Below, in pieces: positions 1 through 58,475 of a stretch of DNA of 58,475 bases. Source of the stretch: a virus (taxonomy: Duplodnaviria > Caudoviricetes); the IMG/VR virus record IMGVR_UViG_3300009158_003990, positions 1-58,475 of that record. One strand, written 5' to 3'. Below the pieces are notes generated by a model, which was not told where the DNA came from, made no database searches, and saw only the letters and a list, made by a program, of their open reading frames with translations. The position numbers and the translations under genes were made by a program. Position 1 is the stretch's first letter. The number at the start of each line of letters is the position of its first letter.

Positions 1-204
1 ATTGGGGGTGGTACTATCCAAGGTGGACAGGTTTATGGTGGTACAACCCATGATGGTATGGACATTCAACACAATCCATGCTCTATTGCTGATGTTTACG
101 CAACAGCCTACAAAGCTTTGGGTTTAGATCCAATGTTCCAAATTAGAGATAATTTAGGGCGACCAATACCTATATCAGAAGGAAAGGCTTTAGATATATT
201 TTGA
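1..204 (+). CDS. DUF1501-family protein, C-terminal fragment (5' truncated)
   Basis: Frame 1 reads IGGGTIQGGQVYGGTTHDG...CSIADVYATAYKALGLDP...LGRPIPISEGKALDIF*, matching the GGG.KGG.VYG.TD...D..AT....LG.DP...GRP C-terminus of DUF1501 proteins; missed by ORF track. Confidence 0.75.
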   Translation: MGGGTIQGGQVYGGTTHDGMDIQHNPCSIADVYATAYKALGLDPMFQIRDNLGRPIPISEGKALDIF

Positions 205-1124
205 TTAATTATTCTTTATGCTTATTTAGTGAATTTGAAAATTCTGTTGAAGAGTCCACAAATAGTTTGCGTAGATATTCAACAGGATTACTTGAGTATT
301 TTTTAAAATTAAATCATGTTGACTTAAAAGTTGTTCAATTTGATTGGAAAACAGAGCGTAATCAAGAAAAAACTTTTGAAAAAATTCCAAAATGTGATTT
401 TTTATTAACAGCTTTATATGCATTAAATGTTTTAAATAACCCTCATTTAGCAAAAGAAAAGGTTAATTATAAAACTTCAACTTTTTTAGAAAATAAAAGT
501 TCGTGGGATTATTCATTTGGAAATCTAAAAGAAAGTTCTCCAGAATGCTATATTCCTTACCCTTGTTCAAAAAGATTGTTTAAATACAAAGAAAAAATTC
601 CAAAAACAATTCTTTTAGACGATCACAATTCAGAAATAGGTTTTGGAAAAGATATATCTGTACAAATAATGAATTGGTTAGAAGAATTTGTAGATAATGG
701 ATATAAAATTTATCAACTTACAAAACAAGGAGATCTGCCACATTCAAAATATATAGAGCCAATATTTAAATGCAATTATCAAGAATATATGGAAAAAACA
801 TCTGAAATTGAATCATTTATAATGACTCACCCAGGAGCTTATGAGAATTCTGTAATAGATATGGTTGCAAGAGGCATTAAAGTATTAGTTCCTATAGATC
901 AAGGAACATTTAAAAGATATGATAAAAGCGAAGGATTTGTGCCAAAAGAAATAATTCAAGATTTTAATTTAAAAACATTTAAAAATAAAGAAGAATTGAT
1001 AGGCGTTATAAAAAAACCATTTGACAATTCAAACATGAAAAGATACATATCTATGATGACTGATATGGAGGAAGTGGTTTCTATAATTGATAAAACTTTT
1101 CAAAGTATTTTAAGTAAAAACTAG
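201..1124 (+). CDS. hypothetical protein, possible GT-B glycosyltransferase-like
   Basis: C-terminal FIMTHPGAYENSVIDMVARGIKVLV resembles the GT-B E.F..S.IEA.A.G.PV motif. Confidence 0.4.
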   Translation: MINYSLCLFSEFENSVEESTNSLRRYSTGLLEYFLKLNHVDLKVVQFDWKTERNQEKTFEKIPKCDFLLTALYALNVLNNPHLAKEKVNYKTSTFLENKSSWDYSFGNLKESSPECYIPYPCSKRLFKYKEKIPKTILLDDHNSEIGFGKDISVQIMNWLEEFVDNGYKIYQLTKQGDLPHSKYIEPIFKCNYQEYMEKTSEIESFIMTHPGAYENSVIDMVARGIKVLVPIDQGTFKRYDKSEGFVPKEIIQDFNLKTFKNKEELIGVIKKPFDNSNMKRYISMMTDMEEVVSIIDKTFQSILSKN

Positions 1125-1131
1125 GAATAAT

Positions 1132-1629
1132 ATGATATTGCATTTAAAAGAATTTTTTACTAAAGAACAATGCTCTTTTTTAAGTGGTGTTTTGTTAGGT
1201 TATTACAAAAACAATAGCCTTACTTGGGAAGGCAATGATCATCATTATAAAAATTCTTATGGTTCAACAATTCCAGAGTTTGAATCTATACTTGAAGACA
1301 TAACCCCAAGAATAAAAATATTATTAAAGAATGACAACATAGTTAAAGTAAACAGTTATAGTAGAATTTATTTTAATGAATCGATTCTAAAAAAACATGT
1401 AGACAGACAAGATCTAGAATACACATTGAGTGTTTGTATATTTGATAATACAAGTAAAAAGTGGCCTTTATTTGTTGAGTTTGAGGATTCTGTTGTAGAA
1501 GTTGCAACGAATGTTGGTGATGGGGCATTAATTTTAGGAACAAAAATGCCACATTGGAGAGAAAATCTTGCGTGTAATGAAAATCAAATGATAATGCAGT
1601 GCTTTTTTCATTGGAAAAATATTAAGTAA
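1132..1629 (+). CDS. 2OG-Fe(II) oxygenase superfamily protein
   Basis: YSRIY, HxD (HVDR), distal His (PHWRE), GDGAL; typical phage 2OG oxygenase. Confidence 0.75.
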   Translation: MILHLKEFFTKEQCSFLSGVLLGYYKNNSLTWEGNDHHYKNSYGSTIPEFESILEDITPRIKILLKNDNIVKVNSYSRIYFNESILKKHVDRQDLEYTLSVCIFDNTSKKWPLFVEFEDSVVEVATNVGDGALILGTKMPHWRENLACNENQMIMQCFFHWKNIK

Positions 1630-1725
1630 TTTTAGATGAATAATTGTTTGTTTAAAACGAACAATATAATATGGATCTGATATGTTATCAGGTCATTTTT
1701 GCGGTGTCTTTAGGAGGAAGATTTT

Positions 1726-1941
1726 ATGTTGGATTTATTCTTGGCAACATCGATTGCCTTTGGTTCTGAGTCTGTTAATGCTATTGGACTTCGTTCTAAG
1801 TCCAGTTGTTCTGGTGGTGTTTGTTCGTCTTCTGCACCTGTTGCAGTTGAAACCAATAAAAAACCAGAAACAAAGGCTGTTATTGCTACGCAAAAACAAT
1901 CTAGGTTCAAAGGACATCTTCGCTCAAAGAAATGTCGTTAA
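1726..1941 (+). CDS. small putative exported protein
   Basis: AGGAGG RBS; hydrophobic N-terminus, CSGGVC motif, basic tail. Confidence 0.55.
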   Translation: MLDLFLATSIAFGSESVNAIGLRSKSSCSGGVCSSSAPVAVETNKKPETKAVIATQKQSRFKGHLRSKKCR

Positions 1942-1953
1942 TCTATACGAGAC

Positions 1954-1986
1954 ATGGGGTTGTGTAAAAACAGCCCCATTGTTTTG
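1954..1986 (+). terminator. putative rho-independent terminator
   Basis: ATGGGGTTGT-GTAAAA-ACAGCCCCAT stem-loop followed by TGTTTTG after ORF 1726-1941. Confidence 0.6.
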
Positions 1987-2025
1987 TAAGAAAAACACAT
2001 ACATATTTCTTACAAGGAGGTTTAA

Positions 2026-2925
2026 GTGCTTAAAGTTTATGACATGTTTTCGGGCATAGGCGGTTTTGCTTTAGGGTTTCAAAAAGAAGGTTTTGAAGTA
2101 ACTGCTTTCGCAGAAGTAGATAAGTATCCTTCTCAAGTCTTGGCAAAAAACTTTCCAAACATTCCAAATTATGGCGATGTTACAAAAATAAAATACGAAA
2201 AAGATCAATTTGATGTAATAGTTGGGGGTTTCCCTTGCACAGATATATCTATAGCAAGCCAATCAAAGGAGGGCATATATGGAAAAAGATCGTTCCTATG
2301 GAAAGAATTCTTCCGAGCAGTTAGAGATGTTCAACCAAAATACTGTGTCATTGAAAATGTCTTTATGCTGCTTGGAAGAGGGCTTGAAACGGTATTACAA
2401 GACCTTGCCAGCATCGGGTACGATGCGACTTATACAACGCTCGATGCCCAATACTGTGGAACAGCCCAACGAAGGCGTAGGGTTTACATTTTGGGGGTGC
2501 GTGATGGAATCCCCGCCAATAGCGATATACTCCAGTTTGGCCCTCGTAGTACTAGAACCTGTCAACAAAGCGTTCAACTTGTCAAAAAAAGCTTTGAATG
2601 GAATTTTAAAGAGAGCATGTGGTTCAAAGAAACCTTTGCCTACTTTACTCGCCAAAGAAGTGATCAATTTGATGAATGCGGAGTCTCATCAACCTTAACA
2701 AAAAGAGATTATAAATCATTTACAGATTTAGTGGTATCTGATGGGAATATACGCAGAGTAACGCCTACAGAGAGACTTAGACTTATGGGTTTTCATGACC
2801 ATTGGCATATTCCAGATGCTTCAAATACTGATAAATATAAATACAATGGTATGCATGTACCTTCAGTACAGTACATAGCAAGATGTTTAAAGGAGTATCA
2901 CAAATGTTTGAGTTCTCAAAAATAG
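2026..2925 (+). CDS. dcm: DNA (cytosine-5)-methyltransferase
   Basis: Motif I FSGIGG, motif IV GGFPCTDIS, motif VI IENV, motif VIII QRRRRVY; GTG start with AGGAGG RBS. Confidence 0.92.
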   Translation: MLKVYDMFSGIGGFALGFQKEGFEVTAFAEVDKYPSQVLAKNFPNIPNYGDVTKIKYEKDQFDVIVGGFPCTDISIASQSKEGIYGKRSFLWKEFFRAVRDVQPKYCVIENVFMLLGRGLETVLQDLASIGYDATYTTLDAQYCGTAQRRRRVYILGVRDGIPANSDILQFGPRSTRTCQQSVQLVKKSFEWNFKESMWFKETFAYFTRQRSDQFDECGVSSTLTKRDYKSFTDLVVSDGNIRRVTPTERLRLMGFHDHWHIPDASNTDKYKYNGMHVPSVQYIARCLKEYHKCLSSQK

Positions 2926-3536
2926 CAGAAAAATTTGACGAACACTTGTCTGGACAATTATATTGGCACAGCAATTTCGTTAATCATTTCTTGCCTGAGA
3001 TTGCATCTGTATTTATGGCAGAAGAAACAAATTGTTATGATTTTGGGGCAAGCACAGGTAATGTTGAGTTAGCTTTATCAAGTATGATTAAATCAAGAAA
3101 CATAGATTTTATACCTGTTGAAAAATGCAAAGAAATGGTAGAAAGATATAAAGGTGAAAGCGAAGTAGTTCTTGATGACTTTCTCAATATTTATATGGAA
3201 GAGTTTTCATTTGCCACATGCATTTTATCTCTATGTTTTGTTCATCCATCAAAAAGAGAAATGTTTATAGATTCTTTAAAAAATAACTGTATGATTGGCG
3301 GTGCTTTTGTGATATTAGAAAAAATGAAATCTAAAGGTGGATACTTAGGAACAGCTTTAAATAGAGTCACATGGCGTAACAAGATTGAAAATGGTGAATC
3401 TTTAAAAATGGTGATTAATAAAGAGCTTTCTTTAAGTGGTGTTCAGTATCCATTAAGCGAAAAAGAACTTGAAGGATTTGAGTTAATATGGGCTTATGGT
3501 GATTTTAGAGCTTATATTTGGCTAAAGGAGTTTTAA
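2904..3536 (+). CDS. CmoA-like (carboxy-SAM synthase family) SAM-dependent protein
   Basis: F.F..IAE.FDEH, YDFGASTG, GGAFVILEK resemble CmoA; ATG 2904 with AGGAG RBS, overlaps dcm stop. Confidence 0.7.
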   Translation: MFEFSKIAEKFDEHLSGQLYWHSNFVNHFLPEIASVFMAEETNCYDFGASTGNVELALSSMIKSRNIDFIPVEKCKEMVERYKGESEVVLDDFLNIYMEEFSFATCILSLCFVHPSKREMFIDSLKNNCMIGGAFVILEKMKSKGGYLGTALNRVTWRNKIENGESLKMVINKELSLSGVQYPLSEKELEGFELIWAYGDFRAYIWLKEF

Positions 3537-3537
3537 A

Positions 3538-3786
3538 ATGGATGAAGAATTAGATTATCATTGTTCTGAATGCGGTGTTCAAATTTCAGAGTGGATGCTT
3601 AGAGATGTAGATGGAGTTACAGTTGACACTTGTTTAAATTGTGCTATTAAAACATCATTAATGTCATGCCCTGTTTGCAATAAAAATATAGGAATGACAA
3701 ATGTAGATCGTGCAAATAGAATACTAGGAGATGGATGGGAAGAAATGTGTGAAGAGTGTGCAACTGAATTTAATAGAAAGAAATAA
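3538..3786 (+). CDS. Cys-rich zinc-finger protein
   Basis: Four CxxC pairs. Confidence 0.6.
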   Translation: MDEELDYHCSECGVQISEWMLRDVDGVTVDTCLNCAIKTSLMSCPVCNKNIGMTNVDRANRILGDGWEEMCEECATEFNRKK

Positions 3787-3787
3787 A

Positions 3788-3937
3788 ATGGAAGATGAAT
3801 TTATTATTACTTTTTTAAATAATAAAAAGTATAGAATTAAAGATGTTAAAAAAATAGTTAAAGATGAACCAAAAATTAACAAAAAATATATAAGCGAGAT
3901 AGATGAAAAAATATGTAAGTGGAAAATAAAATGGTGA
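3788..3937 (+). CDS. hypothetical protein
   Basis: ATG immediately after upstream stop, fills operon gap. Confidence 0.4.
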   Translation: MEDEFIITFLNNKKYRIKDVKKIVKDEPKINKKYISEIDEKICKWKIKW

Positions 3938-4350
3938 ACATAAAGTTAATAATAAATAATAAAGTTTATTATGCTATGTGTAGTGATGAATCAAATAAAC
4001 AAAAAATGAAAATGGGTATAACTTGGGCAGATTTACTTCATCATCTTGAATCTGGTCCATTTTTAGAAGAATCTGAAATAAATCAAAATAGCGAAAACAA
4101 TCACCTAATAGATTTATCTGAAAGCTTAGATGGATTAAAGTTTTTAATTTTTACTTTTAAAAGCAATGGTAAAAAAATGTTTTCTGTTCACTGTAATGAA
4201 AAAATTTTGATTAGTAAAAAAATGCCATTTAATAAATGGAGAGCTTATTTAAGTTGTGGACATTCTTTTTTGATGGACTCATCTATAGACAGTCAAAATA
4301 AATATAAAAGGGTTTTTTGTTCTAATTGTTTGGAGCATTCTTATGATTAA
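3919..4350 (+). CDS. hypothetical protein
   Basis: ORF in tight operon; C-terminal LSCGH...CSNC zinc motif. Confidence 0.55.
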   Translation: MENKMVNIKLIINNKVYYAMCSDESNKQKMKMGITWADLLHHLESGPFLEESEINQNSENNHLIDLSESLDGLKFLIFTFKSNGKKMFSVHCNEKILISKKMPFNKWRAYLSCGHSFLMDSSIDSQNKYKRVFCSNCLEHSYD

Positions 4351-4786
4351 TGGTTATGTAAGAAAAGATAGGCTTTCTAAAATAAAATTAATTTCTGGAG
4401 GACTAGTAATGATTTCTTTAGAGCAATTAGAGTATTTGCTTAAAGATCTTACTGGAAAATCATATGATGTTTTTGAAATTTTTACTTTAATTAGAGGTTT
4501 TGATGGCGACATAATAAATATGGATATGATGGATACTATGGTTGCTGATTGCATGTACACTTTAAATACAGACGGAACTAATTGTAAACATGTTACTTTA
4601 TCGCCTGTTGCCGAAGAAAAAGAAACATCTAGAATGATTATGGAAGGTGAGCAAACAATGCAGGAATATTATATTTCTGAAACAAGAAGACTTAAAGTTA
4701 ATATTTCAAAGAATCTTAGTTTTGTAACCGAAAAATGTAATGAATACAAAAAGGCAATGATAGGTAAAAAAAATGAAAACAGATGA
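4343..4786 (+). CDS. hypothetical protein
   Basis: 147 aa ORF overlapping neighbours. Confidence 0.55.
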   Translation: MINGYVRKDRLSKIKLISGGLVMISLEQLEYLLKDLTGKSYDVFEIFTLIRGFDGDIINMDMMDTMVADCMYTLNTDGTNCKHVTLSPVAEEKETSRMIMEGEQTMQEYYISETRRLKVNISKNLSFVTEKCNEYKKAMIGKKNENR

Positions 4787-5396
4787 TATTATGAAAAGAA
4801 TTGAGCATGGAAATAGTTTAGCGGACAAACTAGCACATTATCTCAATTTTAGATTTAAGTATGAATTTGAAAAAGCTTCTCTTGAAGAAGATAGAAATCT
4901 AATGATTGATTATAAATGTAAGAAAAATAATAAAACTGCACAATTTAAGTGTCGTGAAAATAAATCAGACATTATTTATGAAGTAATGAGATTTTATTCT
5001 TTAAATGGACAAGATCATCAAGAAGCACCAGGAAGAGATGTGAGAACAACATCACAACTTTATATATGCTTATCTTCTGATAAAAGAAAAATAATTGTTG
5101 CAGAAACTGAAGCTGTTAAAAAAGTTGTAAATAAAGAAATGCAAAAAATAATAATGAATGCTGGAGTAGCAAAACAATATGAAATAGATTGTCAGACAAC
5201 AAGAAATAAAACAAAAAGATTGTCTACAAGCAAGTCTGGAATTGAAATATGGTTTAAGGTAGACGAAGGAAGAGACTCAAGATATTACAGTAAAGTTTTA
5301 GTTTTTATTCCATATTCTGCAATATTTGAATCAATAACAATTGATGTAAGAGAAAATGAAAATATAGAAGATGAAAGGACTTGGAAAAATGAATGA
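4773..5396 (+). CDS. hypothetical protein, possible PD-(D/E)xK nuclease fold
   Basis: ED...IDY...AQFKCR pattern resembles a D...QxK nuclease motif. Confidence 0.4.
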   Translation: MKTDDIMKRIEHGNSLADKLAHYLNFRFKYEFEKASLEEDRNLMIDYKCKKNNKTAQFKCRENKSDIIYEVMRFYSLNGQDHQEAPGRDVRTTSQLYICLSSDKRKIIVAETEAVKKVVNKEMQKIIMNAGVAKQYEIDCQTTRNKTKRLSTSKSGIEIWFKVDEGRDSRYYSKVLVFIPYSAIFESITIDVRENENIEDERTWKNE

Positions 5397-5985
5397 TGAA
5401 ATCATGTTTAATCAAAGAAATCCACATGTTGTAATTGTTGATGAATTTTATAAAGATCCAGATTCAATTGTAGAAACAACAAAAGAATTTGTATTTAAAG
5501 AAGAAAATAAATTTTACAAAGGAAAAAGAACAACCCAATGTTTATTTCCTTATGTAAAAGAAGAATTTGAAAGAATACTTAATGTTGAAATAGTTGATTG
5601 GTTAAATCAACCTATGAATGGCGTTTTTCAAATAACAGAAGGCAAAGATCCTTTAGTCTATCATAGCGATCAACAAGACTATGCAGCAGCAGTATATTTA
5701 ACAAAAGATGGACCAACAAATGCTGGAACATCATTTTGGATAGATAAAAAATATGGGTGTAGAAGACCACCAAGTCACCCATTAGAACATAGAGAAGGAA
5801 TAAGCGATTCAGATATATATACACAACATAATCTTACGCATGAAGATAATTGGGAATTAGTAGATAGAGTTGGTTCTGTGTATAATCGCCTAGTTATTTG
5901 GGATGGAAAAATGATTCATTCTGCCACTATGTATGGTGATTTTTCTAGGTTGGTTCAACTATTCTTTTTTAATGTGAAAAAATAA
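5389..5985 (+). CDS. 2OG-Fe(II) oxygenase-like protein (DUF6445-like)
   Basis: VIVDEFYKDPD, HSD, AAVYL, GTSF, NRLVIWDG..IHSA, RLVQLFF. Confidence 0.7.
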   Translation: MNDEIMFNQRNPHVVIVDEFYKDPDSIVETTKEFVFKEENKFYKGKRTTQCLFPYVKEEFERILNVEIVDWLNQPMNGVFQITEGKDPLVYHSDQQDYAAAVYLTKDGPTNAGTSFWIDKKYGCRRPPSHPLEHREGISDSDIYTQHNLTHEDNWELVDRVGSVYNRLVIWDGKMIHSATMYGDFSRLVQLFFFNVKK

Positions 5986-7235
5986 TGCCATACTTTTCAA
6001 TTGTAACACCAACACATAACGCACAATTTCTTGCTAGACTTTCTAGATCTATAGAAAGGCAAACATTTAAAGATTTTGAATGGATAATTGTTCCTAATGG
6101 AAATGCCAACATTGATATTGAAACTTTGGCTTTTAAACCAAAAGTTATTTATTCTGGTTATCCAAATTCAAAATTAATTGGTCATTTTAAAAAAAGAGGG
6201 TGCTTTGCATCTCAAGGAACTATATTAGTAGAAGTAGATCATGATGATGAACTAACAGAAGATTGCTTGCAAGAATTATATAATGCATTTAATTCAGATG
6301 AGACAATTGATTTTGCATATTCAAATTGTGCAGAAATAAATGCTGATGGAGAACCATTTGTTTACTCTAACTATTTTGGCTGGAGAAATAGACCGCTTAA
6401 GTATTATGGAAGAGATCTTTTAGAACTAATATCATTCGATCCAAATCCAGCTTCATTTTCTAAGATTTGGTTTGCACCAAATCATGTGAGAGCTTGGAAA
6501 AAATCTTTCTATGATAAAATTGGTGGTCATAATGAAACAATGGAAGTTTTAGATGATCACGATATTCTTTGCAGAACATACATACAAGGCAAAGTTAAAC
6601 ATATAGATAAGTGTTTGTATATTTACTATAAGCACAAAGAAAATACCTGTTATGGTGAGAAGAATGCTTTTATTCAAGAAGAGACATTAAACATTCATGA
6701 TAAGTATATTTATGCATTAGTTGAGAAATGGTGCGACCTTAATAGTTTGCTTAAGATAGACCTTTGTGGAGGTTTTAATTCTCCAAAGGGGTACAAGTCA
6801 ATAGACATGCAAAACGCAGAAATTATACACGATTTAAACGATCCTTGGCCTTTTAAAGATAGCGAAGTAGGATTGATAAGGGCACATGATGCACTAGAAC
6901 ATTTAAGAGATCCAATTCATGTTATGAGAGAATCTTATAGGTGCTTGTGTCCAATGGGTTGGTTTTTAACTCAAACCCCATCAACAGATGGTAGAGGTGC
7001 TTTTCAAGATCCAACACACATATCTTTTTGGAACAGCAATAGCTTTTGGTATTACACTAAAGAAGAACAGGCAAAATATATCGGAACACCAGTAAGATTT
7101 CAAGGAAATAGAATTAAGAATTTTTATCCAACTGATTGGCACAAGACACATAATATACTTTATGTAAAAGCTGACCTTGTAAGACTTCCAGATAGAAATT
7201 TAAATGTAAGAGTTCCTGGAGAAGTCTCAATATGA
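5985..7235 (+). CDS. GT2 glycosyltransferase fused to class I methyltransferase domain
   Basis: SIVTPTHN, EVDHDD (DxD), DDHDILCR; C-terminal IDLCGG...AHDALEHL..P...E.YR.L.P.G. Confidence 0.85.
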   Translation: MPYFSIVTPTHNAQFLARLSRSIERQTFKDFEWIIVPNGNANIDIETLAFKPKVIYSGYPNSKLIGHFKKRGCFASQGTILVEVDHDDELTEDCLQELYNAFNSDETIDFAYSNCAEINADGEPFVYSNYFGWRNRPLKYYGRDLLELISFDPNPASFSKIWFAPNHVRAWKKSFYDKIGGHNETMEVLDDHDILCRTYIQGKVKHIDKCLYIYYKHKENTCYGEKNAFIQEETLNIHDKYIYALVEKWCDLNSLLKIDLCGGFNSPKGYKSIDMQNAEIIHDLNDPWPFKDSEVGLIRAHDALEHLRDPIHVMRESYRCLCPMGWFLTQTPSTDGRGAFQDPTHISFWNSNSFWYYTKEEQAKYIGTPVRFQGNRIKNFYPTDWHKTHNILYVKADLVRLPDRNLNVRVPGEVSI

Positions 7236-7444
7236 AAATAATAATTAAAAACACATCTGGAGATTTTTTTTGCAAACAACCAGAAGTTGGAATTACAAAA
7301 AATAAAAAAGATGCCCATATATTTTTTTGTTTAAATGATTATCATGCAAATTTAATTTTAGAAAAAACAAAGCAATTTATTTCAAATGATAATTTAAATC
7401 TTGAGATTATTGATAAAACAGAAATTAATTTAAATATAGAGTAA
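7232..7444 (+). CDS. hypothetical protein
   Basis: ATGA overlap with upstream gene. Confidence 0.5.
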   Translation: MKIIIKNTSGDFFCKQPEVGITKNKKDAHIFFCLNDYHANLILEKTKQFISNDNLNLEIIDKTEINLNIE

Positions 7445-7451
7445 AACATTT

Positions 7452-7640
7452 ATGAAAATTAAAAAGAATAGACAAAAAAAAGCTAGAAGAATTATGCTTC
7501 TTGCAGCAATAAGAATGTCTAAAGAAATTGGAATTAAATTTGATAGAATTAATATGGAAGAAACAAGAGATATTTATATGTGCAAGTATGGCGTAGATAG
7601 TTTGATTAGGCGATTTGATATAGCGAGTATTGTTGCTTGA
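7452..7640 (+). CDS. hypothetical protein
   Basis: Short basic ORF in operon. Confidence 0.5.
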   Translation: MKIKKNRQKKARRIMLLAAIRMSKEIGIKFDRINMEETRDIYMCKYGVDSLIRRFDIASIVA

Positions 7641-8033
7641 TTATTTCTTTGGTGTCTTTGTTTTAATTCCAGATTTTTTATATTCATTTCTCATAGATTG
7701 TTTGTCATCTATAGCAAACAGTATTTTTTCTTTAATGCTCTGTGCGTGTTTAATTTTTGATTCATTCTGTTCTTTTGAGCTATCTCCCAATCCATTCATC
7801 ATAAGTTTGTTGTATTTGACTCCAGCTTTTTTAAGTGCTTCTGTTGTGTCTTTCCTATTCGACTCAGGTCTGCCAGTTATAATGTATATTTTGTTTTCTT
7901 TTGACAACTCATTAACATAATCAATAACTTTTTTAATTGGGTATATACCATTACGCAATATAGTATTGTCAATATCAACAATTACTACGCTTGAATTAGA
8001 AAAATAAGCATGTATATCTTTTATTATATTCAC
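7641..8033 (-). CDS. HAD-family phosphatase (polynucleotide kinase 3'-phosphatase-like)
   Basis: DIDNT motif I, ITGRPE motif II, K, AIDD motif IV; probable GTG start at 8033 after AAGGAG. Confidence 0.8.
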   Translation of the reverse strand: MNIIKDIHAYFSNSSVVIVDIDNTILRNGIYPIKKVIDYVNELSKENKIYIITGRPESNRKDTTEALKKAGVKYNKLMMNGLGDSSKEQNESKIKHAQSIKEKILFAIDDKQSMRNEYKKSGIKTKTPKK

Positions 8034-8055
8034 ATTAATCTCCTTATTTAATAAG

Positions 8056-8070
8056 TACACCGTGGTGTAT
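8056..8070. promoter_or_regulatory. inverted GGTGTA repeat between divergent genes (putative back-to-back phage promoters)
   Basis: TACACC-GT-GGTGTA perfect inverted repeat; each half reads GGTGTA toward an AT-rich tract, an RBS and a gene. Confidence 0.5.
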
Positions 8071-8092
8071 TTTATATTAAAGGGAGCTAAAA

Positions 8093-8671
8093 ATGAAATT
8101 AAATATACTTACTGTTTTATTTAGAAAAGAATTTTTAGAAAAACAAATAGAATCAATCCCAAATAGAAATGATATAAATTGGATAATTTGTAAAACTAAA
8201 TCTTGGGGTGAATTGCCAAAAGAAATAGTTAATAATAATAAAAATTTTTCAACAATTGTTGCTGAAGTTGACTGCGATGAAATAAAAGAAAATTTTGTAG
8301 CAAAAATAAATTATGGAATGTCTTTTGTTGAAAACGGGTTTTTTTACTTGTTAGATGACGATAATATTGTTCACAAAAATATGATTTCTTTTTATGATAC
8401 GCATAAACAATACGATATGATAATTGGAAAACAAATATATAAAAATGGAAATTTGCGTATATATGCACACATACCAAAACAAGACCACATAGATATGGGC
8501 AATGTTATATGCACAACAAAAATTTTAAAAGATGTTGATTATTTTAATAATGTTGATAAATCAATGTCATCATATGATGGGCAGTTTTGGATGCAGTGTT
8601 ATTCAAAATTAAAAAAGGAAAATGTTTTTTTAACAGATGAAACTATATTTTATTATAATGGACTAAGATAA
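8093..8671 (+). CDS. GT2-like (GT-A) glycosyltransferase
   Basis: FYLLDDDN DxD motif; IDMG; DG.F. Confidence 0.7.
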   Translation: MKLNILTVLFRKEFLEKQIESIPNRNDINWIICKTKSWGELPKEIVNNNKNFSTIVAEVDCDEIKENFVAKINYGMSFVENGFFYLLDDDNIVHKNMISFYDTHKQYDMIIGKQIYKNGNLRIYAHIPKQDHIDMGNVICTTKILKDVDYFNNVDKSMSSYDGQFWMQCYSKLKKENVFLTDETIFYYNGLR

Positions 8672-9279
8672 TGGCTATAGGTGTTCATAAAATAACAGAA
8701 GATTTTGAATTATTGGTTTCTAAGTATACCAATGCTCCTTATTGTGTTGCTATTGATAATTGTAGCAATGCTTTATTTCTTGCTCTTTCATATGAAAACA
8801 TAAAAGATAAAAAAATAAGTATTCCATCTAGAACTTACCCATCTGTTCCATGTGAAATAATTCATGCTGATGGTAAAGTTGAATTTTATCAAGTTGAAGG
8901 AAAAATAAAAGGTGAATATCAACTACTAGGAACAAAAGTATTTGATAGTGCTTTAAGATTTACATCTAATATGTACAGAAAAGGATTTACTCAATGTCTT
9001 TCTTTTAGTGGTCCTCACAAGCATTTAAAGCTTGGCAAAGGAGGGATGATATTAACTGACGATATAGAAGCTTATAAATGGTATAAGAAAGCAAGATTTA
9101 GCGGAAGAAGCGAATGTAGCTATCACGATGATAATTTTACCATGACAGGTTGGAACTTTTACATGCTTCCAGAAATAGCTGCTAAAGGAATAGGTCTTAT
9201 GGCAGGAATAAAAGATCATAATGAAGATTTAGAATTATTGTATCCTGATTTAAGTAATTTTAAAGTATATAAAAAATAA
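8671..9279 (+). CDS. DegT/DnrJ/EryC1/StrS-family PLP sugar aminotransferase (short form)
   Basis: NCSNALFLAL, PSRTY, FDSA, LSFSGPHKHL..GKGGMILTD (PLP Lys), GWNFYM; only 202 aa. Confidence 0.8.
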   Translation: MAIGVHKITEDFELLVSKYTNAPYCVAIDNCSNALFLALSYENIKDKKISIPSRTYPSVPCEIIHADGKVEFYQVEGKIKGEYQLLGTKVFDSALRFTSNMYRKGFTQCLSFSGPHKHLKLGKGGMILTDDIEAYKWYKKARFSGRSECSYHDDNFTMTGWNFYMLPEIAAKGIGLMAGIKDHNEDLELLYPDLSNFKVYKK

Positions 9280-9281
9280 TT

Positions 9282-9842
9282 ATGTTTTTAAATAAAAACC
9301 AATTGGTTAAAATAAAATTTAAAAGCATTGGGAAAAATGTATTTATTTCCAATAAATGTTCTATATATTCTCCACATTTAATTGAAATTGGAGATAATGT
9401 AAGAATAGATGATTTTAGTATTTTGTCACCAGGAAGCAGCTTGAAAATTGGAAACTATGTACACATAGGATGCTATAGTTCTTTAATTGGAAAAGGTGAA
9501 TTTATATTAGAAGATTTTGTGGGTATTTCTGGAAGAGTATCTTTGTATAGTAGTTCTGATGATTATACTGGAATGTCAATGACAAATGTAATGATTCCAA
9601 ACGATTTTAAAAAAGTTTTAAGTGGAAAAATTCATATTAAAAAACATTCTATTATAGGAACTGGTTCAATATTATTGCCAAATATAACAATAGAAATGGG
9701 TTGTTCAATTTATGCACAAACACTTATACAATATGATTGTGAAGAATTTGGTGTTTATAGTGGAAATCCATCAAAGCTAATAGGAAAAAGATTAAAGGAG
9801 TTTTTAAAATATGAAAAAAGATTTATTGAAAATAATAAATGA
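9282..9842 (+). CDS. vioB: left-handed beta-helix N-acyltransferase, VioB/AntD-like
   Basis: FKSIGKNVFIS...IGDNVRIDDF..., SLIGKG, YSSSDDYTG, KHSIIGTGS.LLP closely follow the VioB/AntD pattern as I recall it. Confidence 0.75.
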   Translation: MFLNKNQLVKIKFKSIGKNVFISNKCSIYSPHLIEIGDNVRIDDFSILSPGSSLKIGNYVHIGCYSSLIGKGEFILEDFVGISGRVSLYSSSDDYTGMSMTNVMIPNDFKKVLSGKIHIKKHSIIGTGSILLPNITIEMGCSIYAQTLIQYDCEEFGVYSGNPSKLIGKRLKEFLKYEKRFIENNK

Positions 9843-10032
9843 AGTATTAAAAGAAAAAGAAATTAAACTATTAGAAATTTATCCAGAAATGAGTTTGAGA
9901 AATGATATTGGTTTTGATTCTCTCAATTTAGCATACTTAACTGTTTTAATTGAAGATAAATATGGAATTGACATTTTTGAAAATGGTGTGATTGATACTA
10001 TATCTGATATATTAAAAAAAATAAATGAATAA
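9811..10032 (+). CDS. acpP: acyl carrier protein
   Basis: 73 aa acidic protein with GFDSL phosphopantetheine motif and IEDKYGIDI. Confidence 0.9.
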   Translation: MKKDLLKIINEVLKEKEIKLLEIYPEMSLRNDIGFDSLNLAYLTVLIEDKYGIDIFENGVIDTISDILKKINE

Positions 10033-10978
10033 CTTTATATTAAACAATACTGATTCAATCATTGACTATGAAATACTAGGGTTTATTGAAAAAATAAAAA
10101 ATAAAGAAGACATTATTTTTACAACTTCTGGAACAACAGGAGAACCAAAAAAAATAATTCATAGCTATAAAACATTAGTTAAAAACATAAAAATTAAAGA
10201 TGAATTAAAAAATAGCGTTTGGGCATTGACATATGACTATACAAAAATGGCTGGATCACAAGTTATATTGCAGTCTTATTTAAACAAAGCAAAAATTGTT
10301 AACTTATTTAAAAAATCTTATGCAGAAACAATAAGTTTAATAAAAAAATATAATGTAACACACATATCTGCTACTCCTACTTTTTATAGATTATTAACAA
10401 ATAACATTTTTAAAAAAATAAAACAAGCAACAATAGGTGGTGAACCAGTAGATATTAATTTAATTAGTTATTTAAAAAAAATATTTCCTAATGCAAAAAT
10501 AACAAACATATACGCATCAACAGAGTTTGGAACATTGTTTAGTTCAAATGATTATTGTTTTACAATATCAGAAAAAAATGAGTCGTTTGTTAAAATAATA
10601 AAAGAAACAATTTTTATAAAAAACAATGATAAATGGTTTAATACAGAAGATAAAATTGAATGGGTAGAATCAAATAAGTTTAAAATAATTGGAAGAGATT
10701 CAAATATGATAAATGTAGGTGGAGTAAAAGTAAATCCAATAAAAATAGAATCTGCAATAAATAATTTACATTATGTTTTAAGCTCTTATGTTTATGGAAA
10801 AAGTAATTCAATAATGGGAACAATAGTAGTTGCAGATATTATTGTTAAAAAAAATGTAGATAAAAATATAATAAAAAAAGACTTAGAAAAAACTTTAAAT
10901 AGATATGAAATTCCTTTAAAAATAAATATAGTTGATAATATACATTTAACCTCTACTGGCAAGATAATAAGAAAATGA
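10025..10978 (+). CDS. ANL-family adenylate-forming enzyme (acyl-CoA/acyl-ACP synthetase), N-terminally compact
   Basis: FTTSGTTGEPK, YASTEFG, IIGR..MINVGG.KVNP, TSTGKI motifs. Confidence 0.85.
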   Translation: MNNFILNNTDSIIDYEILGFIEKIKNKEDIIFTTSGTTGEPKKIIHSYKTLVKNIKIKDELKNSVWALTYDYTKMAGSQVILQSYLNKAKIVNLFKKSYAETISLIKKYNVTHISATPTFYRLLTNNIFKKIKQATIGGEPVDINLISYLKKIFPNAKITNIYASTEFGTLFSSNDYCFTISEKNESFVKIIKETIFIKNNDKWFNTEDKIEWVESNKFKIIGRDSNMINVGGVKVNPIKIESAINNLHYVLSSYVYGKSNSIMGTIVVADIIVKKNVDKNIIKKDLEKTLNRYEIPLKINIVDNIHLTSTGKIIRK

Positions 10979-11697
10979 AAACAATTTTAGTTAGTGGAAT
11001 ATCGAAAGGATTAGGTTTAGTTTTATTGAAATCATTGTTATTGGATAACAATATTGTTTATGGAATAAGCAGAACTACTAATGATGAAATAGATGAATTA
11101 AAAAAAATATATCATAATAATTTTATTCATTTAATGCATGATTTAAGTTTATCTGAGTGTGTTGCAAAATTATCAACTCATATATTAAAAAATAAAATAA
11201 AATTTGATTGTTTTATTAACAATGCAGCGTTTGCATACGATGATATTATAACTAATGCAAGTTTAAGTAAATTAGAATACATGTTTAAAATAAATGTATT
11301 AAATCCAATTATGATTACAAAAATAATGCTTAGAAATTTTATTCTTAATAAAACAAAAGGAAACATAGTTCATATTTCAAGTATAAGTGTTCACACAGGA
11401 TATAAAGGACTGTCAATGTATGCAGCAACAAAAGGTGCTATCGAAGCATTTTCAAAAAATACAGCAAGAGAATGGGGAGAAATTGGAATTAGATCAAATT
11501 GTATTGTTGCTGGATTTATGGAAACAGAAATGAATAATAAATTAACTATTGATAAAAAAGAAAGAATATACAATAGAACATGTTTAAAAAAACAAACAAA
11601 TAAAAATTCAGTAGTTGATACTATTAAATTTTTAATTTCTAAAAATGCAAATTCAATTACTGGTCAAAATTTTTTTGTGGATTGTGGAACAATTTAA
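10975..11697 (+). CDS. fabG: SDR oxidoreductase, 3-oxoacyl-ACP reductase-like
   Basis: SGISKGLG, NNAA, ISS, YAATK (YxxxK), ITGQ..VDCG. Confidence 0.8.
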   Translation: MKTILVSGISKGLGLVLLKSLLLDNNIVYGISRTTNDEIDELKKIYHNNFIHLMHDLSLSECVAKLSTHILKNKIKFDCFINNAAFAYDDIITNASLSKLEYMFKINVLNPIMITKIMLRNFILNKTKGNIVHISSISVHTGYKGLSMYAATKGAIEAFSKNTAREWGEIGIRSNCIVAGFMETEMNNKLTIDKKERIYNRTCLKKQTNKNSVVDTIKFLISKNANSITGQNFFVDCGTI

Positions 11698-11708
11698 AAG
11701 GATTATAC

Positions 11709-12419
11709 ATGATACATGTTTACGGATTATGTTATAGAATACTAGACTATGCTAAAAAAACAGTTGATAGTTTAAGAGAAACTGCTTCTGAAGATTTTAA
11801 TTTAACATGTGTTGAAGGAAGATCATGCAACTCAGAATCTTTTTTAAGTTGGGGTAAACAATGTTTGGAAAATAAAAAAATTCAAAGATTTATAACATCA
11901 AGCACAAATTGTCGTGGGTATGGATTAAGTTGGGCTATTAAAAATTTTAAACCAGATGATTCAGAAGATTTTTTTATATTAACGGATTTAGATGTTTTAG
12001 TTCCAAAAAATATAGATTGGATAAAAGAAGTAAGGGAAACAATGAAAAACAATGTTATATCTGGATTTACTTTAAATAACAAGAATTATGTTTATCCAAA
12101 TTCTAAATGGAACGAAAACGAAAACATTTCAAAAAAATTATTTAGCTTAATAATTATGTCTGTTAAAACAAAAGAATACTTTAAAGTTTATGAAAAAAAA
12201 TTAGTTAATTTAATAGATTCAGATATTATTTCAAATATGTCTAATTATGGAAAAAGAGATTTAATTGATTCTAAGTTATATCATCTTGGATGGGATGCAT
12301 GGAAAGACGATAAGGAATATTGGGAAAATAAAAAAAATAAAAATAACTGGAACTTAAAAAAAGACTATGATGATACAGATGAAGAGCCAATATTTAAGGT
12401 ATACACAAATGACAACTAA
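11709..12419 (+). CDS. GT-A fold glycosyltransferase-like protein
   Basis: FILTDLDV DxD motif; YHLGW. Confidence 0.55.
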   Translation: MIHVYGLCYRILDYAKKTVDSLRETASEDFNLTCVEGRSCNSESFLSWGKQCLENKKIQRFITSSTNCRGYGLSWAIKNFKPDDSEDFFILTDLDVLVPKNIDWIKEVRETMKNNVISGFTLNNKNYVYPNSKWNENENISKKLFSLIIMSVKTKEYFKVYEKKLVNLIDSDIISNMSNYGKRDLIDSKLYHLGWDAWKDDKEYWENKKNKNNWNLKKDYDDTDEEPIFKVYTNDN

Positions 12420-13023
12420 AGAATCGTTGGATCTTGTAAAAAAAATAACTCAAAAAATACCAAGCTTTCATCATCACTACCATGTTCTTTATGACATATC
12501 AAATCTTATTAAAAAAGAAAATATTAATTATGTTGAAATAGGTGCGTATGCTGGAGCATCAGCAGCATTAATGCTTCATAATCCAAAAGTAAATGTTATT
12601 TCTATAGACATTGGAGATCCAATAAGACAAGAAGATGTACACAACAACATTTCTATTTTTTTTGATTGTAATAATAAAAAAAGATTTGATTATATAGAAG
12701 GAAGTTCTCATGCAGAAGAAACAAAAATTGAACTTTTAAATAAAATTAAAGAAATAGATATTCTTTTTATTGATGGAGATCACCCTTATAATTCAGTTAT
12801 AAAAGATTTTGAAATTTATTCTTGTTTAGTAAATAAAAATGGGTATATAGTTTTTGATGATTATCATTGCAATACATGCACTGAAGTAAAACCAGCCGTA
12901 AATTTTATAGTTTCAAATTTAAAAAAAGATGAATTTGAAGTTATAGGTAGTTTGCCAAACACATTTAATGCTTTTCCAGAAAGTTTTAAATCAAGCAATT
13001 GTTTTGTGTTAAGAAAAAAATAA
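12409..13023 (+). CDS. class I SAM methyltransferase (Methyltransf_24-like)
   Basis: VEIGAYAGAS, ILFIDGDH.Y..V..D, GYIVFDDY. Confidence 0.85.
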   Translation: MTTKESLDLVKKITQKIPSFHHHYHVLYDISNLIKKENINYVEIGAYAGASAALMLHNPKVNVISIDIGDPIRQEDVHNNISIFFDCNNKKRFDYIEGSSHAEETKIELLNKIKEIDILFIDGDHPYNSVIKDFEIYSCLVNKNGYIVFDDYHCNTCTEVKPAVNFIVSNLKKDEFEVIGSLPNTFNAFPESFKSSNCFVLRKK

Positions 13024-13050
13024 TTGATCTAGGAAATTAATGGGGAAATA

Positions 13051-13332
13051 ATGCAATATCTCTATGAGATTTGGTTAAAGATACATGATGAAAAAAGCAA
13101 ATATAAAGCATCTATAAATCTTAATGGAAGTTGTTGTATAGCTTTATGTGCTTCTTCAAATAAAGAAGCTATTGAAATTTTAGAAAACACATTTCTTTGT
13201 TGCGATACAAGACCTATTAAAAATAAAAGAAAAATAAAAGATTCGAGGTTGAAAGATGGTTGTTCTAAGTATATATTTCTCTTGCGTAAAGAAAGTATGA
13301 ATAGCTATAAACGAGATTGTGGTCATAAGTAA
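13051..13332 (+). CDS. hypothetical protein
   Basis: 93 aa ORF with GGGG RBS-like site. Confidence 0.45.
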   Translation: MQYLYEIWLKIHDEKSKYKASINLNGSCCIALCASSNKEAIEILENTFLCCDTRPIKNKRKIKDSRLKDGCSKYIFLLRKESMNSYKRDCGHK

Positions 13333-13620
13333 CTGGGTTATCAAATTCAATAACGGTTCTTTCCCAGTTCTTTCCCCGAAGCAACCACAACACCAGAACA
13401 CAGGTTCAAAGACTGCCATAGAGTAGCCAAACTCTTAACAGGTGGCACGAAAAGTTTAATTAAGAATCAACACTAAGATCGGAGTGACCCCTTCTCCGCT
13501 TAGACCTGATAGAGCAAAGCACAAAAATTCTTAATTGATGTCTTGTTTGGTAGAGTTTATAGCACACCGAAGGTAAACAAAGAACTCTGATGCTATGCTA
13601 TCAGGGTAAAGAAGGGGTAT
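13331..13620 (+). ncRNA. putative structured RNA / cis-regulatory leader
   Basis: Longest non-coding stretch in the window, with at least seven complementary segment pairs (see findings); family unassigned, strand assumed. Confidence 0.4.
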
Positions 13621-13625
13621 TTGTA

Positions 13626-13976
13626 ATGAGATTTAAAGCCGATATTGACCTTAAAAAATGGGGCAGTGAGGAAACAATCAAAGACCCATTAAGAGAAATA
13701 ATTTTGAAAATATTAAAAATGGATATTTTAAAAAAAACAAGCTGGCACTACCATTCTCAAAAAGAGTCTTATTTTTATATATTTTCTGGAGAGGTATCAA
13801 TACACATATCTGATGGCGATGACTTAAATTTGGCTCATATAGAGCTTCTAAAGCAAGGTGATTGTTTTTTTGTAGGTGCTAATAAAAGACACATGATAAC
13901 AGCTATGAAAGAAAGTGTATTACTTGAATCATCAAATTACGATGATCCAGTAGACAAAACTATAGTTCATTACTAG
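13626..13976 (+). CDS. cupin domain protein (mannose-6-P isomerase-like)
   Basis: KKWGSE, TSWHYH..KESYFYI.SG, GD.F.V....H.I.A....LLESS. Confidence 0.75.
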   Translation: MRFKADIDLKKWGSEETIKDPLREIILKILKMDILKKTSWHYHSQKESYFYIFSGEVSIHISDGDDLNLAHIELLKQGDCFFVGANKRHMITAMKESVLLESSNYDDPVDKTIVHY

Positions 13977-14238
13977 CAATATCACAAAAAATTTGAATAA
14001 CATTCTTTTCTATAAATCCACATGCGTTTAAACAATTTAAATTTTTACCAATCATCAATGTTATTTCTATAAACTCAGACTCAGATATATAACCAATACA
14101 ATAAGATTTTAATATTATTTTTTTAAAAAGTAAAAAGTCTTCTTTTGAAAAAATTACTGTATTAGAGTTGAGCAAATCAATTTTGTCTTTAAAATAAATC
14201 TTGAGTTTTCTTTTGCTTTCGCTTATTCTGTTTTTCAT
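13960..14238 (-). CDS. hypothetical protein
   Basis: Only sizeable ORF in the gap, divergent from GNAT gene. Confidence 0.45.
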   Translation of the reverse strand: MKNRISESKRKLKIYFKDKIDLLNSNTVIFSKEDFLLFKKIILKSYCIGYISESEFIEITLMIGKNLNCLNACGFIEKNVIQIFCDIASNEL

Positions 14239-14249
14239 GTTTCTATCTT

Positions 14250-14744
14250 ATGAGGTATGTTATGTCAAAAAAAACTAAGATTGATCCTACAATAAAACTT
14301 TTAATAAAAAGAAATCTTATAGAGGTTGTTGATATAGATAAAGCTTCTAGCTATATAAATGACCCCGATTTTGGATTAATCGAAAACGAATCTTCTTGGG
14401 ATTCATCTTCTTTTACAAGTTTTGTCAGAAAAAAGAACACATTCTCGTATGTTATTTATGAAAAAACTAAAATTGTTGGTTTTTTATTGATCGAATCTGA
14501 TCCAGATAGCACAAAAATTGAAAAACTAACGGTTCATCCTAAATATAGAAGAATGACTTTTGGTTCATTGCTATTAAATCACTTAATACAAAAGGCATTT
14601 AGTTCAAAAATAGTTGTTTATTGCAAAGAAAACGATAGTGACAGTATAGCTTTTTATAAAAACAAAAAATTTAAATCAAATCTTGTTAAGTCTCACTTTG
14701 GGAAAGATATAGATGCTGTAAGGTTTTCACTGGAGATAAAATGA
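14250..14744 (+). CDS. GNAT-family acetyltransferase (RimI-like)
   Basis: IVGFL, LTVHPKYRRMTFGS.LL, N..SIAFY...KF. Confidence 0.8.
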   Translation: MRYVMSKKTKIDPTIKLLIKRNLIEVVDIDKASSYINDPDFGLIENESSWDSSSFTSFVRKKNTFSYVIYEKTKIVGFLLIESDPDSTKIEKLTVHPKYRRMTFGSLLLNHLIQKAFSSKIVVYCKENDSDSIAFYKNKKFKSNLVKSHFGKDIDAVRFSLEIK

Positions 14745-14917
14745 AAGATAAAAATAAGCAATCTGTTAGTTGTCTTGGTTTTTGTGGTAAAAATTTTATG
14801 AGTATAGATCCTAAAACAAATAGAATTTGTAAAAAATGCAAAGAAAAGATGTATAATAAAAAGAACGAAATGGGCAAAAATTACTTTAATGAAAAAAAAA
14901 CAGAGATAAATGAATAA
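14741..14917 (+). CDS. small zinc-finger protein (not in ORF track)
   Basis: MKDKNKQSVSCLGFCGKNFMSIDPKTNRICKKCKEK...; ATGA overlap with upstream gene and overlap with downstream gene. Confidence 0.6.
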   Translation: MKDKNKQSVSCLGFCGKNFMSIDPKTNRICKKCKEKMYNKKNEMGKNYFNEKKTEINE

Positions 14918-15953
14918 ACCAAAAGTTGCACTTATAACACCATCATTAGGTATGGGTGGTGCAGAAAGATGGATAGTTACTCTTGCAAAATTCTTCAAAA
15001 GATTAGAACCTTATTTAATTTTAAATTTAAGTGGTCAAAGCGATTCAATTTTATTAGAAGAAGTTCCAAGCAAAACAAAAATTATATCTGGTCTTTATTT
15101 AAGTTCAGATAAAATCATAAATATTTTAAGCGAAGCAGATGCAATTATTTCTTGGTGTTTTAATTTAGACTTAAGATTAAAGGATAAATTAAAATGTCCA
15201 ACAATAGATGTTTCTCATAGTGACCCAACATGGGAAAACCACAAATCTTTGATTGATTACACATCAAAAAATTCAAAGTATCATGTTGGAGTAAGTAGGG
15301 TTGCTGCTTCAGCATATAAAAATAACAATTCAGATGTAATTTATAACGGAATAGATACAAAAAGACTTAAGGAAGTAAGAGGAAGAATTAAACAAAGAGA
15401 AGAATGGGATTGTGAAAATAACAAAGTAGTTATTTTTTTAAGCAGATTGTCAGAAGAAAAAAATCCTAAAATATTGCTAGATTGTTCTGATTTGTTTGAT
15501 GAAAGTTGGAAGTTTTTATTTGTTAATACTGGCTCTATAAAAAATTATTTTAATTCAATTAAAAAAAACAATATCAAAATTATAGAAAAAACAAAATATG
15601 TTGGAGATTATTATTCTGGTGCAGATGTAGTAGTTCTTCCTTCAGACATAGAAGGAATGCCATTAGTTTTATTAGAGTCTTGGTTTTGTGGTGTTCCTGT
15701 TGTAACGACTAGGTATGATTCTTATGTTGAATTAGAAAATATGCATGGGGAATTATGTTTGTCAACAGAAGTAAGACCAACAGCACTTGAATTTTCAAAT
15801 AAAATAAACCAAGCTTTTTATGAGGGCAGATGTTCTAAAAGAGTTATTCTTGCCAAAGATGTTGTGGAAAAAAATTATACTCATGAAACAATGATTAAAA
15901 ATTGGGAAGATTATGTGTTTTTAAAAATGAAAGAATGTAATGATACGCAATAA
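14910..15953 (+). CDS. GT4 glycosyltransferase
   Basis: GGAERW, VIYNGID, SRLSEEKN, PSDIEGMPLVLLESWFCGVPVV. Confidence 0.9.
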   Translation: MNKPKVALITPSLGMGGAERWIVTLAKFFKRLEPYLILNLSGQSDSILLEEVPSKTKIISGLYLSSDKIINILSEADAIISWCFNLDLRLKDKLKCPTIDVSHSDPTWENHKSLIDYTSKNSKYHVGVSRVAASAYKNNNSDVIYNGIDTKRLKEVRGRIKQREEWDCENNKVVIFLSRLSEEKNPKILLDCSDLFDESWKFLFVNTGSIKNYFNSIKKNNIKIIEKTKYVGDYYSGADVVVLPSDIEGMPLVLLESWFCGVPVVTTRYDSYVELENMHGELCLSTEVRPTALEFSNKINQAFYEGRCSKRVILAKDVVEKNYTHETMIKNWEDYVFLKMKECNDTQ

Positions 15954-16551
15954 CAAAAAAAAATGGATATATATAGGACCACCAAAAACTGGAAGCACAG
16001 CAGTATCTTATATACTGACAGATGGAAAATACAAAAAAAATTATATTGCCGAAAGTTTAAGTATTAATTTTGAAGGAAAAGAAATAAATGGTCAACATAC
16101 ACCTTGGCCTCCTAAAAAATTAAAAACTAAATACAACAATCATACAGTTTTTATAAGTGTAAGAAATCCTTTTTCTAGAATAGTTTCCCTTTATAATCAT
16201 TGGAAAAATGGAAAAAATTATGGTCGTGAATTATTATCAAAAGATAAAACGCTTGAAGAATTTATATATCTTGTTTTAAAAAAATCTCTTTCTAATAATG
16301 GATTTTTTCACACCACAATAACAGATTGGGTTTATAGATATGATTATTTTATAAAACAAGAAAATTTATACAATGATTTAAAAATGCTGAATATTCACTC
16401 TAATGATTTTATTATTCCTTTAATAAACGGAAAAATAAATTCGACAGATTACTGGAAAGAAGTACATAATAAAAAAACAATTGAGATGACAATTGAATGG
16501 GCAGAAAAAGATTTTTGTAATTTTGGATACAGTAAGGACATTAATGCTTAA
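15940..16551 (+). CDS. sulfotransferase family 2 protein
   Basis: 5'-PSB PPKTGSTAV and 3'-PB VRNPFSRIVSLY; DF..FGY. Confidence 0.8.
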   Translation: MIRNNKKKWIYIGPPKTGSTAVSYILTDGKYKKNYIAESLSINFEGKEINGQHTPWPPKKLKTKYNNHTVFISVRNPFSRIVSLYNHWKNGKNYGRELLSKDKTLEEFIYLVLKKSLSNNGFFHTTITDWVYRYDYFIKQENLYNDLKMLNIHSNDFIIPLINGKINSTDYWKEVHNKKTIEMTIEWAEKDFCNFGYSKDINA

Positions 16552-17260
16552 TTATTTTTTTGGATTTTTTGGTTCTGATCGTTCTGGTAAATGGTGGACT
16601 CTTCGTTGTCAGCACATTAAAGATAATCCATCATGCATAGGTTGTGGCACAAAAAAAGATGTACAAGTTCATCATAAAATACCAGTTAGTGTTGATGTAT
16701 CTAAAGAGTTGTGCAGAGATAACTTATGTACTCTTTGCAAATATTGCCATTTTGTTTTTGGGCATTTGCACAATTACAAAAATTATAATCCAGAAGTAAT
16801 TAGGGATTGCCAAGAGCATTACAAAAGAGTAAAACAATTTAAAGTTAAAACTTTTCAACGACCTATTTCTTTATGGAGGACTATTATGACTAAGTTTTTT
16901 GGTTCTATTGCTTTGGTTTTTTTGGGCTATTCAATTTATGTTAGCCATATGTATGTAGTAGAAACTAACAAAAATACAACAATTAAAGAGCTTTTTGCTG
17001 CTGAAAATAGAATCTTGAAAGATGAAATTTACGCAGAGCGAAGCAAGCCAACTTATGAAAATGGCTATAGAGATGCTATTTTAAGGGCTGGTTCACCAAG
17101 TGGTTCTGGTGCATATCGTGATGGTTGGGAATCTTGTGCAAAGCTTTATACAGATGGCTCATGGACAAGCGGATATCATACAGCACTAGAACAATTCGGG
17201 TGGAAGAATGAGTCTACAGCATTCAAAACCAATAAACCTCAAAGCGTATCTATGAAATAA
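16544..17260 (+). CDS. HNH endonuclease in frame with a membrane-anchored domain
   Basis: CIGC, VHHKIP, NLCTLCKYCH HNH domain; internal GGAGGA RBS + ATG at 16886 begins a hydrophobic segment. Confidence 0.7.
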   Translation: MLNYFFGFFGSDRSGKWWTLRCQHIKDNPSCIGCGTKKDVQVHHKIPVSVDVSKELCRDNLCTLCKYCHFVFGHLHNYKNYNPEVIRDCQEHYKRVKQFKVKTFQRPISLWRTIMTKFFGSIALVFLGYSIYVSHMYVVETNKNTTIKELFAAENRILKDEIYAERSKPTYENGYRDAILRAGSPSGSGAYRDGWESCAKLYTDGSWTSGYHTALEQFGWKNESTAFKTNKPQSVSMK

Positions 17261-17272
17261 TTTTTTGTCTTT

Positions 17273-17305
17273 TTGCCCTCATACTGTGTATTAGTATGGG
17301 GGCAA
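17273..17305 (+). promoter_or_regulatory. RBS-sequestering hairpin with GTGTATT loop
   Basis: TTGCCCTCATACT-GTGTATT-AGTATGGGGGCAA 13-bp stem (one G-U), ending 1 nt before ATG 17307. Confidence 0.65.
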
Positions 17306-17306
17306 C

Positions 17307-17681
17307 ATGAAAAAAAAGTCACATAACAATACGACAGTTGGAAAAATATCTGGAAGATATTGGTGTTCTTTAATAAAGAATGCAAAAAGAAGAAATATAA
17401 AAATAACAGTAACAATGCAAGATGCTTGGGAAATTTTTTTAAAACAAAATAAAAAATGTTTTTATACTGGATTAAAAATAACGCATACAAAATATTTAAA
17501 AAGAATTAATAATAAAAATGTATACTCTTTAGGGACCGCTTCAATAGATAGAAAAAATAGCGAACTTGGATATACCAAAGAAAATATACAATGGGTTCAT
17601 AAAGATGTTAACTACATGAAAATGAATTTAAACGAAAAATATTTTATAAAACTTTGTAAGCTTATATCTAAAAGATTCTAA
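17307..17681 (+). CDS. HNH-type (homing-like) endonuclease
   Basis: Q..KCFYTG, ASIDRKNSELGYTKENIQWVHKDVNYMK. Confidence 0.75.
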   Translation: MKKKSHNNTTVGKISGRYWCSLIKNAKRRNIKITVTMQDAWEIFLKQNKKCFYTGLKITHTKYLKRINNKNVYSLGTASIDRKNSELGYTKENIQWVHKDVNYMKMNLNEKYFIKLCKLISKRF

Positions 17682-17696
17682 TAGAAGAGTACTTAA

Positions 17697-18191
17697 ATGA
17701 AAATAATTCTAAACAATAATGATTTGTTGAAAAAAAAATGTTTAAATGTAGATTTAAAAACAGGATTTAAAGTTGCCAAAAGAATGGGTATGTTTTTAAA
17801 CACATTAAAGAAAAAAACAAATAATAAAATAGTTGGTTTGGCAGCAAATCAAATTGGCATAAATGCATGTGTATGTATAGCGTTAAAAAACAGTAAGCCT
17901 TTTGTTTTAATAAATCCAAAAATAATTTCTTTTTCTAATGTAAGAATTAGAAATAAAGAGCAGTGTTTAAGTTATCCAGATGTAGAGCTAGATGTATACA
18001 GACATATGTGGATTGAAGTTTCTTGTTCTAATCATAAAGAAACAATTTTCTTTGGAAATGTTTCACTTGAAAGTGATACTATTAAAAATCTTGAGAGTGC
18101 TGTTGCTCAACATGAAATATGTCATTTAAACGGATTGACTTTTCATGATTTTCAATGGAACAATGCCCCAACACCAACGGAGTGGAACTAA
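17697..18191 (+). CDS. def: peptide deformylase
   Basis: GLAANQIG, EQCLS, QHEICHLNG motifs. Confidence 0.92.
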   Translation: MKIILNNNDLLKKKCLNVDLKTGFKVAKRMGMFLNTLKKKTNNKIVGLAANQIGINACVCIALKNSKPFVLINPKIISFSNVRIRNKEQCLSYPDVELDVYRHMWIEVSCSNHKETIFFGNVSLESDTIKNLESAVAQHEICHLNGLTFHDFQWNNAPTPTEWN

Positions 18192-18192
18192 T

Positions 18193-18456
18193 ATGCAGAC
18201 TCATTATATTAAAAATAAAATGTCTTCAAGTGACAAGTTTTCCACAGAACTTGAAAGCATAATATACAATATTGTTCCAATTGATTATTTGGTTTCAGAA
18301 GAGATTCTTATAAAACAAATAACAACAGAAGCATCTAAAGAATTTTCTAGCAGAAGATACTTGTCTAAAGAGATAAGAGACACGCTTGCAAATATGATAA
18401 AAAATCATCATATAAAAGAAATATATGGATCAAAAATTGTAAAAGCTATTTTTTAA
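18193..18456 (+). CDS. hypothetical protein
   Basis: ORF directly following def. Confidence 0.45.
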   Translation: MQTHYIKNKMSSSDKFSTELESIIYNIVPIDYLVSEEILIKQITTEASKEFSSRRYLSKEIRDTLANMIKNHHIKEIYGSKIVKAIF

Positions 18457-18463
18457 AAAAATA

Positions 18464-18604
18464 ATGTCAAAGATTAAAAATAAAATATTTATTGATGTTT
18501 TTATAATTATACTGTCATTTATTGCATTATATTTAATATTAGGTCTATTTCTTTCTGATTTAATTCATAAAGACGATTGTAAGTGTATTGGTGTCTTAAA
18601 GTAA
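18464..18604 (+). CDS. small single-TM protein (not in ORF track)
   Basis: MSKIKNKIFIDVFIIILSFIALYLILGLFLSDLIHKDDCKCIGVLK*, 46 aa. Confidence 0.5.
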   Translation: MSKIKNKIFIDVFIIILSFIALYLILGLFLSDLIHKDDCKCIGVLK

Positions 18605-18648
18605 GGGGTATTTATTTATAGGCAAATTTCTCTAAGGAGGGGAACCCT

Positions 18649-18843
18649 ATGAACAGATACTTTGAAGTTTGGGGCGTTCCACCCAATCAAAAGAATAGGA
18701 TAAAAATTGCAGAATATGAAGAAATATATTGGCAAAGAGCAGAAAAAAAAAGTGCAAGATTAGAAGAAATTGGATATGAAAAAATTGTTATTTATGAAAA
18801 AACAAGAAATGATAGTGTTGATAAAGGAAGCTTGTTGTTGTAA
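18649..18843 (+). CDS. hypothetical protein
   Basis: Strong AAGGAGG RBS. Confidence 0.55.
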   Translation: MNRYFEVWGVPPNQKNRIKIAEYEEIYWQRAEKKSARLEEIGYEKIVIYEKTRNDSVDKGSLLL

Positions 18844-18876
18844 TATTTTAAAAGAGGATTTATTAAAAAGGAAGCA

Positions 18877-19950
18877 ATGTCAATGAACATAAATTATTTA
18901 GCACCAATCAATAAACTTGGTTATGGGGTTGTTGGAACAAACATATACAATGAACTTATTAAAAAAAATAATGTTTCATTGTTTCCAATTGGCCCAATAG
19001 AATGCGATGATGAAAATTCAGAAAAAATAAGGTCTGGATTAATTAATTCTTCGTCTTTTGATTATGATGCACCAAGCTTTAGAATTTGGCATCAATGGGA
19101 TATGGCTTTAAATGTAGGAAAAGGTAAAAAGTTTGGCCTTACATTTTTTGAAATGGATAGATTAAAAGAAAAAGAAATTCACAACTTAAATTTTTTAGAT
19201 AAAATATTTGTTTGTTCTGATTGGTCAAAAAAAATAATTGTGGATAGTGGAATAAGTGCCGATAAGGTTAAAGTTATAAATCTTGGTGTAGACAACTCTA
19301 TTTTTGATGAAAAAGAAATCGTTCCTTCTAAAACAACATATTTGTTAAATGTTGGAAAATGGGAAATAAGAAAGGGTCATGATCTAATAATAGATATTCT
19401 TCTTAAAGCATTTACTCCAGAAGATGATTTTAAATTAATAATGTGTTGTTCAAATCCTTTTTTAACTCAAGAAGAACAAAATCAATGGATTTCATTTTAC
19501 GAAAAAAGTCCATTTTTTGATAAAATAATTGTTTTAAAGAATAGACTTGAAACACAAAAAGAAGTTTTTGATATTATGAAAAAAAGTGACATAGGTATTT
19601 TTCCATATAGATCTGAGGCTTGGAATTTAGAGTTAGCTGAAATGCTTGCTCTTGGAAAAAACTGTATAGCAACAAATTATTCTGGACCTACTCAATATGC
19701 TTTAGAATCAGGTTGCGAATTAATAGATCCAGATGGGATTGAATTAGCAAACGATGGCAAATGGTTTGATGGTAGTGGCAATTGGGCAAAATTAAATGAG
19801 TCTTATGTTGAAAGATTTGCCAATAAACTTAAGTTGTTACATCAAAAAAAACAGTCTGGAGAATTGATTAAAAATACTAAAGGTATAGAGTTTTTTAAAA
19901 AACATACATGGGAATCTATTGCCTCATATATATCTGAGGAAATTAAATAA
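18877..19950 (+). CDS. GT4-like glycosyltransferase
   Basis: NLGVD, VGKWEIRKG.D, FPYRSEAWNLELAEMLALG..CIATNYSG. Confidence 0.85.
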   Translation: MSMNINYLAPINKLGYGVVGTNIYNELIKKNNVSLFPIGPIECDDENSEKIRSGLINSSSFDYDAPSFRIWHQWDMALNVGKGKKFGLTFFEMDRLKEKEIHNLNFLDKIFVCSDWSKKIIVDSGISADKVKVINLGVDNSIFDEKEIVPSKTTYLLNVGKWEIRKGHDLIIDILLKAFTPEDDFKLIMCCSNPFLTQEEQNQWISFYEKSPFFDKIIVLKNRLETQKEVFDIMKKSDIGIFPYRSEAWNLELAEMLALGKNCIATNYSGPTQYALESGCELIDPDGIELANDGKWFDGSGNWAKLNESYVERFANKLKLLHQKKQSGELIKNTKGIEFFKKHTWESIASYISEEIK

Positions 19951-20342
19951 TGAAAACAAAAATATCTTTTCTTGTTTGTTCAAAAAATATAGACGGCATT
20001 CCTGCTATAGCAATAGATAAAGTTGAAGATCGCTTTTATATACCAACATTTGAAATTACGCAAGAAGATGTAAACATAGATTCTTTTATATGCGAAAAGT
20101 TTAATTTTTTAACTGGTGGCAACGCAAGCTACAAAAAAAACATTGGCGATACTAACATATATATATGCGGAACTATTGTTGATGGCGATTATTTTTCTAT
20201 TGTATTTGGTTGCTATATACCAAGAATATTTGAACATAAAAATATTCATTGGGAATCAATGTCTATACTTGTAGAAGAAGATTTTTTTGACCAAGAATAC
20301 AAAGAACAAATTATTTCATGCTTTAATTATTTTTCAAGATAG
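19950..20342 (+). CDS. hypothetical protein
   Basis: TAATG-coupled ORF. Confidence 0.55.
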   Translation: MKTKISFLVCSKNIDGIPAIAIDKVEDRFYIPTFEITQEDVNIDSFICEKFNFLTGGNASYKKNIGDTNIYICGTIVDGDYFSIVFGCYIPRIFEHKNIHWESMSILVEEDFFDQEYKEQIISCFNYFSR

Positions 20343-20348
20343 GTATAA

Positions 20349-20657
20349 ATGAATATCAAAATATCCATAGAAGTAATTGACAACGAAATATCTTCTTATG
20401 TAGATATACCAAAAGAACTTAGTCAAGAACAACAACATGCATTTGCTTTAAAGTTTGCTTCTACTGTTTTTATGTTGCAAACAGGTGAAATATTACCATC
20501 TATTTTTCAGTCTGTGGTAAGTTCTGGAATTTTAACTAATCAAAAACTTTTTTCAGAACTTATTATTAGAAAAATATTAGATGGTTTTAATATTGATGCA
20601 GATAATATGCCAATGATTAATCCTAGTGATGCTTTTTTGTTTAGGGAAAAACAATGA
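20349..20657 (+). CDS. hypothetical protein
   Basis: ORF in operon. Confidence 0.55.
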   Translation: MNIKISIEVIDNEISSYVDIPKELSQEQQHAFALKFASTVFMLQTGEILPSIFQSVVSSGILTNQKLFSELIIRKILDGFNIDADNMPMINPSDAFLFREKQ

Positions 20658-21448
20658 TTGAATCTAGAGTAATAGCCGATTCTATTAGTGATTCTGGCAA
20701 AAGAATAACTACCTTTATTTGCACTTTTCCAAGGTTTATTCTTGCAGAATTTAACACACACAGAATGCTTTCAAGAAACGCAGCAAGTTCTAGAGCTATG
20801 CCCATTAAAAAGTTTATAGAACAAGTTGCTAATTTTCCAGTAATGCCTGTCTATTGGGGAAAAGATCAGTCTGGAATGCAAGCTTGGTCTGAACTATCAC
20901 CTTCTGATATACCTGTTGCAGAAACTATATGGTTACAAGCAAGAGATGCAATGATTCATTGTGCTCAAGAAATGAGATCTCTTGGAGTTCATAAACAAAT
21001 TGTAAACAGACTTCTTGAACCTTGGTTTAATGTTACCGTTATAGTAACAGCAACAGAGCTAGACAATTTTTTTAAGCTTAGATGTCATAAGGATGCACAA
21101 CCAGAAATAAATTCTTTAGCACTTAGAATGAAAGAAGCTTTAGATGAATCAAATCCTAAAAAAATCAATTTCGGAGATTGGCACATTCCTTTTGGCGATA
21201 AATACATAGAAGAAAAACTTAAGATTAAAGATAAGATTAAAATTGCTGTAGCTAGATGTGCAAGAGTTAGCTATTTAAATTTTGAAGGAAATATTGATCA
21301 TGAAAAAGATTATGACTTACACGACAAACTTGCAGAGCAGGGTCATTGGAGTCCTTTTGAACATTGTGCTTCTCCGCTTCATGATCCAAAAGAATCATCT
21401 GGAAACTTTGTTGGATGGCATCAATACAGAAAGTCTTTTCAACAATGA
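20654..21448 (+). CDS. thyX: FAD-dependent thymidylate synthase
   Basis: AEFNTHRMLSRNAASSR, NFFKLR...AQPEI, ARVSY, HWSPFEH. Confidence 0.9.
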   Translation: MIESRVIADSISDSGKRITTFICTFPRFILAEFNTHRMLSRNAASSRAMPIKKFIEQVANFPVMPVYWGKDQSGMQAWSELSPSDIPVAETIWLQARDAMIHCAQEMRSLGVHKQIVNRLLEPWFNVTVIVTATELDNFFKLRCHKDAQPEINSLALRMKEALDESNPKKINFGDWHIPFGDKYIEEKLKIKDKIKIAVARCARVSYLNFEGNIDHEKDYDLHDKLAEQGHWSPFEHCASPLHDPKESSGNFVGWHQYRKSFQQ

Positions 21449-22011
21449 CAAAAAAAATATGTTGGCTTAAATGGGAAGATCCTTTTGACCCAAAAGAAAA
21501 AGACTCTAATCTTGAAATACAATCTCAAAAAGATGGTTTCATAGAAAGTCAAGACGATGAAATAGATAGGCATTTAAGAGTTATAGTTGGACCTTATGGC
21601 ACAATACCAATAAATGAAAATTCAATAACAGGCAAGCTTTATAAAATGTGGGTTGGTCATTGCAATTTTGATATAACAAAAGACATATCAAATACAATAG
21701 AAAAAGTCCAAGGGGTTGAAATACTTAGAGTTTGGACAAGATATAGATTTTGGATAGGAGTAGGCAATTTATTTGACGATAATGTTGTTCATCAAGAAAT
21801 AGAGTCTTCTATTTTTCCTAAAAAAATAAATGAAAGCGTTTCTATAAATGCATTATCAAAAGTTTTGTCTAAAAAATATAAGTTTTGGATAATATATTCT
21901 TTGCACAATGAAGAAATAAAAACTTTGGGCGGTGAAAGTAAAGATGCTATATTAAATACAATAAAAGAAATAAAAGACATATTGATTATTTCTTGTAGTT
22001 GGGAAAAATAA
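21445..22011 (+). CDS. hypothetical protein
   Basis: W.GH.NFDIT, GVEIL...TRYRF.IG.G..F phage-type ORF. Confidence 0.6.
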   Translation: MTKKICWLKWEDPFDPKEKDSNLEIQSQKDGFIESQDDEIDRHLRVIVGPYGTIPINENSITGKLYKMWVGHCNFDITKDISNTIEKVQGVEILRVWTRYRFWIGVGNLFDDNVVHQEIESSIFPKKINESVSINALSKVLSKKYKFWIIYSLHNEEIKTLGGESKDAILNTIKEIKDILIISCSWEK

Positions 22012-22532
22012 TGCCTAAAAAAATGCAAGTTAAAAAAGAAATAACAGATTTAGATTTCAGCAACGCAGTTAAAAATCAAGATAATATAAAAATAATTAAA
22101 AAAGCTACACTTTCTTATCACAAAATAATAGATCAAGACGAATTAAATTCTTGTGGATTAGAAGCACTTTGGAAGTCTTTGCAGTGTCATAATGAAAAAT
22201 ACAATCAAAAATTTACAACTACTTTGTATAGATTTGTTGATTGGGAGTGTAAAAGAAGGCTAAGAAGAAAAAAGTCTTTAAAAAATAGTTTTTCTCATTT
22301 ATTATCTAACGATTTTTCAAATCTTCTAATTAAGCAAAATGATCTTTCTTCTTACATAAATGAAAAAATAAGTTTGCTTGACAAAGATTTTAGTATATTA
22401 TTAAGACAAAGGTTTTTTGATGGTTTTTCAGTAAAAGAAATTGGGGAAATAAACAATTGTACCCCAAGCATAATTAGGTATAAACTTTTAAAAGCTATTA
22501 AAAAACTTAAGTCTATTTGTTCAGATATTTAA
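22011..22532 (+). CDS. RNA polymerase sigma-70-family factor (ECF-size)
   Basis: Region 2 D.DEL...G.EALWK......KFTT.LY; region 4 RFFDGFSVKEIG...TPS.IR.....AIKKLK. Confidence 0.8.
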   Translation: MPKKMQVKKEITDLDFSNAVKNQDNIKIIKKATLSYHKIIDQDELNSCGLEALWKSLQCHNEKYNQKFTTTLYRFVDWECKRRLRRKKSLKNSFSHLLSNDFSNLLIKQNDLSSYINEKISLLDKDFSILLRQRFFDGFSVKEIGEINNCTPSIIRYKLLKAIKKLKSICSDI

Positions 22533-22547
22533 AAACAGGAGATTGAT

Positions 22548-22805
22548 ATGAGCGATGTAAGAACTGCTGTAAGTCCAGAACAAGTTCAAAAAACAATGGG
22601 TATTGTTATTTCAACTTTGAAATTTGTTTCGACAATTATTCCAGGCGAAGCAGATGATAAAATTGTTGCTGTTATTTCTGCATTAGCACAAGAACCTTGG
22701 GTTATTCCAGCGGTTACATTTTTAATTAATAAATTCGACAACACAAAACCAATTACTTCTGAAGATTTTTTACTCGCTATAAAAGTAGCAAAAAATGAGG
22801 CTTAA
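22548..22805 (+). CDS. hypothetical protein, possibly membrane associated
   Basis: AGGAG RBS; two amphipathic segments around IPGEADD. Confidence 0.55.
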   Translation: MSDVRTAVSPEQVQKTMGIVISTLKFVSTIIPGEADDKIVAVISALAQEPWVIPAVTFLINKFDNTKPITSEDFLLAIKVAKNEA

Positions 22806-22807
22806 TC

Positions 22808-23587
22808 ATGTTTAAAAAAGCACTGTTCTTTTTTTTAGTATTTTGCAATCTTACCTTTGCAGAAAACTTTATTGTTCCAGAACAAAAAATTGTTGGAGCA
22901 GAACTTCCAATTCCGTTGGGTGAGCTTGTAGATTTATCTATAAGTCCAATTCAATCTGCTCCAAAGTTTTTAGTTTCAACCACATATGCATGGAAAGTTT
23001 TTGATGGCTACACAGAGAAACGAATCCGCAACTATGAGAATGGCGTTTTCTTTGGTTCTGGCATACAAGCAAAAAAGCTTAAGGTCATTGTTTCTGTAAC
23101 TCATTTATACATAGTTAAAGATAATGAAAAGCTTTTAGAAGCAGCTATTAGAACCAATTTTATTTCAACAGATGTTTTTATTGGTGAAGAAGAACCTAGT
23201 ACTCCAATAGAACCAGAAGTTGAACCAGAATTTGGAGAATCAAAATATCAACTTTCTAAGTTTGTTTATGATGGCGTTAAGAATATTAAGCTATCAAAAT
23301 CAGATAGGACAAAACAATGTGCTGCTATTGCAACATCTTTTGATGGTATTGCTGCTGCTATTGCTGCTGGAACAATAGCAACACTTGAAGACATACTAAA
23401 GAAAACAGCAGAATCAAATAAATTTGCACTAACCAAATCTGGTGGAGATAGAACAAAATGGGAATCTTTATTTACAGAAATACAAGAAAAACTTTTTGAT
23501 CTATATAAAACCAACAAAATGCAAACTAAAGAAGATTTTGCTATTGCGTGGAGAGAAATATCTTCTGGACTTAAGTTAATAAAATAG
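22808..23587 (+). CDS. putative exported protein
   Basis: Signal peptide MFKKALFFFLVFCNLTFA; Pro/Glu linker; helical C-terminal domain. Confidence 0.6.
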   Translation: MFKKALFFFLVFCNLTFAENFIVPEQKIVGAELPIPLGELVDLSISPIQSAPKFLVSTTYAWKVFDGYTEKRIRNYENGVFFGSGIQAKKLKVIVSVTHLYIVKDNEKLLEAAIRTNFISTDVFIGEEEPSTPIEPEVEPEFGESKYQLSKFVYDGVKNIKLSKSDRTKQCAAIATSFDGIAAAIAAGTIATLEDILKKTAESNKFALTKSGGDRTKWESLFTEIQEKLFDLYKTNKMQTKEDFAIAWREISSGLKLIK

Positions 23588-23594
23588 GTGAAAC

Positions 23595-24518
23595 ATGTCT
23601 GAACTATCAAGACTTAATGGTTGGGCAGGAAAAGACAATCCTTCGCTTGTTGAAAGTGAATTTAATTTAATTAAAGATGACGGATCATTTAAAGACTTTA
23701 ATGTTTATGGTAAAAGCCAAGACACTAAGGGTAAAAAAATGATGTTGTACGATGTTGTTCGTAAAGTTCTTGGTAAGGATACTGAGAATTATCCACAGGA
23801 GATCGGGGATTGTGTAAGTTTTGGTGCTAAGAATGCAATTGAATATTTAATGGCTACTGAAAAGCTTATGAAGGGCGATCACGAAAAATTTGAACCTATA
23901 TTTCCTCCGTATCTTTATGGTATAGGAAGAGTTTTAGTTGGTCGTGGACAACTTAATGGTGAAGATGGTTCTTTAGGAAGTTGGATGGCAGATGCTGTTA
24001 TTAAATATGGGGTTTTGCGTAGTAATTTTAATGGTGTTCCTAAGTATGCAGGAAGCGTAGCTAAAAAATGGGGCAATACTCCCGGACCAGATAAAAAGTT
24101 TATTGAAGAAGGAACTAGTCATCCAGTAAAATCTGCTGCTCAAATTAAAACTTGGGATCAATTAGTAGAGTCTATTGTGAATGGTTATCCTTGCACAACC
24201 GCTAGTGATGTTGGTTATACGATGACACCAGCAAACGATGGCTTTCATCGTCAAACAGATAATTGGGGTCACCAGATGTGCTTTATAGGCGTTGATGATA
24301 GGGCAGATGACCCATATGCCATTATTGTTAACAGTTGGGGTGATGCTCATGGCCAGCTTAAAGACTTTAATACTGGCGAATCCCTTCCTATTGGCACTCT
24401 TAGAGTTAGAAAGAAAGATGCTGAAAAACATCTTAGGGCTGGTGAAACTTTTGCATACAGCAATTTTGATGGATTTCAAGAACAGTTGATAGACAAAAAA
24501 TTATTCATGCTTATATAG
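23595..24518 (+). CDS. papain-like (C1 family) cysteine peptidase
   Basis: Q..GDCVSFG (catalytic Cys), WGHQM (His), IVNSWG (Asn). Confidence 0.85.
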   Translation: MSELSRLNGWAGKDNPSLVESEFNLIKDDGSFKDFNVYGKSQDTKGKKMMLYDVVRKVLGKDTENYPQEIGDCVSFGAKNAIEYLMATEKLMKGDHEKFEPIFPPYLYGIGRVLVGRGQLNGEDGSLGSWMADAVIKYGVLRSNFNGVPKYAGSVAKKWGNTPGPDKKFIEEGTSHPVKSAAQIKTWDQLVESIVNGYPCTTASDVGYTMTPANDGFHRQTDNWGHQMCFIGVDDRADDPYAIIVNSWGDAHGQLKDFNTGESLPIGTLRVRKKDAEKHLRAGETFAYSNFDGFQEQLIDKKLFMLI

Positions 24519-24527
24519 GATTTAAAA

Positions 24528-24998
24528 ATGTCTAAAAAAAAAGATGATGAACATTTAAAACAACAAATAGATTACAATGAATTTTTAAATTCAATTAAAG
24601 ATTTAATCTTAAGCACTAATGCTTATAAAAATCAAAAATTAAAACAATTTTCTATAGCAAAAGCATCTTATGATGCTCCACAATCAGCAAGAAATAATGC
24701 AAAAAAAGTTTTAGCTTGGAAAGAAAAATATGGAAAAGAATGCAAAGGAATGACTGCTGTTGGTTGGGCTAGAGCAAGAGACTTAGCTGGAAATGCTATG
24801 TTGTCTGCTGACACAGTAAAAAGAATGGCTCAATTTAATAGACACGGATCTAATTATGAAAAAGCTAAATCCAAACCAGAATATAAAACTAAACCTTGGA
24901 GCATTCCAGCAGTTGTTGCATGGTTAGGTTGGGGTGGAACATCTGGTATTGAATGGGCGATAAGAACAAGTCAATCAATTCTAAAAAAGAAAAAATAA
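24528..24998 (+). CDS. hypothetical phage protein
   Basis: GWARARDLA..LS.DTVKRM..F.RH, AWLGWGG.SG..WA motif that I recall from other phage ORFs. Confidence 0.6.
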   Translation: MSKKKDDEHLKQQIDYNEFLNSIKDLILSTNAYKNQKLKQFSIAKASYDAPQSARNNAKKVLAWKEKYGKECKGMTAVGWARARDLAGNAMLSADTVKRMAQFNRHGSNYEKAKSKPEYKTKPWSIPAVVAWLGWGGTSGIEWAIRTSQSILKKKK

Positions 24999-25000
24999 TT

Positions 25001-25144
25001 ATGTTAAACCTAGTTATTTTTTTATTGTTTAGTCAAAACATAAATAAAGAACAGTTTATATTAATAGAAAAAGATTCTATTTCATTTTCTAAATTAATAA
25101 ATGAAGTTAAAAAGAATACAAAACAAGAAGAATGTTTTACTTGA
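25001..25144 (+). CDS. small exported peptide; possible UGA(Sec) readthrough to 25159
   Basis: 47 aa, hydrophobic N-terminus, ends EECFT-TGA-RRKK-TAA. Confidence 0.45.
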   Translation: MLNLVIFLLFSQNINKEQFILIEKDSISFSKLINEVKKNTKQEECFT

Positions 25145-25158
25145 CGGAGAAAAAAATA

Positions 25159-25500
25159 ATGCGGTCGCATAAAAAAATACAAGAAATATTAGAAAAATCA
25201 GATACAATTAAAAAATACGATGCTATTGGTATTATAACAATAATAACAATTGTTAGTCTTGTTTTTCAAGGTATAAAACTAATACAATATTGCAAATCTT
25301 CTAAGGTTACAGCATTAATAATAAAAAAGGGTGGACCAATTGTAAGAATGTTTATTAGAAAAAACTTGTATAATAAAATAATTGAAGCAAATGTTCCAGA
25401 GAATGATGCTAAAATAATTTCTAATACAATAGTTGATCTTATACAATCTTTATCTATAAGTGAAATAACTAGTCTTTTAGAATTAGTTTTTAATGAATAA
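25159..25500 (+). CDS. hypothetical membrane protein
   Basis: TM segment AIGIITIITIVSLVFQGI. Confidence 0.55.
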   Translation: MRSHKKIQEILEKSDTIKKYDAIGIITIITIVSLVFQGIKLIQYCKSSKVTALIIKKGGPIVRMFIRKNLYNKIIEANVPENDAKIISNTIVDLIQSLSISEITSLLELVFNE

Positions 25501-26193
25501 TTAAATGTTTTTTTCTTTTAATTCTTTAAGTTTTTTTAAGTGACCGTTAGAGTATAATGCCTCTGTAAAATTTTCACCTATATTTTCTAAATAATATATT
25601 TCTTCTTCGCTAATGTTGTTAAAGTCTATATACCAAGGAATATGTCTACAAGCAAAATTTCCAGACAATCTCATGCTTTCATATCTATATCTTTTTATTT
25701 TTTGATCCATCGTAAATGTCATATCTGTAATTGCTCTATAAACATTTTCTTCTTCTGTTGGATACCAACATATGCTTTGATGATCAAATACTGTTGCTTT
25801 GTATGGATAATGATCTGGAATGTCATCCATTCTTAATGCCAGAGAAGCTTTTCTATCATATTTATTTATGCATTCTTTCATAATTTCTTGCCAATTGTAT
25901 GGCATATTAGGATTTAGTTCAAGATCTGCATCAGAGTAAATGTAATATTCACAATCTCTAATTTTATAAATATCAGAACCAAAAAACACCCAAGGACCAT
26001 GATTGGCATGTAATCTTAAAATTTTTATATCGTTTTCAATTTCTTTATACCAATCAAGAAGAGGAACATATGTAGATTTGTTATCTATAATTGTTATGTC
26101 TGAATTGCCATTTAATCTAAATAAATCTTCTACCATTTTCTTACATGTGGTTAACCTGTTTATATTTGTTAAAAATATAGGATAATTTACCAT
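25501..26193 (-). CDS. GT2-like glycosyltransferase
   Basis: IIDNKSTY, N.GPW, YIYSDAD DxD, RHIPWY. Confidence 0.7.
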   Translation of the reverse strand: MVNYPIFLTNINRLTTCKKMVEDLFRLNGNSDITIIDNKSTYVPLLDWYKEIENDIKILRLHANHGPWVFFGSDIYKIRDCEYYIYSDADLELNPNMPYNWQEIMKECINKYDRKASLALRMDDIPDHYPYKATVFDHQSICWYPTEEENVYRAITDMTFTMDQKIKRYRYESMRLSGNFACRHIPWYIDFNNISEEEIYYLENIGENFTEALYSNGHLKKLKELKEKNI

Positions 26194-26195
26194 TA

Positions 26196-27146
26196 TTATT
26201 CTCCAACTATTTTAAATTCTCCATTAACTATATCGTACACCTTATCTTTATGAATAAGCATTTTATATACAATTTGAGTTATGTCTAATTTTGTATTTCT
26301 AGTTTCTCCAATTCCACCTTTGTCACTAATTAAAAATTTAAATTGTTCTGTTAATACTGTTTTTTCTGGTGGATTAAAATGAAAGTAAGCATTAATGTAA
26401 CTCTCATCATTTACTGGTGGCTCATAATTAATCTTTTTATCTTCTATTTGATATCCTCTTAAAACTTTGCAAAAATCTATAACCTTTTCTTTTTTTCCAC
26501 CAAAAAAAGCACCATAATAATAAGTGTATTTTAATTTACTGTCTAAAGGAACATAAGATTTTCCAGTTTTATTTCTATCAAAACCTTTTCCATTAGATAA
26601 CCAAGAACGATTCCCATAATGTTCTCCACCAACAAGATCTCCCAAAAACCATGACTCATCAAAGTTTTTATCTATATTTGTATCTGCATCAAAATAATAA
26701 ATATAATCACAATTTTCTTTTTCAAGCTTTATTATATTTTTAAATTTTGAATTTGTTCCTTCATGCCAATGACTATGATTTTCTTTTATGTAAACAACAT
26801 TTGCATTTGGCAAATAATTTATTGGACTTAAGTCAGAAAACAAATAAAACTTTATATTAAATTCTCCTTTATAATAATGATTAAATTTTTTAACAAATCT
26901 TAGTCCAAGAGCAAAATATGAATTTGTGCAGACAATAACAATCGCTATTGTTTTTAATGAAAAACATTCATTTTCTGGAATTACTATTTCTTTTGTGTCA
27001 CTGTATATTATTAATTTTTTAATTTCATTGGGTTTTGTGTCGCCAAAAACATCGTTTGATGCTTTTACAAAACCAAAATTTTGAATTTCATATTTTAATA
27101 TTTCTGTTACATCTACATCTCCATATGTTGCTTTTTTAATGTTCAT
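26196..27146 (-). CDS. GT6-family glycosyltransferase with small N-terminal lectin-like domain
   Basis: YIYYFDAD, YYYGAFFGG, NDESYINAYF (cf. HDESHLNKYF in GT6); N-terminal ATYG..DVT...SN..FGD..P...KKL.I. Confidence 0.75.
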   Translation of the reverse strand: MNIKKATYGDVDVTEILKYEIQNFGFVKASNDVFGDTKPNEIKKLIIYSDTKEIVIPENECFSLKTIAIVIVCTNSYFALGLRFVKKFNHYYKGEFNIKFYLFSDLSPINYLPNANVVYIKENHSHWHEGTNSKFKNIIKLEKENCDYIYYFDADTNIDKNFDESWFLGDLVGGEHYGNRSWLSNGKGFDRNKTGKSYVPLDSKLKYTYYYGAFFGGKKEKVIDFCKVLRGYQIEDKKINYEPPVNDESYINAYFHFNPPEKTVLTEQFKFLISDKGGIGETRNTKLDITQIVYKMLIHKDKVYDIVNGEFKIVGE

Positions 27147-27213
27147 ATTTTCCTTTAATTAAAACTGTTTGTGTGTATAATACATATATTAAAATGTTAA
27201 GGAGTAAATAACA

Positions 27214-27951
27214 ATGTTTGAATTGCCTAATGTTAGTTGTTTTTGTCCAACATACGGAAGAACTAAACTTCTTATGGAGTCTGTCAATTGTTTTTTAAAT
27301 CAAGACTACAAAGGAAAAAAGGAATTAATTATATTAAATGATTTTGATCAACAAGAACTTATTTTCAATCATCCAGAAGTTAGAGTAATTAATTCAAAAA
27401 AAATAAAAAAATTAAGTGATAAATTTAATGAGTGCATTTCTTATTGTTCTGGAGATTATATATTTGTTTGGGAAGATGATGATATTTTTTTACCTTGGAG
27501 AATATCTTTTTCAATAAATAATTTAGATGAAAACGGTTGTTTTCATACAAGACAAGCATTTAAAGAAATTGGTCATAAAAAAATTGTTTTTTCTGATAAC
27601 TTACATCATTCTGCATTATGTATGCACAAAGATTCTTGGGAAAAAATTGGGTTTTACTCAGAATCTGATAGCACTAATATAGACACGCTTCTTTTTGATA
27701 AAATTAAAGATGAATATGGAACTATACACCAACAAATAAATAACGAAAATATTTATAATATATATAGGTATGAAACAACAAATCATTATCATGGATCAAG
27801 TATAGGTCAAAACTTTTCTGAAACCGTTCCAGTCTATCTTCAAGAAAAAATAAAAAATAAAGAAGAACCAACTGAAGGAATAATTATAAAGCCTTATTGG
27901 AAATATGATTATGTTGAAACAGCAAATCTTTTTTTAAAAAACTCAATATAA
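27214..27951 (+). CDS. GT2 glycosyltransferase
   Basis: VSCFCPTYGR, QDY, ELIILND, VWEDDD. Confidence 0.85.
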   Translation: MFELPNVSCFCPTYGRTKLLMESVNCFLNQDYKGKKELIILNDFDQQELIFNHPEVRVINSKKIKKLSDKFNECISYCSGDYIFVWEDDDIFLPWRISFSINNLDENGCFHTRQAFKEIGHKKIVFSDNLHHSALCMHKDSWEKIGFYSESDSTNIDTLLFDKIKDEYGTIHQQINNENIYNIYRYETTNHYHGSSIGQNFSETVPVYLQEKIKNKEEPTEGIIIKPYWKYDYVETANLFLKNSI

Positions 27952-28009
27952 CCCATTGAATCTAAATAAAAAATAAGTAAGAATCTCCTTTGTCTTATCG
28001 TTATTATGG

Positions 28010-28085
28010 GTGTATTTATCCCTGCTGGTAATCGCCAGCCTTACATACCTTTAAAGTTTCGCTTATCCTTGCGATCAAGCAAGGA
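28010..28085 (+). promoter_or_regulatory. nrdJ leader: GTGTAT motif plus two GC-rich hairpins
   Basis: GTGTAT 28010-15; GCTGG/CCAGC 28024-39; TCCTTGC/GCAAGGA 28066-85. Confidence 0.4.
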
Positions 28086-28101
28086 ATATGGAGTTTTTTT
28101 C

Positions 28102-30393
28102 ATGTCTATTCAAGAATTGCAAAATTATACTGCTGTTTCCAAATACGCTAGATGGGTTGAATCTGAAAAAAGAAGAGAGACTTGGGATGAAAGCGTAACT
28201 AGAATTAAGGATATGATGCTTGAAGTTCATCCTTCGTTAAAAGAAGATATTGAAAAAAATTATGGAATGATTAAAGATCAAAAAATATTAGGTTCACAAA
28301 GAGCATTACAGTTTGGTGGCAAACCAATCCTTAAGCATAATGCAAGGATATTCAATTGTTCTGCTAGTTATTGTGATAGATTGAAGTTTTTTCAAGAGTG
28401 TTTTTACTTATTGCTGTGTGGGTCTGGAACTGGTTTTAGTGTACAAAAACATCATGTCGAGTTATTACCAAAGTTTTCATCCACTAGATTAGATCCAGAG
28501 ACATGTTGCTATCAACATCTTATTCACAGAGTTGAAGATTCGATTGAAGGTTGGGCAGATGCTCTTGGCGTTCTTCTTTCCTCATATTTTGAAACTCCAA
28601 TAAAAGGGTTTGAAAAATACAAAGATATTGAAGTTGGATTTAGTTATGTAGACATAAGAGAAAAGGGTTCTCCTTTGGGTTGTGGTATAGGTAATGCTCC
28701 AGGTTATCAACCATTGGAAAAAGCATTAGAATCTACTAGAGCATTGCTGAATAGATGTACTGCAAATGGACAAACAAAATTAAGAACAATAGATGCATTC
28801 GATATAGTTATGTTTGCTGCTGATGCTGTTATTTCTGGAGGTGTTCGTAGGTCTGCAACGATAGCTTTATTCTCTGCTGATGACGAATTGATGATTAATG
28901 CAAAAACTGGCGATTGGTATTTTACTAATCCCCAAAGGGCTAGGGCAAACATCTCTGCATTACTTCATAGAAAAGATACTTCTAAAGAAGTATTTGAAAA
29001 TCTATTTAAGGCAACAAAAGAGTTTGGAGAACCAGGCTTTTTCTTTGCTGATTATTACGATGTCTTATGCAATCCATGTTGTGAAATATCATGGATAACT
29101 AGGCACTTCTATAAGAAGGGTAGTCCAGAACTAGCCGAGGCTTTGTCATTATATGAAGGACCAATAACAACAAAAGAGTCATGCAAAGATGACATGCCAG
29201 AAGATGAGGTTGGTCTTTCTGGTTGGGGGTTCTGCAATTTATCAACCATTAATGGAAAAACAATAACATCAGAAGAAGACTTCTATGAAAGATGTGCTGC
29301 TGCTGCGTTTATTGGTACATTACAAGCATCTTTTACCAGTTTCCCATACTTGGGTCATGTTACAGAACTTATCGCTCGCAAAGAGGCTTTATTGGGCGTT
29401 TCAATTAATGGTATGCAACATCACCCTAAAATATTATTAAATCCCAAAATTCAACAAAAAGGTGCTGAGATAGTAAAAAGTATAAATAAAAAGTATGCTT
29501 CTATCTTAAACATAAGTCCTGCTGCTAGAACAACTTGTATCAAACCAGAAGGTAATTCTTCTGCTTTATTGGGTTCTACATCGGGCATTCATCCAGACCA
29601 TAGCAGAAGGTATTTTCGTATTGTCCAAGCTAATCAGATGGAAGCACCTTATCAGTATTTTAAAAGTGTTAATCCTCAAGCATGTGAACAATCTGTTTGG
29701 TCATCAAATAAAACGGATGATTGCATAAGGTTTTGTGTGCAAAGTCAAGATGGAACTGTATTGAAAGAACATGTAAGTGCTATCTCTATGTTAGAAGATG
29801 TTATCTCCACCTACAGTAATTGGGTCATTTTTGGTAAAAGTGAAGATCTGTGCGTTAGAAAAGAATTAAATCATAATGTGTCTAACACAATACATGTGCA
29901 AGACAATGAATGGGATTTAGTTATGGATTATATCTATAAAAACAAGGCCGATCTTGCTGGAGTGTCTTTGATTGCATCTAGTGGAGATAAAGACTACAAT
30001 CAAGCACCATTTACAGCAGTGTATTCAATAGATGAACAAATAAAGATGTATGGTTTTGAGGCTACATCTAAAGCTTACGAGTTATATCCTAAATTTTCTG
30101 AGTATGGTTTTGATTCTTTGTGGAATGCATGTTCTTGTAATCTTGGCTATTTTGAGCCAATAGGGGAAAAACAAGAAGAATGGAAAAAATTAATTGATGC
30201 ATATTCTTGCGAGTTTTTTAATTCTAATATAAAATATGCAACATATGCACTTAAAGATGCTTCTAACTTAGATCTTTGGAATAAATTAATTGATAGTTAT
30301 TCTTCGGTTAATTATTTGGACATAAAAGAAGAAACTTCTACAATAGACATGCAGGGAGAACTTGCTTGTGCTGGTGGAGCTTGTTTAGTATGA
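28102..30393 (+). CDS. nrdJ: class II (B12-dependent) ribonucleotide reductase
   Basis: SQRALQFGG, GGVRRSA, GEPG, NPCCEI, CNL, TCIKPEG, C-terminal CAGGAC; no nrdB nearby; likely start ATG 28102. Confidence 0.88.
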   Translation: MSIQELQNYTAVSKYARWVESEKRRETWDESVTRIKDMMLEVHPSLKEDIEKNYGMIKDQKILGSQRALQFGGKPILKHNARIFNCSASYCDRLKFFQECFYLLLCGSGTGFSVQKHHVELLPKFSSTRLDPETCCYQHLIHRVEDSIEGWADALGVLLSSYFETPIKGFEKYKDIEVGFSYVDIREKGSPLGCGIGNAPGYQPLEKALESTRALLNRCTANGQTKLRTIDAFDIVMFAADAVISGGVRRSATIALFSADDELMINAKTGDWYFTNPQRARANISALLHRKDTSKEVFENLFKATKEFGEPGFFFADYYDVLCNPCCEISWITRHFYKKGSPELAEALSLYEGPITTKESCKDDMPEDEVGLSGWGFCNLSTINGKTITSEEDFYERCAAAAFIGTLQASFTSFPYLGHVTELIARKEALLGVSINGMQHHPKILLNPKIQQKGAEIVKSINKKYASILNISPAARTTCIKPEGNSSALLGSTSGIHPDHSRRYFRIVQANQMEAPYQYFKSVNPQACEQSVWSSNKTDDCIRFCVQSQDGTVLKEHVSAISMLEDVISTYSNWVIFGKSEDLCVRKELNHNVSNTIHVQDNEWDLVMDYIYKNKADLAGVSLIASSGDKDYNQAPFTAVYSIDEQIKMYGFEATSKAYELYPKFSEYGFDSLWNACSCNLGYFEPIGEKQEEWKKLIDAYSCEFFNSNIKYATYALKDASNLDLWNKLIDSYSSVNYLDIKEETSTIDMQGELACAGGACLV

Positions 30394-30465
30394 TGAGATC
30401 AAGGACAAGAAAAACAAAAAGAAAATCTTGCAGGATAAAAGGACTAAGAAAGGAGAGAATAAAAA

Positions 30466-31338
30466 GTGTTAAGAAGAGGAAAAGTTAAAGCTTTTGGTGC
30501 TCCATTTAATACAAAATATTCAAGTTGTTCCAATCTTAAGCCAACTTTATTTGATTGGGATGCATATGAATCAGACATACATGTCTATATAGACTATGCA
30601 ATAGTTAACCAAGGACATTTGTCGCCAAAAACTATTTCAAGATTAAAAATTGGTTGGCTTTGTGAATCCAATGAAATTTATTTAGATCTTTATAATTATA
30701 TAAAAAATAATACTCAAGATGTTTTTTCCAAGTTCGATTATATTTTTACATCAGATAAAAGCCTTCTTTCTTTAGATAGAAGATTTAGATTTTGTTTTTC
30801 TTGTAGTAATATACCTTGGACACCTAAAGATTCTTGGGGCATATACCCAAAAACAAAAATATGTTCTATGATTTGTTCAGAGAAAAAAATGTGTTATGGT
30901 CATCTTTATAGACATCAAGTAGCACAAATATATATGGGCGATGTGGATATTTATGGTGGTGCTTTTGGATCTCCATTTACTGGTGAAAAATACGATGGCT
31001 TTTATAAAAAAGAAAATGCATTAAAAGACTACATGTTTTCAATAGTTATACAAAATAATTTTAAGCCTCATTTTTTTACAGAACATTTAACAGATTGTTT
31101 TGCATATGGAACTATACCTATATACTTAGGCGATCCAGAAATAAATAGATTTTTTAATGGTAATGGAATATTGAAATATCAAGGTGGATTTGATATTAAA
31201 ACTTTAAGTATAGATATGTATAATAGCAAGATAGATGCAATAAATGAAAATCTTGAAATAATAAAGAAAATGCCTATGTCTGATGATTATCTTTATCTTC
31301 AGTGTTTAGAAATACTTGGAGTAAATAAAAATGGATAA
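30466..31338 (+). CDS. GT10 (fucosyltransferase)-like glycosyltransferase
   Basis: K..ALKDYMFSIVIQN....FFTEHLTDCF..GTIPIYLG resembles the GT10 motif. Confidence 0.7.
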   Translation: MLRRGKVKAFGAPFNTKYSSCSNLKPTLFDWDAYESDIHVYIDYAIVNQGHLSPKTISRLKIGWLCESNEIYLDLYNYIKNNTQDVFSKFDYIFTSDKSLLSLDRRFRFCFSCSNIPWTPKDSWGIYPKTKICSMICSEKKMCYGHLYRHQVAQIYMGDVDIYGGAFGSPFTGEKYDGFYKKENALKDYMFSIVIQNNFKPHFFTEHLTDCFAYGTIPIYLGDPEINRFFNGNGILKYQGGFDIKTLSIDMYNSKIDAINENLEIIKKMPMSDDYLYLQCLEILGVNKNG

Positions 31339-31567
31339 ATTTCAAGTTGGAGATGTCATTTGTTTAAAATCTGGTAGTATGCCAATGACTGTTGTAAATT
31401 TAAATGCTGAAACTAATGAAGTTTTAGTTGCTTATTTTGACTTAGATGCAAATGTTATGAGGGATGGTTTTCCTCCAGATGCAATAGAATTTACTCATGA
31501 TGCTTGGAAAATGAAGTATTGTGTCAATCTTGAAGAGGAAACAGACGAAGATGAGGACAAGTATTAA
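31331..31567 (+). CDS. DUF2158/YodC-like protein
   Basis: FQVGDVICLKSGSMPMTV. Confidence 0.75.
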   Translation: MDKFQVGDVICLKSGSMPMTVVNLNAETNEVLVAYFDLDANVMRDGFPPDAIEFTHDAWKMKYCVNLEEETDEDEDKY

Positions 31568-31929
31568 TGCCAACATATCAGTATCAATGCGAAAATTGTT
31601 TGTATTCATTTGAAAAAGAACAGTCTTTTTCAGAAGAACACATCAAGAAATGTCCAAGTTGTAAAAAAAATAATTTATATCAAGTTTTTTCTGGTGGTTT
31701 GATGAATTATGTTAAAGGTGGAGAAACAATAGGTCATATAAGTGATGCTAATTTTAAACGAGAAGGAGGTAAAATCAAAGAAAAGATTGCAAAAGAAAAA
31801 CAAGAAGCAGACGATAAACTTCCTTGGTGGAGATCTGGAAAAATAAAAGGCTTAGAGAAACAAGAAAAGCCAATTAATTTAGATAAGATATCAAACAAAA
31901 ATGATTACATAACTAAGGGGAAAAAATGA
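31567..31929 (+). CDS. FmdB-family zinc-ribbon protein
   Basis: MPTYQYQCENC...FE.......CPSC. Confidence 0.8.
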   Translation: MPTYQYQCENCLYSFEKEQSFSEEHIKKCPSCKKNNLYQVFSGGLMNYVKGGETIGHISDANFKREGGKIKEKIAKEKQEADDKLPWWRSGKIKGLEKQEKPINLDKISNKNDYITKGKK

Positions 31930-32234
31930 CGGAAAAACTTGTTGATGGTGGTCATGTTTATATAAAGTGCAGCAATTGCAACAAACCATTGGTTGATCTT
32001 TTGATTGTTGGTCCAAACGCAAAAAAACCAGATGGAGCACCGTTTATTTGGAATTGTGTTGCTAATTGTTGTTATTGTTCAGATAAAAGTTTTAAAACAG
32101 AAGTGTTTGGAATTTTTAGAGCATCAGGAATAATATCAGAAATAGATTCAGAAAATTATAAAGAGATTACAAGTCTTGATGATATTTTAACTGATGGTGA
32201 CAATATTACTTTTCAAGTTTCAAGGAAAAAATAA
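31926..32234 (+). CDS. zinc-binding hypothetical protein
   Basis: CSNC and CCYC motifs. Confidence 0.55.
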   Translation: MTEKLVDGGHVYIKCSNCNKPLVDLLIVGPNAKKPDGAPFIWNCVANCCYCSDKSFKTEVFGIFRASGIISEIDSENYKEITSLDDILTDGDNITFQVSRKK

Positions 32235-32581
32235 TGAACGATTTTTACAATGATCCAGAAATTGAAGCGTATGGATTTGATGAAAATGCAGAAGATTGTA
32301 ATCCAGAAGATGCACAGTCTCTTGCAAAAAAGACGAGAGATATAAAAAATGAAACCGTTTCTTTTTGGTTAAAGATTTGTCGTGGAAGCTTTATGTCTGG
32401 AACAATATTTGATCCTTCTACGATCAGTTCTGAAGAACTTAAGAGATATGACAACTACACAGGACAGAATAAGTATTCATATAAAAAGGTTTCAGAAGAA
32501 TGCTTTAATCACTATATATCATATTTAACTACTAAAAAAACTTCCTTTTTAAGAAATGCACAAAGAGGTTTGATATCATGA
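32234..32581 (+). CDS. hypothetical protein
   Basis: Coupled ORF. Confidence 0.6.
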   Translation: MNDFYNDPEIEAYGFDENAEDCNPEDAQSLAKKTRDIKNETVSFWLKICRGSFMSGTIFDPSTISSEELKRYDNYTGQNKYSYKKVSEECFNHYISYLTTKKTSFLRNAQRGLIS

Positions 32582-32871
32582 AAAACAAAAAGCCTAAATT
32601 TTTAATTAATGAGGTAAATTCATTTTACATTAGGATGAATGCATCTAAGCACACTATAGAATACATTTCAGAAAAGCTTGGTTGTGATTGTTCAGACATT
32701 ATTGAAATATATAATGACTCAAAAAAATCTGAAACAAATTATCAGATTCACAGCGGAACTGTTTCTATGACTGAAAAACAATCTGTATCTGATGACAATT
32801 CAACAAAAAAAGATGACAATATAAATCATGAATTTTTAGAAAAGTATAAAAACACACGACACAAATTATGA
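32578..32871 (+). CDS. hypothetical protein, possible HTH
   Basis: TIEYISEKLGC..SDI. Confidence 0.5.
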   Translation: MKNKKPKFLINEVNSFYIRMNASKHTIEYISEKLGCDCSDIIEIYNDSKKSETNYQIHSGTVSMTEKQSVSDDNSTKKDDNINHEFLEKYKNTRHKL

Positions 32872-33287
32872 ACATTTGTAATTATGAAGATGATTTTATA
32901 TTTGAAAAGCCAATGTGGATTGCTTTGCTTTCTAATGGCGAAAAAGTTTATCAGGATGATGGTCGCCCCAATTTGGCAGATCATTCTGCTTGGATAAGAT
33001 TGGCTGCTTATCTAAAAGAAACAAAATTAAAAATAACAAGTCTTTACTTTAGATTTAGATCAAATATAGTATACCTTTTGCCAGAAAACGCAGAAGGCTA
33101 TTATTTTTCAAATGGTATTATTGGGCAACTATCCTCTGATTTTTCTATAAGTCTTTTTGTTTGTGGCGAAATAAATGGTAACATTGCACGAATAAGAAAT
33201 ATAAAGATACCAGAGTTAATAGTTATGTCAGAAGAAGAAAGAATAATAGAAAACTTTTCTATAAGTTCTATAATTATGAATATATAA
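32868..33287 (+). CDS. hypothetical protein
   Basis: Coupled ORF. Confidence 0.6.
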   Translation: MNICNYEDDFIFEKPMWIALLSNGEKVYQDDGRPNLADHSAWIRLAAYLKETKLKITSLYFRFRSNIVYLLPENAEGYYFSNGIIGQLSSDFSISLFVCGEINGNIARIRNIKIPELIVMSEEERIIENFSISSIIMNI

Positions 33288-33289
33288 AT

Positions 33290-33718
33290 ATGGCAAAAAA
33301 TAGATCAGATAGTAGCAAATACGAATCTAGGCATGGTGGTGGGTGGATTACTTCTGCTCAGTTTCTTGCAGAGGTTATGTGTGAAAGATACGCCAAAAAA
33401 AATGGCGAAGAATTAGTTTACAAGTTTTGGAATGTTGATTTTTGGAAAAAAGAATTTTTCAAACAACTTGCATTTGCTAAAAAATTGCTTCTTGTTTACG
33501 AACCCCATATTATTTCAAAGGCACTAAGGTCTAAAGAAGGCAAATCTGTTTTTTCTTTAGGTGCTCCTTGGTTAAAGAAAATAATTGAACTGGAACAAAG
33601 AAAGTTTAAATTAGCAGATACTAGCAAGGTTGTTGATACAACTGAGTTGCCAATTAGAAAACCATTCCAATCATCCAAATCTCTAATGAAAAAATTAAAG
33701 GACTTAGATAATGAGTGA
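33290..33718 (+). CDS. hypothetical protein
   Basis: ORF upstream of recA. Confidence 0.6.
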   Translation: MAKNRSDSSKYESRHGGGWITSAQFLAEVMCERYAKKNGEELVYKFWNVDFWKKEFFKQLAFAKKLLLVYEPHIISKALRSKEGKSVFSLGAPWLKKIIELEQRKFKLADTSKVVDTTELPIRKPFQSSKSLMKKLKDLDNE

Positions 33719-35732
33719 AAACTTAGATAAGATTTTAAAAGAAGTAGATAAACAATATGGCAAAGGTGTAGCTATAAATGCAAACGAATTACTGGATGAA
33801 GAAAAGTATGTAATACCATTATCTCCTGCATTAAATTTGGGTCTTCATGGTGGAATACCAGAAGGCTCTTGGATTACATGCTCTGGTCATCCAAAAAGTG
33901 GTAAGGCACAACCAATATCTGCAATTGTTTATACAAACAAAGGCCCAAAAAGAATTGGCGATATAAAAGTTGGAGATATAGTTTGTTGTCCAAGCGGAAC
34001 ATTATCTCCTGTTGTTGGTGTTTTTCCTCAAGGCGTAAAAGATGTTTATACAATAACATTTTCTGATGGTTCTACGGCAGAATGTGAGGCAGATCACCTT
34101 TGGAACATAAAAACAAGAGAGCAAAAGTCTTATAAAACTGTAATGCTAAAAGATTTTATGGATAAAATATTTATAGGAAAAAGCACTAAAGCTAAATATT
34201 CAATACCAATAACTAATCCAGTAAATTTTGATGCTGCACAACTACCAATAGACCCATTTGCTTTTGGCGTTTTATTGACGATTGGATTTTTTAAGAAAAA
34301 AATTACAGCATTGATTGAAGATGAAAATCTACTTACTAAATTTTGTGACATTATGGATAAGTATGCATTTTCTTATTCTACTAAAGATAAACAATTGACT
34401 CTTGATATTAAAGACGAAATCAAAAAATTAAATCTCTTTAATAAAAAAACATGTGAAAAATTTATACCTTCAATTTATTTATACAACTCAATAGAAAATA
34501 GGTTTTTATTACTTAAAGGCATACTGGCTTTTGCTCATATAACTAAAAAAGAAACTCCTATTATTACAGTTTCATCAAAACAATTTGCTGAAGACTTTAG
34601 GTTGTTGGTTCAATCTCTTGGTGGAATATGTTTGATATCTAGACATAAAAACAATGAAGACAATTTTATTTACTATTGCTCCATTATTATTAAAGATAAA
34701 AAAGGGCTGTTTGAATTTAAAAAAGAAAAGTTTAACAAAATTGACATCAAAAACAATCTTTCAAGAAAAATAATTTCTGTAGTAAAATCAAGACAAGAGA
34801 AATGTGTTTGTATATCTATTAAGAATAAGAATGGTCTATACTTAACAGACAACTTTATCGTTACTCATAACACGCTAACTGCATTATCTTTTGCTGCACA
34901 ATGTCAAAAGCCAGAACACGGAGCTAGACATGTGTATTATCTAAACATTGAGGGTAGACTTAAGCCTATGAATTTAAGAGGTATAGCTGGTTTAAATTTA
35001 GATAAAATGACAATCTATAGATCTACTCAAGATAAAATTCTTTCCGCAAAGGATTACTTAAATTTGGCGTTTAAAGCCATTAATACACACCCAGGAAGTT
35101 TAATTATCATAGATAGTGTTTCTGCTCTGTGTGATGAGAAGGAAATGGATCAAGGTATTGGCTATGAGAATAGAGGGGCTGGTAATAAGCTTTTTGCTGG
35201 TTTTTGTAGGCAAGCAGCCAATATAGTTCCAGTACAAAACTGTATGGTTTGGGCGATTATGCACTTAACACAATCTCAAGGAATGTATGGTGGTTATACA
35301 GAAAAAGGTTCTAGAACATTGCAATATCAAGCAGATGTGCAAATGAGAGTGAAGTCTGATAAACCTTGGAGTGTTGGTGGAGAAGGAAAAGACAAACAAA
35401 TTGGTCAACAGGTTCATTGGATAATTGAGTCTTGTTCTTTAGGATCTCCTGGAATGGAAGTTGATAGCTTTATAAGATATGGAATTGGTATAGATAATAC
35501 ATACGAGGCAATTAATTTGGGTTGTCAGCTTGGACTTATTGATAAGGCTGGTGCTTGGATGACATTAAACTTTATGGAAAGACACTTGAAACTATTAAAG
35601 TCTGAAGTTTGGGATGATCCCACTATTAAATTAGTTAAAACTCAAGGTGCAGAAAAAATGTATAAATTATTGTTAGAAAATCCAAAATGGATAACCGCTT
35701 TAGAAAAAGAAATTAAGGCGATTATATCGTGA
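33711..35732 (+). CDS. recA: RecA/UvsX-like recombinase, intein-containing
   Basis: SPALN..L.GGIPEG, Walker A SGHPKSGK|T interrupted by intein, Walker B LIIIDSVSAL, YG.GID. Confidence 0.88.
   Translation: MSENLDKILKEVDKQYGKGVAINANELLDEEKYVIPLSPALNLGLHGGIPEGSWITCSGHPKSGKAQPISAIVYTNKGPKRIGDIKVGDIVCCPSGTLSPVVGVFPQGVKDVYTITFSDGSTAECEADHLWNIKTREQKSYKTVMLKDFMDKIFIGKSTKAKYSIPITNPVNFDAAQLPIDPFAFGVLLTIGFFKKKITALIEDENLLTKFCDIMDKYAFSYSTKDKQLTLDIKDEIKKLNLFNKKTCEKFIPSIYLYNSIENRFLLLKGILAFAHITKKETPIITVSSKQFAEDFRLLVQSLGGICLISRHKNNEDNFIYYCSIIIKDKKGLFEFKKEKFNKIDIKNNLSRKIISVVKSRQEKCVCISIKNKNGLYLTDNFIVTHNTLTALSFAAQCQKPEHGARHVYYLNIEGRLKPMNLRGIAGLNLDKMTIYRSTQDKILSAKDYLNLAFKAINTHPGSLIIIDSVSALCDEKEMDQGIGYENRGAGNKLFAGFCRQAANIVPVQNCMVWAIMHLTQSQGMYGGYTEKGSRTLQYQADVQMRVKSDKPWSVGGEGKDKQIGQQVHWIIESCSLGSPGMEVDSFIRYGIGIDNTYEAINLGCQLGLIDKAGAWMTLNFMERHLKLLKSEVWDDPTIKLVKTQGAEKMYKLLLENPKWITALEKEIKAIIS
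33906..34871 (+). mobile_element. intein (322 aa, Ala1, class-3-like) with degenerate LAGLIDADG domain
   Basis: Starts AQP after GK, ends IVTHN before Thr; block B ADHLW, block F CVCISI, block G THN. Confidence 0.88.
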
Positions 35733-36127
35733 AAGTAATAGGTCTTGATGGTAAAACTTATTCTTGGACTTCTGGTAATGTTCCAGACCATGATGATGCA
35801 AGACATAGATCATCTTTGCATCTATTGGCAAGGGGCATTCTTAAGTCAATGTACCCGATGGACAGAATCTTGGAGGAAGCAGTGCTTCCTGGAACTGGTG
35901 GGTTGACGGCAGATTTTTGGTTGCCACTAAGAAAAACAATAGTCGAAGTTCATGGCGAGCAACATTATAAATTTATACCCTTTTTTCATAATACGATGTT
36001 AAATTTTTATCATTCTAAAAAAAATGATAAGAATAAAATAGAGTGGTGTGAAAAAAACAACATTTACCTTATAGAGCTACCATTTAATGAATCAGAACAA
36101 CAGTGGCGAAAAAGAGTTGAAGGCTAG
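35729..36127 (+). CDS. PD-(D/E)xK / Vsr-like endonuclease
   Basis: ADFWLP....VEVHGEQHY, D..K..WC..NNI.LIE.P. Confidence 0.75.
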   Translation: MKVIGLDGKTYSWTSGNVPDHDDARHRSSLHLLARGILKSMYPMDRILEEAVLPGTGGLTADFWLPLRKTIVEVHGEQHYKFIPFFHNTMLNFYHSKKNDKNKIEWCEKNNIYLIELPFNESEQQWRKRVEG

Positions 36128-36599
36128 CGAAGAAGAAATATTTGACTCTCTTCTTGATGCATACGAAAATTCTATAGGTCTTCCTTCAATACCTAAAGGC
36201 TTAGAATTTACATGCATAAAATATCTTTATATGTCTAATGAAGATTTTAAAAAAATGTCTTCAGAAGATTGTGCAGAAGCATGTGTTCTTTTAAATAGTT
36301 TTTCATTTCATTTGTCTAGATTATTAAACAAAGAAAAATCTAAATTAAGATGGTGCAATGAACGAATACTAAAAGTTGTGTCTGGTAAATTAACGGAATA
36401 CAGATACTTTTCTCCAGATGAAAGAATGGCATTATCAATTAAGGATGATGATTATGCTCAAAAAATAAAGCTATTGTCTGTAAAAATACAAGCAAGAATA
36501 GACAGAATAGAATATCTTCCGATAAGAATAGAAAAAGTTTCTGATGCATTTTCAAATCTTTCTTATAACAAAAGGAAAAACAATGAGCGTAATTTCTAG
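36087..36599 (+). CDS. hypothetical helical protein
   Basis: ORF in replication operon. Confidence 0.55.
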   Translation: MNQNNSGEKELKASEEEIFDSLLDAYENSIGLPSIPKGLEFTCIKYLYMSNEDFKKMSSEDCAEACVLLNSFSFHLSRLLNKEKSKLRWCNERILKVVSGKLTEYRYFSPDERMALSIKDDDYAQKIKLLSVKIQARIDRIEYLPIRIEKVSDAFSNLSYNKRKNNERNF

Positions 36600-37044
36600 T
36601 CTTAAAGATGCTATCTTGAAAAAAGATTGGGATCTAGTCGATGCTGTTTTGCAAACCTTGGCTGGAATTTCTGTAGAACAAAGAGTTATTAAAAACAATC
36701 CAGTAATTTCTGAAAAAATAAATAATGTTGATGATTCACTGAATAAATTTATGGTTAATACGAATAGCATAGTAAGAGAAAAGACAGATGTTATTCCTGC
36801 AAACAATAAAAATGTTTTTTATGATGATAAAACATTAGATATGGATTTTGCAGAAATGTCTCAAAAATCTAGTCCAAAAAAATATAGGGCTGAAGTCGAT
36901 GAATCTACTTTTTTTAAGTCTGCAAAGTGTTCAAGATGTGGAAGCACAATGAATGTTGCAGCAGAAGAATTTGCTTTTAAAAGCAAAGACAGCGAATCTT
37001 CTGGTTTTGTATGTGTTCCATGTATGAAGAGGGCAAAAAGATGA
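36583..37044 (+). CDS. hypothetical protein with C-terminal zinc finger
   Basis: CSRC...CVPC. Confidence 0.55.
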   Translation: MSVISSLKDAILKKDWDLVDAVLQTLAGISVEQRVIKNNPVISEKINNVDDSLNKFMVNTNSIVREKTDVIPANNKNVFYDDKTLDMDFAEMSQKSSPKKYRAEVDESTFFKSAKCSRCGSTMNVAAEEFAFKSKDSESSGFVCVPCMKRAKR

Positions 37045-38501
37045 CAGATGTAGGATCAGAAAGAATTATTTTATCCGCTTTATTTCAAAAGGGTTATGAC
37101 TGCTTTATTGAAATATCAGATATAATTGACGAAAATTGTTTTTCTAATGATGAAAACTCGGCTATTTACAAGTGTTTTACAAAAATCTTAGATGATAAAG
37201 AGTCTAAGATTGATATACCAACTATAATTTCAAAAGCAGAGTCATTAGGACTATCTTCTTACTTCAAAACATCTGAACAGGCCAAATATCTTAGATCTTT
37301 AATGATTTTTCCTGTTGAATTGGTTAATGCGAGAAAAGCAGCAGCTAAATTAAAGAAGCTTAATATAGCAAAAAAGCTTTCATATAGTCTTTCTGATGGT
37401 GCATTATCCCTTAATGCAATCACTGGAGATGAGCCTATTAGTCAAATTATAGCTATTGCTGAATCAACCGTTTTGAGTGCAACATTTAAAATATCTAATG
37501 CCGAAGACCCAAATCCAAAACTAATTGGTGATGGTTTAGCTGAATATATAGATCATCTTGAATCAAATCCTGTTTCTCAACTTGGAATATCTTCTGGATT
37601 TAAAAATTATGATATGGCTATAGGTGGTGGTCTTAGACCAGGCTCAGTCAATTTGATTGGTGCTAGGATGAAAACAGGTAAAAGCTTTTTTGCAGATAAT
37701 GTTGCGGTTAATGTTTCTTTAAAGAATATACCTGTTTTGATGCTAGATACAGAAATGAGCGAAAAGGATCATTGGCATAGGATATTGGCTTGCATGTCTG
37801 GAGTTAAGATTGAAGAAATTGAAAGCGGTTTATTTTCTTCAAATAGTAAAAACAAACAAAAGATACATAATGCATTAGATAAAATAAAATCTATGCCTCT
37901 TCAGTATAAAGCGATTGCAGGAAAAAGTTTTGATGAAGTTATGTCTTTGGCAAGAAGATGGATAATTAAAGATGTTGGTTTAGACGATTCTGGAAAAGCA
38001 AACCCATGCGTTATTATATATGATTATATAAAATTAATGGATGATTCTGGCATTGGCAAAAATATGGCAGAATATCAAGCATTAGGTTTTTTAATGTCAA
38101 GCTTGCACAATTTTATGTTTCAGTATGGAGTTGCATGTTTAGCATTTACACAATTAAATAGAGATGGAATAAGCAGAGAAGACACAGATGTTGCCAGCGG
38201 TTCAGACAGAATACTTTGGCTTTGTAGCAACTTTTCTATATACAAAAGAAAAAGTGAAGAAGAAATGGCAGATGAAAGTGTTTCAAATAATAACATTAGA
38301 TACAATTTAAAGCTCATACCAATTGTTTGCCGTCATGGTAAAGGTATAGAGCCAGGAGACTATATAAATATTTCAGCTAATTACGAAGTTGGGAAGATAG
38401 ATGAAGGCCCAACAAGAAATCAATTTTACAAAGCAAATTCTCCTAGAAATAACACTGGTTTTGAAGTAGAAGGATTACCAAATGAAATTGAAATCGATTG
38501 A
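37041..38501 (+). CDS. dnaB: replicative DNA helicase
   Basis: ER.ILSAL, GISSGF..YD...GGLRPG, GARMKTGKS, DTEMS, IIYDYI, TQLNR. Confidence 0.92.
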   Translation: MTDVGSERIILSALFQKGYDCFIEISDIIDENCFSNDENSAIYKCFTKILDDKESKIDIPTIISKAESLGLSSYFKTSEQAKYLRSLMIFPVELVNARKAAAKLKKLNIAKKLSYSLSDGALSLNAITGDEPISQIIAIAESTVLSATFKISNAEDPNPKLIGDGLAEYIDHLESNPVSQLGISSGFKNYDMAIGGGLRPGSVNLIGARMKTGKSFFADNVAVNVSLKNIPVLMLDTEMSEKDHWHRILACMSGVKIEEIESGLFSSNSKNKQKIHNALDKIKSMPLQYKAIAGKSFDEVMSLARRWIIKDVGLDDSGKANPCVIIYDYIKLMDDSGIGKNMAEYQALGFLMSSLHNFMFQYGVACLAFTQLNRDGISREDTDVASGSDRILWLCSNFSIYKRKSEEEMADESVSNNNIRYNLKLIPIVCRHGKGIEPGDYINISANYEVGKIDEGPTRNQFYKANSPRNNTGFEVEGLPNEIEID

Positions 38502-39591
38502 AACAAAAAAAATGGAATATTTGAATAATGTTGTCTGCCAAAACATAAATTTTCTTCTTGATCATTATGGAATAAAATATAAAGATCACTCTGATTCTTT
38601 GGTTTTTGCATGTCCTATTCATGGTGGCGATAACACAACTGCATTGAACTTTTTTTTAAATGGTCATACAAAAATAGGCAATTGGATTTGCTATACACAT
38701 AACTGTCAAAACCACTTTATAAATACTTCAATAGGATTTTTTAGGGGTGTTGTTAGCAATAAAAAGTTTGGCTGGTCAAAGTCTGGAGATAGAGTAGTAG
38801 ATTTTAAATATATTGTTTTTGAACTTTGTGATATTTTAAAGGTTGATCTATCTCTTATAAAAGAGGATACAAAGATTGAATCTATTGAAAAACACGCACA
38901 TGTTTTTTCAGTTAAGAAAACTATGCAGCCAACAAATTACACAAGAAAAATGGTGAGAGAAAAATTGGCTATACCATCCGAATACTTTGTTTCTAGGGGT
39001 TACGATCCAGCAATATTAGATAAGTATGATGTTGGTGATTCTATGTCTGAAAATAGAATTTTTAAAAATAGGGCTGTTGTTCCAATTTATGATTCTGAAA
39101 ACAAACATATAGTTGGATTCACAGGAAGAATAAAGCTAGAAAAATGCAGTTCTTGCAATAACTTTCATACTCAAAAAGAATGCGATCCAGAAAAAAACTT
39201 GAGCAAATGGATGCATAGCAAAGGATTTTCAAAAAAAAATTATCTTTATAATTATGGAAATGCAAAAGAAAGCATTATGAAAAAAGGTTTTGTAATATTG
39301 GTTGAAGGTCCAGCAGATGTTTGGAAGTTTTTAAAGAATGGAATTGAAAATGTTGTTGCGGTTTTTGGTTCTTCATTAAGTGATAGCCAACAAATAATAC
39401 TAGAATCTTCTGGTGCTACATCATTAGTTTTACTTTTTGATTCAGATAAAGCTGGAAGTAAAGCTTCTGATCAATTATCCTTGTCTTTGTCTAGAACATT
39501 TAAAATTATTAAGGTTTCATTGCCAAATGGAATTAAAGACCCAGGAGATTTGACTGATGAGCAAATAAACCATATATTTAATCCTATTTAA
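38482..39591 (+). CDS. dnaG: DNA primase
   Basis: CHC2-like CPIHGGDN, GFTGR, TOPRIM LVEGPAD and LFDSDKAG, KDPGD. Confidence 0.9.
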   Translation: MKLKSIETKKMEYLNNVVCQNINFLLDHYGIKYKDHSDSLVFACPIHGGDNTTALNFFLNGHTKIGNWICYTHNCQNHFINTSIGFFRGVVSNKKFGWSKSGDRVVDFKYIVFELCDILKVDLSLIKEDTKIESIEKHAHVFSVKKTMQPTNYTRKMVREKLAIPSEYFVSRGYDPAILDKYDVGDSMSENRIFKNRAVVPIYDSENKHIVGFTGRIKLEKCSSCNNFHTQKECDPEKNLSKWMHSKGFSKKNYLYNYGNAKESIMKKGFVILVEGPADVWKFLKNGIENVVAVFGSSLSDSQQIILESSGATSLVLLFDSDKAGSKASDQLSLSLSRTFKIIKVSLPNGIKDPGDLTDEQINHIFNPI

Positions 39592-39607
39592 AAGGATCTA
39601 TGCAAAA

Positions 39608-40240
39608 ATGACAAATCAAAAAATAATTGCTTTTTCTGGAAAAAAAGGATCTGGAAAAGATACTTTGGCTGGATTTCTTTCTTATAACTCAATGGCACTA
39701 TTTGGTTGTAGGTCTTCAATTTATGCGTTTGCACAACCTCTTAAAAAAATAGCAATTGATTTCTTTGGACTAGAACACCAGCAAGTTTTTGGTTCAATAG
39801 AAAATAAAAATTCTTTAACTAATTATTCATGGGAAGACCTTCCTCATTATCAAGGAGTGGGTCCAACTGGTAAAATGACAGCAAGAGAGTTTTTGCAAGA
39901 AATTGGAACTGGCATTTGCAGAAAAATGAATAAAAACATACATATAGATGCTTGTTTTAATATGATAAGAAGAGATAAGTACCCATTAAGTTTTATTACT
40001 GATGCAAGATTTGAAAACGAAATAAATAAAGTTAAAGAATTTGGTGGTATAACTATTAGACTAACAAGATCTATAGATAGCGATATTCATATAAGTGAAA
40101 ACGAGCTTAATGATAGTAATATTTTTGATATTGTAATAGATAATAAAAATATGAGTAAATCTGAGCAAGAGCATGAACTTTTAAAAAAACTTAAATCTAT
40201 AGATTGGATAAAAAATGATCATAACTTATTTAAGATCTAG
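39608..40240 (+). CDS. deoxynucleoside monophosphate kinase
   Basis: SGKKGSGKDT, FA.PLK, RE.LQ..GT, ITDARF.NE, H.SE. Confidence 0.88.
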   Translation: MTNQKIIAFSGKKGSGKDTLAGFLSYNSMALFGCRSSIYAFAQPLKKIAIDFFGLEHQQVFGSIENKNSLTNYSWEDLPHYQGVGPTGKMTAREFLQEIGTGICRKMNKNIHIDACFNMIRRDKYPLSFITDARFENEINKVKEFGGITIRLTRSIDSDIHISENELNDSNIFDIVIDNKNMSKSEQEHELLKKLKSIDWIKNDHNLFKI

Positions 40241-41240
40241 TTCTGTAAGTTCTTATTCATGGTGTCAGCATAAATATTGGTTAACATACAATCTTGGATT
40301 CAAGGATGACTCTAACAAAAAAGCAGAAAAAGGCAATGTTGTTCATAAAGCATTAGAATTGTTGGCAAATAAAAAGCTTTGCCTACAAAATGGAACATCT
40401 TCGTTTTTTGATAATGAGTTAAAGCAAGAGTTTTCCACAATAGAAATATCTCCAGAAAGCTCAATAGTTGCAGCTTATGATCATTACAAAAATAAAAGTA
40501 TACATGGATGGGAAGATAAAGACCTTAAGGATTGCGAAAAATGGACTTGGGATACATTATTGTTTAATAACGGCATGTTTTCCCCTCTTTCAAGAAAAAT
40601 AGAGAAACCAGAGCAATATTTTGACATTGAGATTAAATTTCCTTGGGCTAAATACGAATACTATATAGACGATGGAACTGTTCTTTCTGGAAACCTTAGA
40701 ATAAAAGGAACAATGGACCTTATAGCTAGAGTAGATAAGAAAACCATAGAGTACATAGACTGGAAAACTGGAGAAAGAAAAAATTGGGCAACAGGTAAAG
40801 AAAAAAGCTATGATGATTTTTATAAGGATTTTCAACTTAGACTTTATCATTATGCTTTAAGCGAGCTTTATCCAGACGAAGAAAATATAATAATAACAAT
40901 TTTTTTTAATAAGTCTGGTGGCCCTTTTACTCTTTGTTTTCACAAAGAAGATGTGGCAAAAACAGTAGAAATGATAAGGCATGAATTTGAAAAAATAAAG
41001 TCTTGTCATTTTCCAACAAGAATAATAGATTACGGAAAAGATAGGTGGAAATGTGAAAGGCTTTGTAGGTTTCATAAAGAAAAACATGAAGATTCAGATC
41101 TTTCAATATGTGATTTTATGAACAAAGAGATTATACAATTAGGTATGAGTCGTGCTTATTTAAAACATGCGAATAAGGGCACTGTTAGCTCTTATGGGGA
41201 TGGTGGTGGTCAATCTAATAGGGAGAACAAAGATGTTTAG
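40215..41240 (+). CDS. Cas4/RecB-like PD-(D/E)xK exonuclease
   Basis: G..VHKALE, GTMDLI, IDWKTG, QLRLY, Cys cluster C...C...C. Confidence 0.82.
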   Translation: MIITYLRSSSVSSYSWCQHKYWLTYNLGFKDDSNKKAEKGNVVHKALELLANKKLCLQNGTSSFFDNELKQEFSTIEISPESSIVAAYDHYKNKSIHGWEDKDLKDCEKWTWDTLLFNNGMFSPLSRKIEKPEQYFDIEIKFPWAKYEYYIDDGTVLSGNLRIKGTMDLIARVDKKTIEYIDWKTGERKNWATGKEKSYDDFYKDFQLRLYHYALSELYPDEENIIITIFFNKSGGPFTLCFHKEDVAKTVEMIRHEFEKIKSCHFPTRIIDYGKDRWKCERLCRFHKEKHEDSDLSICDFMNKEIIQLGMSRAYLKHANKGTVSSYGDGGGQSNRENKDV

Positions 41241-41946
41241 CGATAAACTTACAGAAGAACAAAAAGAAGAGCTTAAAAATAAACAGCTTCCACGAATAGC
41301 TAATTATTACCCAATAGAAAAATTAAACTTAATAAAAGAAGAAGAAAAAATTATTAAAAAAGAAAGGGTTATGGTTTTTAATTCTTCAATAATAAGGAAT
41401 AACTATAATTTTCAAGGCGTTATTTCTGGTGAAGATGTAGAAAAAATATCAAATGAAGTTTTTAAACCTCAAAACTTATTGTACATAGATAGAGATGTTG
41501 CAGAAAAAGATTTTAATTATAAACAAATTATACCATATTGTATTTTTACAAAGGGCGACCTTGTTTTTGTTTATGAAAGATCTAAGTCTGGCTCTGAATC
41601 TAGACTGCATAATTTGCTTTCTATTGGTGTTGGTGGTCATATAAACCCTTGTGATGGAAACAATGTAGAAGCAGTAAATAGTGCTTGCAAAAGAGAAATA
41701 ATGGAAGAAGTCAGTTTTTCAACAGAGGATCAGATAACCCCTATTGCGTTAATAAATGACGATTCTGACGAAGTTAATTCTGTGCATTTTGGAGTTATAT
41801 ATCATATTAAGTTAAATCAAGACTCTGTTTTTATTCCAGTTGACAAAGCACTTTCTAATGGTACTTTTAAAACATTCGATGAATTACTTTTAGATGAATC
41901 AAGAATTGAAAAATGGTCAAAATTAGTAATATCAGTAATTAAATAG
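41233..41946 (+). CDS. NUDIX-family phosphoesterase (COG4112-like)
   Basis: AE.D..YKQIIPY, E.RLH...SIGVGGHIN, REI.EEV, INDD..EV..VH.G. Confidence 0.8.
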   Translation: MFSDKLTEEQKEELKNKQLPRIANYYPIEKLNLIKEEEKIIKKERVMVFNSSIIRNNYNFQGVISGEDVEKISNEVFKPQNLLYIDRDVAEKDFNYKQIIPYCIFTKGDLVFVYERSKSGSESRLHNLLSIGVGGHINPCDGNNVEAVNSACKREIMEEVSFSTEDQITPIALINDDSDEVNSVHFGVIYHIKLNQDSVFIPVDKALSNGTFKTFDELLLDESRIEKWSKLVISVIK

Positions 41947-41979
41947 ATTGAATTGTAAAATTAATTTTAAGGATAGAAT

Positions 41980-43896
41980 ATGAATTGGACACCATTACAT
42001 TGCCATACGCATTATAGCCTATTAGATGCACTTAGTAAGCCAGATATTCTGGCAAAAAGATGCTTTGATCTTGGATATAAGTCGTGTGCCATAACTGATC
42101 ACGGAACTATTTCTGGATGCATATCTTTTGCTAAAGCATGTTTGTCCAAAAAAATAAAGCCAATATTGGGTTGCGAATTTTACATGTGTAAAGAAGCATC
42201 ATCTATTCAAACTAAAGATAATTCTGATTTAACGCATTTGTGTGTTCTTTCTAAAAACTTGATTGGTTGGAAAAATTTAATAAGTCTTTCTTCTAAATCA
42301 AATTCTCCAGAGTGTTTTCAGCATAAACCAAGGCTGCATATAAGCGATTTTTTAGGTAATACAGATGGATTAATTGCTTTTTCTGGACATATTGGTAGCG
42401 AATTAGCAAATTGTTTGTTTGCAGATTTTAAAGAGGCATATTCAAGAACTGAGTATGGTGAAATAAAAGAATTACTTAAGCCAGATTGGTTAGATTGTGC
42501 CATTAAAGTTTGTTCACAATATGTTGATGTATTTGGAACAGACAATTTCTTTATAGAAATACAGCTTTTTGATAAAGAAAACATACCAGCATCAATAGTA
42601 ATTGCAGAATGTCTTCGTGAAATATCAAAAAAAACAGGCATTAAAAAGATAGCAACTCCAGATGTTCATTATGTTCTTGCCGAAGATGCATCAGATCAAA
42701 GAGTATTGCTTTGTTCTTTAATGGAGGCAACACTTAAAAATATTAGAGATAAAATTCAAAAAAGTGGTGATTTTGATCTTTCTGTTTTTTTTAAGTCTAA
42801 TAAGTATTATCTTCCTTCTCTTGAAGAGATTGTGGCTTTACATGAAAAAGATGAAATAGACAATTGTCAATTAATTGATAGTATGTGTGAAAATTATTCA
42901 ATGATTAAAGAGCCATCTATTCCAAACTTTGATTGTCCAAATAAGCTAAGTCAAATTTCTTATCTAAGACAGTTGTGCAGAGAGGGTTGGAATAAAAAGT
43001 TTTCTGAAATAGGATCAAAAACAGAGCAATACAAAATATATACAGAAAGAATTGCTTATGAGTTAAATGTTATAGATAAGTCTGGACTTTCTGGCTATTT
43101 CTTGATTGTTCAAGATTATTGTAACTGGGCAAAATCAAAAAATTGGCTTGTTGGTCCAGGAAGAGGATCTGGTGCTGGATGCATGATTTCTTACCTTTTG
43201 GGAATAACAGATGTAGACCCAATAAAACATGGGCTTGTTTTTGAAAGATTTTATAATGCTGGAAGAAATACTTCTGGTAGAGTTAGCTTGCCAGATATTG
43301 ATTGTGATTTTCCAATAACAAAAAGAGATCTTGTTGTTGAATACATTCGATCTAAATATGGGGATGGTCATGTTAGTCAAATGATTACATTTAGTAGAAT
43401 GCAAGGCAGAGGCTCATTGAAAGATGTATTAAGGGCACACGGTTTTTCTTTTGAGGAAAGCAATAGAATAACAAAGCATATTCCTGATGAGTCTGAGATA
43501 TCTGAACAATTGCAGGAAATGAGAGATGAAGATGGCGATTCTTCAATAATAAGGTGGGCTTTAGAAAATATTCCTGATAAATTATCAGAGTATTGTAAAA
43601 TAGATGAAAACGGAGAGATAACAGGAAAATTAGCAAAAGAATTTATGCAAGCAATAAGATTGGAAGGAACAAAAAGAAGTCAAGGAAAACATGCTGCTGG
43701 CATAATTATTAGCGACTTACAAATGGGTCAAATATGCCCAATGATTTTTGATAAAAAATCAAAGCAGTCTATAGCTGGTCTTGAAATGTCAGATTTAGAG
43801 TCTATAGGTTTAGTTAAGTTTGATATACTTGGAGTTGCTGTTTTAGATAAAATTATGGGGTGCATAAACTTTTTAAAAGGCAAAACAAATGAATGA
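41980..43896 (+). CDS. dnaE: DNA polymerase III alpha, N-terminal part (PHP + catalytic palm)
   Basis: HCHTHYSLLD, TDH, DVHY, GPGRGSGAG, FERF, PDIDCDF, GKHAAG, KFDILG. Confidence 0.92.
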   Translation: MNWTPLHCHTHYSLLDALSKPDILAKRCFDLGYKSCAITDHGTISGCISFAKACLSKKIKPILGCEFYMCKEASSIQTKDNSDLTHLCVLSKNLIGWKNLISLSSKSNSPECFQHKPRLHISDFLGNTDGLIAFSGHIGSELANCLFADFKEAYSRTEYGEIKELLKPDWLDCAIKVCSQYVDVFGTDNFFIEIQLFDKENIPASIVIAECLREISKKTGIKKIATPDVHYVLAEDASDQRVLLCSLMEATLKNIRDKIQKSGDFDLSVFFKSNKYYLPSLEEIVALHEKDEIDNCQLIDSMCENYSMIKEPSIPNFDCPNKLSQISYLRQLCREGWNKKFSEIGSKTEQYKIYTERIAYELNVIDKSGLSGYFLIVQDYCNWAKSKNWLVGPGRGSGAGCMISYLLGITDVDPIKHGLVFERFYNAGRNTSGRVSLPDIDCDFPITKRDLVVEYIRSKYGDGHVSQMITFSRMQGRGSLKDVLRAHGFSFEESNRITKHIPDESEISEQLQEMRDEDGDSSIIRWALENIPDKLSEYCKIDENGEITGKLAKEFMQAIRLEGTKRSQGKHAAGIIISDLQMGQICPMIFDKKSKQSIAGLEMSDLESIGLVKFDILGVAVLDKIMGCINFLKGKTNE

Positions 43897-44167
43897 CAAC
43901 TTTGAGGAAATATCAATTATTACAAAACTAGTAAGTCAACAGATAGCACTATTGGATTCTTTGGCTGAATGCAATTCTTCAAAAAAAGAACTCATTAAAC
44001 AAGCAAATAAGATATTAAAATCTGTTGCAATATATCATGGTGGAAGTTTGTTTTTAAATAAAGAATTTTTAGATTCTGCTGAAGACTCTGATGTAGAATT
44101 AAATATAATTCAAGATAAAGAAGGTTCTGTAGAATTAAAAATTAAGGATGCAAATAATGAAGAGTAA
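43889..44167 (+). CDS. hypothetical protein between dnaE halves
   Basis: Overlaps both neighbours. Confidence 0.55.
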   Translation: MNDNFEEISIITKLVSQQIALLDSLAECNSSKKELIKQANKILKSVAIYHGGSLFLNKEFLDSAEDSDVELNIIQDKEGSVELKIKDANNEE

Positions 44168-44795
44168 TACAATTATTGTATTTGATTTTGAAACAGGATC
44201 TTTAGATACACAAACATGTGAGGTTATACAAGTTGCAGCAAAAGCAATAAATAGAAAAACCTTGCTTCCTATTCCAGATGCAGTTTTTAATAGTTTAATA
44301 AAGCCAAGAGACTTTAATAACTTGCAAGATTCTGCTTTGGCAGTAAATAAAAAAACAAAAGAAGAATTAGCTTTAGCACCAGAAATAAGCGTTGTTTGGA
44401 ATAGGCTTATTGATTTTATTTCAAGGTTTTCTATTGGCAAAAGCAATATAATGGCTCCAGTTCCAGCGGGTAAAAACATTCGTCATTTTGATATGCCAAT
44501 TTTTGAAAGAGTATGTCGTGAGCTTGGTTATACAGACAAAGATAAAAAACAAACATATTTTAATAATCGTAGCATGTTTGATTTAGATGAAATAATGCTT
44601 TTGTGGTTTGAAAATAGTGATGATATGCCAAATATGAAGATGGATACAATCCGAGATCATTTTGGTATGTCAAAAGCAAATGCTCATGATGCATTAGTTG
44701 ATGTTGAGCAAACTGGAGATTTAATTATCCATTTTTTAAAATTGCATAGATCAATATACCCAAAAGTAAAATTTAAAGACTCATTCAAGAAATAA
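44157..44795 (+). CDS. DEDDh 3'-5' exonuclease (DnaQ/epsilon-like)
   Basis: ExoI VFDFETG, ExoII GKNI..FD, ExoIII AHDALVDV. Confidence 0.88.
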   Translation: MKSNTIIVFDFETGSLDTQTCEVIQVAAKAINRKTLLPIPDAVFNSLIKPRDFNNLQDSALAVNKKTKEELALAPEISVVWNRLIDFISRFSIGKSNIMAPVPAGKNIRHFDMPIFERVCRELGYTDKDKKQTYFNNRSMFDLDEIMLLWFENSDDMPNMKMDTIRDHFGMSKANAHDALVDVEQTGDLIIHFLKLHRSIYPKVKFKDSFKK

Positions 44796-44799
44796 TAAT

Positions 44800-46425
44800 A
44801 TGACAAAAAAATATCAGTTCTCATGTGGTTGCAGTTTTCCAATTATTGGTGAGCCTTTATCAAAAGACTCTTTGCCATTAATGGAAGTGGATGCAACAAA
44901 ACTTCCTTCTTGTGAAAGTGCTTGGAACATTTTTGCAAGAGGTGACACAAAAGGAATTTTTCAATTAGAATCAGATCTTGGTAAACAATGGTCTAAAAAA
45001 TTAAGACCAAAAACAGTTGAGCATCTTACTGCTTTAGGTGCATTAATTCGCCCTGGAGCATTGCGTTCTGTTGATGATAAAGGCGTTAGTATGACAGCAC
45101 ACTATTGCAGGATTGTTAATGGAGAAGAACAAGTTTCTTCTTATCATCCTGTCGTTGACGAAGCCCTTAAATCTACATATGGATCACTTGTTTTTCAAGA
45201 ACAAGCTATGGAGCTTTCTAAGGTTGTTGCTGGATTTACGCTACAAGAAGCAGACATTCTTCGTAAGGCAATGGGTAAAAAATCATCAAGCGAAATGGCT
45301 AAATGCAAAAAGTTATTTATTGATGGTTCTAAAAAAATGAATGTTGTTTCTGAAATTCAAGCAGAAGAAATATTTGGTTGGATTGAACAAAGTCAAAAAT
45401 ACTCATTTAATAAAAGCCATGCTTGTTCATATGGCTTGCTTACATACAATACGGCATATTTAAAAAGCCATTTTCCTGTTCAGTTTTTTACAAGTTGGTT
45501 ATTCTATGCAAAAGATAAGGCAGACAGTCTTTTAGAAATATCTGATCTTATTGATGAAGCTAAAAAGTTTAATGTGGACATTGAATTACCAGACATAACT
45601 GTATTAAATAGTAATTTTTATACAAATGGAAAAACTATATGGTTTGGTATTACTGACATTAAAGGCATTGGAATGTCGCAGTTTGAAAAAATAAAAAAAT
45701 CTATACAAAATTACCCAACAAAAATAAAAAGTTGGGAAGAATTTGTTATTAAGCTTTCTGATGATATGCCAACTTCAAGTTTGGAAAAACTTATATCGGT
45801 TGGTGCTTTTAGAAAATATGGAAGTAATAGGCAGAAGCTTTTAGCTGATCTTAACTGTTGGACACAACTTACAGATAAAGAAAGGTCTTGGATAAAAGAA
45901 AATGTTGAAATTACAAATATTGCAGATATGGTTTTAAAGTCAGCAAAAACAAAAAAAGATGGCGGTGCGTGTTGTATTTCTAAGCGTGTTGACATACTTA
46001 CAAGTTTGGCAAATAGTATAATAAATCCACCTTCTCCTTTGGTTGATATTCCTTCTTGGGTTATTTGGATAGAAAAACAGTCATTAGGCATTGCTTTGAC
46101 ATATAATGCTACAGATTCATGCGATACTAGTAGTTCAAATACAACATGTAAAGAATACTTAGATGGAAAAAGTGGATATATGGTTTTTGGTGTTGAAATA
46201 AGAAGGTGTAAAGAAGTTGTTACAAAGGCTGGAAAAACACCAGGATCAAAAATGTGTTTTCTTTCAGTATCTGATCCAACAGGAAAAATAGACGATGTTA
46301 TCTGTTTTCCAAATCCGTACAAAGAAATAGGTTCTTTGTTGAAAGAGGGAAACACAGTCTTGATTCAAGCAGAACGAGACAAAAAAAGTGAATCTCTTTT
46401 GGTTAAAAAAGCTTTTCAAATTTAG
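44800..46425 (+). CDS. dnaE: DNA polymerase III alpha, C-terminal part (fingers, HhH, OB)
   Basis: GDTKGIFQLES, ALIRPG, TYG.LVFQEQ, AD.LRKAMGKK, YSFNKSHA.SY, IKGIG, M.F....D.TG.I....F. Confidence 0.92.
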   Translation: MTKKYQFSCGCSFPIIGEPLSKDSLPLMEVDATKLPSCESAWNIFARGDTKGIFQLESDLGKQWSKKLRPKTVEHLTALGALIRPGALRSVDDKGVSMTAHYCRIVNGEEQVSSYHPVVDEALKSTYGSLVFQEQAMELSKVVAGFTLQEADILRKAMGKKSSSEMAKCKKLFIDGSKKMNVVSEIQAEEIFGWIEQSQKYSFNKSHACSYGLLTYNTAYLKSHFPVQFFTSWLFYAKDKADSLLEISDLIDEAKKFNVDIELPDITVLNSNFYTNGKTIWFGITDIKGIGMSQFEKIKKSIQNYPTKIKSWEEFVIKLSDDMPTSSLEKLISVGAFRKYGSNRQKLLADLNCWTQLTDKERSWIKENVEITNIADMVLKSAKTKKDGGACCISKRVDILTSLANSIINPPSPLVDIPSWVIWIEKQSLGIALTYNATDSCDTSSSNTTCKEYLDGKSGYMVFGVEIRRCKEVVTKAGKTPGSKMCFLSVSDPTGKIDDVICFPNPYKEIGSLLKEGNTVLIQAERDKKSESLLVKKAFQI

Positions 46426-46434
46426 GAGTTTATT

Positions 46435-46812
46435 ATGAATGTTTGTTCTTTTCTTGGTAAGTTAACTAGAGATCCAGAGTTGGTAAATTTAAACAATGGA
46501 AAATCCGTTGTTAATTTTTGCATATCAGTAAGGAATCCATCAAAGAATCAAGAAAAACCAGAAATGACATTTATAGATTGTGTTGCTTGGGAAAAAGCAG
46601 CAGATCTTATATATAAATATTTTAAAAAAGGATCAAAAATATTAGTTAATACTTCAGCAAAAACTGAAACATGGACAGACAAAGAAAGTGGTAAAAATAG
46701 ACACAAAATTAAATTTGTTGTGCAAAAGTTTTGGTATATTGATGAAAAGACTAATGCAGATGAAGAATTAAAAATTTCTAGTCAAGAAGAATTTTCTACC
46801 GAATGGCTATAA
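46435..46812 (+). CDS. ssb: single-stranded DNA-binding protein
   Basis: GKLTRDPEL, FIDCVAWEK.A, KKGSKI, acidic tail. Confidence 0.92.
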   Translation: MNVCSFLGKLTRDPELVNLNNGKSVVNFCISVRNPSKNQEKPEMTFIDCVAWEKAADLIYKYFKKGSKILVNTSAKTETWTDKESGKNRHKIKFVVQKFWYIDEKTNADEELKISSQEEFSTEWL

Positions 46813-46818
46813 ACAAAA

Positions 46819-48318
46819 ATGTCAAAAAAAAGAATATTGTTATGCGGTGAATCAACATCAATAAGTTCTGGTTATGCAAATTATGGATTGCAGATCATGA
46901 ACAGGCTACACGAAACTAACGAATTTGAGCTTGGGGAAATAGCTGCATTTCCAAAAAACCCAAATGCTCATTTAGATGTTCCTTGGGTTGTTTACTCAAG
47001 AGATAAAAGTGGAAATCCATTAAAAGATCCGAAAGATATTTTTGAAAGTGTTATTTATGACTTTAAACCAGATATTGTTTGGTCTTTTAGAGATCCTTGG
47101 GTAGATGACTTTATAGGTTTATCTCCATTTAAAAAAAAGTATCATTGGGCTTATATGCCAACCATTGATGCTGTGCCTCTAGATCCTCATTGGATTTATG
47201 CTATTTCAAAAGCTGATTCTGTTTTTACATATTCCGATTGGGCGTTAGAAATACTTAGAAAAAATTATCCAAATATAAACGCTATATCTTCAGCTTCTCC
47301 TGCTGGAGATGATATTTTTGTTGTTGAAAAAGACAAAAGAAAATTTAAAGAAAAAAATGGAATTAATCCAGACTGCTTAATTATAGGCACAGTAATGAGG
47401 AATCAAAGAAGAAAGCTTTATCCAGATCTTTTTGATGCTTTTGAAATGCTTTTAAAGCAAGCCCCAAAAGAAATGTCTTCAAGGTTAATTCTTTATGTTC
47501 ATACAACATATCCTGATCTTGGTTGGGATATACCTAAACTAATATCTGAAAGACCAAGTATTTCCAACAAAGTTTTTTTCAACTATGTTTGTAGTTCATG
47601 TTCTAGAATTTCTATTCTAAATTTTAGTGGTTCATTAATTGGTTGCAACTACTGTAAATCTGATACATGTATTTTTCCTACTACTAAAAATGGGGTAAAA
47701 AGAGAATCTATGCTGGCGGTGTATAGCTTAATGGATCTATATGTTCAATATTCTTGTGCAGAAGGATTTGGTATGCCATTAGTTGAAGCTGGATCTTGTG
47801 GTGTTCCTGTTTGTGCCACAGACTATAGTGCAATGTCAGATATAGTGAGAAAACTTGATGGATATCCTATAAAAGTACAAAGAATGTTCTATGAACCAGA
47901 AACGCACAGAAAATTAGCTCTTCCAGACAATCAAAATTTTGTTGATATTTGTATTAAACATTTTCAACAACCAGAAACGATTAGAAAATACAAAAGCCTA
48001 AAAATATCTAATCTAACAAAACAAAAATATAATTACGATGATGTTGCAAAAAAACTTTCAAAGCATTTTAATACTATACCTAAAACAAATTCTTGGGAAT
48101 TACCAAAAAATATTTTAGATATTCCAGAATACGAAGAAAAAAGTTCTTCATCTGATTTTTTAAAAAAAATACTTGGACAAATATATAAAGATGATGATTT
48201 TTTGTTTTTAAAATATTTAAAAATTCTTAATTACAGTATGGCAAGTAGGAAATCTGTTTACGATGAGGTTGTTGAAAAAATAAATGAATATAATAATCTA
48301 GAACTAGAAAGAAAATAA
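46819..48318 (+). CDS. GT4-like glycosyltransferase with zinc-ribbon insertion
   Basis: SGYA.Y, MRNQRRK..PDL, CSSC..CNYC, AEGFGMPLVEAGSCGVP. Confidence 0.85.
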   Translation: MSKKRILLCGESTSISSGYANYGLQIMNRLHETNEFELGEIAAFPKNPNAHLDVPWVVYSRDKSGNPLKDPKDIFESVIYDFKPDIVWSFRDPWVDDFIGLSPFKKKYHWAYMPTIDAVPLDPHWIYAISKADSVFTYSDWALEILRKNYPNINAISSASPAGDDIFVVEKDKRKFKEKNGINPDCLIIGTVMRNQRRKLYPDLFDAFEMLLKQAPKEMSSRLILYVHTTYPDLGWDIPKLISERPSISNKVFFNYVCSSCSRISILNFSGSLIGCNYCKSDTCIFPTTKNGVKRESMLAVYSLMDLYVQYSCAEGFGMPLVEAGSCGVPVCATDYSAMSDIVRKLDGYPIKVQRMFYEPETHRKLALPDNQNFVDICIKHFQQPETIRKYKSLKISNLTKQKYNYDDVAKKLSKHFNTIPKTNSWELPKNILDIPEYEEKSSSSDFLKKILGQIYKDDDFLFLKYLKILNYSMASRKSVYDEVVEKINEYNNLELERK

Positions 48319-48319
48319 T

Positions 48320-49444
48320 ATGAATGTTTTATATATAGGAAACTATAGGGATGGCACTGGTTATGGTCAAGCAGCAGAAGATTACATTCTTTCTTTAGAT
48401 TCTGTTGGTGTTAATGTTGTTTGTAAACCATTAATGTTTAATAATAATAAGCACATTCCTCACAAAAGAATTATTGAAATTGAAAAAAGAAAGTCTGCTA
48501 ATTTTGACATTGTTATTCAGCACACATTACCAATTCACATGCAATATGACTCAAGATTTTTTTTAAATGTTGCACTATTCTCTCATGAAACAGATTCTTT
48601 TATTATGTCTGGATGGAAAGAAAAAATAAATAATATGGACATGTGTATCGTGTCAAACAATGATAACTTAAAATCTTGTATAAAAAGCGACATAAAAATA
48701 CCCACACATGTTGTTCATCAAGGAAGAGATTTTTCTATTTATAATAAAAAATATAAAAAACTCGAAGAAATAACAAACAATACATTCTCAAATGACTTTA
48801 TATTTTATACGATAGGTGAAAAAACAAGAAGGAAAAATTTAACATCTCTTTTAAAGGCTTACTTCTTAGAATTTAGAGAAAATGAATCTGTCTGCTTAAT
48901 AGTAAAAACAGATGGTTCTGAAGAAGATGAATTTTTTAAATATTGCAAATCAATTGCTTCTGGTTTGAATATAGTTAATCACACAAGAGTTTTTTTGATT
49001 TCAAAAAGACTTACAGATAATGAAATTTTTAGACTACACTCATCCTGTCATGCTTTTGTTCAATCTTCGTATGGTGAAGGTTGGAGTATTCCAGCTTTTG
49101 ATGCATTGGGTTTTGGCAAAACACCAATAGTTACCAATTGCACTGGCTACAAAGAATATTTAGATGAATCTGTGGCTTGGATGGTTGATTGCCATAAAGA
49201 ACCAGTTTTTAATACAGATAGATTAGACAGTGGTATGATGCATGGTTCTGAATTTTGGTGGTCAATAGATATAAACGAATTAAGGAAAAAAATGAGGGAA
49301 TGCTATGAGGAAGAAGGACAAAGAGAAAAAAGGAAAGAAAATTCTTTGGATAGAGCGTATGAATTTTGTCACGAAAAAATCGGTGAAAACTTTTTAAAGG
49401 TGCTAAAAAAATGCCTCCAAGAAAAAAAAAGCAGAACTGGGTAG
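48320..49444 (+). CDS. GT4-like glycosyltransferase
   Basis: TGYGQAA, RRKN, SYGEGWSIPAFDALGFGK. Confidence 0.85.
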   Translation: MNVLYIGNYRDGTGYGQAAEDYILSLDSVGVNVVCKPLMFNNNKHIPHKRIIEIEKRKSANFDIVIQHTLPIHMQYDSRFFLNVALFSHETDSFIMSGWKEKINNMDMCIVSNNDNLKSCIKSDIKIPTHVVHQGRDFSIYNKKYKKLEEITNNTFSNDFIFYTIGEKTRRKNLTSLLKAYFLEFRENESVCLIVKTDGSEEDEFFKYCKSIASGLNIVNHTRVFLISKRLTDNEIFRLHSSCHAFVQSSYGEGWSIPAFDALGFGKTPIVTNCTGYKEYLDESVAWMVDCHKEPVFNTDRLDSGMMHGSEFWWSIDINELRKKMRECYEEEGQREKRKENSLDRAYEFCHEKIGENFLKVLKKCLQEKKSRTG

Positions 49445-50145
49445 ATATAACCAATTACAAAGAAGAACAACCAGAAACATCATGGCAACAAGATAGAGAT
49501 AAATCCGTAGAGGAAGAAACAAAAAATCAAATAAAGGGAAAAACAAAAAATCAAGAAATATATATAGAGGCAATTGAAAGAAGTACTTTGACAATTTGTT
49601 CTGGTCCTGCTGGTGCTGGTAAAACATTTATTGCTTGTGGCGTTGCTGCTGGCTTGATGATGCAAAAAAAGATAGAAAAAATAATAATTGCTAGACCTTT
49701 AATTGAATGTGGTCAAAAAATAGGTGCATTTCCAGGAGACTTAAAAGAAAAAACAGAGCCATTTATGGTTGCTATGCTAGAAGCACTTGGTGCTTTTTTA
49801 ACAAAAACAAAAATGAAAGCTATTAGAAATGATCAATTATTAGAAATATGTCCTCTTGAATTAATGAGGGGAAGAACTTTTCATGACTCTATGATTATTT
49901 TAGATGAAGCACAAAATGCCACAAGAAGGCAATTAAAAATGTTTTTGACTCGTTTTGGTCAAAACTCTAAGGTTGTAGTGTGTGGAGATCACACCCAAAC
50001 AGATCTGCCTCATTATGAAGGAAACACTATGGAATGGATTTTATCTAGGTTGGATCATAAAGATATTGCTAAAGTCATGCTGACTGGAGATGATATACAA
50101 AGACATGGTTTAATTAAGTACATCATCGAACAGTTGGGAGAATAA
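49411..50145 (+). CDS. phoH: PhoH-family ATPase
   Basis: GPAGAGKT, IARP, MRGRTF, ILDEAQN, LTRFG, GD..Q.DL. Confidence 0.92.
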   Translation: MPPRKKKQNWVDITNYKEEQPETSWQQDRDKSVEEETKNQIKGKTKNQEIYIEAIERSTLTICSGPAGAGKTFIACGVAAGLMMQKKIEKIIIARPLIECGQKIGAFPGDLKEKTEPFMVAMLEALGAFLTKTKMKAIRNDQLLEICPLELMRGRTFHDSMIILDEAQNATRRQLKMFLTRFGQNSKVVVCGDHTQTDLPHYEGNTMEWILSRLDHKDIAKVMLTGDDIQRHGLIKYIIEQLGE

Positions 50146-51141
50146 ATGCATCCTGCTATGAATAGTATCTTAAGGCAAGCAACCAGAAAAGATACGGATA
50201 GGCTTAACATTATAACTTTTTCTACGCATGAAAGATATCAGTCGAATATGGCTGATGTTGATGCTAATTTTTGGGTTATAAATAATAAAAATATAAAACT
50301 TTGGAATGAAGTTTATGCAAAATTACCAAATAATCACATACTTCTAAATGATGTTGAAAGTATTTTAGATATACCATTTTATCTTGATTTAGATATTGTT
50401 TTGACACACGAAAGATTTATGCAATATGACTTTGGTGTTCAGATAGCAAAGTATTTTCATCTTCCTATTGTGTGCTTAGAACACATATGTATGACACCAC
50501 AAAGAGAATCGCTTAAGAAGAAAATTGGAAACACAAATGTTTTTATATCAAAATATTCTTCTGATTCTTGGGGCATTGGACCTAACTCAAAAGTAATTCA
50601 TCACGGAGTTAACACAAATGATTTTTGCAATAAAAAAATAAAAAGAGAAAATAATATACTAAGCGTTGTAAATAGGTGGGTAGAAAGAGACTATGAGTGC
50701 GGTTATTATTTGTGGGAAAGAGTTACATCTGGTTTACCAACAGTCGTTGTTGGAGATAATCCTGGTCTTTCATCTCCATGCAATAATGTGGAAGAACTTG
50801 CACTAAAATACAACAGGTCAAGTATATTTTTAAATACATCTATATTTAGTCCTATACCAACTACTTTATTAGAAGCAATGTCATGTGGTTCTTGTGTTGT
50901 AAGTACATCAAATGATATGATTTCAAAAATAATAGATCATGGTGTTAATGGATTTATTTCCAATGATCCAGAAGAAATTACAAAAATACTGAAGTATTGC
51001 ATGAGCGATGAGTCTATGTGCAGGAGAATTGGTGAGAATGCAAGAAAAACAATTTTAGAAAAATTCTCATTAAATGCGTTTACTTCTAATTGGAATAATC
51101 TACTTCGACAATCACTAGAAAAGAATTGGTGGGAATTATGA
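50146..51141 (+). CDS. GT4-like glycosyltransferase
   Basis: IHHGVN, SPIPTTLLEAMSCG, IIDHGVNG, IGENAR. Confidence 0.85.
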   Translation: MHPAMNSILRQATRKDTDRLNIITFSTHERYQSNMADVDANFWVINNKNIKLWNEVYAKLPNNHILLNDVESILDIPFYLDLDIVLTHERFMQYDFGVQIAKYFHLPIVCLEHICMTPQRESLKKKIGNTNVFISKYSSDSWGIGPNSKVIHHGVNTNDFCNKKIKRENNILSVVNRWVERDYECGYYLWERVTSGLPTVVVGDNPGLSSPCNNVEELALKYNRSSIFLNTSIFSPIPTTLLEAMSCGSCVVSTSNDMISKIIDHGVNGFISNDPEEITKILKYCMSDESMCRRIGENARKTILEKFSLNAFTSNWNNLLRQSLEKNWWEL

Positions 51142-51620
51142 GATTGAATATTGAGATACCATGCTTTAAATTTGATTCAACTGATTTAAATTCAAGAAAC
51201 ATTTGTCCTTTCCCTATTGAGGAACTTGAAGGGTTTGAATATTGTCATTATAAAAATTTAGAAAAAATAGTTGATGATGGAGAATTAGATCACATATCTT
51301 GCAAAAATGTAATAAATTTTATAAACTACAAAGAATTAGAACAAACATTGATAGGTTGGTTTAAAAAATTAAGGCATGGAGGCACTATGCTTCTATTGTT
51401 TGAAGACTTAATAGAATTGTGCAGACTTGTGACTGTCGGCAAAATAAAAGAAGAAATGGCACAAGAATTAATATATGGAAAGCAATTTAATGATATTATA
51501 ATAAAGAAGTCGGGAACAACCATTGCTGAAATAAAAAGAATTTTTGTTCAAAATGGTATGTTTATAGAAACAATTAAGATAGAAGGCTTTTATTGTTGTA
51601 TCACATCTAGGAGAATATAA
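51138..51620 (+). CDS. degenerate class I methyltransferase-like protein
   Basis: D.I....VI.F.......L..W...LRHGG.M resembles an MTase C-terminal half. Confidence 0.5.
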   Translation: MRLNIEIPCFKFDSTDLNSRNICPFPIEELEGFEYCHYKNLEKIVDDGELDHISCKNVINFINYKELEQTLIGWFKKLRHGGTMLLLFEDLIELCRLVTVGKIKEEMAQELIYGKQFNDIIIKKSGTTIAEIKRIFVQNGMFIETIKIEGFYCCITSRRI

Positions 51621-52456
51621 TGGATCATCCGCTTATTACTTCATGCAAAGATTGTATTTTTTGTTCTTATGATGACAAGATGGTTCAAGTTGGATGCTTG
51701 CAAAATAAGATAGAAAAAATAAAAGATAAAAAATTCAAAATAGAAATTGAAAAAACAGAAGATAGAGAATTTTTTGTAATTAAAGATCATATATGCAACA
51801 CACATAGAAAACAAAGTTTTTTAAAAGATTTAACAATAGATGAGGCTATTGCAAAAGCCAAAAAAGATAGCGGTATTAAATTGGGTTGTTTTGTTATGAT
51901 TGATTTTTTTGACGAAGAAAAAATAAAGAGAACTCTTGACAGCATTGTTTTTCAGTCGAGGCAATTTCATGAAGTTGTTTTTTGTATAAACAACAGCATT
52001 AAAATTTCTCAAGTTTTAAAGATTATAAATAATAAAATGGAATCTGATGGATTAGAAGAATTTCCATTCAAGTGGGTTATTAAATCTATTATTGATGATT
52101 CATATTCTGGAATGCTAGCAGTCAATTTGTCTTGGAACTCTTCGCAATGCACATTTTTTTCATGTTTTAAATTTGGTTTTAGCATTCCTAAAGAGTTTTC
52201 CGAAGAAATTAATTTTGCATTAACTGAATCTTTAGAGAAATTTCTTTTGCTTGATGGCATTGATTCTGATGAAAATGGACTAACGATTCAAACATATATA
52301 TTTAATATATTAAAAGGCAACGAAGAAGGAGTTGCTGAAGATGGAACATTTGTAAAAACAATATCTGAAAAAATAGTGTTTGTTGCAAAGGATCAAAATC
52401 TTTTAAGCATGATTAAGAAATGTGAGGAAATATGTCCATCAATGAGCCAAAAATAA
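51620..52456 (+). CDS. hypothetical protein, degenerate GT2-like
   Basis: N-terminal CKDCIF; IKRTLDSIVFQ...EVV. Confidence 0.45.
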   Translation: MDHPLITSCKDCIFCSYDDKMVQVGCLQNKIEKIKDKKFKIEIEKTEDREFFVIKDHICNTHRKQSFLKDLTIDEAIAKAKKDSGIKLGCFVMIDFFDEEKIKRTLDSIVFQSRQFHEVVFCINNSIKISQVLKIINNKMESDGLEEFPFKWVIKSIIDDSYSGMLAVNLSWNSSQCTFFSCFKFGFSIPKEFSEEINFALTESLEKFLLLDGIDSDENGLTIQTYIFNILKGNEEGVAEDGTFVKTISEKIVFVAKDQNLLSMIKKCEEICPSMSQK

Positions 52457-53199
52457 CTGTCGTAATACCAAGCCATAATCATGAGATGTGGATAAAGGAT
52501 TGTTTAGATAGCGTTATTAATGATACATATACAAACAAGCAGATAGCTGTTGTTGATGATGGTTCCTCTGATAATTCTGCCAATAAAATATTCAATCTTA
52601 TTTCATCAAGTAAAGAATTTGTTTCTAATTCTATTCATGGTATAGAAGGCACTTATTTAGATAGTGGCGTAAAAATTAGATTTGTTTCTACAACGGATTC
52701 TGTTGGTCCATCTGCTGCAAGAAACATAGGCATGAAACTTTTTTATGAAGATACCGATTTGTTTTCATTTATAGATTCTGATGATATGCATATTTCTGGC
52801 AAGTTAAAAGAAACAACTCAAAAAATGTTAGACAATTATGGCTATGTTGGAGTTGTTTATTGTGACTATGATAATTTTTATACAGAAAACAAAAGAGTTC
52901 ATGAGCAATACAAAGAGCCATTTTGCAAAGAAAGACTTTTAAACGAATGCATTATCCCATGTCATTCTTTGGTTGCAAAATATGCAATAGATAAAGTCGG
53001 ATTTTTTGATGAACAAATGAGAGTTGCTGAAGATTATGATCTTTGGATAAGAATGTCCAAGGAATTTGTTTGTTATCATATTCCAAAAAAATTAGCTATT
53101 GTTAGAAGAGGTCCACATAATTCAGATCATATAGTAGACAAAAACATTTGGGGTAAAAATTGGCAAAGAATAAGAGAAAAAATAAAAAATGACCAATAG
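52432..53199 (+). CDS. GT2 glycosyltransferase
   Basis: VVIPSHN, VVDDGSSD, GPSAARN, FIDSDD, AEDYDLWIR. Confidence 0.92.
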   Translation: MSINEPKITVVIPSHNHEMWIKDCLDSVINDTYTNKQIAVVDDGSSDNSANKIFNLISSSKEFVSNSIHGIEGTYLDSGVKIRFVSTTDSVGPSAARNIGMKLFYEDTDLFSFIDSDDMHISGKLKETTQKMLDNYGYVGVVYCDYDNFYTENKRVHEQYKEPFCKERLLNECIIPCHSLVAKYAIDKVGFFDEQMRVAEDYDLWIRMSKEFVCYHIPKKLAIVRRGPHNSDHIVDKNIWGKNWQRIREKIKNDQ

Positions 53200-53866
53200 C
53201 ATGTGCGTAATAATACTTGCTGCTGGCATTGGCAAAAGAATGAAAGCCTATGGTCCAAAATGTACTATAGAGTTAAATTCTAATGAAACAGTTATTGGTA
53301 GACAAATAAGATTAATGAAAAAGGCTCTGCCTAATTACAATATTATTGTTGTTGTTGGATTTCAAAAAGCAAAAGTATTAAAAATAATAGATGTAGAATT
53401 TATTGAAAATAAAAAATACGAATCTACAAATACATCTGTTTCAGTAAATATGGCAATTAAAAATAAAAAATATTCAAAAATATTAATTGTGTATGGGGAT
53501 ATTGTTTTTACAAACGATATTTTTTTAAATATGCCGAATGAGTCTTGGGTTGCAATAGATAATGAAAAAAACCAAAGGTCGAATGAGGTTGGAATTAATA
53601 TAATTGATGATTACGCCACACATTTTTCTTATGGGGTTATTCCAAAGTGGGGTCATGTGGCTATGCTTATGGGCAAAGAATTGTTGTTATATGAAAACAT
53701 AACAAATAATGCTTGTTCTAATAAAAAGTTTTGTTTTGAAATATTTAATGAAATAATAGACTGTGGTGGAAAATTTAAATCACACAGTAATAAAAACTGG
53801 AAAATGGTTGAAATAGATACATCTAAAGATATAGATAGAGCTATAAAGTTAACAAAAAGAGATTAA
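53189..53866 (+). CDS. NTP transferase (LicC/sugar-phosphate nucleotidyltransferase-like)
   Basis: IILAAGIGKRM....PK, VVGF, N..Y..TN, VYGD, EIDT..D. Confidence 0.85.
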   Translation: MTNSMCVIILAAGIGKRMKAYGPKCTIELNSNETVIGRQIRLMKKALPNYNIIVVVGFQKAKVLKIIDVEFIENKKYESTNTSVSVNMAIKNKKYSKILIVYGDIVFTNDIFLNMPNESWVAIDNEKNQRSNEVGINIIDDYATHFSYGVIPKWGHVAMLMGKELLLYENITNNACSNKKFCFEIFNEIIDCGGKFKSHSNKNWKMVEIDTSKDIDRAIKLTKRD

Positions 53867-53867
53867 T

Positions 53868-54722
53868 ATGAATGTACTTTGCGTTAAAAGCAAGGAATTA
53901 AGCACAAAAGAATTTTATGGATGGGGCAAGGCAGTCAATTCATCTGGAAATAATTTTATTTATTGGAACAAAGGTAAAAAACCTATTCTTGATGTTTTTT
54001 ACGAAAAAAAACCTGATGTTTTTATAGTTCACACCAACGATGTAGATAGAGCTACAAAAAAAGCAATTGCATTGTATAATGATTGTAAGACGGTTATATT
54101 TAATGGTTCTGAAGAGATGAAATATCATGAAAATGTATTTGTTTTACCGCTACCTAATAAGTCTTTGGATATCTATAATTTTATAGTTTATAAAAAACAA
54201 GAAAGATTTTTTTCTGATATTAATTATGTTGGAGATTATATTGACATCGATGAAAATATTATTCTAAGTTTATTAAATGATAAGAGTCTTTGCATAAAGT
54301 TATGGGGAAATACTAAGTGGCCTTATAGACAATATGTTGGAAAATTAAAGTCTGATTTAGTTAAAGATGTTATATCTTCTTGTTCTTTAAGTTTGTATTC
54401 TGATTTGTTTTCAGATTTTTCTTGGGTCTTGCAGGTTTTTTCTTGTGGTAAACCATGCTTTATGTATAAATCAAAATCTTCTTCTGATTTATTAGGTGCA
54501 TCTAATTTTAACTATGAAACAGAAGAGGATCTTGTTTTTTCAATGATTGACTTTCTTAGAAATCCAGAGTCTTTGCAAAAAGAAGTTTTTAGGATTAGGG
54601 AAAACATAAGAAGCAATCATACTTCTCACAATAGAGTATCTGATTTTTTAAATACTATAGGACTAAAGGAAGAAGCTAAAAAATGCATAGTGGAATTACA
54701 AAAAATAACATCGAAATATTAA
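53868..54722 (+). CDS. GT-B (CgeB-like) glycosyltransferase-like protein
   Basis: KPDVF, DI.YVG, I.LWG..W, HT..NR. Confidence 0.55.
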   Translation: MNVLCVKSKELSTKEFYGWGKAVNSSGNNFIYWNKGKKPILDVFYEKKPDVFIVHTNDVDRATKKAIALYNDCKTVIFNGSEEMKYHENVFVLPLPNKSLDIYNFIVYKKQERFFSDINYVGDYIDIDENIILSLLNDKSLCIKLWGNTKWPYRQYVGKLKSDLVKDVISSCSLSLYSDLFSDFSWVLQVFSCGKPCFMYKSKSSSDLLGASNFNYETEEDLVFSMIDFLRNPESLQKEVFRIRENIRSNHTSHNRVSDFLNTIGLKEEAKKCIVELQKITSKY

Positions 54723-55405
54723 CTTTAAATTTTGGTTTTGTTGATTCTCCAGATTTTATAAAAAAATCTTTATGGTGGATTACAAAAAACTTTAAAAATA
54801 CAGATATTATGATGATTGCTGCAATAGATAACAACGAAATATCGGATGATATTTTTGAAAAGATATCTTATTATTCTTCAAATATATCTTGGAAAATAAT
54901 CAAAACAGATACAAAAAAATTGTTTGATTCTTATTCAATAAAAAGTTATGGAAATTCATTGTCTCTTTCGTATAAAGTTTGTGATAAGCTATCCTCTAAA
55001 AGAAAAATAATCACAAGTCAAAAAATAATTTATCCAAAAGATACATTTGATAATTTTGTAATATCTATGGAACATGTAAAAGTTAAAACAATAAATTCTT
55101 ATTTTATGCCAAAGTATGTGCAAGAAGGACTTACTGACTTTTCTTCTAACTTTAGTGAGTATCTAGCTAGAGAGTGTAGAAAATATCCGATTAATACAAT
55201 AGATTATCCTCCTAAAAGCTTAGACTATTCTACAAAAGCATTTTACGAAAATGAAAATAATAAAGATGTTGAATTTATAGATGGTGAAGTTTTCTATATG
55301 GAAAAAGATGAAATAGAACAAATTGAAATTAAAAATGAAAATTTAGATTTTTTGATAAATGAAACTATTACTAAGCATAGCGAAATTGTGGAGAGAGTAT
55401 GGTAG
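54683..55405 (+). CDS. hypothetical protein
   Basis: ORF within glycan cluster. Confidence 0.5.
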   Translation: MHSGITKNNIEILTLNFGFVDSPDFIKKSLWWITKNFKNTDIMMIAAIDNNEISDDIFEKISYYSSNISWKIIKTDTKKLFDSYSIKSYGNSLSLSYKVCDKLSSKRKIITSQKIIYPKDTFDNFVISMEHVKVKTINSYFMPKYVQEGLTDFSSNFSEYLARECRKYPINTIDYPPKSLDYSTKAFYENENNKDVEFIDGEVFYMEKDEIEQIEIKNENLDFLINETITKHSEIVERVW

Positions 55406-56148
55406 TATTTAGAATCCCTAAACCCATAAGTATTATTGGCGAAAATACTAGCAAGTCAATAACTTTTGCAACATGCAATTTTTCAATAGCTATTGATGGT
55501 TCATTAGACATAGGACAAAATTATTTATGTCAATCTTCTAAGTTTTTATTTGATTATTTAAAAGAATCTAAAGAAACAAGAAAAGACGAAATAATTAAGA
55601 ATTATCATAAAACACAAAACAATGCATTTTTTTCAAAAGCAATATCTAGTACTTTTGGTGGATTAAATTATACAACAATAACTGAAGATTCTTGGTTTAA
55701 TATTAAACTTAAAGCAAACAAAGTTTTTAATTCTTATATTTTAGCATATGAAATAAATAAAACATTTTTTACAAATGATATGTACAATACTGAAAATCTA
55801 CTAAATCCAAGCATTGTTGAAAAAATGACATCTGATTTTTATGACTCCTATCAAAAAGAAAATTGGGATTTCTTAGGAAAATTAATCAACGGATTCTGGA
55901 AAATCAAAAAAGAAAAATATCCAGAATCAAGAAATAATTATATAGACAAGCTGTATTCAGATTGTAGATTAAGCGGTGTTATTGGTGGAAAGATGGATGG
56001 ATCAACAATGATTCTTTTTGTTCATCCAGAAAATCACGAAAAAATAAAATCTATAATGTCTGATCATATCTTATTAAATAGCTCTATGGACATTTCTGGA
56101 TTTGTGAGTCAGGAGGTATTTAGTGGAATTAGCAATTGTTGTGAATAA
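55399..56148 (+). CDS. degenerate GHMP sugar kinase (HddA-like)
   Basis: R.P..IS..G, FGGLN, W..KK, N..ID.LY......G..GGK; Gly-rich ATP loops absent. Confidence 0.55.
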   Translation: MVVFRIPKPISIIGENTSKSITFATCNFSIAIDGSLDIGQNYLCQSSKFLFDYLKESKETRKDEIIKNYHKTQNNAFFSKAISSTFGGLNYTTITEDSWFNIKLKANKVFNSYILAYEINKTFFTNDMYNTENLLNPSIVEKMTSDFYDSYQKENWDFLGKLINGFWKIKKEKYPESRNNYIDKLYSDCRLSGVIGGKMDGSTMILFVHPENHEKIKSIMSDHILLNSSMDISGFVSQEVFSGISNCCE

Positions 56149-56578
56149 TTTAAGTATAGGTCAACTTTCATACTTAATAAGCAAACAAGCAAAAAACAAG
56201 AACATAATTGTATTTTCTAAGGAAAGTTATACAATGAATTTAAACAATGGTTTTTCTGTTTTGTCTGCATTTGAATTTTTAAATTATAAAGGCAAAAATG
56301 TAATAGCCACAGATATAGAGTCTTGCAAAGTTGTTGTTTCTAATCCAGCGATAGAGAAATTTTATTTTTATGTTTGGGATTTAGAATGGATGAGATTAGA
56401 ATCGTTTGACTATGAAGAAATGTCTGATGTATATAGAAACGAAAAATCTATATTGGTTTCTAGAAGCGAGAGACATGCTTTGGCAATAGAACAAGCTTGG
56501 AATAAAAAATCTTTAATTATAGAAGATTTTGATATAGATAAAATTATTGGAGATAAAAATGTCAAAATTAACATATGA
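56123..56578 (+). CDS. hypothetical protein (GT N-terminal-like)
   Basis: IATD, FYVWDLEW, RS..H. Confidence 0.5.
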   Translation: MELAIVVNNLSIGQLSYLISKQAKNKNIIVFSKESYTMNLNNGFSVLSAFEFLNYKGKNVIATDIESCKVVVSNPAIEKFYFYVWDLEWMRLESFDYEEMSDVYRNEKSILVSRSERHALAIEQAWNKKSLIIEDFDIDKIIGDKNVKINI

Positions 56579-57323
56579 GTTTTTAATTAGTCACTATGTT
56601 GAAAAACTTAAGTCTACTTATGAAATAGCAGAAGAGTTTGGTACATATCCAAATAAAGTAAGACGAGCATTAACAGAATTTGGCATTCCTATCAGAGATA
56701 AATCTAAAGCACAAGCAGAAGCTATTAAGACAGGAAGATGCAAGCACCCAACAAAAGGCAAGAAGACATCTGAAGAAACAAAAAATAAAATAAGTGACTC
56801 AATTGCAAATGTTTGGGAAAAAATGCCAGAAGAAGAGAAAAAGAGAAGGGCTGAAGTCTCTAGAGCACAATGGGAGTCTTTGTCTGCTCAAAAGGTTGAG
56901 GAAATGCAAAAAGCAGCAGCAATATCGGTTCGTGCAGCAGCAGTATATGGCTCTAAACTTGAAAAGTTTTTAATATCTGGACTAAAAAAAGAAGGCTATA
57001 ATGCCGATTTCCATAAATCTTTTTGGGCTATTGACAGAAAACAACATATTGATATATTTATTTCTAACCTTAATTTGGCAATAGAAATTGATGGGCCAAG
57101 TCATTTTAGATCTATATGGGGAGATGATGTACATCAAAAACAAGTTGTTAGCGATAGTAAAAAAACTGGCTTTATAATAAACGCTGGAATGAAAATGATT
57201 AGGGTTAAAAACATAGATGGAAATAGTTCTGGATTTTATATGAGAACTATATTGAAAAAACTTTTGCATACAATAGAATTGATTAAGAATGGGGCAAAGG
57301 AAAACCTATTTGAACTGGAGTAA
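56559..57323 (+). CDS. Vsr/DUF559-like endonuclease with HTH and NUMOD3 repeats (homing-endonuclease-like)
   Basis: S..EIA....T....VRR.L HTH; GKKTSEETKNKIS NUMOD3; IDI......AIEIDG..H. Confidence 0.75.
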   Translation: MSKLTYEFLISHYVEKLKSTYEIAEEFGTYPNKVRRALTEFGIPIRDKSKAQAEAIKTGRCKHPTKGKKTSEETKNKISDSIANVWEKMPEEEKKRRAEVSRAQWESLSAQKVEEMQKAAAISVRAAAVYGSKLEKFLISGLKKEGYNADFHKSFWAIDRKQHIDIFISNLNLAIEIDGPSHFRSIWGDDVHQKQVVSDSKKTGFIINAGMKMIRVKNIDGNSSGFYMRTILKKLLHTIELIKNGAKENLFELE

Positions 57324-57325
57324 TA

Positions 57326-57994
57326 ATGTTAAGTGAAGAAGATATCAAGGAAAAACCAGACATCAACAGTAGGGATTGGAACGAATATGTTCTATCTCAT
57401 TTTGGACCTGACGAATTGGCAGATGGAAATCCAACTGTGGATGGACTAAGAAGAGTCTCAGGACTTCTTTTAGGGCCAATAATTAGCGGGATAGCTAAAG
57501 TAATACAGTCGCCAAATCCTCAGAATGACAATCGTTGTGTTGTAGAATATACATGCACAATTATGTTTGGTGAAAGGTTGTTAACGCAGACTAGTGTTGC
57601 TGACTGCTACCCAGGCAATTGCGACCACCGTTTTGCTGTCTATTCTTCTGCAATAGCTGAAACTAGGGCTGAAGGTCGATCATTGAGGAAATTGCTAAAA
57701 TTACGCAAAGTAATCGCTGCTGAAGAAGCGGGGCTAGTTCCTCTTGAAGAAACTGGAGTTAATGGTAAGATAACTCCTACGCAGATGAATTTTATTGAAA
57801 CTCTCTGCCAAAGAAATGATATCAATGTACCAGTTTATTTGGGTGCAGCAAAAGACTTTAACTTTAATGGCAAGCTTGAAGAAATACCATATAAGTCAGC
57901 AGTCGCTGTAATATCTCATTTATCCGAAATGCAAAGAAATCAAGCGTCTATTAATGTTAAGTTCAAGGGCTATAACTCTAACTGGAGGAAGTAA
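57326..57994 (+). CDS. putative single-strand annealing protein (Rad52/Sak-like)
   Basis: AIAETRAEGRSLRK motif; C-terminal IT..Q..FI..L. Confidence 0.45.
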   Translation: MLSEEDIKEKPDINSRDWNEYVLSHFGPDELADGNPTVDGLRRVSGLLLGPIISGIAKVIQSPNPQNDNRCVVEYTCTIMFGERLLTQTSVADCYPGNCDHRFAVYSSAIAETRAEGRSLRKLLKLRKVIAAEEAGLVPLEETGVNGKITPTQMNFIETLCQRNDINVPVYLGAAKDFNFNGKLEEIPYKSAVAVISHLSEMQRNQASINVKFKGYNSNWRK

Positions 57995-57996
57995 TT

Positions 57997-58365
57997 ATGA
58001 AGGCTATTATCCCAACAAAGTTTTGCACAATTGAAATAGATTGTGATTCGGTAAAAGATGTGTTTAGAGAAGTAGGAGGCATCTCTGAAATCTTTAATGA
58101 AGAAAAGTGCGGATTGTGTGGTAACACAGCAATTATGCCAAAAACTAGATCTGTAGAAAAAAATAAAAAAGTTTACGAATATTTTGAGATGGGTTGCACC
58201 AATTCAAAGTGTAGAGCTAGACTTTCTTATGGTCAAAGACAAGATGGTGGTGGCATCTTCCCTGTTAGGAAGCTTGATGCTAATGGTAAACCAGACCGTG
58301 AAACAGGTGCTTACGGACCACATAATGGTTGGAGTAAGTATCGAGGCGAGAACAAAGATGAGTGA
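57997..58365 (+). CDS. zinc-ribbon hypothetical protein
   Basis: CGLC...CTNSKC. Confidence 0.6.
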   Translation: MKAIIPTKFCTIEIDCDSVKDVFREVGGISEIFNEEKCGLCGNTAIMPKTRSVEKNKKVYEYFEMGCTNSKCRARLSYGQRQDGGGIFPVRKLDANGKPDRETGAYGPHNGWSKYRGENKDE

Positions 58366-58465
58366 TATTGCAGTAGATGTTAGCTCTTTGAGTACAGAAG
58401 AGCTTAAAAAAGAACTCCTTTGGCTTGACGGTTATGATACCGAATGGTCAAAGGAGATTTCTAAA
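58358..58465 (+). CDS. small hypothetical peptide (35 aa)
   Basis: Overlaps upstream stop; MSDIAVDVSSLSTEELKKELLWLDGYDTEWSKGDF*. Confidence 0.3.
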
Positions 58466-58475
58466 TTAATTAAAG

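Follow-up and report, generated by a model that had tools for sequence, protein, structure and literature searches.

A C5-cytosine DNA transferase coupled to a CmoA homolog in a freshwater phage: a candidate carboxymethylcytosine module of a second lineage

A gene for a C5-cytosine DNA transferase overlaps a CmoA-like gene in phage DNA from IMG/VR record IMGVR_UViG_3300009158_003990, and this locus raises the question of which group the pair places on cytosine. The window, meaning the whole stretch of DNA that we analyzed, is 58,475 nucleotides long and comes from a freshwater phage. A first-pass annotation proposed that the two genes make and use an altered SAM donor, perhaps not carboxy-SAM (Cx-SAM). 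A non-methyl, CmoA-derived group at cytosine C5 does appear to be the most likely product, but the concept itself is already published: in Synechococcus phage S-B43, CmoA makes Cx-SAM and CmoX writes 5-carboxymethylcytosine (5cxmC) (Yang et al., Nat Commun, Dec 2025, PMC12783734). The window locus represents a separate lineage.

The transferase and its motif X

The transferase and the elements that we located in it are as follows.

2014..2020, plus strand: Shine-Dalgarno sequence AAGGAGG, read directly from the sequence, 5 nt 5' of the GTG start codon of the transferase
2026..2925, plus strand: C5-cytosine DNA transferase of the Met-type lineage, 299 aa (PF00145, TIGR00675, fold model)
2047..2067, plus strand: motif I, FSGIGGF, cofactor binding
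2224..2250, plus strand: motif IV, GGFPCTDIS, not the SPPC of CmoX
2236-2238, plus strand: catalytic Cys71, within motif IV
2239-2241, plus strand: Thr72, at the position of HhaI Gln82
2353..2361, plus strand: motif VI, ENV
2467..2481, plus strand: motif VIII, QRRRR
2836..2862, plus strand: motif X, YKYNGMHVP
2851-2853, plus strand: Met276, at the position of HhaI Asn304 and SpCmoX Arg350 (hhalign)

The open reading frame (ORF) matched PF00145 (E 1.8e-53) and TIGR00675 (E 1.4e-48), and all hallmarks of a C5-cytosine methyltransferase (MTase) were found: the fold, Cys71 in motif IV, ENV, and the arginines of motif VIII. The best fold matches of the model were M.HhaI and M.HaeIII, with CmoX (8YF3) at rank 18, and the TRD was modeled at low confidence, with pLDDT values below 50 at residues 189-233.

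Motif X is atypical, as the first-pass annotation had noted. The canonical G-N-[AS]-V of Dcm-type 5mC enzymes is absent from the window MTase, which reads G-M-H-V-P. Alignment with hhalign against a profile of Arg-type CmoX placed Gly275-Met276 on Gly349-Arg350 (probability 99.8), and therefore Met, not Asn, occupies the HhaI Asn304 position. MAFFT alignments likewise paired Met276 with Arg350. This Met was invariant in 121 of 121 relatives, which together form the Met-type lineage, but the His that the annotation had singled out was variable (GMS 59, GMT 39, GMH 14, GMD 4, and others). A pairwise HMMER alignment to HhaI gave another register, with Asn274 on Asn304, which we keep as a caveat only, as residue 274 varies among the relatives (N, C, S, T, G, Q, and P). 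A three-class MAFFT alignment misaligned motifs IX and X between the classes, and the C-terminal region was taken from hhalign instead. Three long relatives (P0163, P0167, and P0186) were considered as CmoA-MTase fusions and rejected; they are MTases that carry inteins.

Yang et al. define CmoX by an SPPC motif (S95 P96 P97 C98) together with Arg350 (PMC12783734). The SPPC motif was absent from the window MTase and from 121 of 121 Met-type relatives, which have F/T-P/T-C, and the window MTase has no equivalent of Arg350, with Met276 in that column. The window MTase is 26% identical to SpCmoX and has its own conserved TRD (FAYFTRQRS...KRDYKSFTD). Judged from these residues, the Met-type lineage would fall outside CmoX as published. 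A signature of SPPC plus Arg350 would miss the entire lineage and also the Ser-type and Lys-type enzymes that we observed. The S-B43 system nevertheless resembles the window pair. Both couple a phage CmoA homolog to a C5-MTase homolog that has another residue in place of the motif X Asn, and in both the catalytic Cys precedes a small residue, which is Ser in CmoX and Thr in the window MTase. Both are also predicted to modify DNA as a protection from restriction.

The CmoA-like partner and the extent of the module

The second gene and the features around it are as follows.

2889..2895, plus strand: AAAGGAG, within the MTase gene at its 3' end and 8 nt 5' of ATG 2904, where ribosomes likely bind to translate the CmoA-like gene
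2904..3536, plus strand: CmoA-like gene of the KELSLSG subfamily, predicted carboxy-SAM synthase, 210 aa (217 aa if started at ATG 2883)
3036..3059, plus strand: glycine-rich SAM-binding motif YDFGASTG, aligned with E. coli D62-G64-S66
3420..3440, plus strand: KELSLSG subfamily signature, with Glu181 aligned to E. coli Arg199
3538..3786, plus strand: zinc-ribbon ORF, 82 aa, starting 2 nt 3' of the CmoA stop

Both ORFs of the annotated overlap were confirmed. Counted from the first ATG (2883), the overlap is 43 nt, but the true overlap is probably 22 nt, because AAAGGAG precedes ATG 2904 and most of the listed homologs of the CmoA-like protein are 210-211 aa long, covering 96-97% of the query.

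The best NCBIfam match of the CmoA-like protein was TIGR00740 CmoA (E 2.6e-19), at 69.8 bits against a cutoff of 193.3. SpCmoA, a proven Cx-SAM synthase, also fell under this cutoff, at 115.6 bits, and the cutoff is therefore not decisive on the function of the phage enzymes. The protein also matched phrog_4752 (2.4e-31) and the PDB CmoA sequences (E 6e-11); a tblastn search of isolate phages returned only nine records, none of them close. Its fold model (pLDDT 86.2) has a class I MTase core with a helical lid, and the top six PDB fold matches were all CmoA (1im8, 4iwn, and 4gek; TM 0.82-0.85). On the evidence of this model, the second gene encodes a genuine relative of CmoA, as first proposed.

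Compared with the CmoA/CmoB pathway for tRNA cmo5U in E. coli (4GEK, 4IWN), the CmoA fold is shared (TM 0.83-0.85, 25% identity) and the YDxGxSxG motif is kept, with D53, G55, and S57 aligned with Asp62, Gly64, and Ser66, whose roles in SAM binding are described in PMC3663124. The window pair differs in having no CmoB, a predicted DNA target, Glu in place of Arg199, and a score below the TIGR00740 cutoff. It differs from S-B43 CmoA in belonging to the KELSLSG subfamily, for which function is predicted only; the signature was invariant or nearly so in an alignment of 18 subfamily sequences.

The module appears to end with these two genes. The zinc-ribbon ORF is probably outside it, because it was not found across other Met-type clades. 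We found no CmoY-like ligase (SpCmoY homolog) in the 58-kb window or in Met-type loci, and no ParB-N gene beside the window MTase, a further difference from the S-B43 system. An AMP-binding enzyme (10025-10978) was considered as a substitute ligase and rejected; it is missing from five other phage genomes in which the pair occurs, of which two are 99-100% complete. A lake-metagenome contig that joins position 1858 to 3952, which would skip the whole module, was unusable, since its shorter side has only 21 letters. Two RNA-library contigs (X19 and X20) span parts of both genes and may stem from DNA carried in the library.

Linkage of Met-type transferases to CmoA homologs

A scan of IMG/VR seeded only on Met-type TRD patterns yielded 59 loci, 56 of them true Met-type. 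A CmoA homolog was present in 55 of the 56 (12 of 13 clusters at 70% identity) and absent from the remaining locus, L215. A control scan seeded on MTase motifs I and IV yielded 80 loci: all five full-length Met-type loci had a CmoA homolog, and none of the 75 ordinary-MTase loci had one within 6 kb. Motif X read G-N-[AST] in 72 of these 75. Ordinary orphan phage Dcm-type 5mC MTases share the fold and motifs I, IV, VI, and VIII with the window MTase, many of them having GGFPC[QT]DIS, but their motif X is still G-N-[AS]-V and none of the 75 has a CmoA neighbor.

When loci were seeded on CmoA (n = 80), a C5-MTase gene adjoined the CmoA gene in 73, comprising 40 Arg-type, 32 Met-type, 1 Ser-type, and 0 Asn-type enzymes; the seven loci without an MTase have no more than about 1.3 kb of contig on the upstream side of CmoA. 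Every one of the 30 full-length Met-type loci in this set had the two genes overlapping or no more than 60 nt apart. Across 139 CmoA-bearing loci, the unique MTase ORFs numbered 37 Met, 34 Arg, and 3 Ser-type, plus 3 that were truncated or split, and the canonical G-N motif X occurred in none of them. These results show that the pairing is far above chance and that the linkage is near-obligate for Met-type enzymes. They bear out the earlier proposal of a functional pair and extend the synteny of CmoA-like partners with C5-MTases to many phage lineages. The MTase and the CmoA homolog, and nothing else, are common to the Met-type clades. A scan of 185,579 species genomes gave three loci, of which one was true Met-type with an adjoining CmoA gene, and the Met-type module is therefore phage specific.

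We think it probable, if by a modest measure, that the two genes form a carboxymethylcytosine module belonging to a second lineage, one that is undescribed and has no CmoY ligase. The genes would be translationally coupled as one phage DNA modification module, in which the CmoA-like protein would turn SAM, with prephenate, into Cx-SAM. The Met-type transferase would then move the carboxymethyl group to cytosine C5 within a short target motif by a covalent mechanism at Cys71, and 5cxmC in the phage DNA may shield it against host restriction. As an independent lineage, these transferases would have replaced the motif X Asn with Met rather than Arg, an uncharged solution that may open the pocket.

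The same loci could instead encode an ordinary SAM-dependent 5mC enzyme and a CmoA-like protein with a separate job, the two traveling together as an antidefense cassette, a reading that we consider unlikely but worth serious attention. The separate job could be, for example, a drain on host SAM or a disturbance by Cx-SAM of SAM-dependent defenses or tRNA modification, and SAM depletion was raised by Yang et al. as a possible CmoA role (PMC12783734). M.CviPI has a natural Tyr at the motif X position and yet is an ordinary 5mC enzyme (PMC13288465), so a non-Asn residue there is no proof of a non-methyl donor, and a cationic residue for the carboxylate is missing from the Met-type enzymes. Met-type enzymes also occur without a CmoA homolog, both at L215 and in all three Vibrio phage genomes searched whole (S4-7, 1.052.A, and 1.233.A), which are among four isolate Vibrio phage records with such enzymes. 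However, Vibrio hosts plausibly provide their own Cx-SAM (PMC12783734 cites CmoB of Vibrio vulnificus), and a SAM drain would starve a SAM-dependent partner. The lineage-specific linkage (55/56 versus 0/75 loci) and the tight spacing of the genes argue against this reading, as does the CmoA tree, where the partners acquired by Met-type enzymes fall into at least two clades.

The donor and the transferred group

Arg199 of E. coli CmoA forms a salt bridge with the carboxylate of Cx-SAM (PMC3663124). K180-E181 of the CmoA-like protein aligned with K198-R199 of the E. coli enzyme, both by HMMER to three CmoA PDB sequences and by MAFFT, and no Arg aligned with Arg199. The change that the first-pass annotation had read by eye (KRSML to KELSL) is thus real, but the step from it to a donor other than Cx-SAM is weak. 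In 40 of the 73 loci, among them that of Moraxella phage Mcat8, the neighbor of an Arg199-less KELSLSG CmoA is a canonical SPPC/Arg-type CmoX, and Met-type enzymes pair with relatives of SpCmoA, which itself has Glu in this column by MAFFT and an Arg four residues further on. CmoAs with Met-type and with Arg-type partners were intermingled in their tree, and SpCmoA clustered with the CmoAs of Met-type loci L131-L134. It is from the pairing with Arg-type CmoX at these 40 loci that we infer possible synthesis of Cx-SAM from SAM and prephenate by the CmoA-like protein.

The Arg199-less enzyme might nonetheless make another SAM derivative, for instance an uncharged one, from which a Met-lined pocket would transfer a group to give an undescribed base; we regard this as improbable. 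Both charge partners are gone, Arg199 from the synthase and Arg350 from the transferase, and the lid of the KELSLSG subfamily is remodeled, with its own invariant residues (Gln25, Trp28, Arg161, Lys167, and KELSLSG). Moreover, CmoY, a ligase dependent on a carboxyl handle, is absent from the window and from all the Met-type loci, as opposed to 15 Arg-type loci with SpCmoY homologs. Yet the KELSLSG CmoAs pair with a CmoX that binds a carboxylate, Met-type MTases pair equally well with enzymes of the SpCmoA clade, and SpCmoA itself has no Arg in the Arg199 column of the MAFFT alignments. The accessible part of PMC10491745 describes no CmoA chemistry besides Cx-SAM.

Published enzymes show how much the motif X residue can matter. 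Arg350 of SpCmoX contacts the carboxymethyl group of Cx-SAM, and the R350N variant is dead (PMC12783734). In M.MpeI, saturation mutagenesis of N374 found cationic side chains to be best for CxSAM use (PMC13288465). The absence of a cationic residue at the carboxylate-binding position, as aligned, counts against Cx-SAM use by the window MTase. The engineered carboxymethyltransferases M.MpeI N374K, M.MedI N377K, and M.CviPI Y205K/R likewise differ at a single motif X residue that alters donor use, but each gained a cationic side chain where the window MTase has an uncharged Met.

Engineered M.HhaI offers another comparison. According to the accessible part of PMC3526304, the pocket that holds the group to be transferred is lined by Gln82, Tyr254, and Asn304. 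Larger groups are transferred faster by N304A, which accepts methyl groups too, and methyl transfer is 27-fold slower in Y254S/N304A. As far as that part goes, the Q82A/Y254S/N304A replacements, which are laboratory variants used with synthetic cofactors, favor larger groups over methyl. The window MTase resembles them in that nonamide residues stand in for Gln82 (Thr) and Asn304 (Met), but Met has a larger side chain than Ala, and the geometry of its pocket may differ.

A promiscuous Met-type enzyme would yield a mixture of 5mC and 5cxmC in a ratio set by the phage CmoA through a shift of the SAM/Cx-SAM pool. Wild-type M.MedI, with Asn, carboxymethylates weakly and its N377K variant still methylates (PMC12015181), and the HhaI N304A variants behave similarly in the portion of PMC3526304 cited above. 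Wild-type SpCmoX, however, accepts Cx-SAM only (PMC12783734), so natural enzymes can be selective, and we give a mixture very little weight.

If Met-type enzymes do use Cx-SAM, then a motif X arginine would be dispensable for carboxylate recognition, and the common mark of CmoA-linked enzymes would be the loss of the motif X Asn rather than the gain of Arg. Phage DNA modification of the 5cxmC type would then be undercounted in surveys, and a compact enzyme of 299 aa would offer a natural start for DNA-labeling tools that recognize another target motif. Should the donor be something else, a new base awaits discovery. Met-type enzymes are carried by cultured Vibrio phages, so the question of the donor is open to direct testing.

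Overlap and predicted folds of the gene pair

The 58,475-base IMG/VR virus record has ~35% completeness (CheckV) and ~30% G+C, and the + strand carries nearly all of its genes. Its sequence was seen again in freshwater, river and estuary metagenomes (at least nine studies besides the possible source). ORFs, family matches and a predicted CmoA fold confirmed the two overlapping genes described in the first-pass annotation.

2026-2925, +, C5-cytosine methyltransferase (MTase) ORF, 299 aa, GTG start 5 nt after AAGGAGG
2883-3536, +, CmoA-like ORF overlapping the MTase ORF, best family match CmoA

The MTase matched PF00145 (E 1.8e-53) and TIGR00675 (E 1.4e-48). The CmoA-like protein matched TIGR00740 (E 2.6e-19, 69.8 bits against a cut-off of 193.3) and phrog_4752, and its only PDB sequence matches at E ≤1 were three CmoA sequences (E 6e-11 to 1e-6). 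Because an ATG at 2904 is preceded by its own AAAGGAG and most of the listed homologues have 210-211 aa, spanning 96-97% of the query, the predicted gene overlap is likely 22 nt. For an AlphaFold model of the CmoA-like protein using 18 sequences (pLDDT 86.2), PDB matches one to six were all CmoA chains (TM 0.82-0.85). The MTase model (pLDDT 71.9, with a poorly defined TRD) best matched M.HhaI and M.HaeIII, with the CmoX structure 8YF3 at rank 18; as modeled, the enzyme has an ordinary C5-MTase fold and is no close relative of CmoX.

Natural 5-carboxymethylcytosine (5cxmC) was reported by Yang et al. (Nat Commun, December 2025; PMC12783734). Synechococcus phage S-B43 encodes three enzymes for this: SpCmoA forms carboxy-SAM (Cx-SAM), with SAM and prephenate as substrates, SpCmoX carboxymethylates cytosine at C5 within GC sites, and SpCmoY joins glycine to the carboxyl (PMC12783734). 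E. coli's own CmoA supplies SpCmoX adequately (PMC12783734). Arg350 in 8YF3 takes the place of HhaI Asn304 and touches the carboxymethyl group, R350N is inactive, and the authors' survey of 5,615 CmoX sequences was defined by an SPPC motif plus Arg350 (PMC12783734). The general idea of the first-pass annotation, a coupled pair using an altered SAM donor, is therefore supported in part but was already in print, largely anticipated by that study. The best isolate-phage match of the CmoA-like protein is in Moraxella phage Mcat8, where a ParB-N gene, an SPPC/G-R-M-V-A-P transferase and a CmoA-like gene form a canonical CmoX cassette. Unlike the canonical CmoX of S-B43 and Mcat8, the window MTase has GGFPCTDIS instead of SPPC in motif IV and YKYNGMHVP instead of an Arg350 motif X. 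Our preferred reading is that the pair belongs to a second lineage of CmoA-dependent cytosine-C5 modification systems, one undescribed in the main text of PMC12783734.

Motif X of the Met-type transferases

We aligned profiles of 17 Met-type and 12 Arg-type sequences (hhalign), the classes being named by the residue at the HhaI Asn304/SpCmoX Arg350 position. Gly275-Met276 of the window MTase fell on Gly349-Arg350 of CmoX (probability 99.8), and MAFFT agreed; the motif X noted earlier is present, with Met, not Asn, aligned to Arg350. All of the best 120 homologues and the window MTase carry [G/A]-M (GMS 59, GMT 39, GMH 14, GMD 4 and others), and the flanking Asn274 and His277 vary among Met-type relatives. 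A pairwise HMMER alignment to HhaI differs in placing Asn274 on Asn304, a caveat to be set beside the Cys, Ser, Thr, Gly, Gln or Pro found at position 274 in relatives. At the HhaI Gln82 position, after the catalytic Cys, the window MTase has Thr whereas CmoX has Ser; most relatives have Gln, Thr or Ser, and one has Ala.

The M.HhaI study (PMC3526304) describes the transferred group as crowded by Gln82, Tyr254 and Asn304, and reports that N304A transfers larger chains 4- to 8-fold faster than methyl and that methyl transfer is slowed 27-fold in Y254S/N304A. Given these mutant data, the shared pocket-opening step may be removal of the Asn amide, with Arg, Lys, Met or Ser in its place. Against this, in PMC13288465, saturation mutagenesis of M.MpeI N374 found cationic residues best for CxSAM, and M.CviPI, with a natural Tyr at the motif X site, is a normal methyltransferase. 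A plain 5mC MTase, with the CmoA-like protein in an independent role, therefore stays a real rival, although an unlikely one; a promiscuous enzyme we regard as very unlikely.

Three Met-type MTases of 593-755 aa (P0163, P0167 and P0186, from the representative search) bear an intein with a Hint domain, one with LAGLIDADG, beginning at about residue 71-76, near the motif IV catalytic Cys.

Linkage to CmoA homologues

We ran three IMG/VR scans seeded with the CmoA-like subfamily, with motifs I + IV, which are common to ordinary C5-MTases, and with Met-type TRD patterns. The CmoA-like seed gave 80 loci, and a C5-MTase adjoins the CmoA gene in 73 (40 Arg-type, 38 of them with full SPPC, 32 Met-type, 1 Ser-type and 0 Asn-type); the other seven all have a contig end ≤~1.3 kb upstream. 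Among the 80 motif I + IV loci, a CmoA homologue lay directly downstream in all five full-length Met-type loci, and the other 75, of which 72 have G-N-[AST] in motif X, had no CmoA homologue within 6 kb. The TRD seed gave 59 loci, 56 of them true Met-type, with L215 the sole one lacking a CmoA homologue; the 55 full-length enzymes of this set form 13 clusters at 70% identity, 12 with a CmoA gene. The survey of co-occurrence that the first-pass annotation had called for thus bears out the linkage (55/56 Met-type loci versus 0/75 others). The canonical G-N motif X was absent from every unique MTase ORF of the 139 CmoA-bearing loci combined (Met-type 37, Arg-type 34, Ser-type 3, truncated or split 3). 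Met-type clades have no genes in common except those for the MTase and the CmoA homologue.

Searching the TRD patterns against 185,579 species genomes gave one true Met-type locus, which has a CmoA gene and lies on a MAG contig of 3.8 kb; among 1.84 billion representatives, 89 proteins matched a TRD profile at E ≤1e-10. Met-type enzymes also occur, at 48-51% identity, in four isolate Vibrio phage records, and whole searches of three of them (all but 1.233.B) found no CmoA homologue. These enzymes fit either use of SAM or use of host-made Cx-SAM.

A complete 221-kb phage genome (CheckV 100%; L238 and L257) has two separate Met-type MTase and CmoA pairs (motif X KYCGMHVPS and KYCGMDVHS), with one CmoA gene per MTase and none shared. 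A third CmoA-linked C5-MTase class has ERCSGIP in motif X, with Ser/Gly where Arg or Asn is expected, and GG[FV]PC[KL]P[FW]S in motif IV.

L068:124-1164, ERCSGIP-class, sole MTase beside the CmoA gene
L132:5713-6729 (same as L211), ERCSGIP-class, adjoining a Met-type MTase and CmoA gene
L217:6248-7306, ERCSGIP-class, adjoining a Met-type MTase and CmoA gene

Downstream of the CmoA gene in L134 (7485-8631; equivalent to L216:6894-), a second MTase gene, split into two overlapping frames, has motif X FGKSMAVP; its Lys lies where HhaI has Asn304, mirroring in nature the engineered N374K. A Met-type pair occurs on one bacterial-MAG contig only, which bears an extra MTase upstream (L268:688-1512) with LGRTLNP (Arg) in motif X and GGFPCATFS, not SPPC; judged by these motifs, it is an Arg-type enzyme beyond the published SPPC definition.

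The predicted donor and other window genes

The first-pass annotation placed Glu at the carboxylate-binding Arg of CmoA and suggested that the donor is perhaps not Cx-SAM. Glu does occupy the E. coli Arg199 column, within a KELSLSG motif whose every residue is invariant or nearly so in 18 aligned CmoA-like sequences; Arg199 forms a salt bridge to the Cx-SAM carboxylate (PMC3663124). A different donor, giving a new base, would suit this Glu. However, the KELSLSG subfamily partners Arg-type CmoX in 40 loci (38/40 with full SPPC), Glu likewise fills that column of the MAFFT alignments in the proven SpCmoA, followed four residues later by Arg, and Met- and Arg-partnered sequences interleave in the CmoA tree, where SpCmoA clusters with its counterparts from Met-type loci L131-L134. 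These findings weaken the suggestion of a different donor, which we consider quite improbable. Both CmoA clades thus serve both transferase classes, and by association the economical reading is Cx-SAM as the one donor, with KELSLSG-type chemistry predicted. On balance, we lean toward a Cx-SAM/5cxmC module. SpCmoY homologues were found in no Met-type locus and nowhere in the window, and 15 Arg-type loci have one. Any 5cxmC formed would probably be the end product, as with Mcat8-like cassettes; a product lacking a carboxyl, such as a different donor might give, would suit the absence of a ligase equally well.

In metagenome run X5, one lake contig has a joint, 1858-3952, that would leave out precisely the block of MTase, CmoA and zinc-ribbon genes; with a shorter side of only 21 letters, it hints at most at the module being a cassette. 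Window 1-204 encodes the C-terminal end of a DUF1501-family protein, unusual for phage. A 673-aa protein (33711-35732) has a RecA domain in its C-terminal part only (residues 388-618), and its N-terminal 380 residues had no family match. DNA polymerase III alpha (DnaE type) occupies two ORFs within 41980-46425.

41980-43896, first DnaE-type ORF, PHP and NTPase domains
44148-44795, RNase_T-type exonuclease gene, between the DnaE-type ORFs with a small ORF
44800-46425, second DnaE-type ORF, finger, HhH and OB domains

Glycan genes are unusually many (5371-13023, 14910-19950, 26196-27146 on the - strand, and 46819-51141). At least seven encode glycosyltransferases, among them a GT2-methyltransferase fusion (5985-7235). 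The set further holds a DegT-like aminotransferase fragment, a hexapeptide acyltransferase, an AMP-binding enzyme, an SDR, two more methyltransferases and two 2OG-oxygenase-like ORFs (1132-1629 and 5371-5985). Their candidate targets are DNA, the virion or the host surface.

Follow-up and report, generated by a model that had tools for sequence, protein, structure and literature searches.

The window analysed here is the whole stretch of DNA, 58,475 nt long. Eight plus-strand open reading frames occupy positions 8093-13023. The gene junctions range from -32 to +11 nt when ATG 11709 and ATG 12409 are taken as the starts of genes 7 and 8. The features are as follows:

8093-8671, + strand: conserved 192-aa protein with an invariant LDDD, possible GT-A glycosyltransferase (GT-A unconfirmed)
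8671-9279, + strand: mini-DegT, a 202-aa PLP sugar-aminotransferase core (PF01041)
9282-9842, + strand: AntD-type left-handed beta-helix (LbH) sugar N-acyltransferase (PDB 3vbi/3vbn)
9811-10032, + strand: dedicated 73-aa acyl carrier protein (ACP), with Ser37 in GFDSL (PF00550)
10025-10978, + strand: minimal ANL adenylating enzyme, 317 aa, presumed acid-ACP ligase (PF00501 and PF13193)
10975-11697, + strand: FabG-like classical SDR, 240 aa, presumed ketoacyl reductase (adh_short_C2)
11709-12419, + strand: GT2 (GT-A fold) glycosyltransferase, 236 aa, by family profile; the ORF opens at TTG 11682
12409-13023, + strand: class I SAM methyltransferase, CmcI/TylF O-methyltransferase type (Pfam)
8062-13146, strand not given: accessory island, in the window but missing from the complete sister phage G001

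A preliminary description of this DNA had named eight coupled genes. Their contiguity and seven of the assignments were confirmed; the first, a GT-A glycosyltransferase, was not. The 192-aa protein matches no Pfam or PHROG family, and no Pfam domain was recognized in any of its 21 relatives. Its family profile gave a single PDB match, to a general stress protein at E 0.4, which is not meaningful, and hhalign against a GT2 of the window returned a probability of 0.1. LDDD at residues 87-90 is invariant, and 17 of 30 language-model look-alikes fall in viral GT2 clusters. GT-A is therefore kept only as a lead for this gene.

The mini-DegT matches Pfam DegT_DnrJ_EryC1 (E 2.4e-12, 47.2 bits, cut-off 19.8). 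In an alignment with two full-length DegT proteins, its Lys117 (in SFSGPHK) and Asp92 fall in the conserved Lys and Asp columns. The LbH protein matches Hexapep (E 5.2e-12) and is a full-length homologue of AntD, aligning with PDB 3vbi over residues 2-183 of 186 (E 2.6e-40). 3vbn is also AntD, from B. cereus (PMC6031040). A NeuD/PglB/VioB-type enzyme was rejected because the TIGR03570 match is confined to the last 54 residues whereas the AntD match is full-length, so only the second half of the earlier label "VioB/AntD-like" stands.

The ACP matches Pfam PP-binding (E 3.4e-7) and 13 NCBIfam families, nearly all of them ACP models. The ANL protein, which starts about 30 residues ahead of the P-loop, matches AMP-binding (E 1e-18) and AMP-binding_C (E 4.9e-8); TSGTTGEPK at 34, YASTE at 163, GRDSNMIN at 223 and the terminal Lys313 are all invariant in its alignment. 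The SDR was recognized by adh_short_C2 (E 1.6e-35), by the 3-oxoacyl-ACP reductase model TIGR01830 (E 3.2e-36) and by the FabG-like phrog_3142 (E 3.5e-40), and it has the motifs SGISKGLG, NNAA and SSIS...YAATK.

Gene 7 alone has no Pfam match. Its profile, built from 40 relatives, matches the GT-A chains 8vh7 and 1h7l (heparosan synthase B and SpsA, both E 3.7e-4), and 11 of the 40 relatives match PF00535 (best E 6.1e-7), so a GT2 assignment is supported. Asp95 of its TDLD motif is invariant. The methyltransferase ORF opens at 12367, and relatives align from residue 15-17; the Pfam matches are Methyltransf_24 (E 3.9e-12), RMNT_CmcI (E 2.7e-7) and TylF (E 0.002).

Recurrence in viruses and bacteria

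The synteny search proposed earlier found the DegT-LbH-ACP-ANL-SDR core in 10 viral contigs. ACP, ANL and SDR are present in all 10, mini-DegT in nine and LbH in seven, and the methyltransferase after the SDR is kept in three. In the ANL tree, nine of the 10 viral proteins form a separate clade (SH-aLRT 98). One viral locus, L011, encodes an AcpS (PF01648, E 3.3e-20) between ACP and ANL, along with RmlA, RmlB and a full-length DegT; this AcpS indicates that the carrier serves as a carrier. The earlier remark that a carrier pathway is unusual in a phage was overstated. Besides these contigs, phage ACP and FabG families are already in PHROGs, a 2026 paper describes ACP modules in Flavobacterium jumbophages, and the ANL has at least 120 relatives at 90% clustering (314-323 aa in 101 of the 120 matches listed).

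The triad has the same order in 80 bacterial loci as in the phage: ACP adjoins ANL in 78, and SDR follows ANL in 79. These loci come mainly from Bacteroidota and other FCB-group phyla, Verrucomicrobiota and Bacillota. The triad usually adjoins amino-sugar or nonulosonate genes; the neighbours include DegT (40 loci), a 4,6-dehydratase (25), RmlA (16), NeuB (14) and FabH (14). The bacterial DegT is full length, 379 aa compared to 202 aa in the phage. A paper on Aeromonas flagellin glycosylation islands lists an ACP/ANL/SDR trio that is like the phage triad by description, and no characterised enzyme of the triad was found in the literature. Given the tight junctions and the co-occurrence in viruses and bacteria, the genes of the island are functionally linked.

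A proposed route to an N-acyl amino sugar

We read the island as a set of genes that tailor a nucleotide-activated 6-deoxyhexose, and we place the probability of the whole reading, an O-methyl amino sugar N-acylated from acyl-ACP, at roughly 60%. The most likely product of the eight genes is an unusual amino sugar that is methylated and bears a small side group of fatty type. We infer the following steps. The mini-DegT would aminate an NDP-4-keto-6-deoxyhexose of host or phage origin, either dTDP-4-keto-6-deoxyglucose or GDP-4-keto-6-deoxymannose. In parallel, the ANL would adenylate a short oxo- or hydroxy-acid and load it on the island ACP, made holo beforehand by a host phosphopantetheinyl transferase (PPTase). 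The SDR would reduce the tethered acyl group, on the ACP or after transfer; our favoured guess is that a group of the 3-hydroxybutanoyl type results. The LbH enzyme would then pass the acyl group to the sugar amino group, with acyl-ACP and not acyl-CoA as the presumed donor. Finally, the methyltransferase would O-methylate the sugar, and the GT2, perhaps together with the 192-aa protein, would move it to an acceptor.

The preliminary description had proposed such a carrier-fed route, which fits all the comparative results (among them the AntD homology, the bacterial triad and the AcpS of L011). It had also correctly reported missing functions. No PPTase, NDP-sugar dehydratase (including 4,6-dehydratase) or epimerase, or RmlA-type transferase is encoded in the window, and no FabH is among the window ORFs of at least 250 aa that were scanned; PPTase and RmlA are also missing from five sister records. 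The complete relative G001 encodes a GDP-mannose 4,6-dehydratase, which makes a GDP-perosamine substrate as plausible as dTDP-viosamine. At least 10 further glycosyltransferases in the window suggest a phage-built glycan, with virion proteins or the host envelope as candidate acceptors.

Since both the DegT and the ANL are truncated mini-forms, the activity of neither can be assumed, and either could be inactive or repurposed. This shrinkage is a point absent from the preliminary description. The mini-DegT could be a remnant that has lost its activity, or it could serve as a PLP-binding scaffold or as some other PLP enzyme; the island would then only decorate a host-supplied amino sugar. It is about half the full length, since the first 40 aa, 56 aa in the interior and the entire C-terminal domain are missing; its Foldseek target-chain coverage is only about 0.38 (TMt), and a full-length viral DegT query did not match it by tblastn at 1e-4. 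The size of the family, more than 7,933 clusters, argues against a remnant, as do the constant length of 202-219 aa and the SFx(2-4)K retained in 120 of 120 matches listed. An alignment of 29 sequences has 49 invariant columns, Lys117 and Asp92 among them, and the mini-DegT takes the position of the full-length DegT in the cassette. The AF2 model is confident (pLDDT 90.2, pTM 0.88), and sugar aminotransferases make up almost all of the Foldseek matches listed, which also include the related dehydratase ColD; the best is the GDP-perosamine synthase 3bn1 (E 3e-8, TMq 0.65). The ANL, at 317 aa compared to a median of 407 aa in bacterial loci and about 500 aa in solved enzymes, aligns to approximately residues 200-547 of a 570-aa ligase. 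Its model has a pLDDT of 85.0, and its Foldseek matches are full-length ANLs, with oxalyl-CoA synthetase 5ie2 as the best (E 2.8e-21). With catalytic motifs retained, confident models and the right folds, both proteins look competent, and loss of aminotransferase function in the mini-DegT seems unlikely.

A second alternative concerns the acyl donor. AntD reportedly uses acyl-CoA, so the LbH enzyme could work independently of the ACP. The island would then have two functions: the LbH enzyme would N-acylate the sugar from host acetyl- or hydroxybutyryl-CoA, while the triad would acylate another acceptor, such as a glycan (as O-acyl), a lipid or a small molecule. In 27 of the 80 bacterial loci no LbH is detectable within 8 kb of the triad, and three of the 10 viral loci (L005-L007, two of them near-identical) have the triad without an AntD-like LbH. 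An LbH is present in 53 of the bacterial loci, however, and in seven viral loci its gene is immediately 5' of the ACP gene. In the island these two genes overlap by 32 nt, and there is no second acyltransferase. We consider a division into two functions improbable to a similar degree.

A third alternative concerns the acid loaded by the ANL. The Foldseek neighbours of this enzyme, which are oxalyl-, malonyl- and succinylbenzoyl-CoA ligases and DltA, do not discriminate between acids. Were the ANL a DltA-like amino-acid-carrier ligase, the product would be an N-aminoacyl sugar (of alanyl, seryl or glycyl type) and the SDR would act elsewhere. This reading could explain why the sequence and fold matches of the ANL include DltA and NRPS adenylation domains and why it matches the amino acid adenylation domain TIGR01733 (E 4e-17). 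The top NCBIfam and PDB matches are instead acyl-, oxalyl- and succinylbenzoyl-CoA ligases, and the FabG-like reductase that comes after the ANL in 79 of 80 bacterial loci fits an oxo- or hydroxy-acid better than an amino acid. An amino acid substrate is quite unlikely, somewhat more so than the two preceding alternatives.

Comparison with known systems

In Pseudomonas syringae pv. tabaci, vioA, vioB, acp, vioS, vioR, vioM and vioT are genetically proven to lead to dTDP-N-(3-hydroxy-1-oxobutyl)-2-O-methylviosamine, destined for flagellin (PMC3927599). Compared as parts lists, both islands are small and share an aminotransferase, an N-acyltransferase, a private ACP, a 3-oxoacyl-ACP-reductase-type SDR, a methyltransferase and a dedicated glycosyltransferase. 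The analogy drawn earlier holds for these components, but not for the KAS III (VioS), which the phage lacks and in whose place it has the ANL ligase. The phage also differs in its half-size aminotransferase, its AntD-type acyltransferase and its viral, not bacterial, carrier.

Among known systems, the LbH enzyme also comes close to AntD of the B. cereus/anthracis anthrose pathway (PDB 3vbi-3vbp), with homology over the full length. The product class of that pathway, an N-(hydroxyacyl), O-methyl 4-amino-4,6-dideoxyhexose, is the one we propose for the phage. AntD is said to take its acyl group from CoA, whereas the phage island has its own ACP, ANL and FabG-like SDR; to our knowledge, the ant operon has none of these three.

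The N-tetronate set of Vibrio cholerae O1 presumably includes an ACP and the ANL-type WbeL, and its reductive steps use other enzyme families than those of the phage. By description (PMC3441752), wbeL and neighbouring genes make perosamine N-tetronate, which resembles the proposed phage product: a 4-amino-4,6-dideoxyhexose is N-acylated by a short hydroxy-acid through dedicated genes and an ATP-binding ligase, although WbeL has 471 aa and the phage ANL 317. Perosamine, the sugar named there, is also what the GDP-mannose dehydratase of the sister phage would give.

Among cultured phages, a close mini-DegT (59.8% identity, 214 aa) is confined to the group of Flavobacterium phage vB_FspM_immuto (NC_055915.1). 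There it is annotated as dTDP-4-amino-4,6-dideoxygalactose transaminase, and after it comes an LbH-type "pilin glycosylation protein" that is not AntD-like at 1e-6. Unlike the island, immuto has no ACP, ANL or SDR, and the DnaE of the window finds no match in its genome.

Giant viruses such as Mimivirus and the Megavirinae infect eukaryotic hosts, and in their amino-sugar pathways the enzymes are full size and the sugar is N-acetylated; we know of no carrier protein or adenylating enzyme in their pathways. The viosamine and rare-sugar pathways of Mimivirus and Megavirinae are like the phage in having a virus-encoded amino-sugar route and many glycosyltransferases for the virus's own glycans (PMC9614988, PMC10117803).

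Phage origin and island status

The DNA belongs to a virus record of about 35% completeness that has replication genes. Positions 3919-30393 of the window are collinear at the protein level with G001, a complete relative of 141,809 bp with direct terminal repeats and a large terminase, and the flanks on both sides of the island have 45-94% protein identity to it. DNA homology ends at 8061 and restarts at 13147, so that 5,085 bp of the window are replaced in G001 by 160 bp. Since G001 is collinear yet lacks exactly 8093-13023, this 4.9-kb block is an accessory island. It is missing from all five sister records, and no flanking repeats were found at its edges. The GC scan suggested in the preliminary description found the minimum of the window in the 1-kb bin 10001-11000 (0.215 compared to 0.296 for the whole window).

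That description had also raised the case of a bacterial or chimeric contig. Such an origin, with the block a plain bacterial polysaccharide locus, is very improbable and already largely refuted, since, although all of the closest cellular homologues are in bacterial glycan loci and the window holds no structural phage genes, both flanks follow a complete viral genome, the left junction is spanned by a 1,664-nt contig from a different study, and the viral ANLs, with one exception, have their own clade. The record is a non-chimeric phage fragment. Near-identical DNA is found in freshwater, lake and estuary metagenomes from several studies, and the best explanation is a portable island carried by a large lytic-type freshwater phage.

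An accessory island in a phage genome

The virus record in IMG/VR consists of this window alone, which is linear, 58,475 bp long and about 35% complete according to CheckV. Its GC content is 29.6% and almost all of its ORFs lie on the + strand. The replication genes include those for ribonucleotide reductase, a DnaB-type helicase, a primase and an exonuclease, and the window also codes for a RecA-like protein, a dNMP kinase, ThyX, a peptide deformylase and PhoH. Two genes make up the DnaE-type DNA polymerase III alpha subunit (41980-46425), with a DnaQ-like RNase_T exonuclease gene (44148-44795) and a 92-aa ORF between them:

41980-43896, first half of DnaE, with PHP and NTPase domains
44800-46425, second half of DnaE, with finger, HhH and OB domains

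A related DnaE is encoded by 38 viral contigs. Among these is the complete sister phage genome G001 (141,809 bp), which has direct terminal repeats, a large terminase gene and a DnaE 74% identical to that of the window. Because of this relative, the possibility raised in the preliminary description, that the contig is bacterial chromosome or chimeric, does not apply. Other genes of the window include one for a 673-aa protein (33711-35732), whose N-terminal P-loop region resembles terminase-, DnaC- and primase-type PHROGs and whose C-terminal domain is RecA/UvsX-like. There is also a C5 cytosine DNA methyltransferase gene (2026-2925; PF00145, E = 1.8e-53). Of a pair of homing-endonuclease-like genes (16493-17260 and 56547-57323), one is of the HNH type and the other of the NUMOD3 type.

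All window ORFs were compared with 19.5 kb of G001 by tblastn, and positions 3919-30393 were found to be collinear with it at 45-94% protein identity. The DNA homology stops at 8061 and restarts at 13147, leaving 5,085 bp in the window versus 160 bp in G001, where the gene of a HAD phosphatase (window 7641-8060, - strand) adjoins a small ORF (window 13051). The block between these points is an accessory island. Its ANL (shortened adenylating enzyme) and mini-DegT (shortened sugar aminotransferase homologue) are absent from all five sister records, one of which is complete and four 51-78% complete. Eight ORFs lie in 8093-13023:

8093-8671, + strand, 192-aa protein
8671-9279, + strand, mini-DegT, 202 aa
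9282-9842, + strand, LbH acyltransferase
9811-10032, + strand, acyl carrier protein (ACP)
10025-10978, + strand, ANL, 317 aa
10975-11697, + strand, short-chain dehydrogenase/reductase (SDR)
11709-12419, + strand, GT2-type glycosyltransferase
12409-13023, + strand, methyltransferase

The junctions between them range from -32 to +11 nt. Clear Pfam domains were found in six of the eight genes, namely DegT, hexapeptide LbH, PP-binding, AMP-binding with its C-terminal domain, classical SDR and CmcI/TylF-like methyltransferase. The GC content of the island genes is 19.8-29.9%, and the GC scan proposed in the preliminary description places the lowest 1-kb bin of the window (10001-11000, 21.5%) inside the island. 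A repeat search at the island ends found no direct or inverted flanking repeats, just AT-rich chance matches. A promoter and terminator scan of 7000-14500 was uninformative, since promoter-like sites were fewer than in shuffled sequences and one terminator-like site was found where 1.4 were expected.

Near-identical island DNA is present in freshwater, lake and estuary metagenomes from a number of studies dated 2017 to 2025. The contigs of one estuary run together reach all 30 bins, and the left junction is spanned by one of them; at 85% likeness, joints within the island in DNA runs are single-contig events. Two metatranscriptome runs from two studies also contain matching contigs. Those of run X18 match island positions 9553-9979, 10996-11149 and 11740-12061 with 2-7 differences, and those of run X20 match 8317-8509 and 9959-10112 with none. 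These matches are no proof of transcription because they are contigs, DNA carry-over is possible and X20 may belong to the source campaign.

Two more glycan islets of the window are missing in G001. The second is the window's only - strand block, and its GC skew is reversed:

14910-16551, GT4 glycosyltransferase and sulfotransferase
25501-27146, - strand, GT6-family glycosyltransferase and a 230-aa protein of unknown function

The carrier protein and the enzymes around it

The ACP with its GFDSL motif was recognized in the preliminary description and is confirmed here by a PP-binding domain (PF00550, E = 3.4e-7), with the serine of the DSL motif at Ser37. As that description also stated, the window contains no phosphopantetheinyl transferase (PPTase), and none was found in the five sister records. 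Judging from gene content, the PPTase for the phage ACP would have to be supplied by the host.

The LbH enzyme had been called VioB/AntD-like, and the AntD half of this name holds. The protein has a Hexapep match (E = 5.2e-12) and aligns end to end with AntD (PDB 3vbi, E = 2.6e-40, query residues 2-183 versus chain residues 21-201). PMC6031040 gives PDB 3vbn as AntD, the anthrose N-acyltransferase. The VioB half does not hold, as only residues 112-165 align to the NeuD/PglB/VioB profile TIGR03570, over its last 54 positions (149-202 of 202). The score is 46.4 bits versus a cut-off of 160.8, with no match to the N-terminal nucleotide-binding domain. Enzymes of the AntD type use acyl-CoA to acylate dTDP-4-amino-4,6-dideoxyglucose; for the phage enzyme, the genomic context suggests that the donor may be acyl-ACP.

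The ANL (PF00501/PF13193) retains the motifs A3 (TSGTTGEPK at 34), A5 (YASTE at 163), A7 (T207/D209), A8 (GRDSNMIN at 223) and A10 (K313), and in an alignment of 16 sequences these residues fall in invariant or nearly invariant columns. Among the 120 relatives listed, A5 and A8 are present in all and A3 in 112. The complete N-terminal domain, usually some 150-190 residues ahead of the P-loop, is missing. The P-loop already begins at residue 34, the AMP-binding Pfam match enters its profile at position 166 of 384, and the part of a 570-aa ligase that aligns with the protein is about residues 200-547. Its 317 aa compare with a bacterial median of 407, 343-368 in the other viruses and about 500 in solved ANLs; 101 of the 120 listed relatives have 314-323 aa. 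The structural model is confident (pLDDT 85.0) and superposes on ANL enzymes, with Foldseek TMt values of 0.25-0.48. No close ANL was found in cultured phages, where six tblastn matches had 24-27% identity. The SDR is of the classical, FabG-like type. It has the cofactor glycine motif (SGISKGLG at 7), NNAA at 82 in the place of NNAG, and the catalytic Ser, Tyr and Lys in SSIS at 135 and YAATK at 149. Its match to TIGR01830 (E = 3.2e-36) scores 125 bits, below the equivalog cut-off of 297.75, and it is therefore not an equivalog of that family.

The mini-DegT passes PF01041 with 47.2 bits (gathering cut-off 19.8) in two partial stretches only. Lys117, within SFSGPHK, and Asp92 are both invariant, and the columns of full-length DegTs to which they align are conserved as Lys and Asp. 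We take these to be the positions of the Schiff-base lysine and the pyridine-nitrogen aspartate of DegT enzymes. With 202 aa, the protein does not have the two-domain architecture of about 360-400 aa, a large PLP domain followed by a C-terminal domain; compared with full-length DegTs, about 40 N-terminal aa, 56 internal aa and the C-terminal domain of about 110 aa are missing. The AF2 model is confident, with a pLDDT of 90.2 and a pTM of 0.88. The Foldseek matches listed (TMt 0.32-0.40) are nearly all sugar aminotransferases, with GDP-perosamine synthase first, and include the related dehydratase ColD.

The mini-DegT family, whose members have roughly 209 aa, has more than 7,933 clusters among at most 8,000 candidates, far more than the 840 relatives of the ANL in the ACP-ANL-SDR part. 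The 120 clusters listed have 202-219 aa and all carry the lysine motif. Contigs with relatives reach 339 kb, and the source annotation of the relatives is plain dTDP-4-amino-4,6-dideoxygalactose transaminase. Only Flavobacterium phage immuto (four records) and one Synechococcus phage were found to carry the gene among cultured phages, along with two uncultured huge phages. As a relative of the window's phage, immuto was rejected after comparison of the two.

Two GT-A glycosyltransferases had been proposed in the block. The one at 11709-12419 stands: the gene itself has no Pfam match, and a profile built from 40 relatives matches GT-A chains, with PF00535 in 11 of the 40 and a DxD motif present. 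The one at 8093-8671 found no sequence or profile match. It matched nothing in Pfam, PHROGs or the PDB, alone or as a 22-sequence profile; no Pfam domain was found in any of 21 relatives; and hhalign against a GT2 of the window gave a probability of 0.1. Language-model look-alikes and an invariant LDDD motif are what suggest a GT-A fold for this protein.

The cassette in other viruses and in bacteria

The preliminary description had proposed looking for the block in viral databases. A single ANL protein as query found no relative, and an alignment as query found 10 loci, two of which (L006 and L007) are nearly identical. ACP, ANL and SDR occur together in all 10, the mini-DegT in nine, an AntD-like LbH in seven and a methyltransferase in three. 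The genes flanking these cassettes are otherwise unrelated to the window and one of the loci is on a contig of 334 kb, which argues that the cassette moves between different phages. In a quick, midpoint-rooted tree, nine of the 10 viral ANLs form one clade (SH-aLRT 98) among mostly FCB-group bacterial sequences (Bacteroidota, Ignavibacteriota and others); the tenth, from locus L011, is a long branch beside it.

L011 has the fullest cassette, with genes for RmlA, an RmlD-like protein, full-length DegT (379 aa), LbH, ACP, AcpS, ANL, SDR, GT2 and RmlB, followed by PhoH and then a sigma-factor-like gene. The AcpS-type phosphopantetheinyl transferase (L011:6475-6861; PF01648, E = 3.3e-20) lies between the ACP and ANL genes. 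Within the DNA retrieved per locus, AcpS, RmlA, FabH and GDP-mannose dehydratase were found in none of the nine other viral loci. In the three loci lacking an AntD-like LbH, the SDR gene is followed by a 611-aa ORF or by a pair of 257 and 361 aa (L005:11721-13556; L006:11671-13533), which may encode an alternative acyltransferase.

At least 577 bacterial stretches contain an ANL relative, and the best 80 loci were analysed. An ACP gene lies about 500 bp upstream of the ANL in 78 of these 80 and an SDR gene directly downstream in 79. Their recurrent neighbours (table) indicate that the triad of ACP, ANL and SDR is, as judged by gene content, a regular module in loci for amino sugars and nonulosonates.

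Neighbours of the triad in the 80 bacterial loci (number of loci)
Any LbH: 53 (two families, 35 and 26)
Full-length DegT: 40
NDP-hexose 4,6-dehydratase: 25
GT2: 21
RmlA: 16
UDP-GlcNAc 2-epimerase: 15
NeuB: 14
KAS III: 14

A study of Aeromonas flagellin glycosylation islands lists an ACP, a 3-oxoacyl-ACP reductase and an AMP-dependent synthetase (PMC7874193). This was the only mention of the triad in the literature covered, which lay mostly outside subscription journals and supplements and in which neither biochemistry nor a phage version was found. Bacterial carrier-fed N-acyl amino-sugar pathways (the viosamine island, Vibrio cholerae tetronate and anthrose) are an already known kind, as are the virus-encoded rare-sugar pathways of giant viruses. 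What is new here is finding the carrier-fed version encoded by a phage, on an island with defined ends, with an ANL swapped for the ketosynthase and two minimal enzymes.

A proposed route to an N-acylated amino sugar

Mutants of Pseudomonas syringae show that dTDP-N-(3-hydroxy-1-oxobutyl)-2-O-methylviosamine arises through vioA, vioB, vioR, vioM and vioT, along with acp and vioS (PMC3927599). The phage parts correspond one to one with this viosamine island, except for one enzyme: KAS III (VioS) builds acetoacetyl-ACP in P. syringae, whereas the phage has the ANL ligase in that place. In agreement with the preliminary description, no FabH (KAS III) was found among the scanned window ORFs, nor in the 10 viral loci. 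From the one-to-one match we infer six steps. An NDP-4-keto-6-deoxyhexose would be aminated, and the ANL would load the ACP with a short oxo- or hydroxy-acid. The SDR would reduce the acyl group before or after the AntD-type enzyme transfers it to the nitrogen, and O-methylation and glycosyl transfer would follow. 3-Hydroxybutanoyl is frequent in bacterial glycans. On this basis and that of the viosamine precedent, our guess is that it would be the acyl group.

In the boldest reading, the island may be a self-sufficient sugar-decoration cartridge that moves horizontally among aquatic phages, with its enzymes cut to a minimum and a product that caps a virion glycan. We hold this reading tentatively, with a probability of about 30%. 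It would mean that a 202-aa aminotransferase, roughly half as large as any DegT enzyme characterised so far, works without the C-terminal domain. A 317-aa ANL without the N-terminal subdomain would load a short oxo-acid directly on the phage ACP, and this loading would take over from the ketosynthase route. As product, this reading predicts an N-(3-hydroxyacyl)-O-methyl-4-amino-4,6-dideoxyhexose capping a phage-built glycan on the virion.

If this is true, the surface chemistry of the particle would change whenever sister phages gain or lose the cartridge. Ordinary large phages would join the giant eukaryotic viruses in making rare, bacterial-type acylated amino sugars autonomously, and would owe this capacity to a small, swappable island that one phage has and a close relative lacks. 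The island is also a compact handle on the triad, which is widespread in glycan and nonulosonate loci of Bacteroidota, Verrucomicrobiota and Bacillota. The two miniaturised enzymes represent naturally occurring minimal forms of two much-used folds. If active, they would matter for enzyme engineering, and for annotation because their present labels are those of ordinary transaminases or acyl-CoA synthetases.

The window has at least 10 further glycosyltransferase-like genes, as well as genes for a MobA-like nucleotidyltransferase, a GNAT protein, a sulfotransferase and a cupin. The MobA/IspD-like nucleotidyltransferase gene (53189-53866) lies among glycosyltransferase genes, and thus one or more sugars or polyols may be activated by the phage itself. 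Another gene (30466-31338) has a weak GT10, fucosyltransferase-like match (E = 1.7e-4). General Pfam scans of these ORFs found no polyprenyl-phosphate transferase or flippase families.

As for the nucleotide of the sugar substrate, AntD and the L011 cassette suggest that it would be dTDP. GDP is suggested by the GDP-mannose 4,6-dehydratase of the sister phages G001 and G002 and by the top fold match of the mini-DegT, and a GDP-linked acceptor for the LbH enzyme is possible. The epimerase-like genes near the cassettes of viral loci L003 and L006 match UDP-, GDP- and dTDP-sugar enzymes alike and do not discriminate the nucleotide. The dehydratase (L137:1489-2538, in a stretch of G001; PDB 1n7g, E = 3.5e-78) is encoded about 1 kb upstream of the large terminase gene in the sister phages.

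Follow-up and report, generated by a model that had tools for sequence, protein, structure and literature searches.

A conserved structured RNA of about 295 nucleotides adjoining a small basic ORF in an uncultured lineage of AT-rich phages

The window analyzed here is a stretch of 58,475 nucleotides from a virus of the Caudoviricetes (IMG/VR record IMGVR_UViG_3300009158_003990, positions 1 to 58,475). Judged by comparison with its relatives, the plus strand at positions 13325–13618 of this window is a real, conserved and previously uncatalogued structured RNA of ∼295 nt. This RNA is passed on as one unit with a small basic ORF located directly upstream, and its distribution suggests a restriction to uncultured AT-rich phages of one lineage, with genomes of ∼142 kb, which are known from metagenomes of lakes and apparently of other aquatic habitats. 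As to its role, we give about even chances to a new RNA family that acts itself and is tied to the small ORF, with occlusion of a downstream ribosome-binding site as a lineage-specific addition.

The 5′ edge of the element was set at the onset of conservation among relatives and the 3′ edge at the last pseudoknot base, which gives ∼294 nt and a model, R1, of 294 positions. The GC content of this region amounts to 0.37–0.41, as compared to mostly 0.17–0.34 in the flanks, and all neighboring genes but one are located on the plus strand. The ORFs that overlap the RNA region encode only 33–79 aa, and the minus-strand ORF at 13180–13419 (79 aa) shows non-synonymous change among relatives. Substitutions are paired across helices and do not fall at third codon positions; an open frame that is kept with mainly synonymous change was not found in the RNA region, while compensatory pairs on a defined strand were observed beyond the controls. 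The densely structured non-coding region described in the first-pass annotation of the window was thereby borne out, as only short ORFs are present and compensatory pairs occur across homologues.

Evidence for the structure comes from an alignment of 15 distinct full-length sequences drawn from the 34 contigs in which the element was found. For the 68 pairs of the fold, 98.4% of the 1020 cells (68 pairs in 15 sequences) were paired. This pairing was kept even between the window and the relatives L039 and L046, which are only ∼70% identical to it. Compensatory changes were observed at 22 of the 68 pairs, as compared to 7.3±1.8 in 500 shuffled controls, none of which reached 22, and to 0–6 in a control in which the pairing partners were slid by 1–3 columns. 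These figures have to be read in the light of a narrow family of about five clades, in which many compensatory cells are inherited rather than independent and for which the shuffle control overstates significance. Covariation among homologues, the absence of which had been named in the first-pass annotation as grounds for rejection, was thus observed beyond both types of control. The same annotation had also named a folding energy no better than that of shuffled controls, and this is what the window sequence on its own displayed. Its plus strand had a minimum free energy of −67.4 kcal/mol, as compared to −64.18±5.09 kcal/mol for the shuffles (z −0.63), with 29 of 100 shuffles at least as good. 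By energy, the minus strand was slightly better (z −1.85, reached by 6 of 100 shuffles). A genuine structured RNA that is recovered by comparison can thus be overlooked when a folding z-score is computed from one sequence. The orientation could be assigned from the wobble pairs: among the 1020 cells there were 14 G-U as compared to 4 A-C, and a local hairpin near the 3′ end added another 15 G-U cells. Since the G-U cells would be mismatches on the minus strand, they point to the plus strand.

In the predicted architecture, a 5′ hairpin (P1) is followed by a central domain, which is enclosed by the nested long-range helices A and B and holds the three hairpins P2, P3 and P4-P4b-P4c, and by a 3′ tail that makes two contacts back to P4, one with its apical loop (PK1) and one with an internal loop (PK2). 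P1 spans 13327–13372 on the plus strand (13327–29 with 13370–72 and 13331–37 with 13363–69) and has a conserved loop of 25 nt. It was paired in 150 of 150 cells, and one of its pairs switches between G-C and C-G (2 versus 13 of the 15 sequences). Its inner helix, AACTGGG 13331–37 with CCCAGTT 13363–69, had been recognized before and is kept in the homologues with a compensatory change. Helix A (ACCA 13392–95 with UGGU 13548–51) closes the central domain; it was paired in 60 of 60 cells and both end pairs change from A-U to G-C in L046. Helix B (AAGAC 13409–13 with GUCUU 13540–44) was paired in 75 of 75 cells, with one A-U pair replaced by G-C in 3 of 15 sequences, and both long-range helices were found independently by RNAalifold. 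Hairpin P2 (13396–99 with 13404–07) was paired in 60 of 60 cells and shows compensatory changes at all four pairs. P3 is a two-part hairpin with the loop AGCCAA, in which TGCCA 13414–18 pairs with TGGCA 13443–47 and encloses AGAGT 13420–24 paired with ACTCT 13431–35. This pairing, also proposed earlier, is present and kept, but it is invariant in 15 of 15 sequences, so that covariation is uninformative either way. The long hairpin P4 (13456–66 with 13528–38) encloses P4b (13473–77 with 13499–503) and P4c (13481–84 with 13494–97). P4 was paired in 161 of 165 cells, and compensatory changes occur at 8 of its 11 pairs, at 3 of 5 in P4b and at 1 of 4 in P4c. The corresponding earlier proposal, AATTAAGAAT at 13458–67 with ATTCTTAATT at 13527–36 enclosing CTAAG/CTTAG and (C)GGAG/CTCC(G), agrees with this hairpin and is likewise kept with compensatory changes.

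The first of the two pseudoknots, PK1, would join the P4c loop (ACCCCUU, 13487–13493) to the tail sequence AAGGGGU at 13612–13618, which is a Shine-Dalgarno-like tract 8 nt before the start codon of a cupin gene. PK1 was paired in 102 of 105 cells. Its middle pair is C-G in 11 sequences and A-U in four, the A-U form being found in exactly the lineages without a cupin gene (L015, L039, L047 and L046). The pairing of ACCCCTTCT at 13487–95 with AGAAGGGGT at 13610–18, as it was first described, is thus present as a long-range helix onto the purine tract that covaries from C-G to A-U in 4 of 15 sequences. In PK2, CCUGAUAG in the P4 internal loop (13505–13512) would pair with 13598–13605. Here, 117 of 120 cells were paired, with the register adjusted for L046, and one pair changes from U-A to A-U in L046. 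This matches the proposed helix between CCTGATAG at 13505–12 and CTATCAGG at 13598–605, which is kept and has its compensatory change in that lineage. An alternative local hairpin (13587–92 with 13599–604; 89 of 90 cells paired, the exception being an A·A mismatch in L036) and PK2 are mutually exclusive, because both use one and the same 3′ strand. Column 13600 pairs with 13510 in PK2 and with 13591 in the local hairpin, and all three positions changed together in L046 with both pairings kept; this joint covariation was seen in that one lineage only. Since the conserved local hairpin competes with the second long-range helix, a two-state fold of the 3′ part is plausible. The helix ATAGCA 13559–64/TGCTAT 13591–96 of the first-pass annotation can be drawn in the window sequence, but is unsupported, as 2 of its 6 pairs are broken in 3 of the 15 sequences (counted in the overlapping 13596–601 register, with the original register checked by eye on the alignment). 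Altogether, the six pairings listed at the outset were all found at their positions, and five of them are kept across the 15 distinct homologues, four with compensatory changes.

Several other pairings were considered and rejected. RNAalifold paired CCCC at 13374–76 with the GGGG of the tail in a first, shallow alignment, but CCCC is not kept in L039 and L046, and where the tail has changed from G to U, the compensating change lies in the P4c loop. The pairing of AGAGU 13552–56 with ACUCU 13584–88 (62 of 75 cells paired) is absent from L039, L047 and L046, and a small ACC/GGU hairpin (13566–68 with 13572–74; 39 of 45 cells) is kept in the close group only. Two pairings that were noticed by eye also failed in L046 and/or L015, namely that of the P3 loop (GCCAAAC) with GUUUGGU at 13545–51, which moreover competes with the covarying helix A, and that of the P1 loop (GUUCUUU) with AAAGAAC at 13579–85. 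For the stretch between helix A and the local hairpin (13552–13586), the minimum free energy folds differ between clades, and no single fold remains supported.

Database searches were in agreement with the first-pass annotation, in which no match to a known family had been recognized. When the whole window was scanned with the 4227 models of Rfam 15, which include riboswitches, ribozymes, GOLLD, ROOL, HEARO, manA, wcaG, group I and II introns, RNase P, 6S RNA and tmRNA, no match reached the gathering threshold. At E≤10, only three chance-level rows were obtained for 13200–13750, all from eukaryotic miRNA or lncRNA models on the minus strand with 11.7–20.1 bits against cut-offs of 40–90, and a scan of four divergent member loci gave one spurious row outside the element. 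These searches bear on the very unlikely alternative that the element is catalytic, as a new class of self-processing ribozyme or a degenerate element resembling an intron. A multi-junction, doubly pseudoknotted fold with many invariant unpaired nucleotides would suit such an RNA, as this degree of complexity is typical of ribozymes and riboswitches. However, no ribozyme or intron model of Rfam matched, the element interrupts no gene, and the flanking ORFs are separate, the downstream one being replaceable. Furthermore, the frame and position in which the upstream ORF terminates vary, and the nested helices A and B together with the tail-to-loop pseudoknots differ from the P3-P7 pattern of group I introns.

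The element occurs in a single copy per genome in the five relatives that were searched, including a complete genome of 141,809 bp. A metagenome pattern scan gave 18 loci (6 true and 12 chance matches), and a viral scan with the P3 pattern gave 37 loci, 12 of which were from new contigs (4 true and 8 chance matches). No copy was found by blastn against 50,697 phage records or in representative prokaryote genomes with the first pattern (0 loci). With a second pattern, none of the at least 120 prokaryote loci listed contained the element, there being only four partial nhmmer matches of at most 44 positions. Three metatranscriptome contigs from three studies (183–197 nt, depth 2.7–4.4) cover 13303–13583 in parts, but they show neither strand nor ends and could represent DNA carry-over. 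There was no joint among these RNA-run contigs, as judged from contigs rather than reads. The contigs of four RNA runs did not include any over the cupin gene or the other flanks, which is uninformative, as the contigs are short and a likeness of 85% was required. No terminator was found at the locus, and ARAGORN identified no tRNA or tmRNA gene in the window. The number of promoter-like sites was 8, as compared to 12.0±3.9 expected from shuffles, and none stands out; one such site at 13249–77 within the small ORF (10 of 12 positions) was discarded as evidence, since invariant Leu and Tyr codons occupy the positions of its hexamers.

The most constant neighbor of the element lies on its 5′ side. 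The small ORF at 13051–13332 on the plus strand encodes a basic, Cys-rich protein of 93 aa (pI 9.2) and has its stop codon inside the 5′ end of the RNA. In 30 of the 30 viral contigs encoding this ORF (28 of full length and 2 cut by the contig end), the RNA starts between −8 and +2 nt from the stop of a basic ORF of 90–93 aa. The same arrangement was seen in 12 inspected loci, two of the three metagenome-only contigs among them, and a second scan with the small ORF recovered the same 30 contigs and added none. The small ORF, as the invariant partner of the RNA, had not been mentioned in the first-pass annotation. The protein had no family in Pfam or PHROG, and a Foldseek search with its predicted fold against the PDB gave no match at E≤0.001. 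With VIA-align the best matches were weak (Z 4.3–4.7), the best value of 4.7 being under the noise level stated for the tool; the top nine rows were ribosomal-subunit chains, which we regard as a lead only. It can be noted that the only structural resemblances of the small protein, all of them weak, are to rRNA-binding ribosomal protein chains.

The ORF and the RNA do not always share one history. In L004-type loci the ORF allele is 43% identical to that of its counterpart (60% at the nucleotide level), as compared to 94.6% for the RNA of the same pair, and this incongruence argues against a tightly co-evolved ribonucleoprotein. Upstream of the ORF-RNA unit, at least eight different gene arrangements were encountered, and the RNA sits at the border between a highly variable upstream neighborhood and a conserved downstream cassette. 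Such a position, exactly between a variable and a conserved block, with an ORF/RNA junction that resembles a recombination breakpoint, could be taken to indicate an element that acts as DNA and is conserved for reasons other than RNA structure, such as a recombination linker bordering a variable gene island or a portion of a replication or packaging signal. We consider this highly improbable, in view of the 22 of 68 compensatory pairs across nested and pseudoknotted helices and the prevalence of G-U over A-C cells with the further G-U cells in the local hairpin, which is an RNA signature with a defined strand. Moreover, neither repeats nor iterons were noted in the sequences read.

Alternatively, the element could be a purely cis-acting 3′-UTR domain of the small-ORF mRNA that blocks exonucleases, marks a processing site or stops transcription before a convergent gene, without any function in trans. 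This view would be favored by the fact that the RNA begins at the ORF stop in all 30 loci, by the 13 loci in which the RNA fills the whole gap to a convergent ORF with no classical terminator, and by the tucking of the 3′ tail into two pseudoknots. Nonetheless, we regard it as unlikely. A length of ∼295 nt with invariant loops and junctions is seldom required of a stabilizer or terminator, and the RNA can remain 94.6% identical where the ORF allele has been exchanged. In addition, the Shine-Dalgarno tract of the cupin gene is inside the RNA, so that transcription must pass through or restart in the cupin-bearing loci.

On the 3′ side, the cupin gene (13626–13976, plus strand, 116 aa; Cupin_2 with E 3.3e-06 and 27.1 bits against a cut-off of 27.2) is preceded by GAAGGGG 8 nt before its ATG at 13626, and purine tracts of this kind are found in front of many genes of the window. 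A conserved ORF of 92 aa on the minus strand (13960–14238) follows; it abuts the 3′ end of the RNA in cupin-less lineages. The GNAT acetyltransferase gene (14250–14744, plus strand) is part of the conserved cassette downstream of the RNA. A cupin gene starts 8 nt downstream of the RNA in 14 of the 28 full-length viral loci. The remaining 14 have, behind the RNA, either a ∼95-nt spacer and then the GNAT gene or a convergent minus-strand ORF, and no plus-strand gene starts at the end of the RNA: the next gene is convergent in 13 cupin-less loci, and in L015 and L038 the next plus-strand gene is ∼95 nt away. Nevertheless, these cupin-less loci retain the 3′ tail, PK1 and its covariation. The ORF-RNA pair is not the sole invariant of the locus, because the GNAT gene and a Cys-rich ORF of 58 aa were present downstream in every full locus inspected. 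The whole setting is that of a sugar-modification island, with SDR, methyltransferase, cupin, GNAT, GT4 and sulfotransferase genes.

These arrangements speak directly to the proposal that the element is a riboswitch-like or protein-responsive cis leader, which would sense a ligand and control the cupin gene here and the GNAT cassette elsewhere. The proposal is attractive in so far as the 3′ strand of PK1 is the Shine-Dalgarno-like tract of the cupin gene in the window and in 14 of 28 loci, the local hairpin and PK2 exclude each other although both are conserved, the invariant unpaired stretches and P3 are reminiscent of aptamer cores, and the surrounding island is devoted to sugar modification. 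Yet an aptamer would be expected consistently in a 5′ leader, and a plus-strand start was found within 8 nt in only those 14 of the 28 loci; in the remaining 14 loci the tail and its covariation persist all the same. The element is always fixed to the stop of the upstream ORF and not to a downstream start. With ∼295 nt and five or more helices it is larger than most single aptamers, and no riboswitch model of Rfam matched it even at E≤10. We therefore hold a cis leader to be unlikely. A leader over the cupin ribosome-binding site, as put forward in the first-pass annotation, did not stand as a general function, since the cupin gene follows in half of the full-length loci only. What held of the suggestion of a riboswitch-like leader or a stand-alone ncRNA was the unrecognized structured RNA, and a stand-alone phage ncRNA fits better than a cupin leader. 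Because the RNA exists with or without the cupin gene, its core job is not the control of this gene.

In the reading that we prefer, in which the RNA acts itself, it would be synthesized as part of the transcript of the small ORF, or else start at a promoter within that ORF. Once folded, the RNA would have a function of its own, the most plausible one being that of a partner or scaffold for the small basic protein, which is a candidate only and has no family match. The RNA may toggle between a closed state, with PK1 and PK2 formed, and an open state, with the PK2 strand captured by the local hairpin. In the lineages that have the cupin gene, the window included, the 3′ strand of PK1 would double as the cupin Shine-Dalgarno tract, and for this reason the closed state is expected to hold cupin translation down and the open state to release it. 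Control of the cupin gene would then be a secondary, lineage-specific use of the fold. Going further, the element might be the first representative of a new class of phage RNAs with complex folds, namely a ribozyme or switch RNA in a ribonucleoprotein with the 93-aa protein, and during infection this particle would act in trans on a target of the host or the phage, occlusion of the cupin ribosome-binding site being a later co-option of the 3′ pseudoknot strand. We regard this as a doubtful but tenable possibility. Multi-junction RNAs with two long-range pseudoknots are uncommon, and those that have been worked out are mostly ribozymes, riboswitches or ribonucleoprotein scaffolds. As a compact and well-delimited RNA, the element is a target for structure probing or cryo-EM. 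Its locus supplies a candidate small-protein partner, and the lineages provide a natural experiment, with the same RNA present with and without a downstream gene that uses the tail as its ribosome-binding site.

Among known systems, the preQ1-II and SAM-II classes are riboswitches that sequester the Shine-Dalgarno sequence in a pseudoknot. The present element resembles them in that a pseudoknot helix contains the purine tract of the next gene's ribosome-binding site, so that the knot should block initiation, and in that an alternative hairpin competes with the neighboring pseudoknot helix. In contrast, the element is 4–6 times larger, has a multi-junction core and no known ligand, keeps the knot and its covariation in the half of the loci without a gene behind it, and is anchored to an upstream ORF. 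The manA and wcaG motifs of cyanophages and marine metagenomes are candidate cis-regulatory RNAs next to sugar and exopolysaccharide genes, including cupin-fold mannose-6-phosphate isomerase genes. The element shares with them the location in phages near sugar genes and a cupin-fold gene, but it did not match either model at E≤10 (13200–13750), has another size and helix pattern, and is not followed by a constant gene. Like GOLLD, ROOL and HEARO, it is a complex-folded, phage-borne non-coding RNA with covariation support that forms a GC-rich island in an AT-rich genome. Unlike these RNAs, which are longer than its about 295 nt and to whose Rfam models it has no match, it has no adjacent tRNAs (0 in the window) and is without exception joined to the end of a small protein gene. 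A phage translational operator bound by a phage protein is known from the pseudoknot of T4 gene 32 (PMC10690425). The element is comparable in having an RNA pseudoknot by a start codon and a candidate basic effector protein encoded by the phage. However, operators of this type are short and located 5′ of the gene of the binding protein, whereas the element has ∼295 nt and is located 3′ of the gene of the candidate protein, for which binding is only proposed. Lastly, Fremin, Bhatt and Kyrpides (2023) reported 10,006 structured RNA candidates in viral sequences, those of IMG/VR among them (PMC10690425). These candidates are covarying intergenic elements mined, like the present one, from viral contigs. 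Cupin and acetyltransferase contexts have 0 occurrences each in the main text of that article (PMC10690425), and the element may be among the unnamed candidates of its catalogue.

The first-pass annotation had flagged 13331-13620 as densely structured and had read its pairings as a riboswitch-like leader over the ribosome-binding site (RBS) of the cupin gene (13626-13976, + strand) or as a stand-alone non-coding RNA. Every listed pairing was found where it had been placed, and comparative data have confirmed and much strengthened this observation. The stretch 13333-13625, which covers nearly all of the structured RNA (13325-13618, + strand; the element), is without a plausible reading frame, and its GC content is 0.37-0.41, as against mostly 0.17-0.34 in the genome region. 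The folding energy of the window sequence alone, however, was not better than chance: the + strand reached a minimum free energy of −67.4 kcal/mol versus −64.18±5.09 in 100 dinucleotide shuffles (z −0.63), 29 of which folded as well, while the minus strand gave a z of −1.85. Rfam returned no match at gathering threshold in the whole window and, over 13200-13750, three rows at E<=10, all of them chance-level, and ARAGORN detected no tRNA or tmRNA.

The element was found in 34 contigs, comprising the window, 30 IMG/VR contigs and three contigs present only in a metagenome collection. In two cupin relatives the flanks diverge but the non-coding stretch hardly does, and what differences it has come as complementary pairs. 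DNA-pattern scans of viral contigs yielded 12 loci and later two further ones; a metagenome scan yielded 18 loci, of which six carried the element (three of these contigs being absent from IMG/VR) and 12 were chance matches. The decisive step was a search by the small ORF, a basic Cys-rich reading frame directly upstream of the element (13051-13332, + strand). This retrieved 26 viral loci, in each of which nhmmer placed the element immediately after the ORF, and revealed three much more divergent groups of loci, namely L036/37, L039-45 with L047/48, and L046. Four of the 12 new contigs from a third pattern scan were true, all of L039 type, and a second small-ORF scan returned exactly the same 30 viral contigs. 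Covariance-model searches found a single copy per genome in five of five relatives, and the window also has one. Deposited phage genomes gave no match to the element; among prokaryote genomes, one per species, the first pattern hit 0 loci and the second at least 120, and none of the 120 loci listed carries the element.

For the alignment, 15 distinct full-length sequences were used; copies identical to one already included were set aside, as were three truncated at a contig end (L012/L060 and L044). The copies L069-L074 were treated as equal to L039 on identical bit score, the first base beyond the element differing from that of L039. RNAalifold predicted 64 pairs, 24 with compensatory changes, and found two long-range helices that the first-pass annotation had not seen. 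The nested structure was then fixed, the covariance model R1 was built, the sequences were realigned, and the structure was counted with both pseudoknots of the 3′ tail, PK1 and PK2; the register of L046 was adjusted by one column near the 3′ end before the helices were tabulated. Although the window is only ∼70% identical to L039 and L046 over the element, 1006 of 1020 cells (68 pairs in 15 sequences) pair in the tabulated helices; the preceding count with both pseudoknots had 98.4% of cells paired. Both sides had changed in 22 of the 68 pairs, compared with 7.3±1.8 in 500 shuffles, none of which reached 22. Since related sequences can beat shuffles even where there is no structure, the better guides are how many different kinds of pair each helix shows and a control in which the 3′ partners were slid by 1-3 columns, which left only 0-6 such pairs.

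All helices lie on the + strand. P1 (13327-29/13370-72 and 13331-37/13363-69) shows one G-C/C-G swap, whereas P3 (13414-18/13443-47 and 13420-24/13431-35) is invariant. Both A-U pairs of helix A (13392-95/13548-51) become G-C in L046, and helix B (13409-13/13540-44) changes from A-U to G-C in three sequences. P2 (13396-99/13404-07) covaries in four of four pairs, with at least four different stems, and P4 (13456-66/13528-38) in eight of 11, its stems being essentially different in L039 and L046; P4b (13473-77/13499-503) and P4c (13481-84/13494-97) do so in three of five and one of four pairs, respectively. PK1 joins the P4c loop (13487-93) to 13612-18, and its middle C-G pair is A-U in L015, L039, L047 and L046. 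PK2 (13505-12/13598-605) shows one U-A to A-U change in L046. G-U cells outnumbered A-C cells by 14 to 4, with 15 further G-U cells in a local 3′ hairpin; the folded strand is therefore the + strand, even though the single-sequence energies favour the minus strand. That the stretch acts at the DNA level, set beside these counts, seems highly improbable. A previously listed helix, ATAGCA/TGCTAT (13559-64/13591-96), is not supported: two of its six pairs are lost in L039, L047 and L046, as counted in an overlapping register and checked by eye in the listed one. No fold common to all clades was found for 13552-13586. A CCCC/GGGG pairing from the first shallow alignment was rejected, since relatives do not keep the CCCC tract.

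The 3′ strand of PK2 (UAUCAG, 13599-604) can alternatively pair locally with CUGAUG (13587-92), and of the 90 cells of this hairpin 89 are paired, L036 carrying an A·A mismatch. In L046, base 13600 is changed together with the two bases that it can pair with, 13510 in PK2 and 13591 in the hairpin. Such a joint change, seen in this single lineage, is as expected of two mutually exclusive functional conformations, which makes a switch plausible.

In 30 of 30 viral contigs the element starts at −8 to +2 nt relative to the end of the small-ORF stop codon, and the genes upstream of the small ORF follow at least eight different arrangements. Downstream, 14 of the 28 viral loci with a full-length element have the cupin ATG 8 nt past the final pseudoknot base; the window shows the same spacing, as do two metagenome-only contigs, L034 (whose element sequence is shared by L027) and L035. 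Elsewhere, the element is followed by a ∼95-nt spacer and a GNAT gene (L015/L038) or, in the 13 loci of the L039, L047 and L046 types, by a conserved 92-aa opposite-strand ORF that abuts the RNA in L046. The earlier interpretation is partly right, in that the structured RNA is new, its pseudoknot over the cupin RBS is real and a switch is plausible, but the element is associated primarily with the small ORF before it and not with the cupin gene. A conserved cassette lies behind the RNA in the window (13960-14917) and in L004, L005, L036, L039 and L046; it consists of the 92-aa ORF, which shares 17 nt with the 3′ end of the cupin gene, a GNAT acetyltransferase gene and an ORF for 58 aa, rich in Lys and containing four cysteines (CxxxC...CxxC). 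The next gene varies with the phage and encodes either a GT4 glycosyltransferase or an HNH-motif protein of 238 aa.

GAAGGGG (13611-17) lies at a normal distance from the cupin ATG at 13626, and comparable purine tracts precede many window genes; PK1, once formed, should therefore occlude the cupin RBS in the window. A cis-regulatory leader would agree with this arrangement, but the riboswitch reading fails on position in half of the element's loci, and we consider such a leader unlikely. Cupin-less loci, too, all retain the tail AAG(G/U)GG together with its pairing partner, and the A-U form of the covarying PK1 pair is restricted to cupin-less lineages. Since RNA similarity places two cupin-less groups, L039 and L046, farthest away, use of the tail as a cupin Shine-Dalgarno tract looks, by this measure, like a later co-option. 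We favour, with about even confidence, an RNA module that shares its inheritance, and probably its expression, with the small basic protein, occlusion of the cupin RBS being a secondary use. A pure 3′-UTR element would likewise sit at the stop codon, and seems quite improbable.

The small ORF encodes a protein of 90-93 aa with a pI of 9.2 and seven cysteines that belongs to no Pfam or PHROG family. Its family forms 19 clusters in a database of 5.8 billion proteins, all unannotated or with an implausible automatic name. AlphaFold2 (23 sequences) predicted three strands and three helices at a mean pLDDT of 78.7. Foldseek gave no match in the PDB at E<=0.001; the best nine rows from VIA-align were all ribosome-subunit chains, with Z 4.0-4.7, below the noise level of the tool, and this resemblance would be a lead only. 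In L004-type loci the identity is 43% for the ORF allele (60% at the nucleotide level), as against 94.6% for the RNA and 84% for the cupin gene; in L036, ORF and RNA are each ∼85% identical. ORF and RNA do not have one shared history; this points to recombination at their junction and weakens the case for a specific protein-RNA partnership. Positions 13323-13332 and their L004-type equivalents behave like a recombination breakpoint.

A small portion of the sequence words of 13051-13976 occurs in seven runs, of which six are recorded as RNA. Three of four metatranscriptomes, from different studies, have one short contig each over part of the element (13310-13491, 13303-13475 and 13407-13583), and the fourth has two over the small ORF; these contigs (151-197 nt, depth ∼3) give neither strand nor ends, may derive from library DNA, and are a weak hint of transcription. 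No promoter or terminator signal stands out. A sigma-70-like match inside the small ORF (13249-13277; TTGAAA-17-TATATT, 10/12) lies ∼50 nt before the RNA; relatives keep similar hexamers, which coincide with invariant Leu and Tyr codons.

The window, a 58,475-bp IMG/VR virus record with a completeness estimate of 35%, encodes a ribonucleotide reductase, a DnaB-like helicase, a RecA-like protein and a DnaE-type polymerase; a complete element-bearing relative measures 141,809 bp and has direct terminal repeats. Among 50,697 deposited phage records, all matches to the polymerase are <35% identical, and the lineage is therefore uncultured. The DNA polymerase III alpha is split over two ORFs (41980-46425), the first (41980-43896) with PHP and NTPase/palm domains and the second (44800-46425) with finger, HhH and OB domains; between them lie a 92-aa ORF (43889-44167) and an epsilon-like RNase_T exonuclease gene (44148-44795), and the gene may be naturally split or may have taken up a cassette. 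The 673-aa protein at 33711-35732 is an unusual fusion or extended RecA: RecA forms the C-terminal half (residues 388-618), and the N-terminal ∼390 residues have P-loop-type PHROG matches only (terminase large subunit, DnaC-like loader, primase). The element sits within a + strand run of sugar-modification genes: SDR (10975-11697), methyltransferase (12367-13023), cupin (13626-13976), GNAT acetyltransferase (14250-14744), GT4 glycosyltransferase (14910-15953) and sulfotransferase (15940-16551). Several glycosyltransferase genes (PHROG 2170-type, GT4; 46819-49444, 18877-19950 and 14910-15953), together with the sulfotransferase, SDR and methyltransferase, make up a sugar-modification repertoire that is unusually large for a phage fragment.

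The element falls outside every Rfam family, and a literature search found nothing describing it; a catalogue published in 2023 (PMC10690425), which lists 10,006 candidate structured RNAs of viral contigs, may include it as an unnamed entry. An intron identity was rejected. A ribozyme would also be a complex fold, and we think one very doubtful here. We regard the element as a hitherto undescribed family within a known kind of RNA, the orphan structured phage RNAs. It behaves like the complex-folded RNAs that occur as GC-rich islands in AT-rich genomes, and in the window it resembles Shine-Dalgarno-sequestering pseudoknot riboswitches in one respect.
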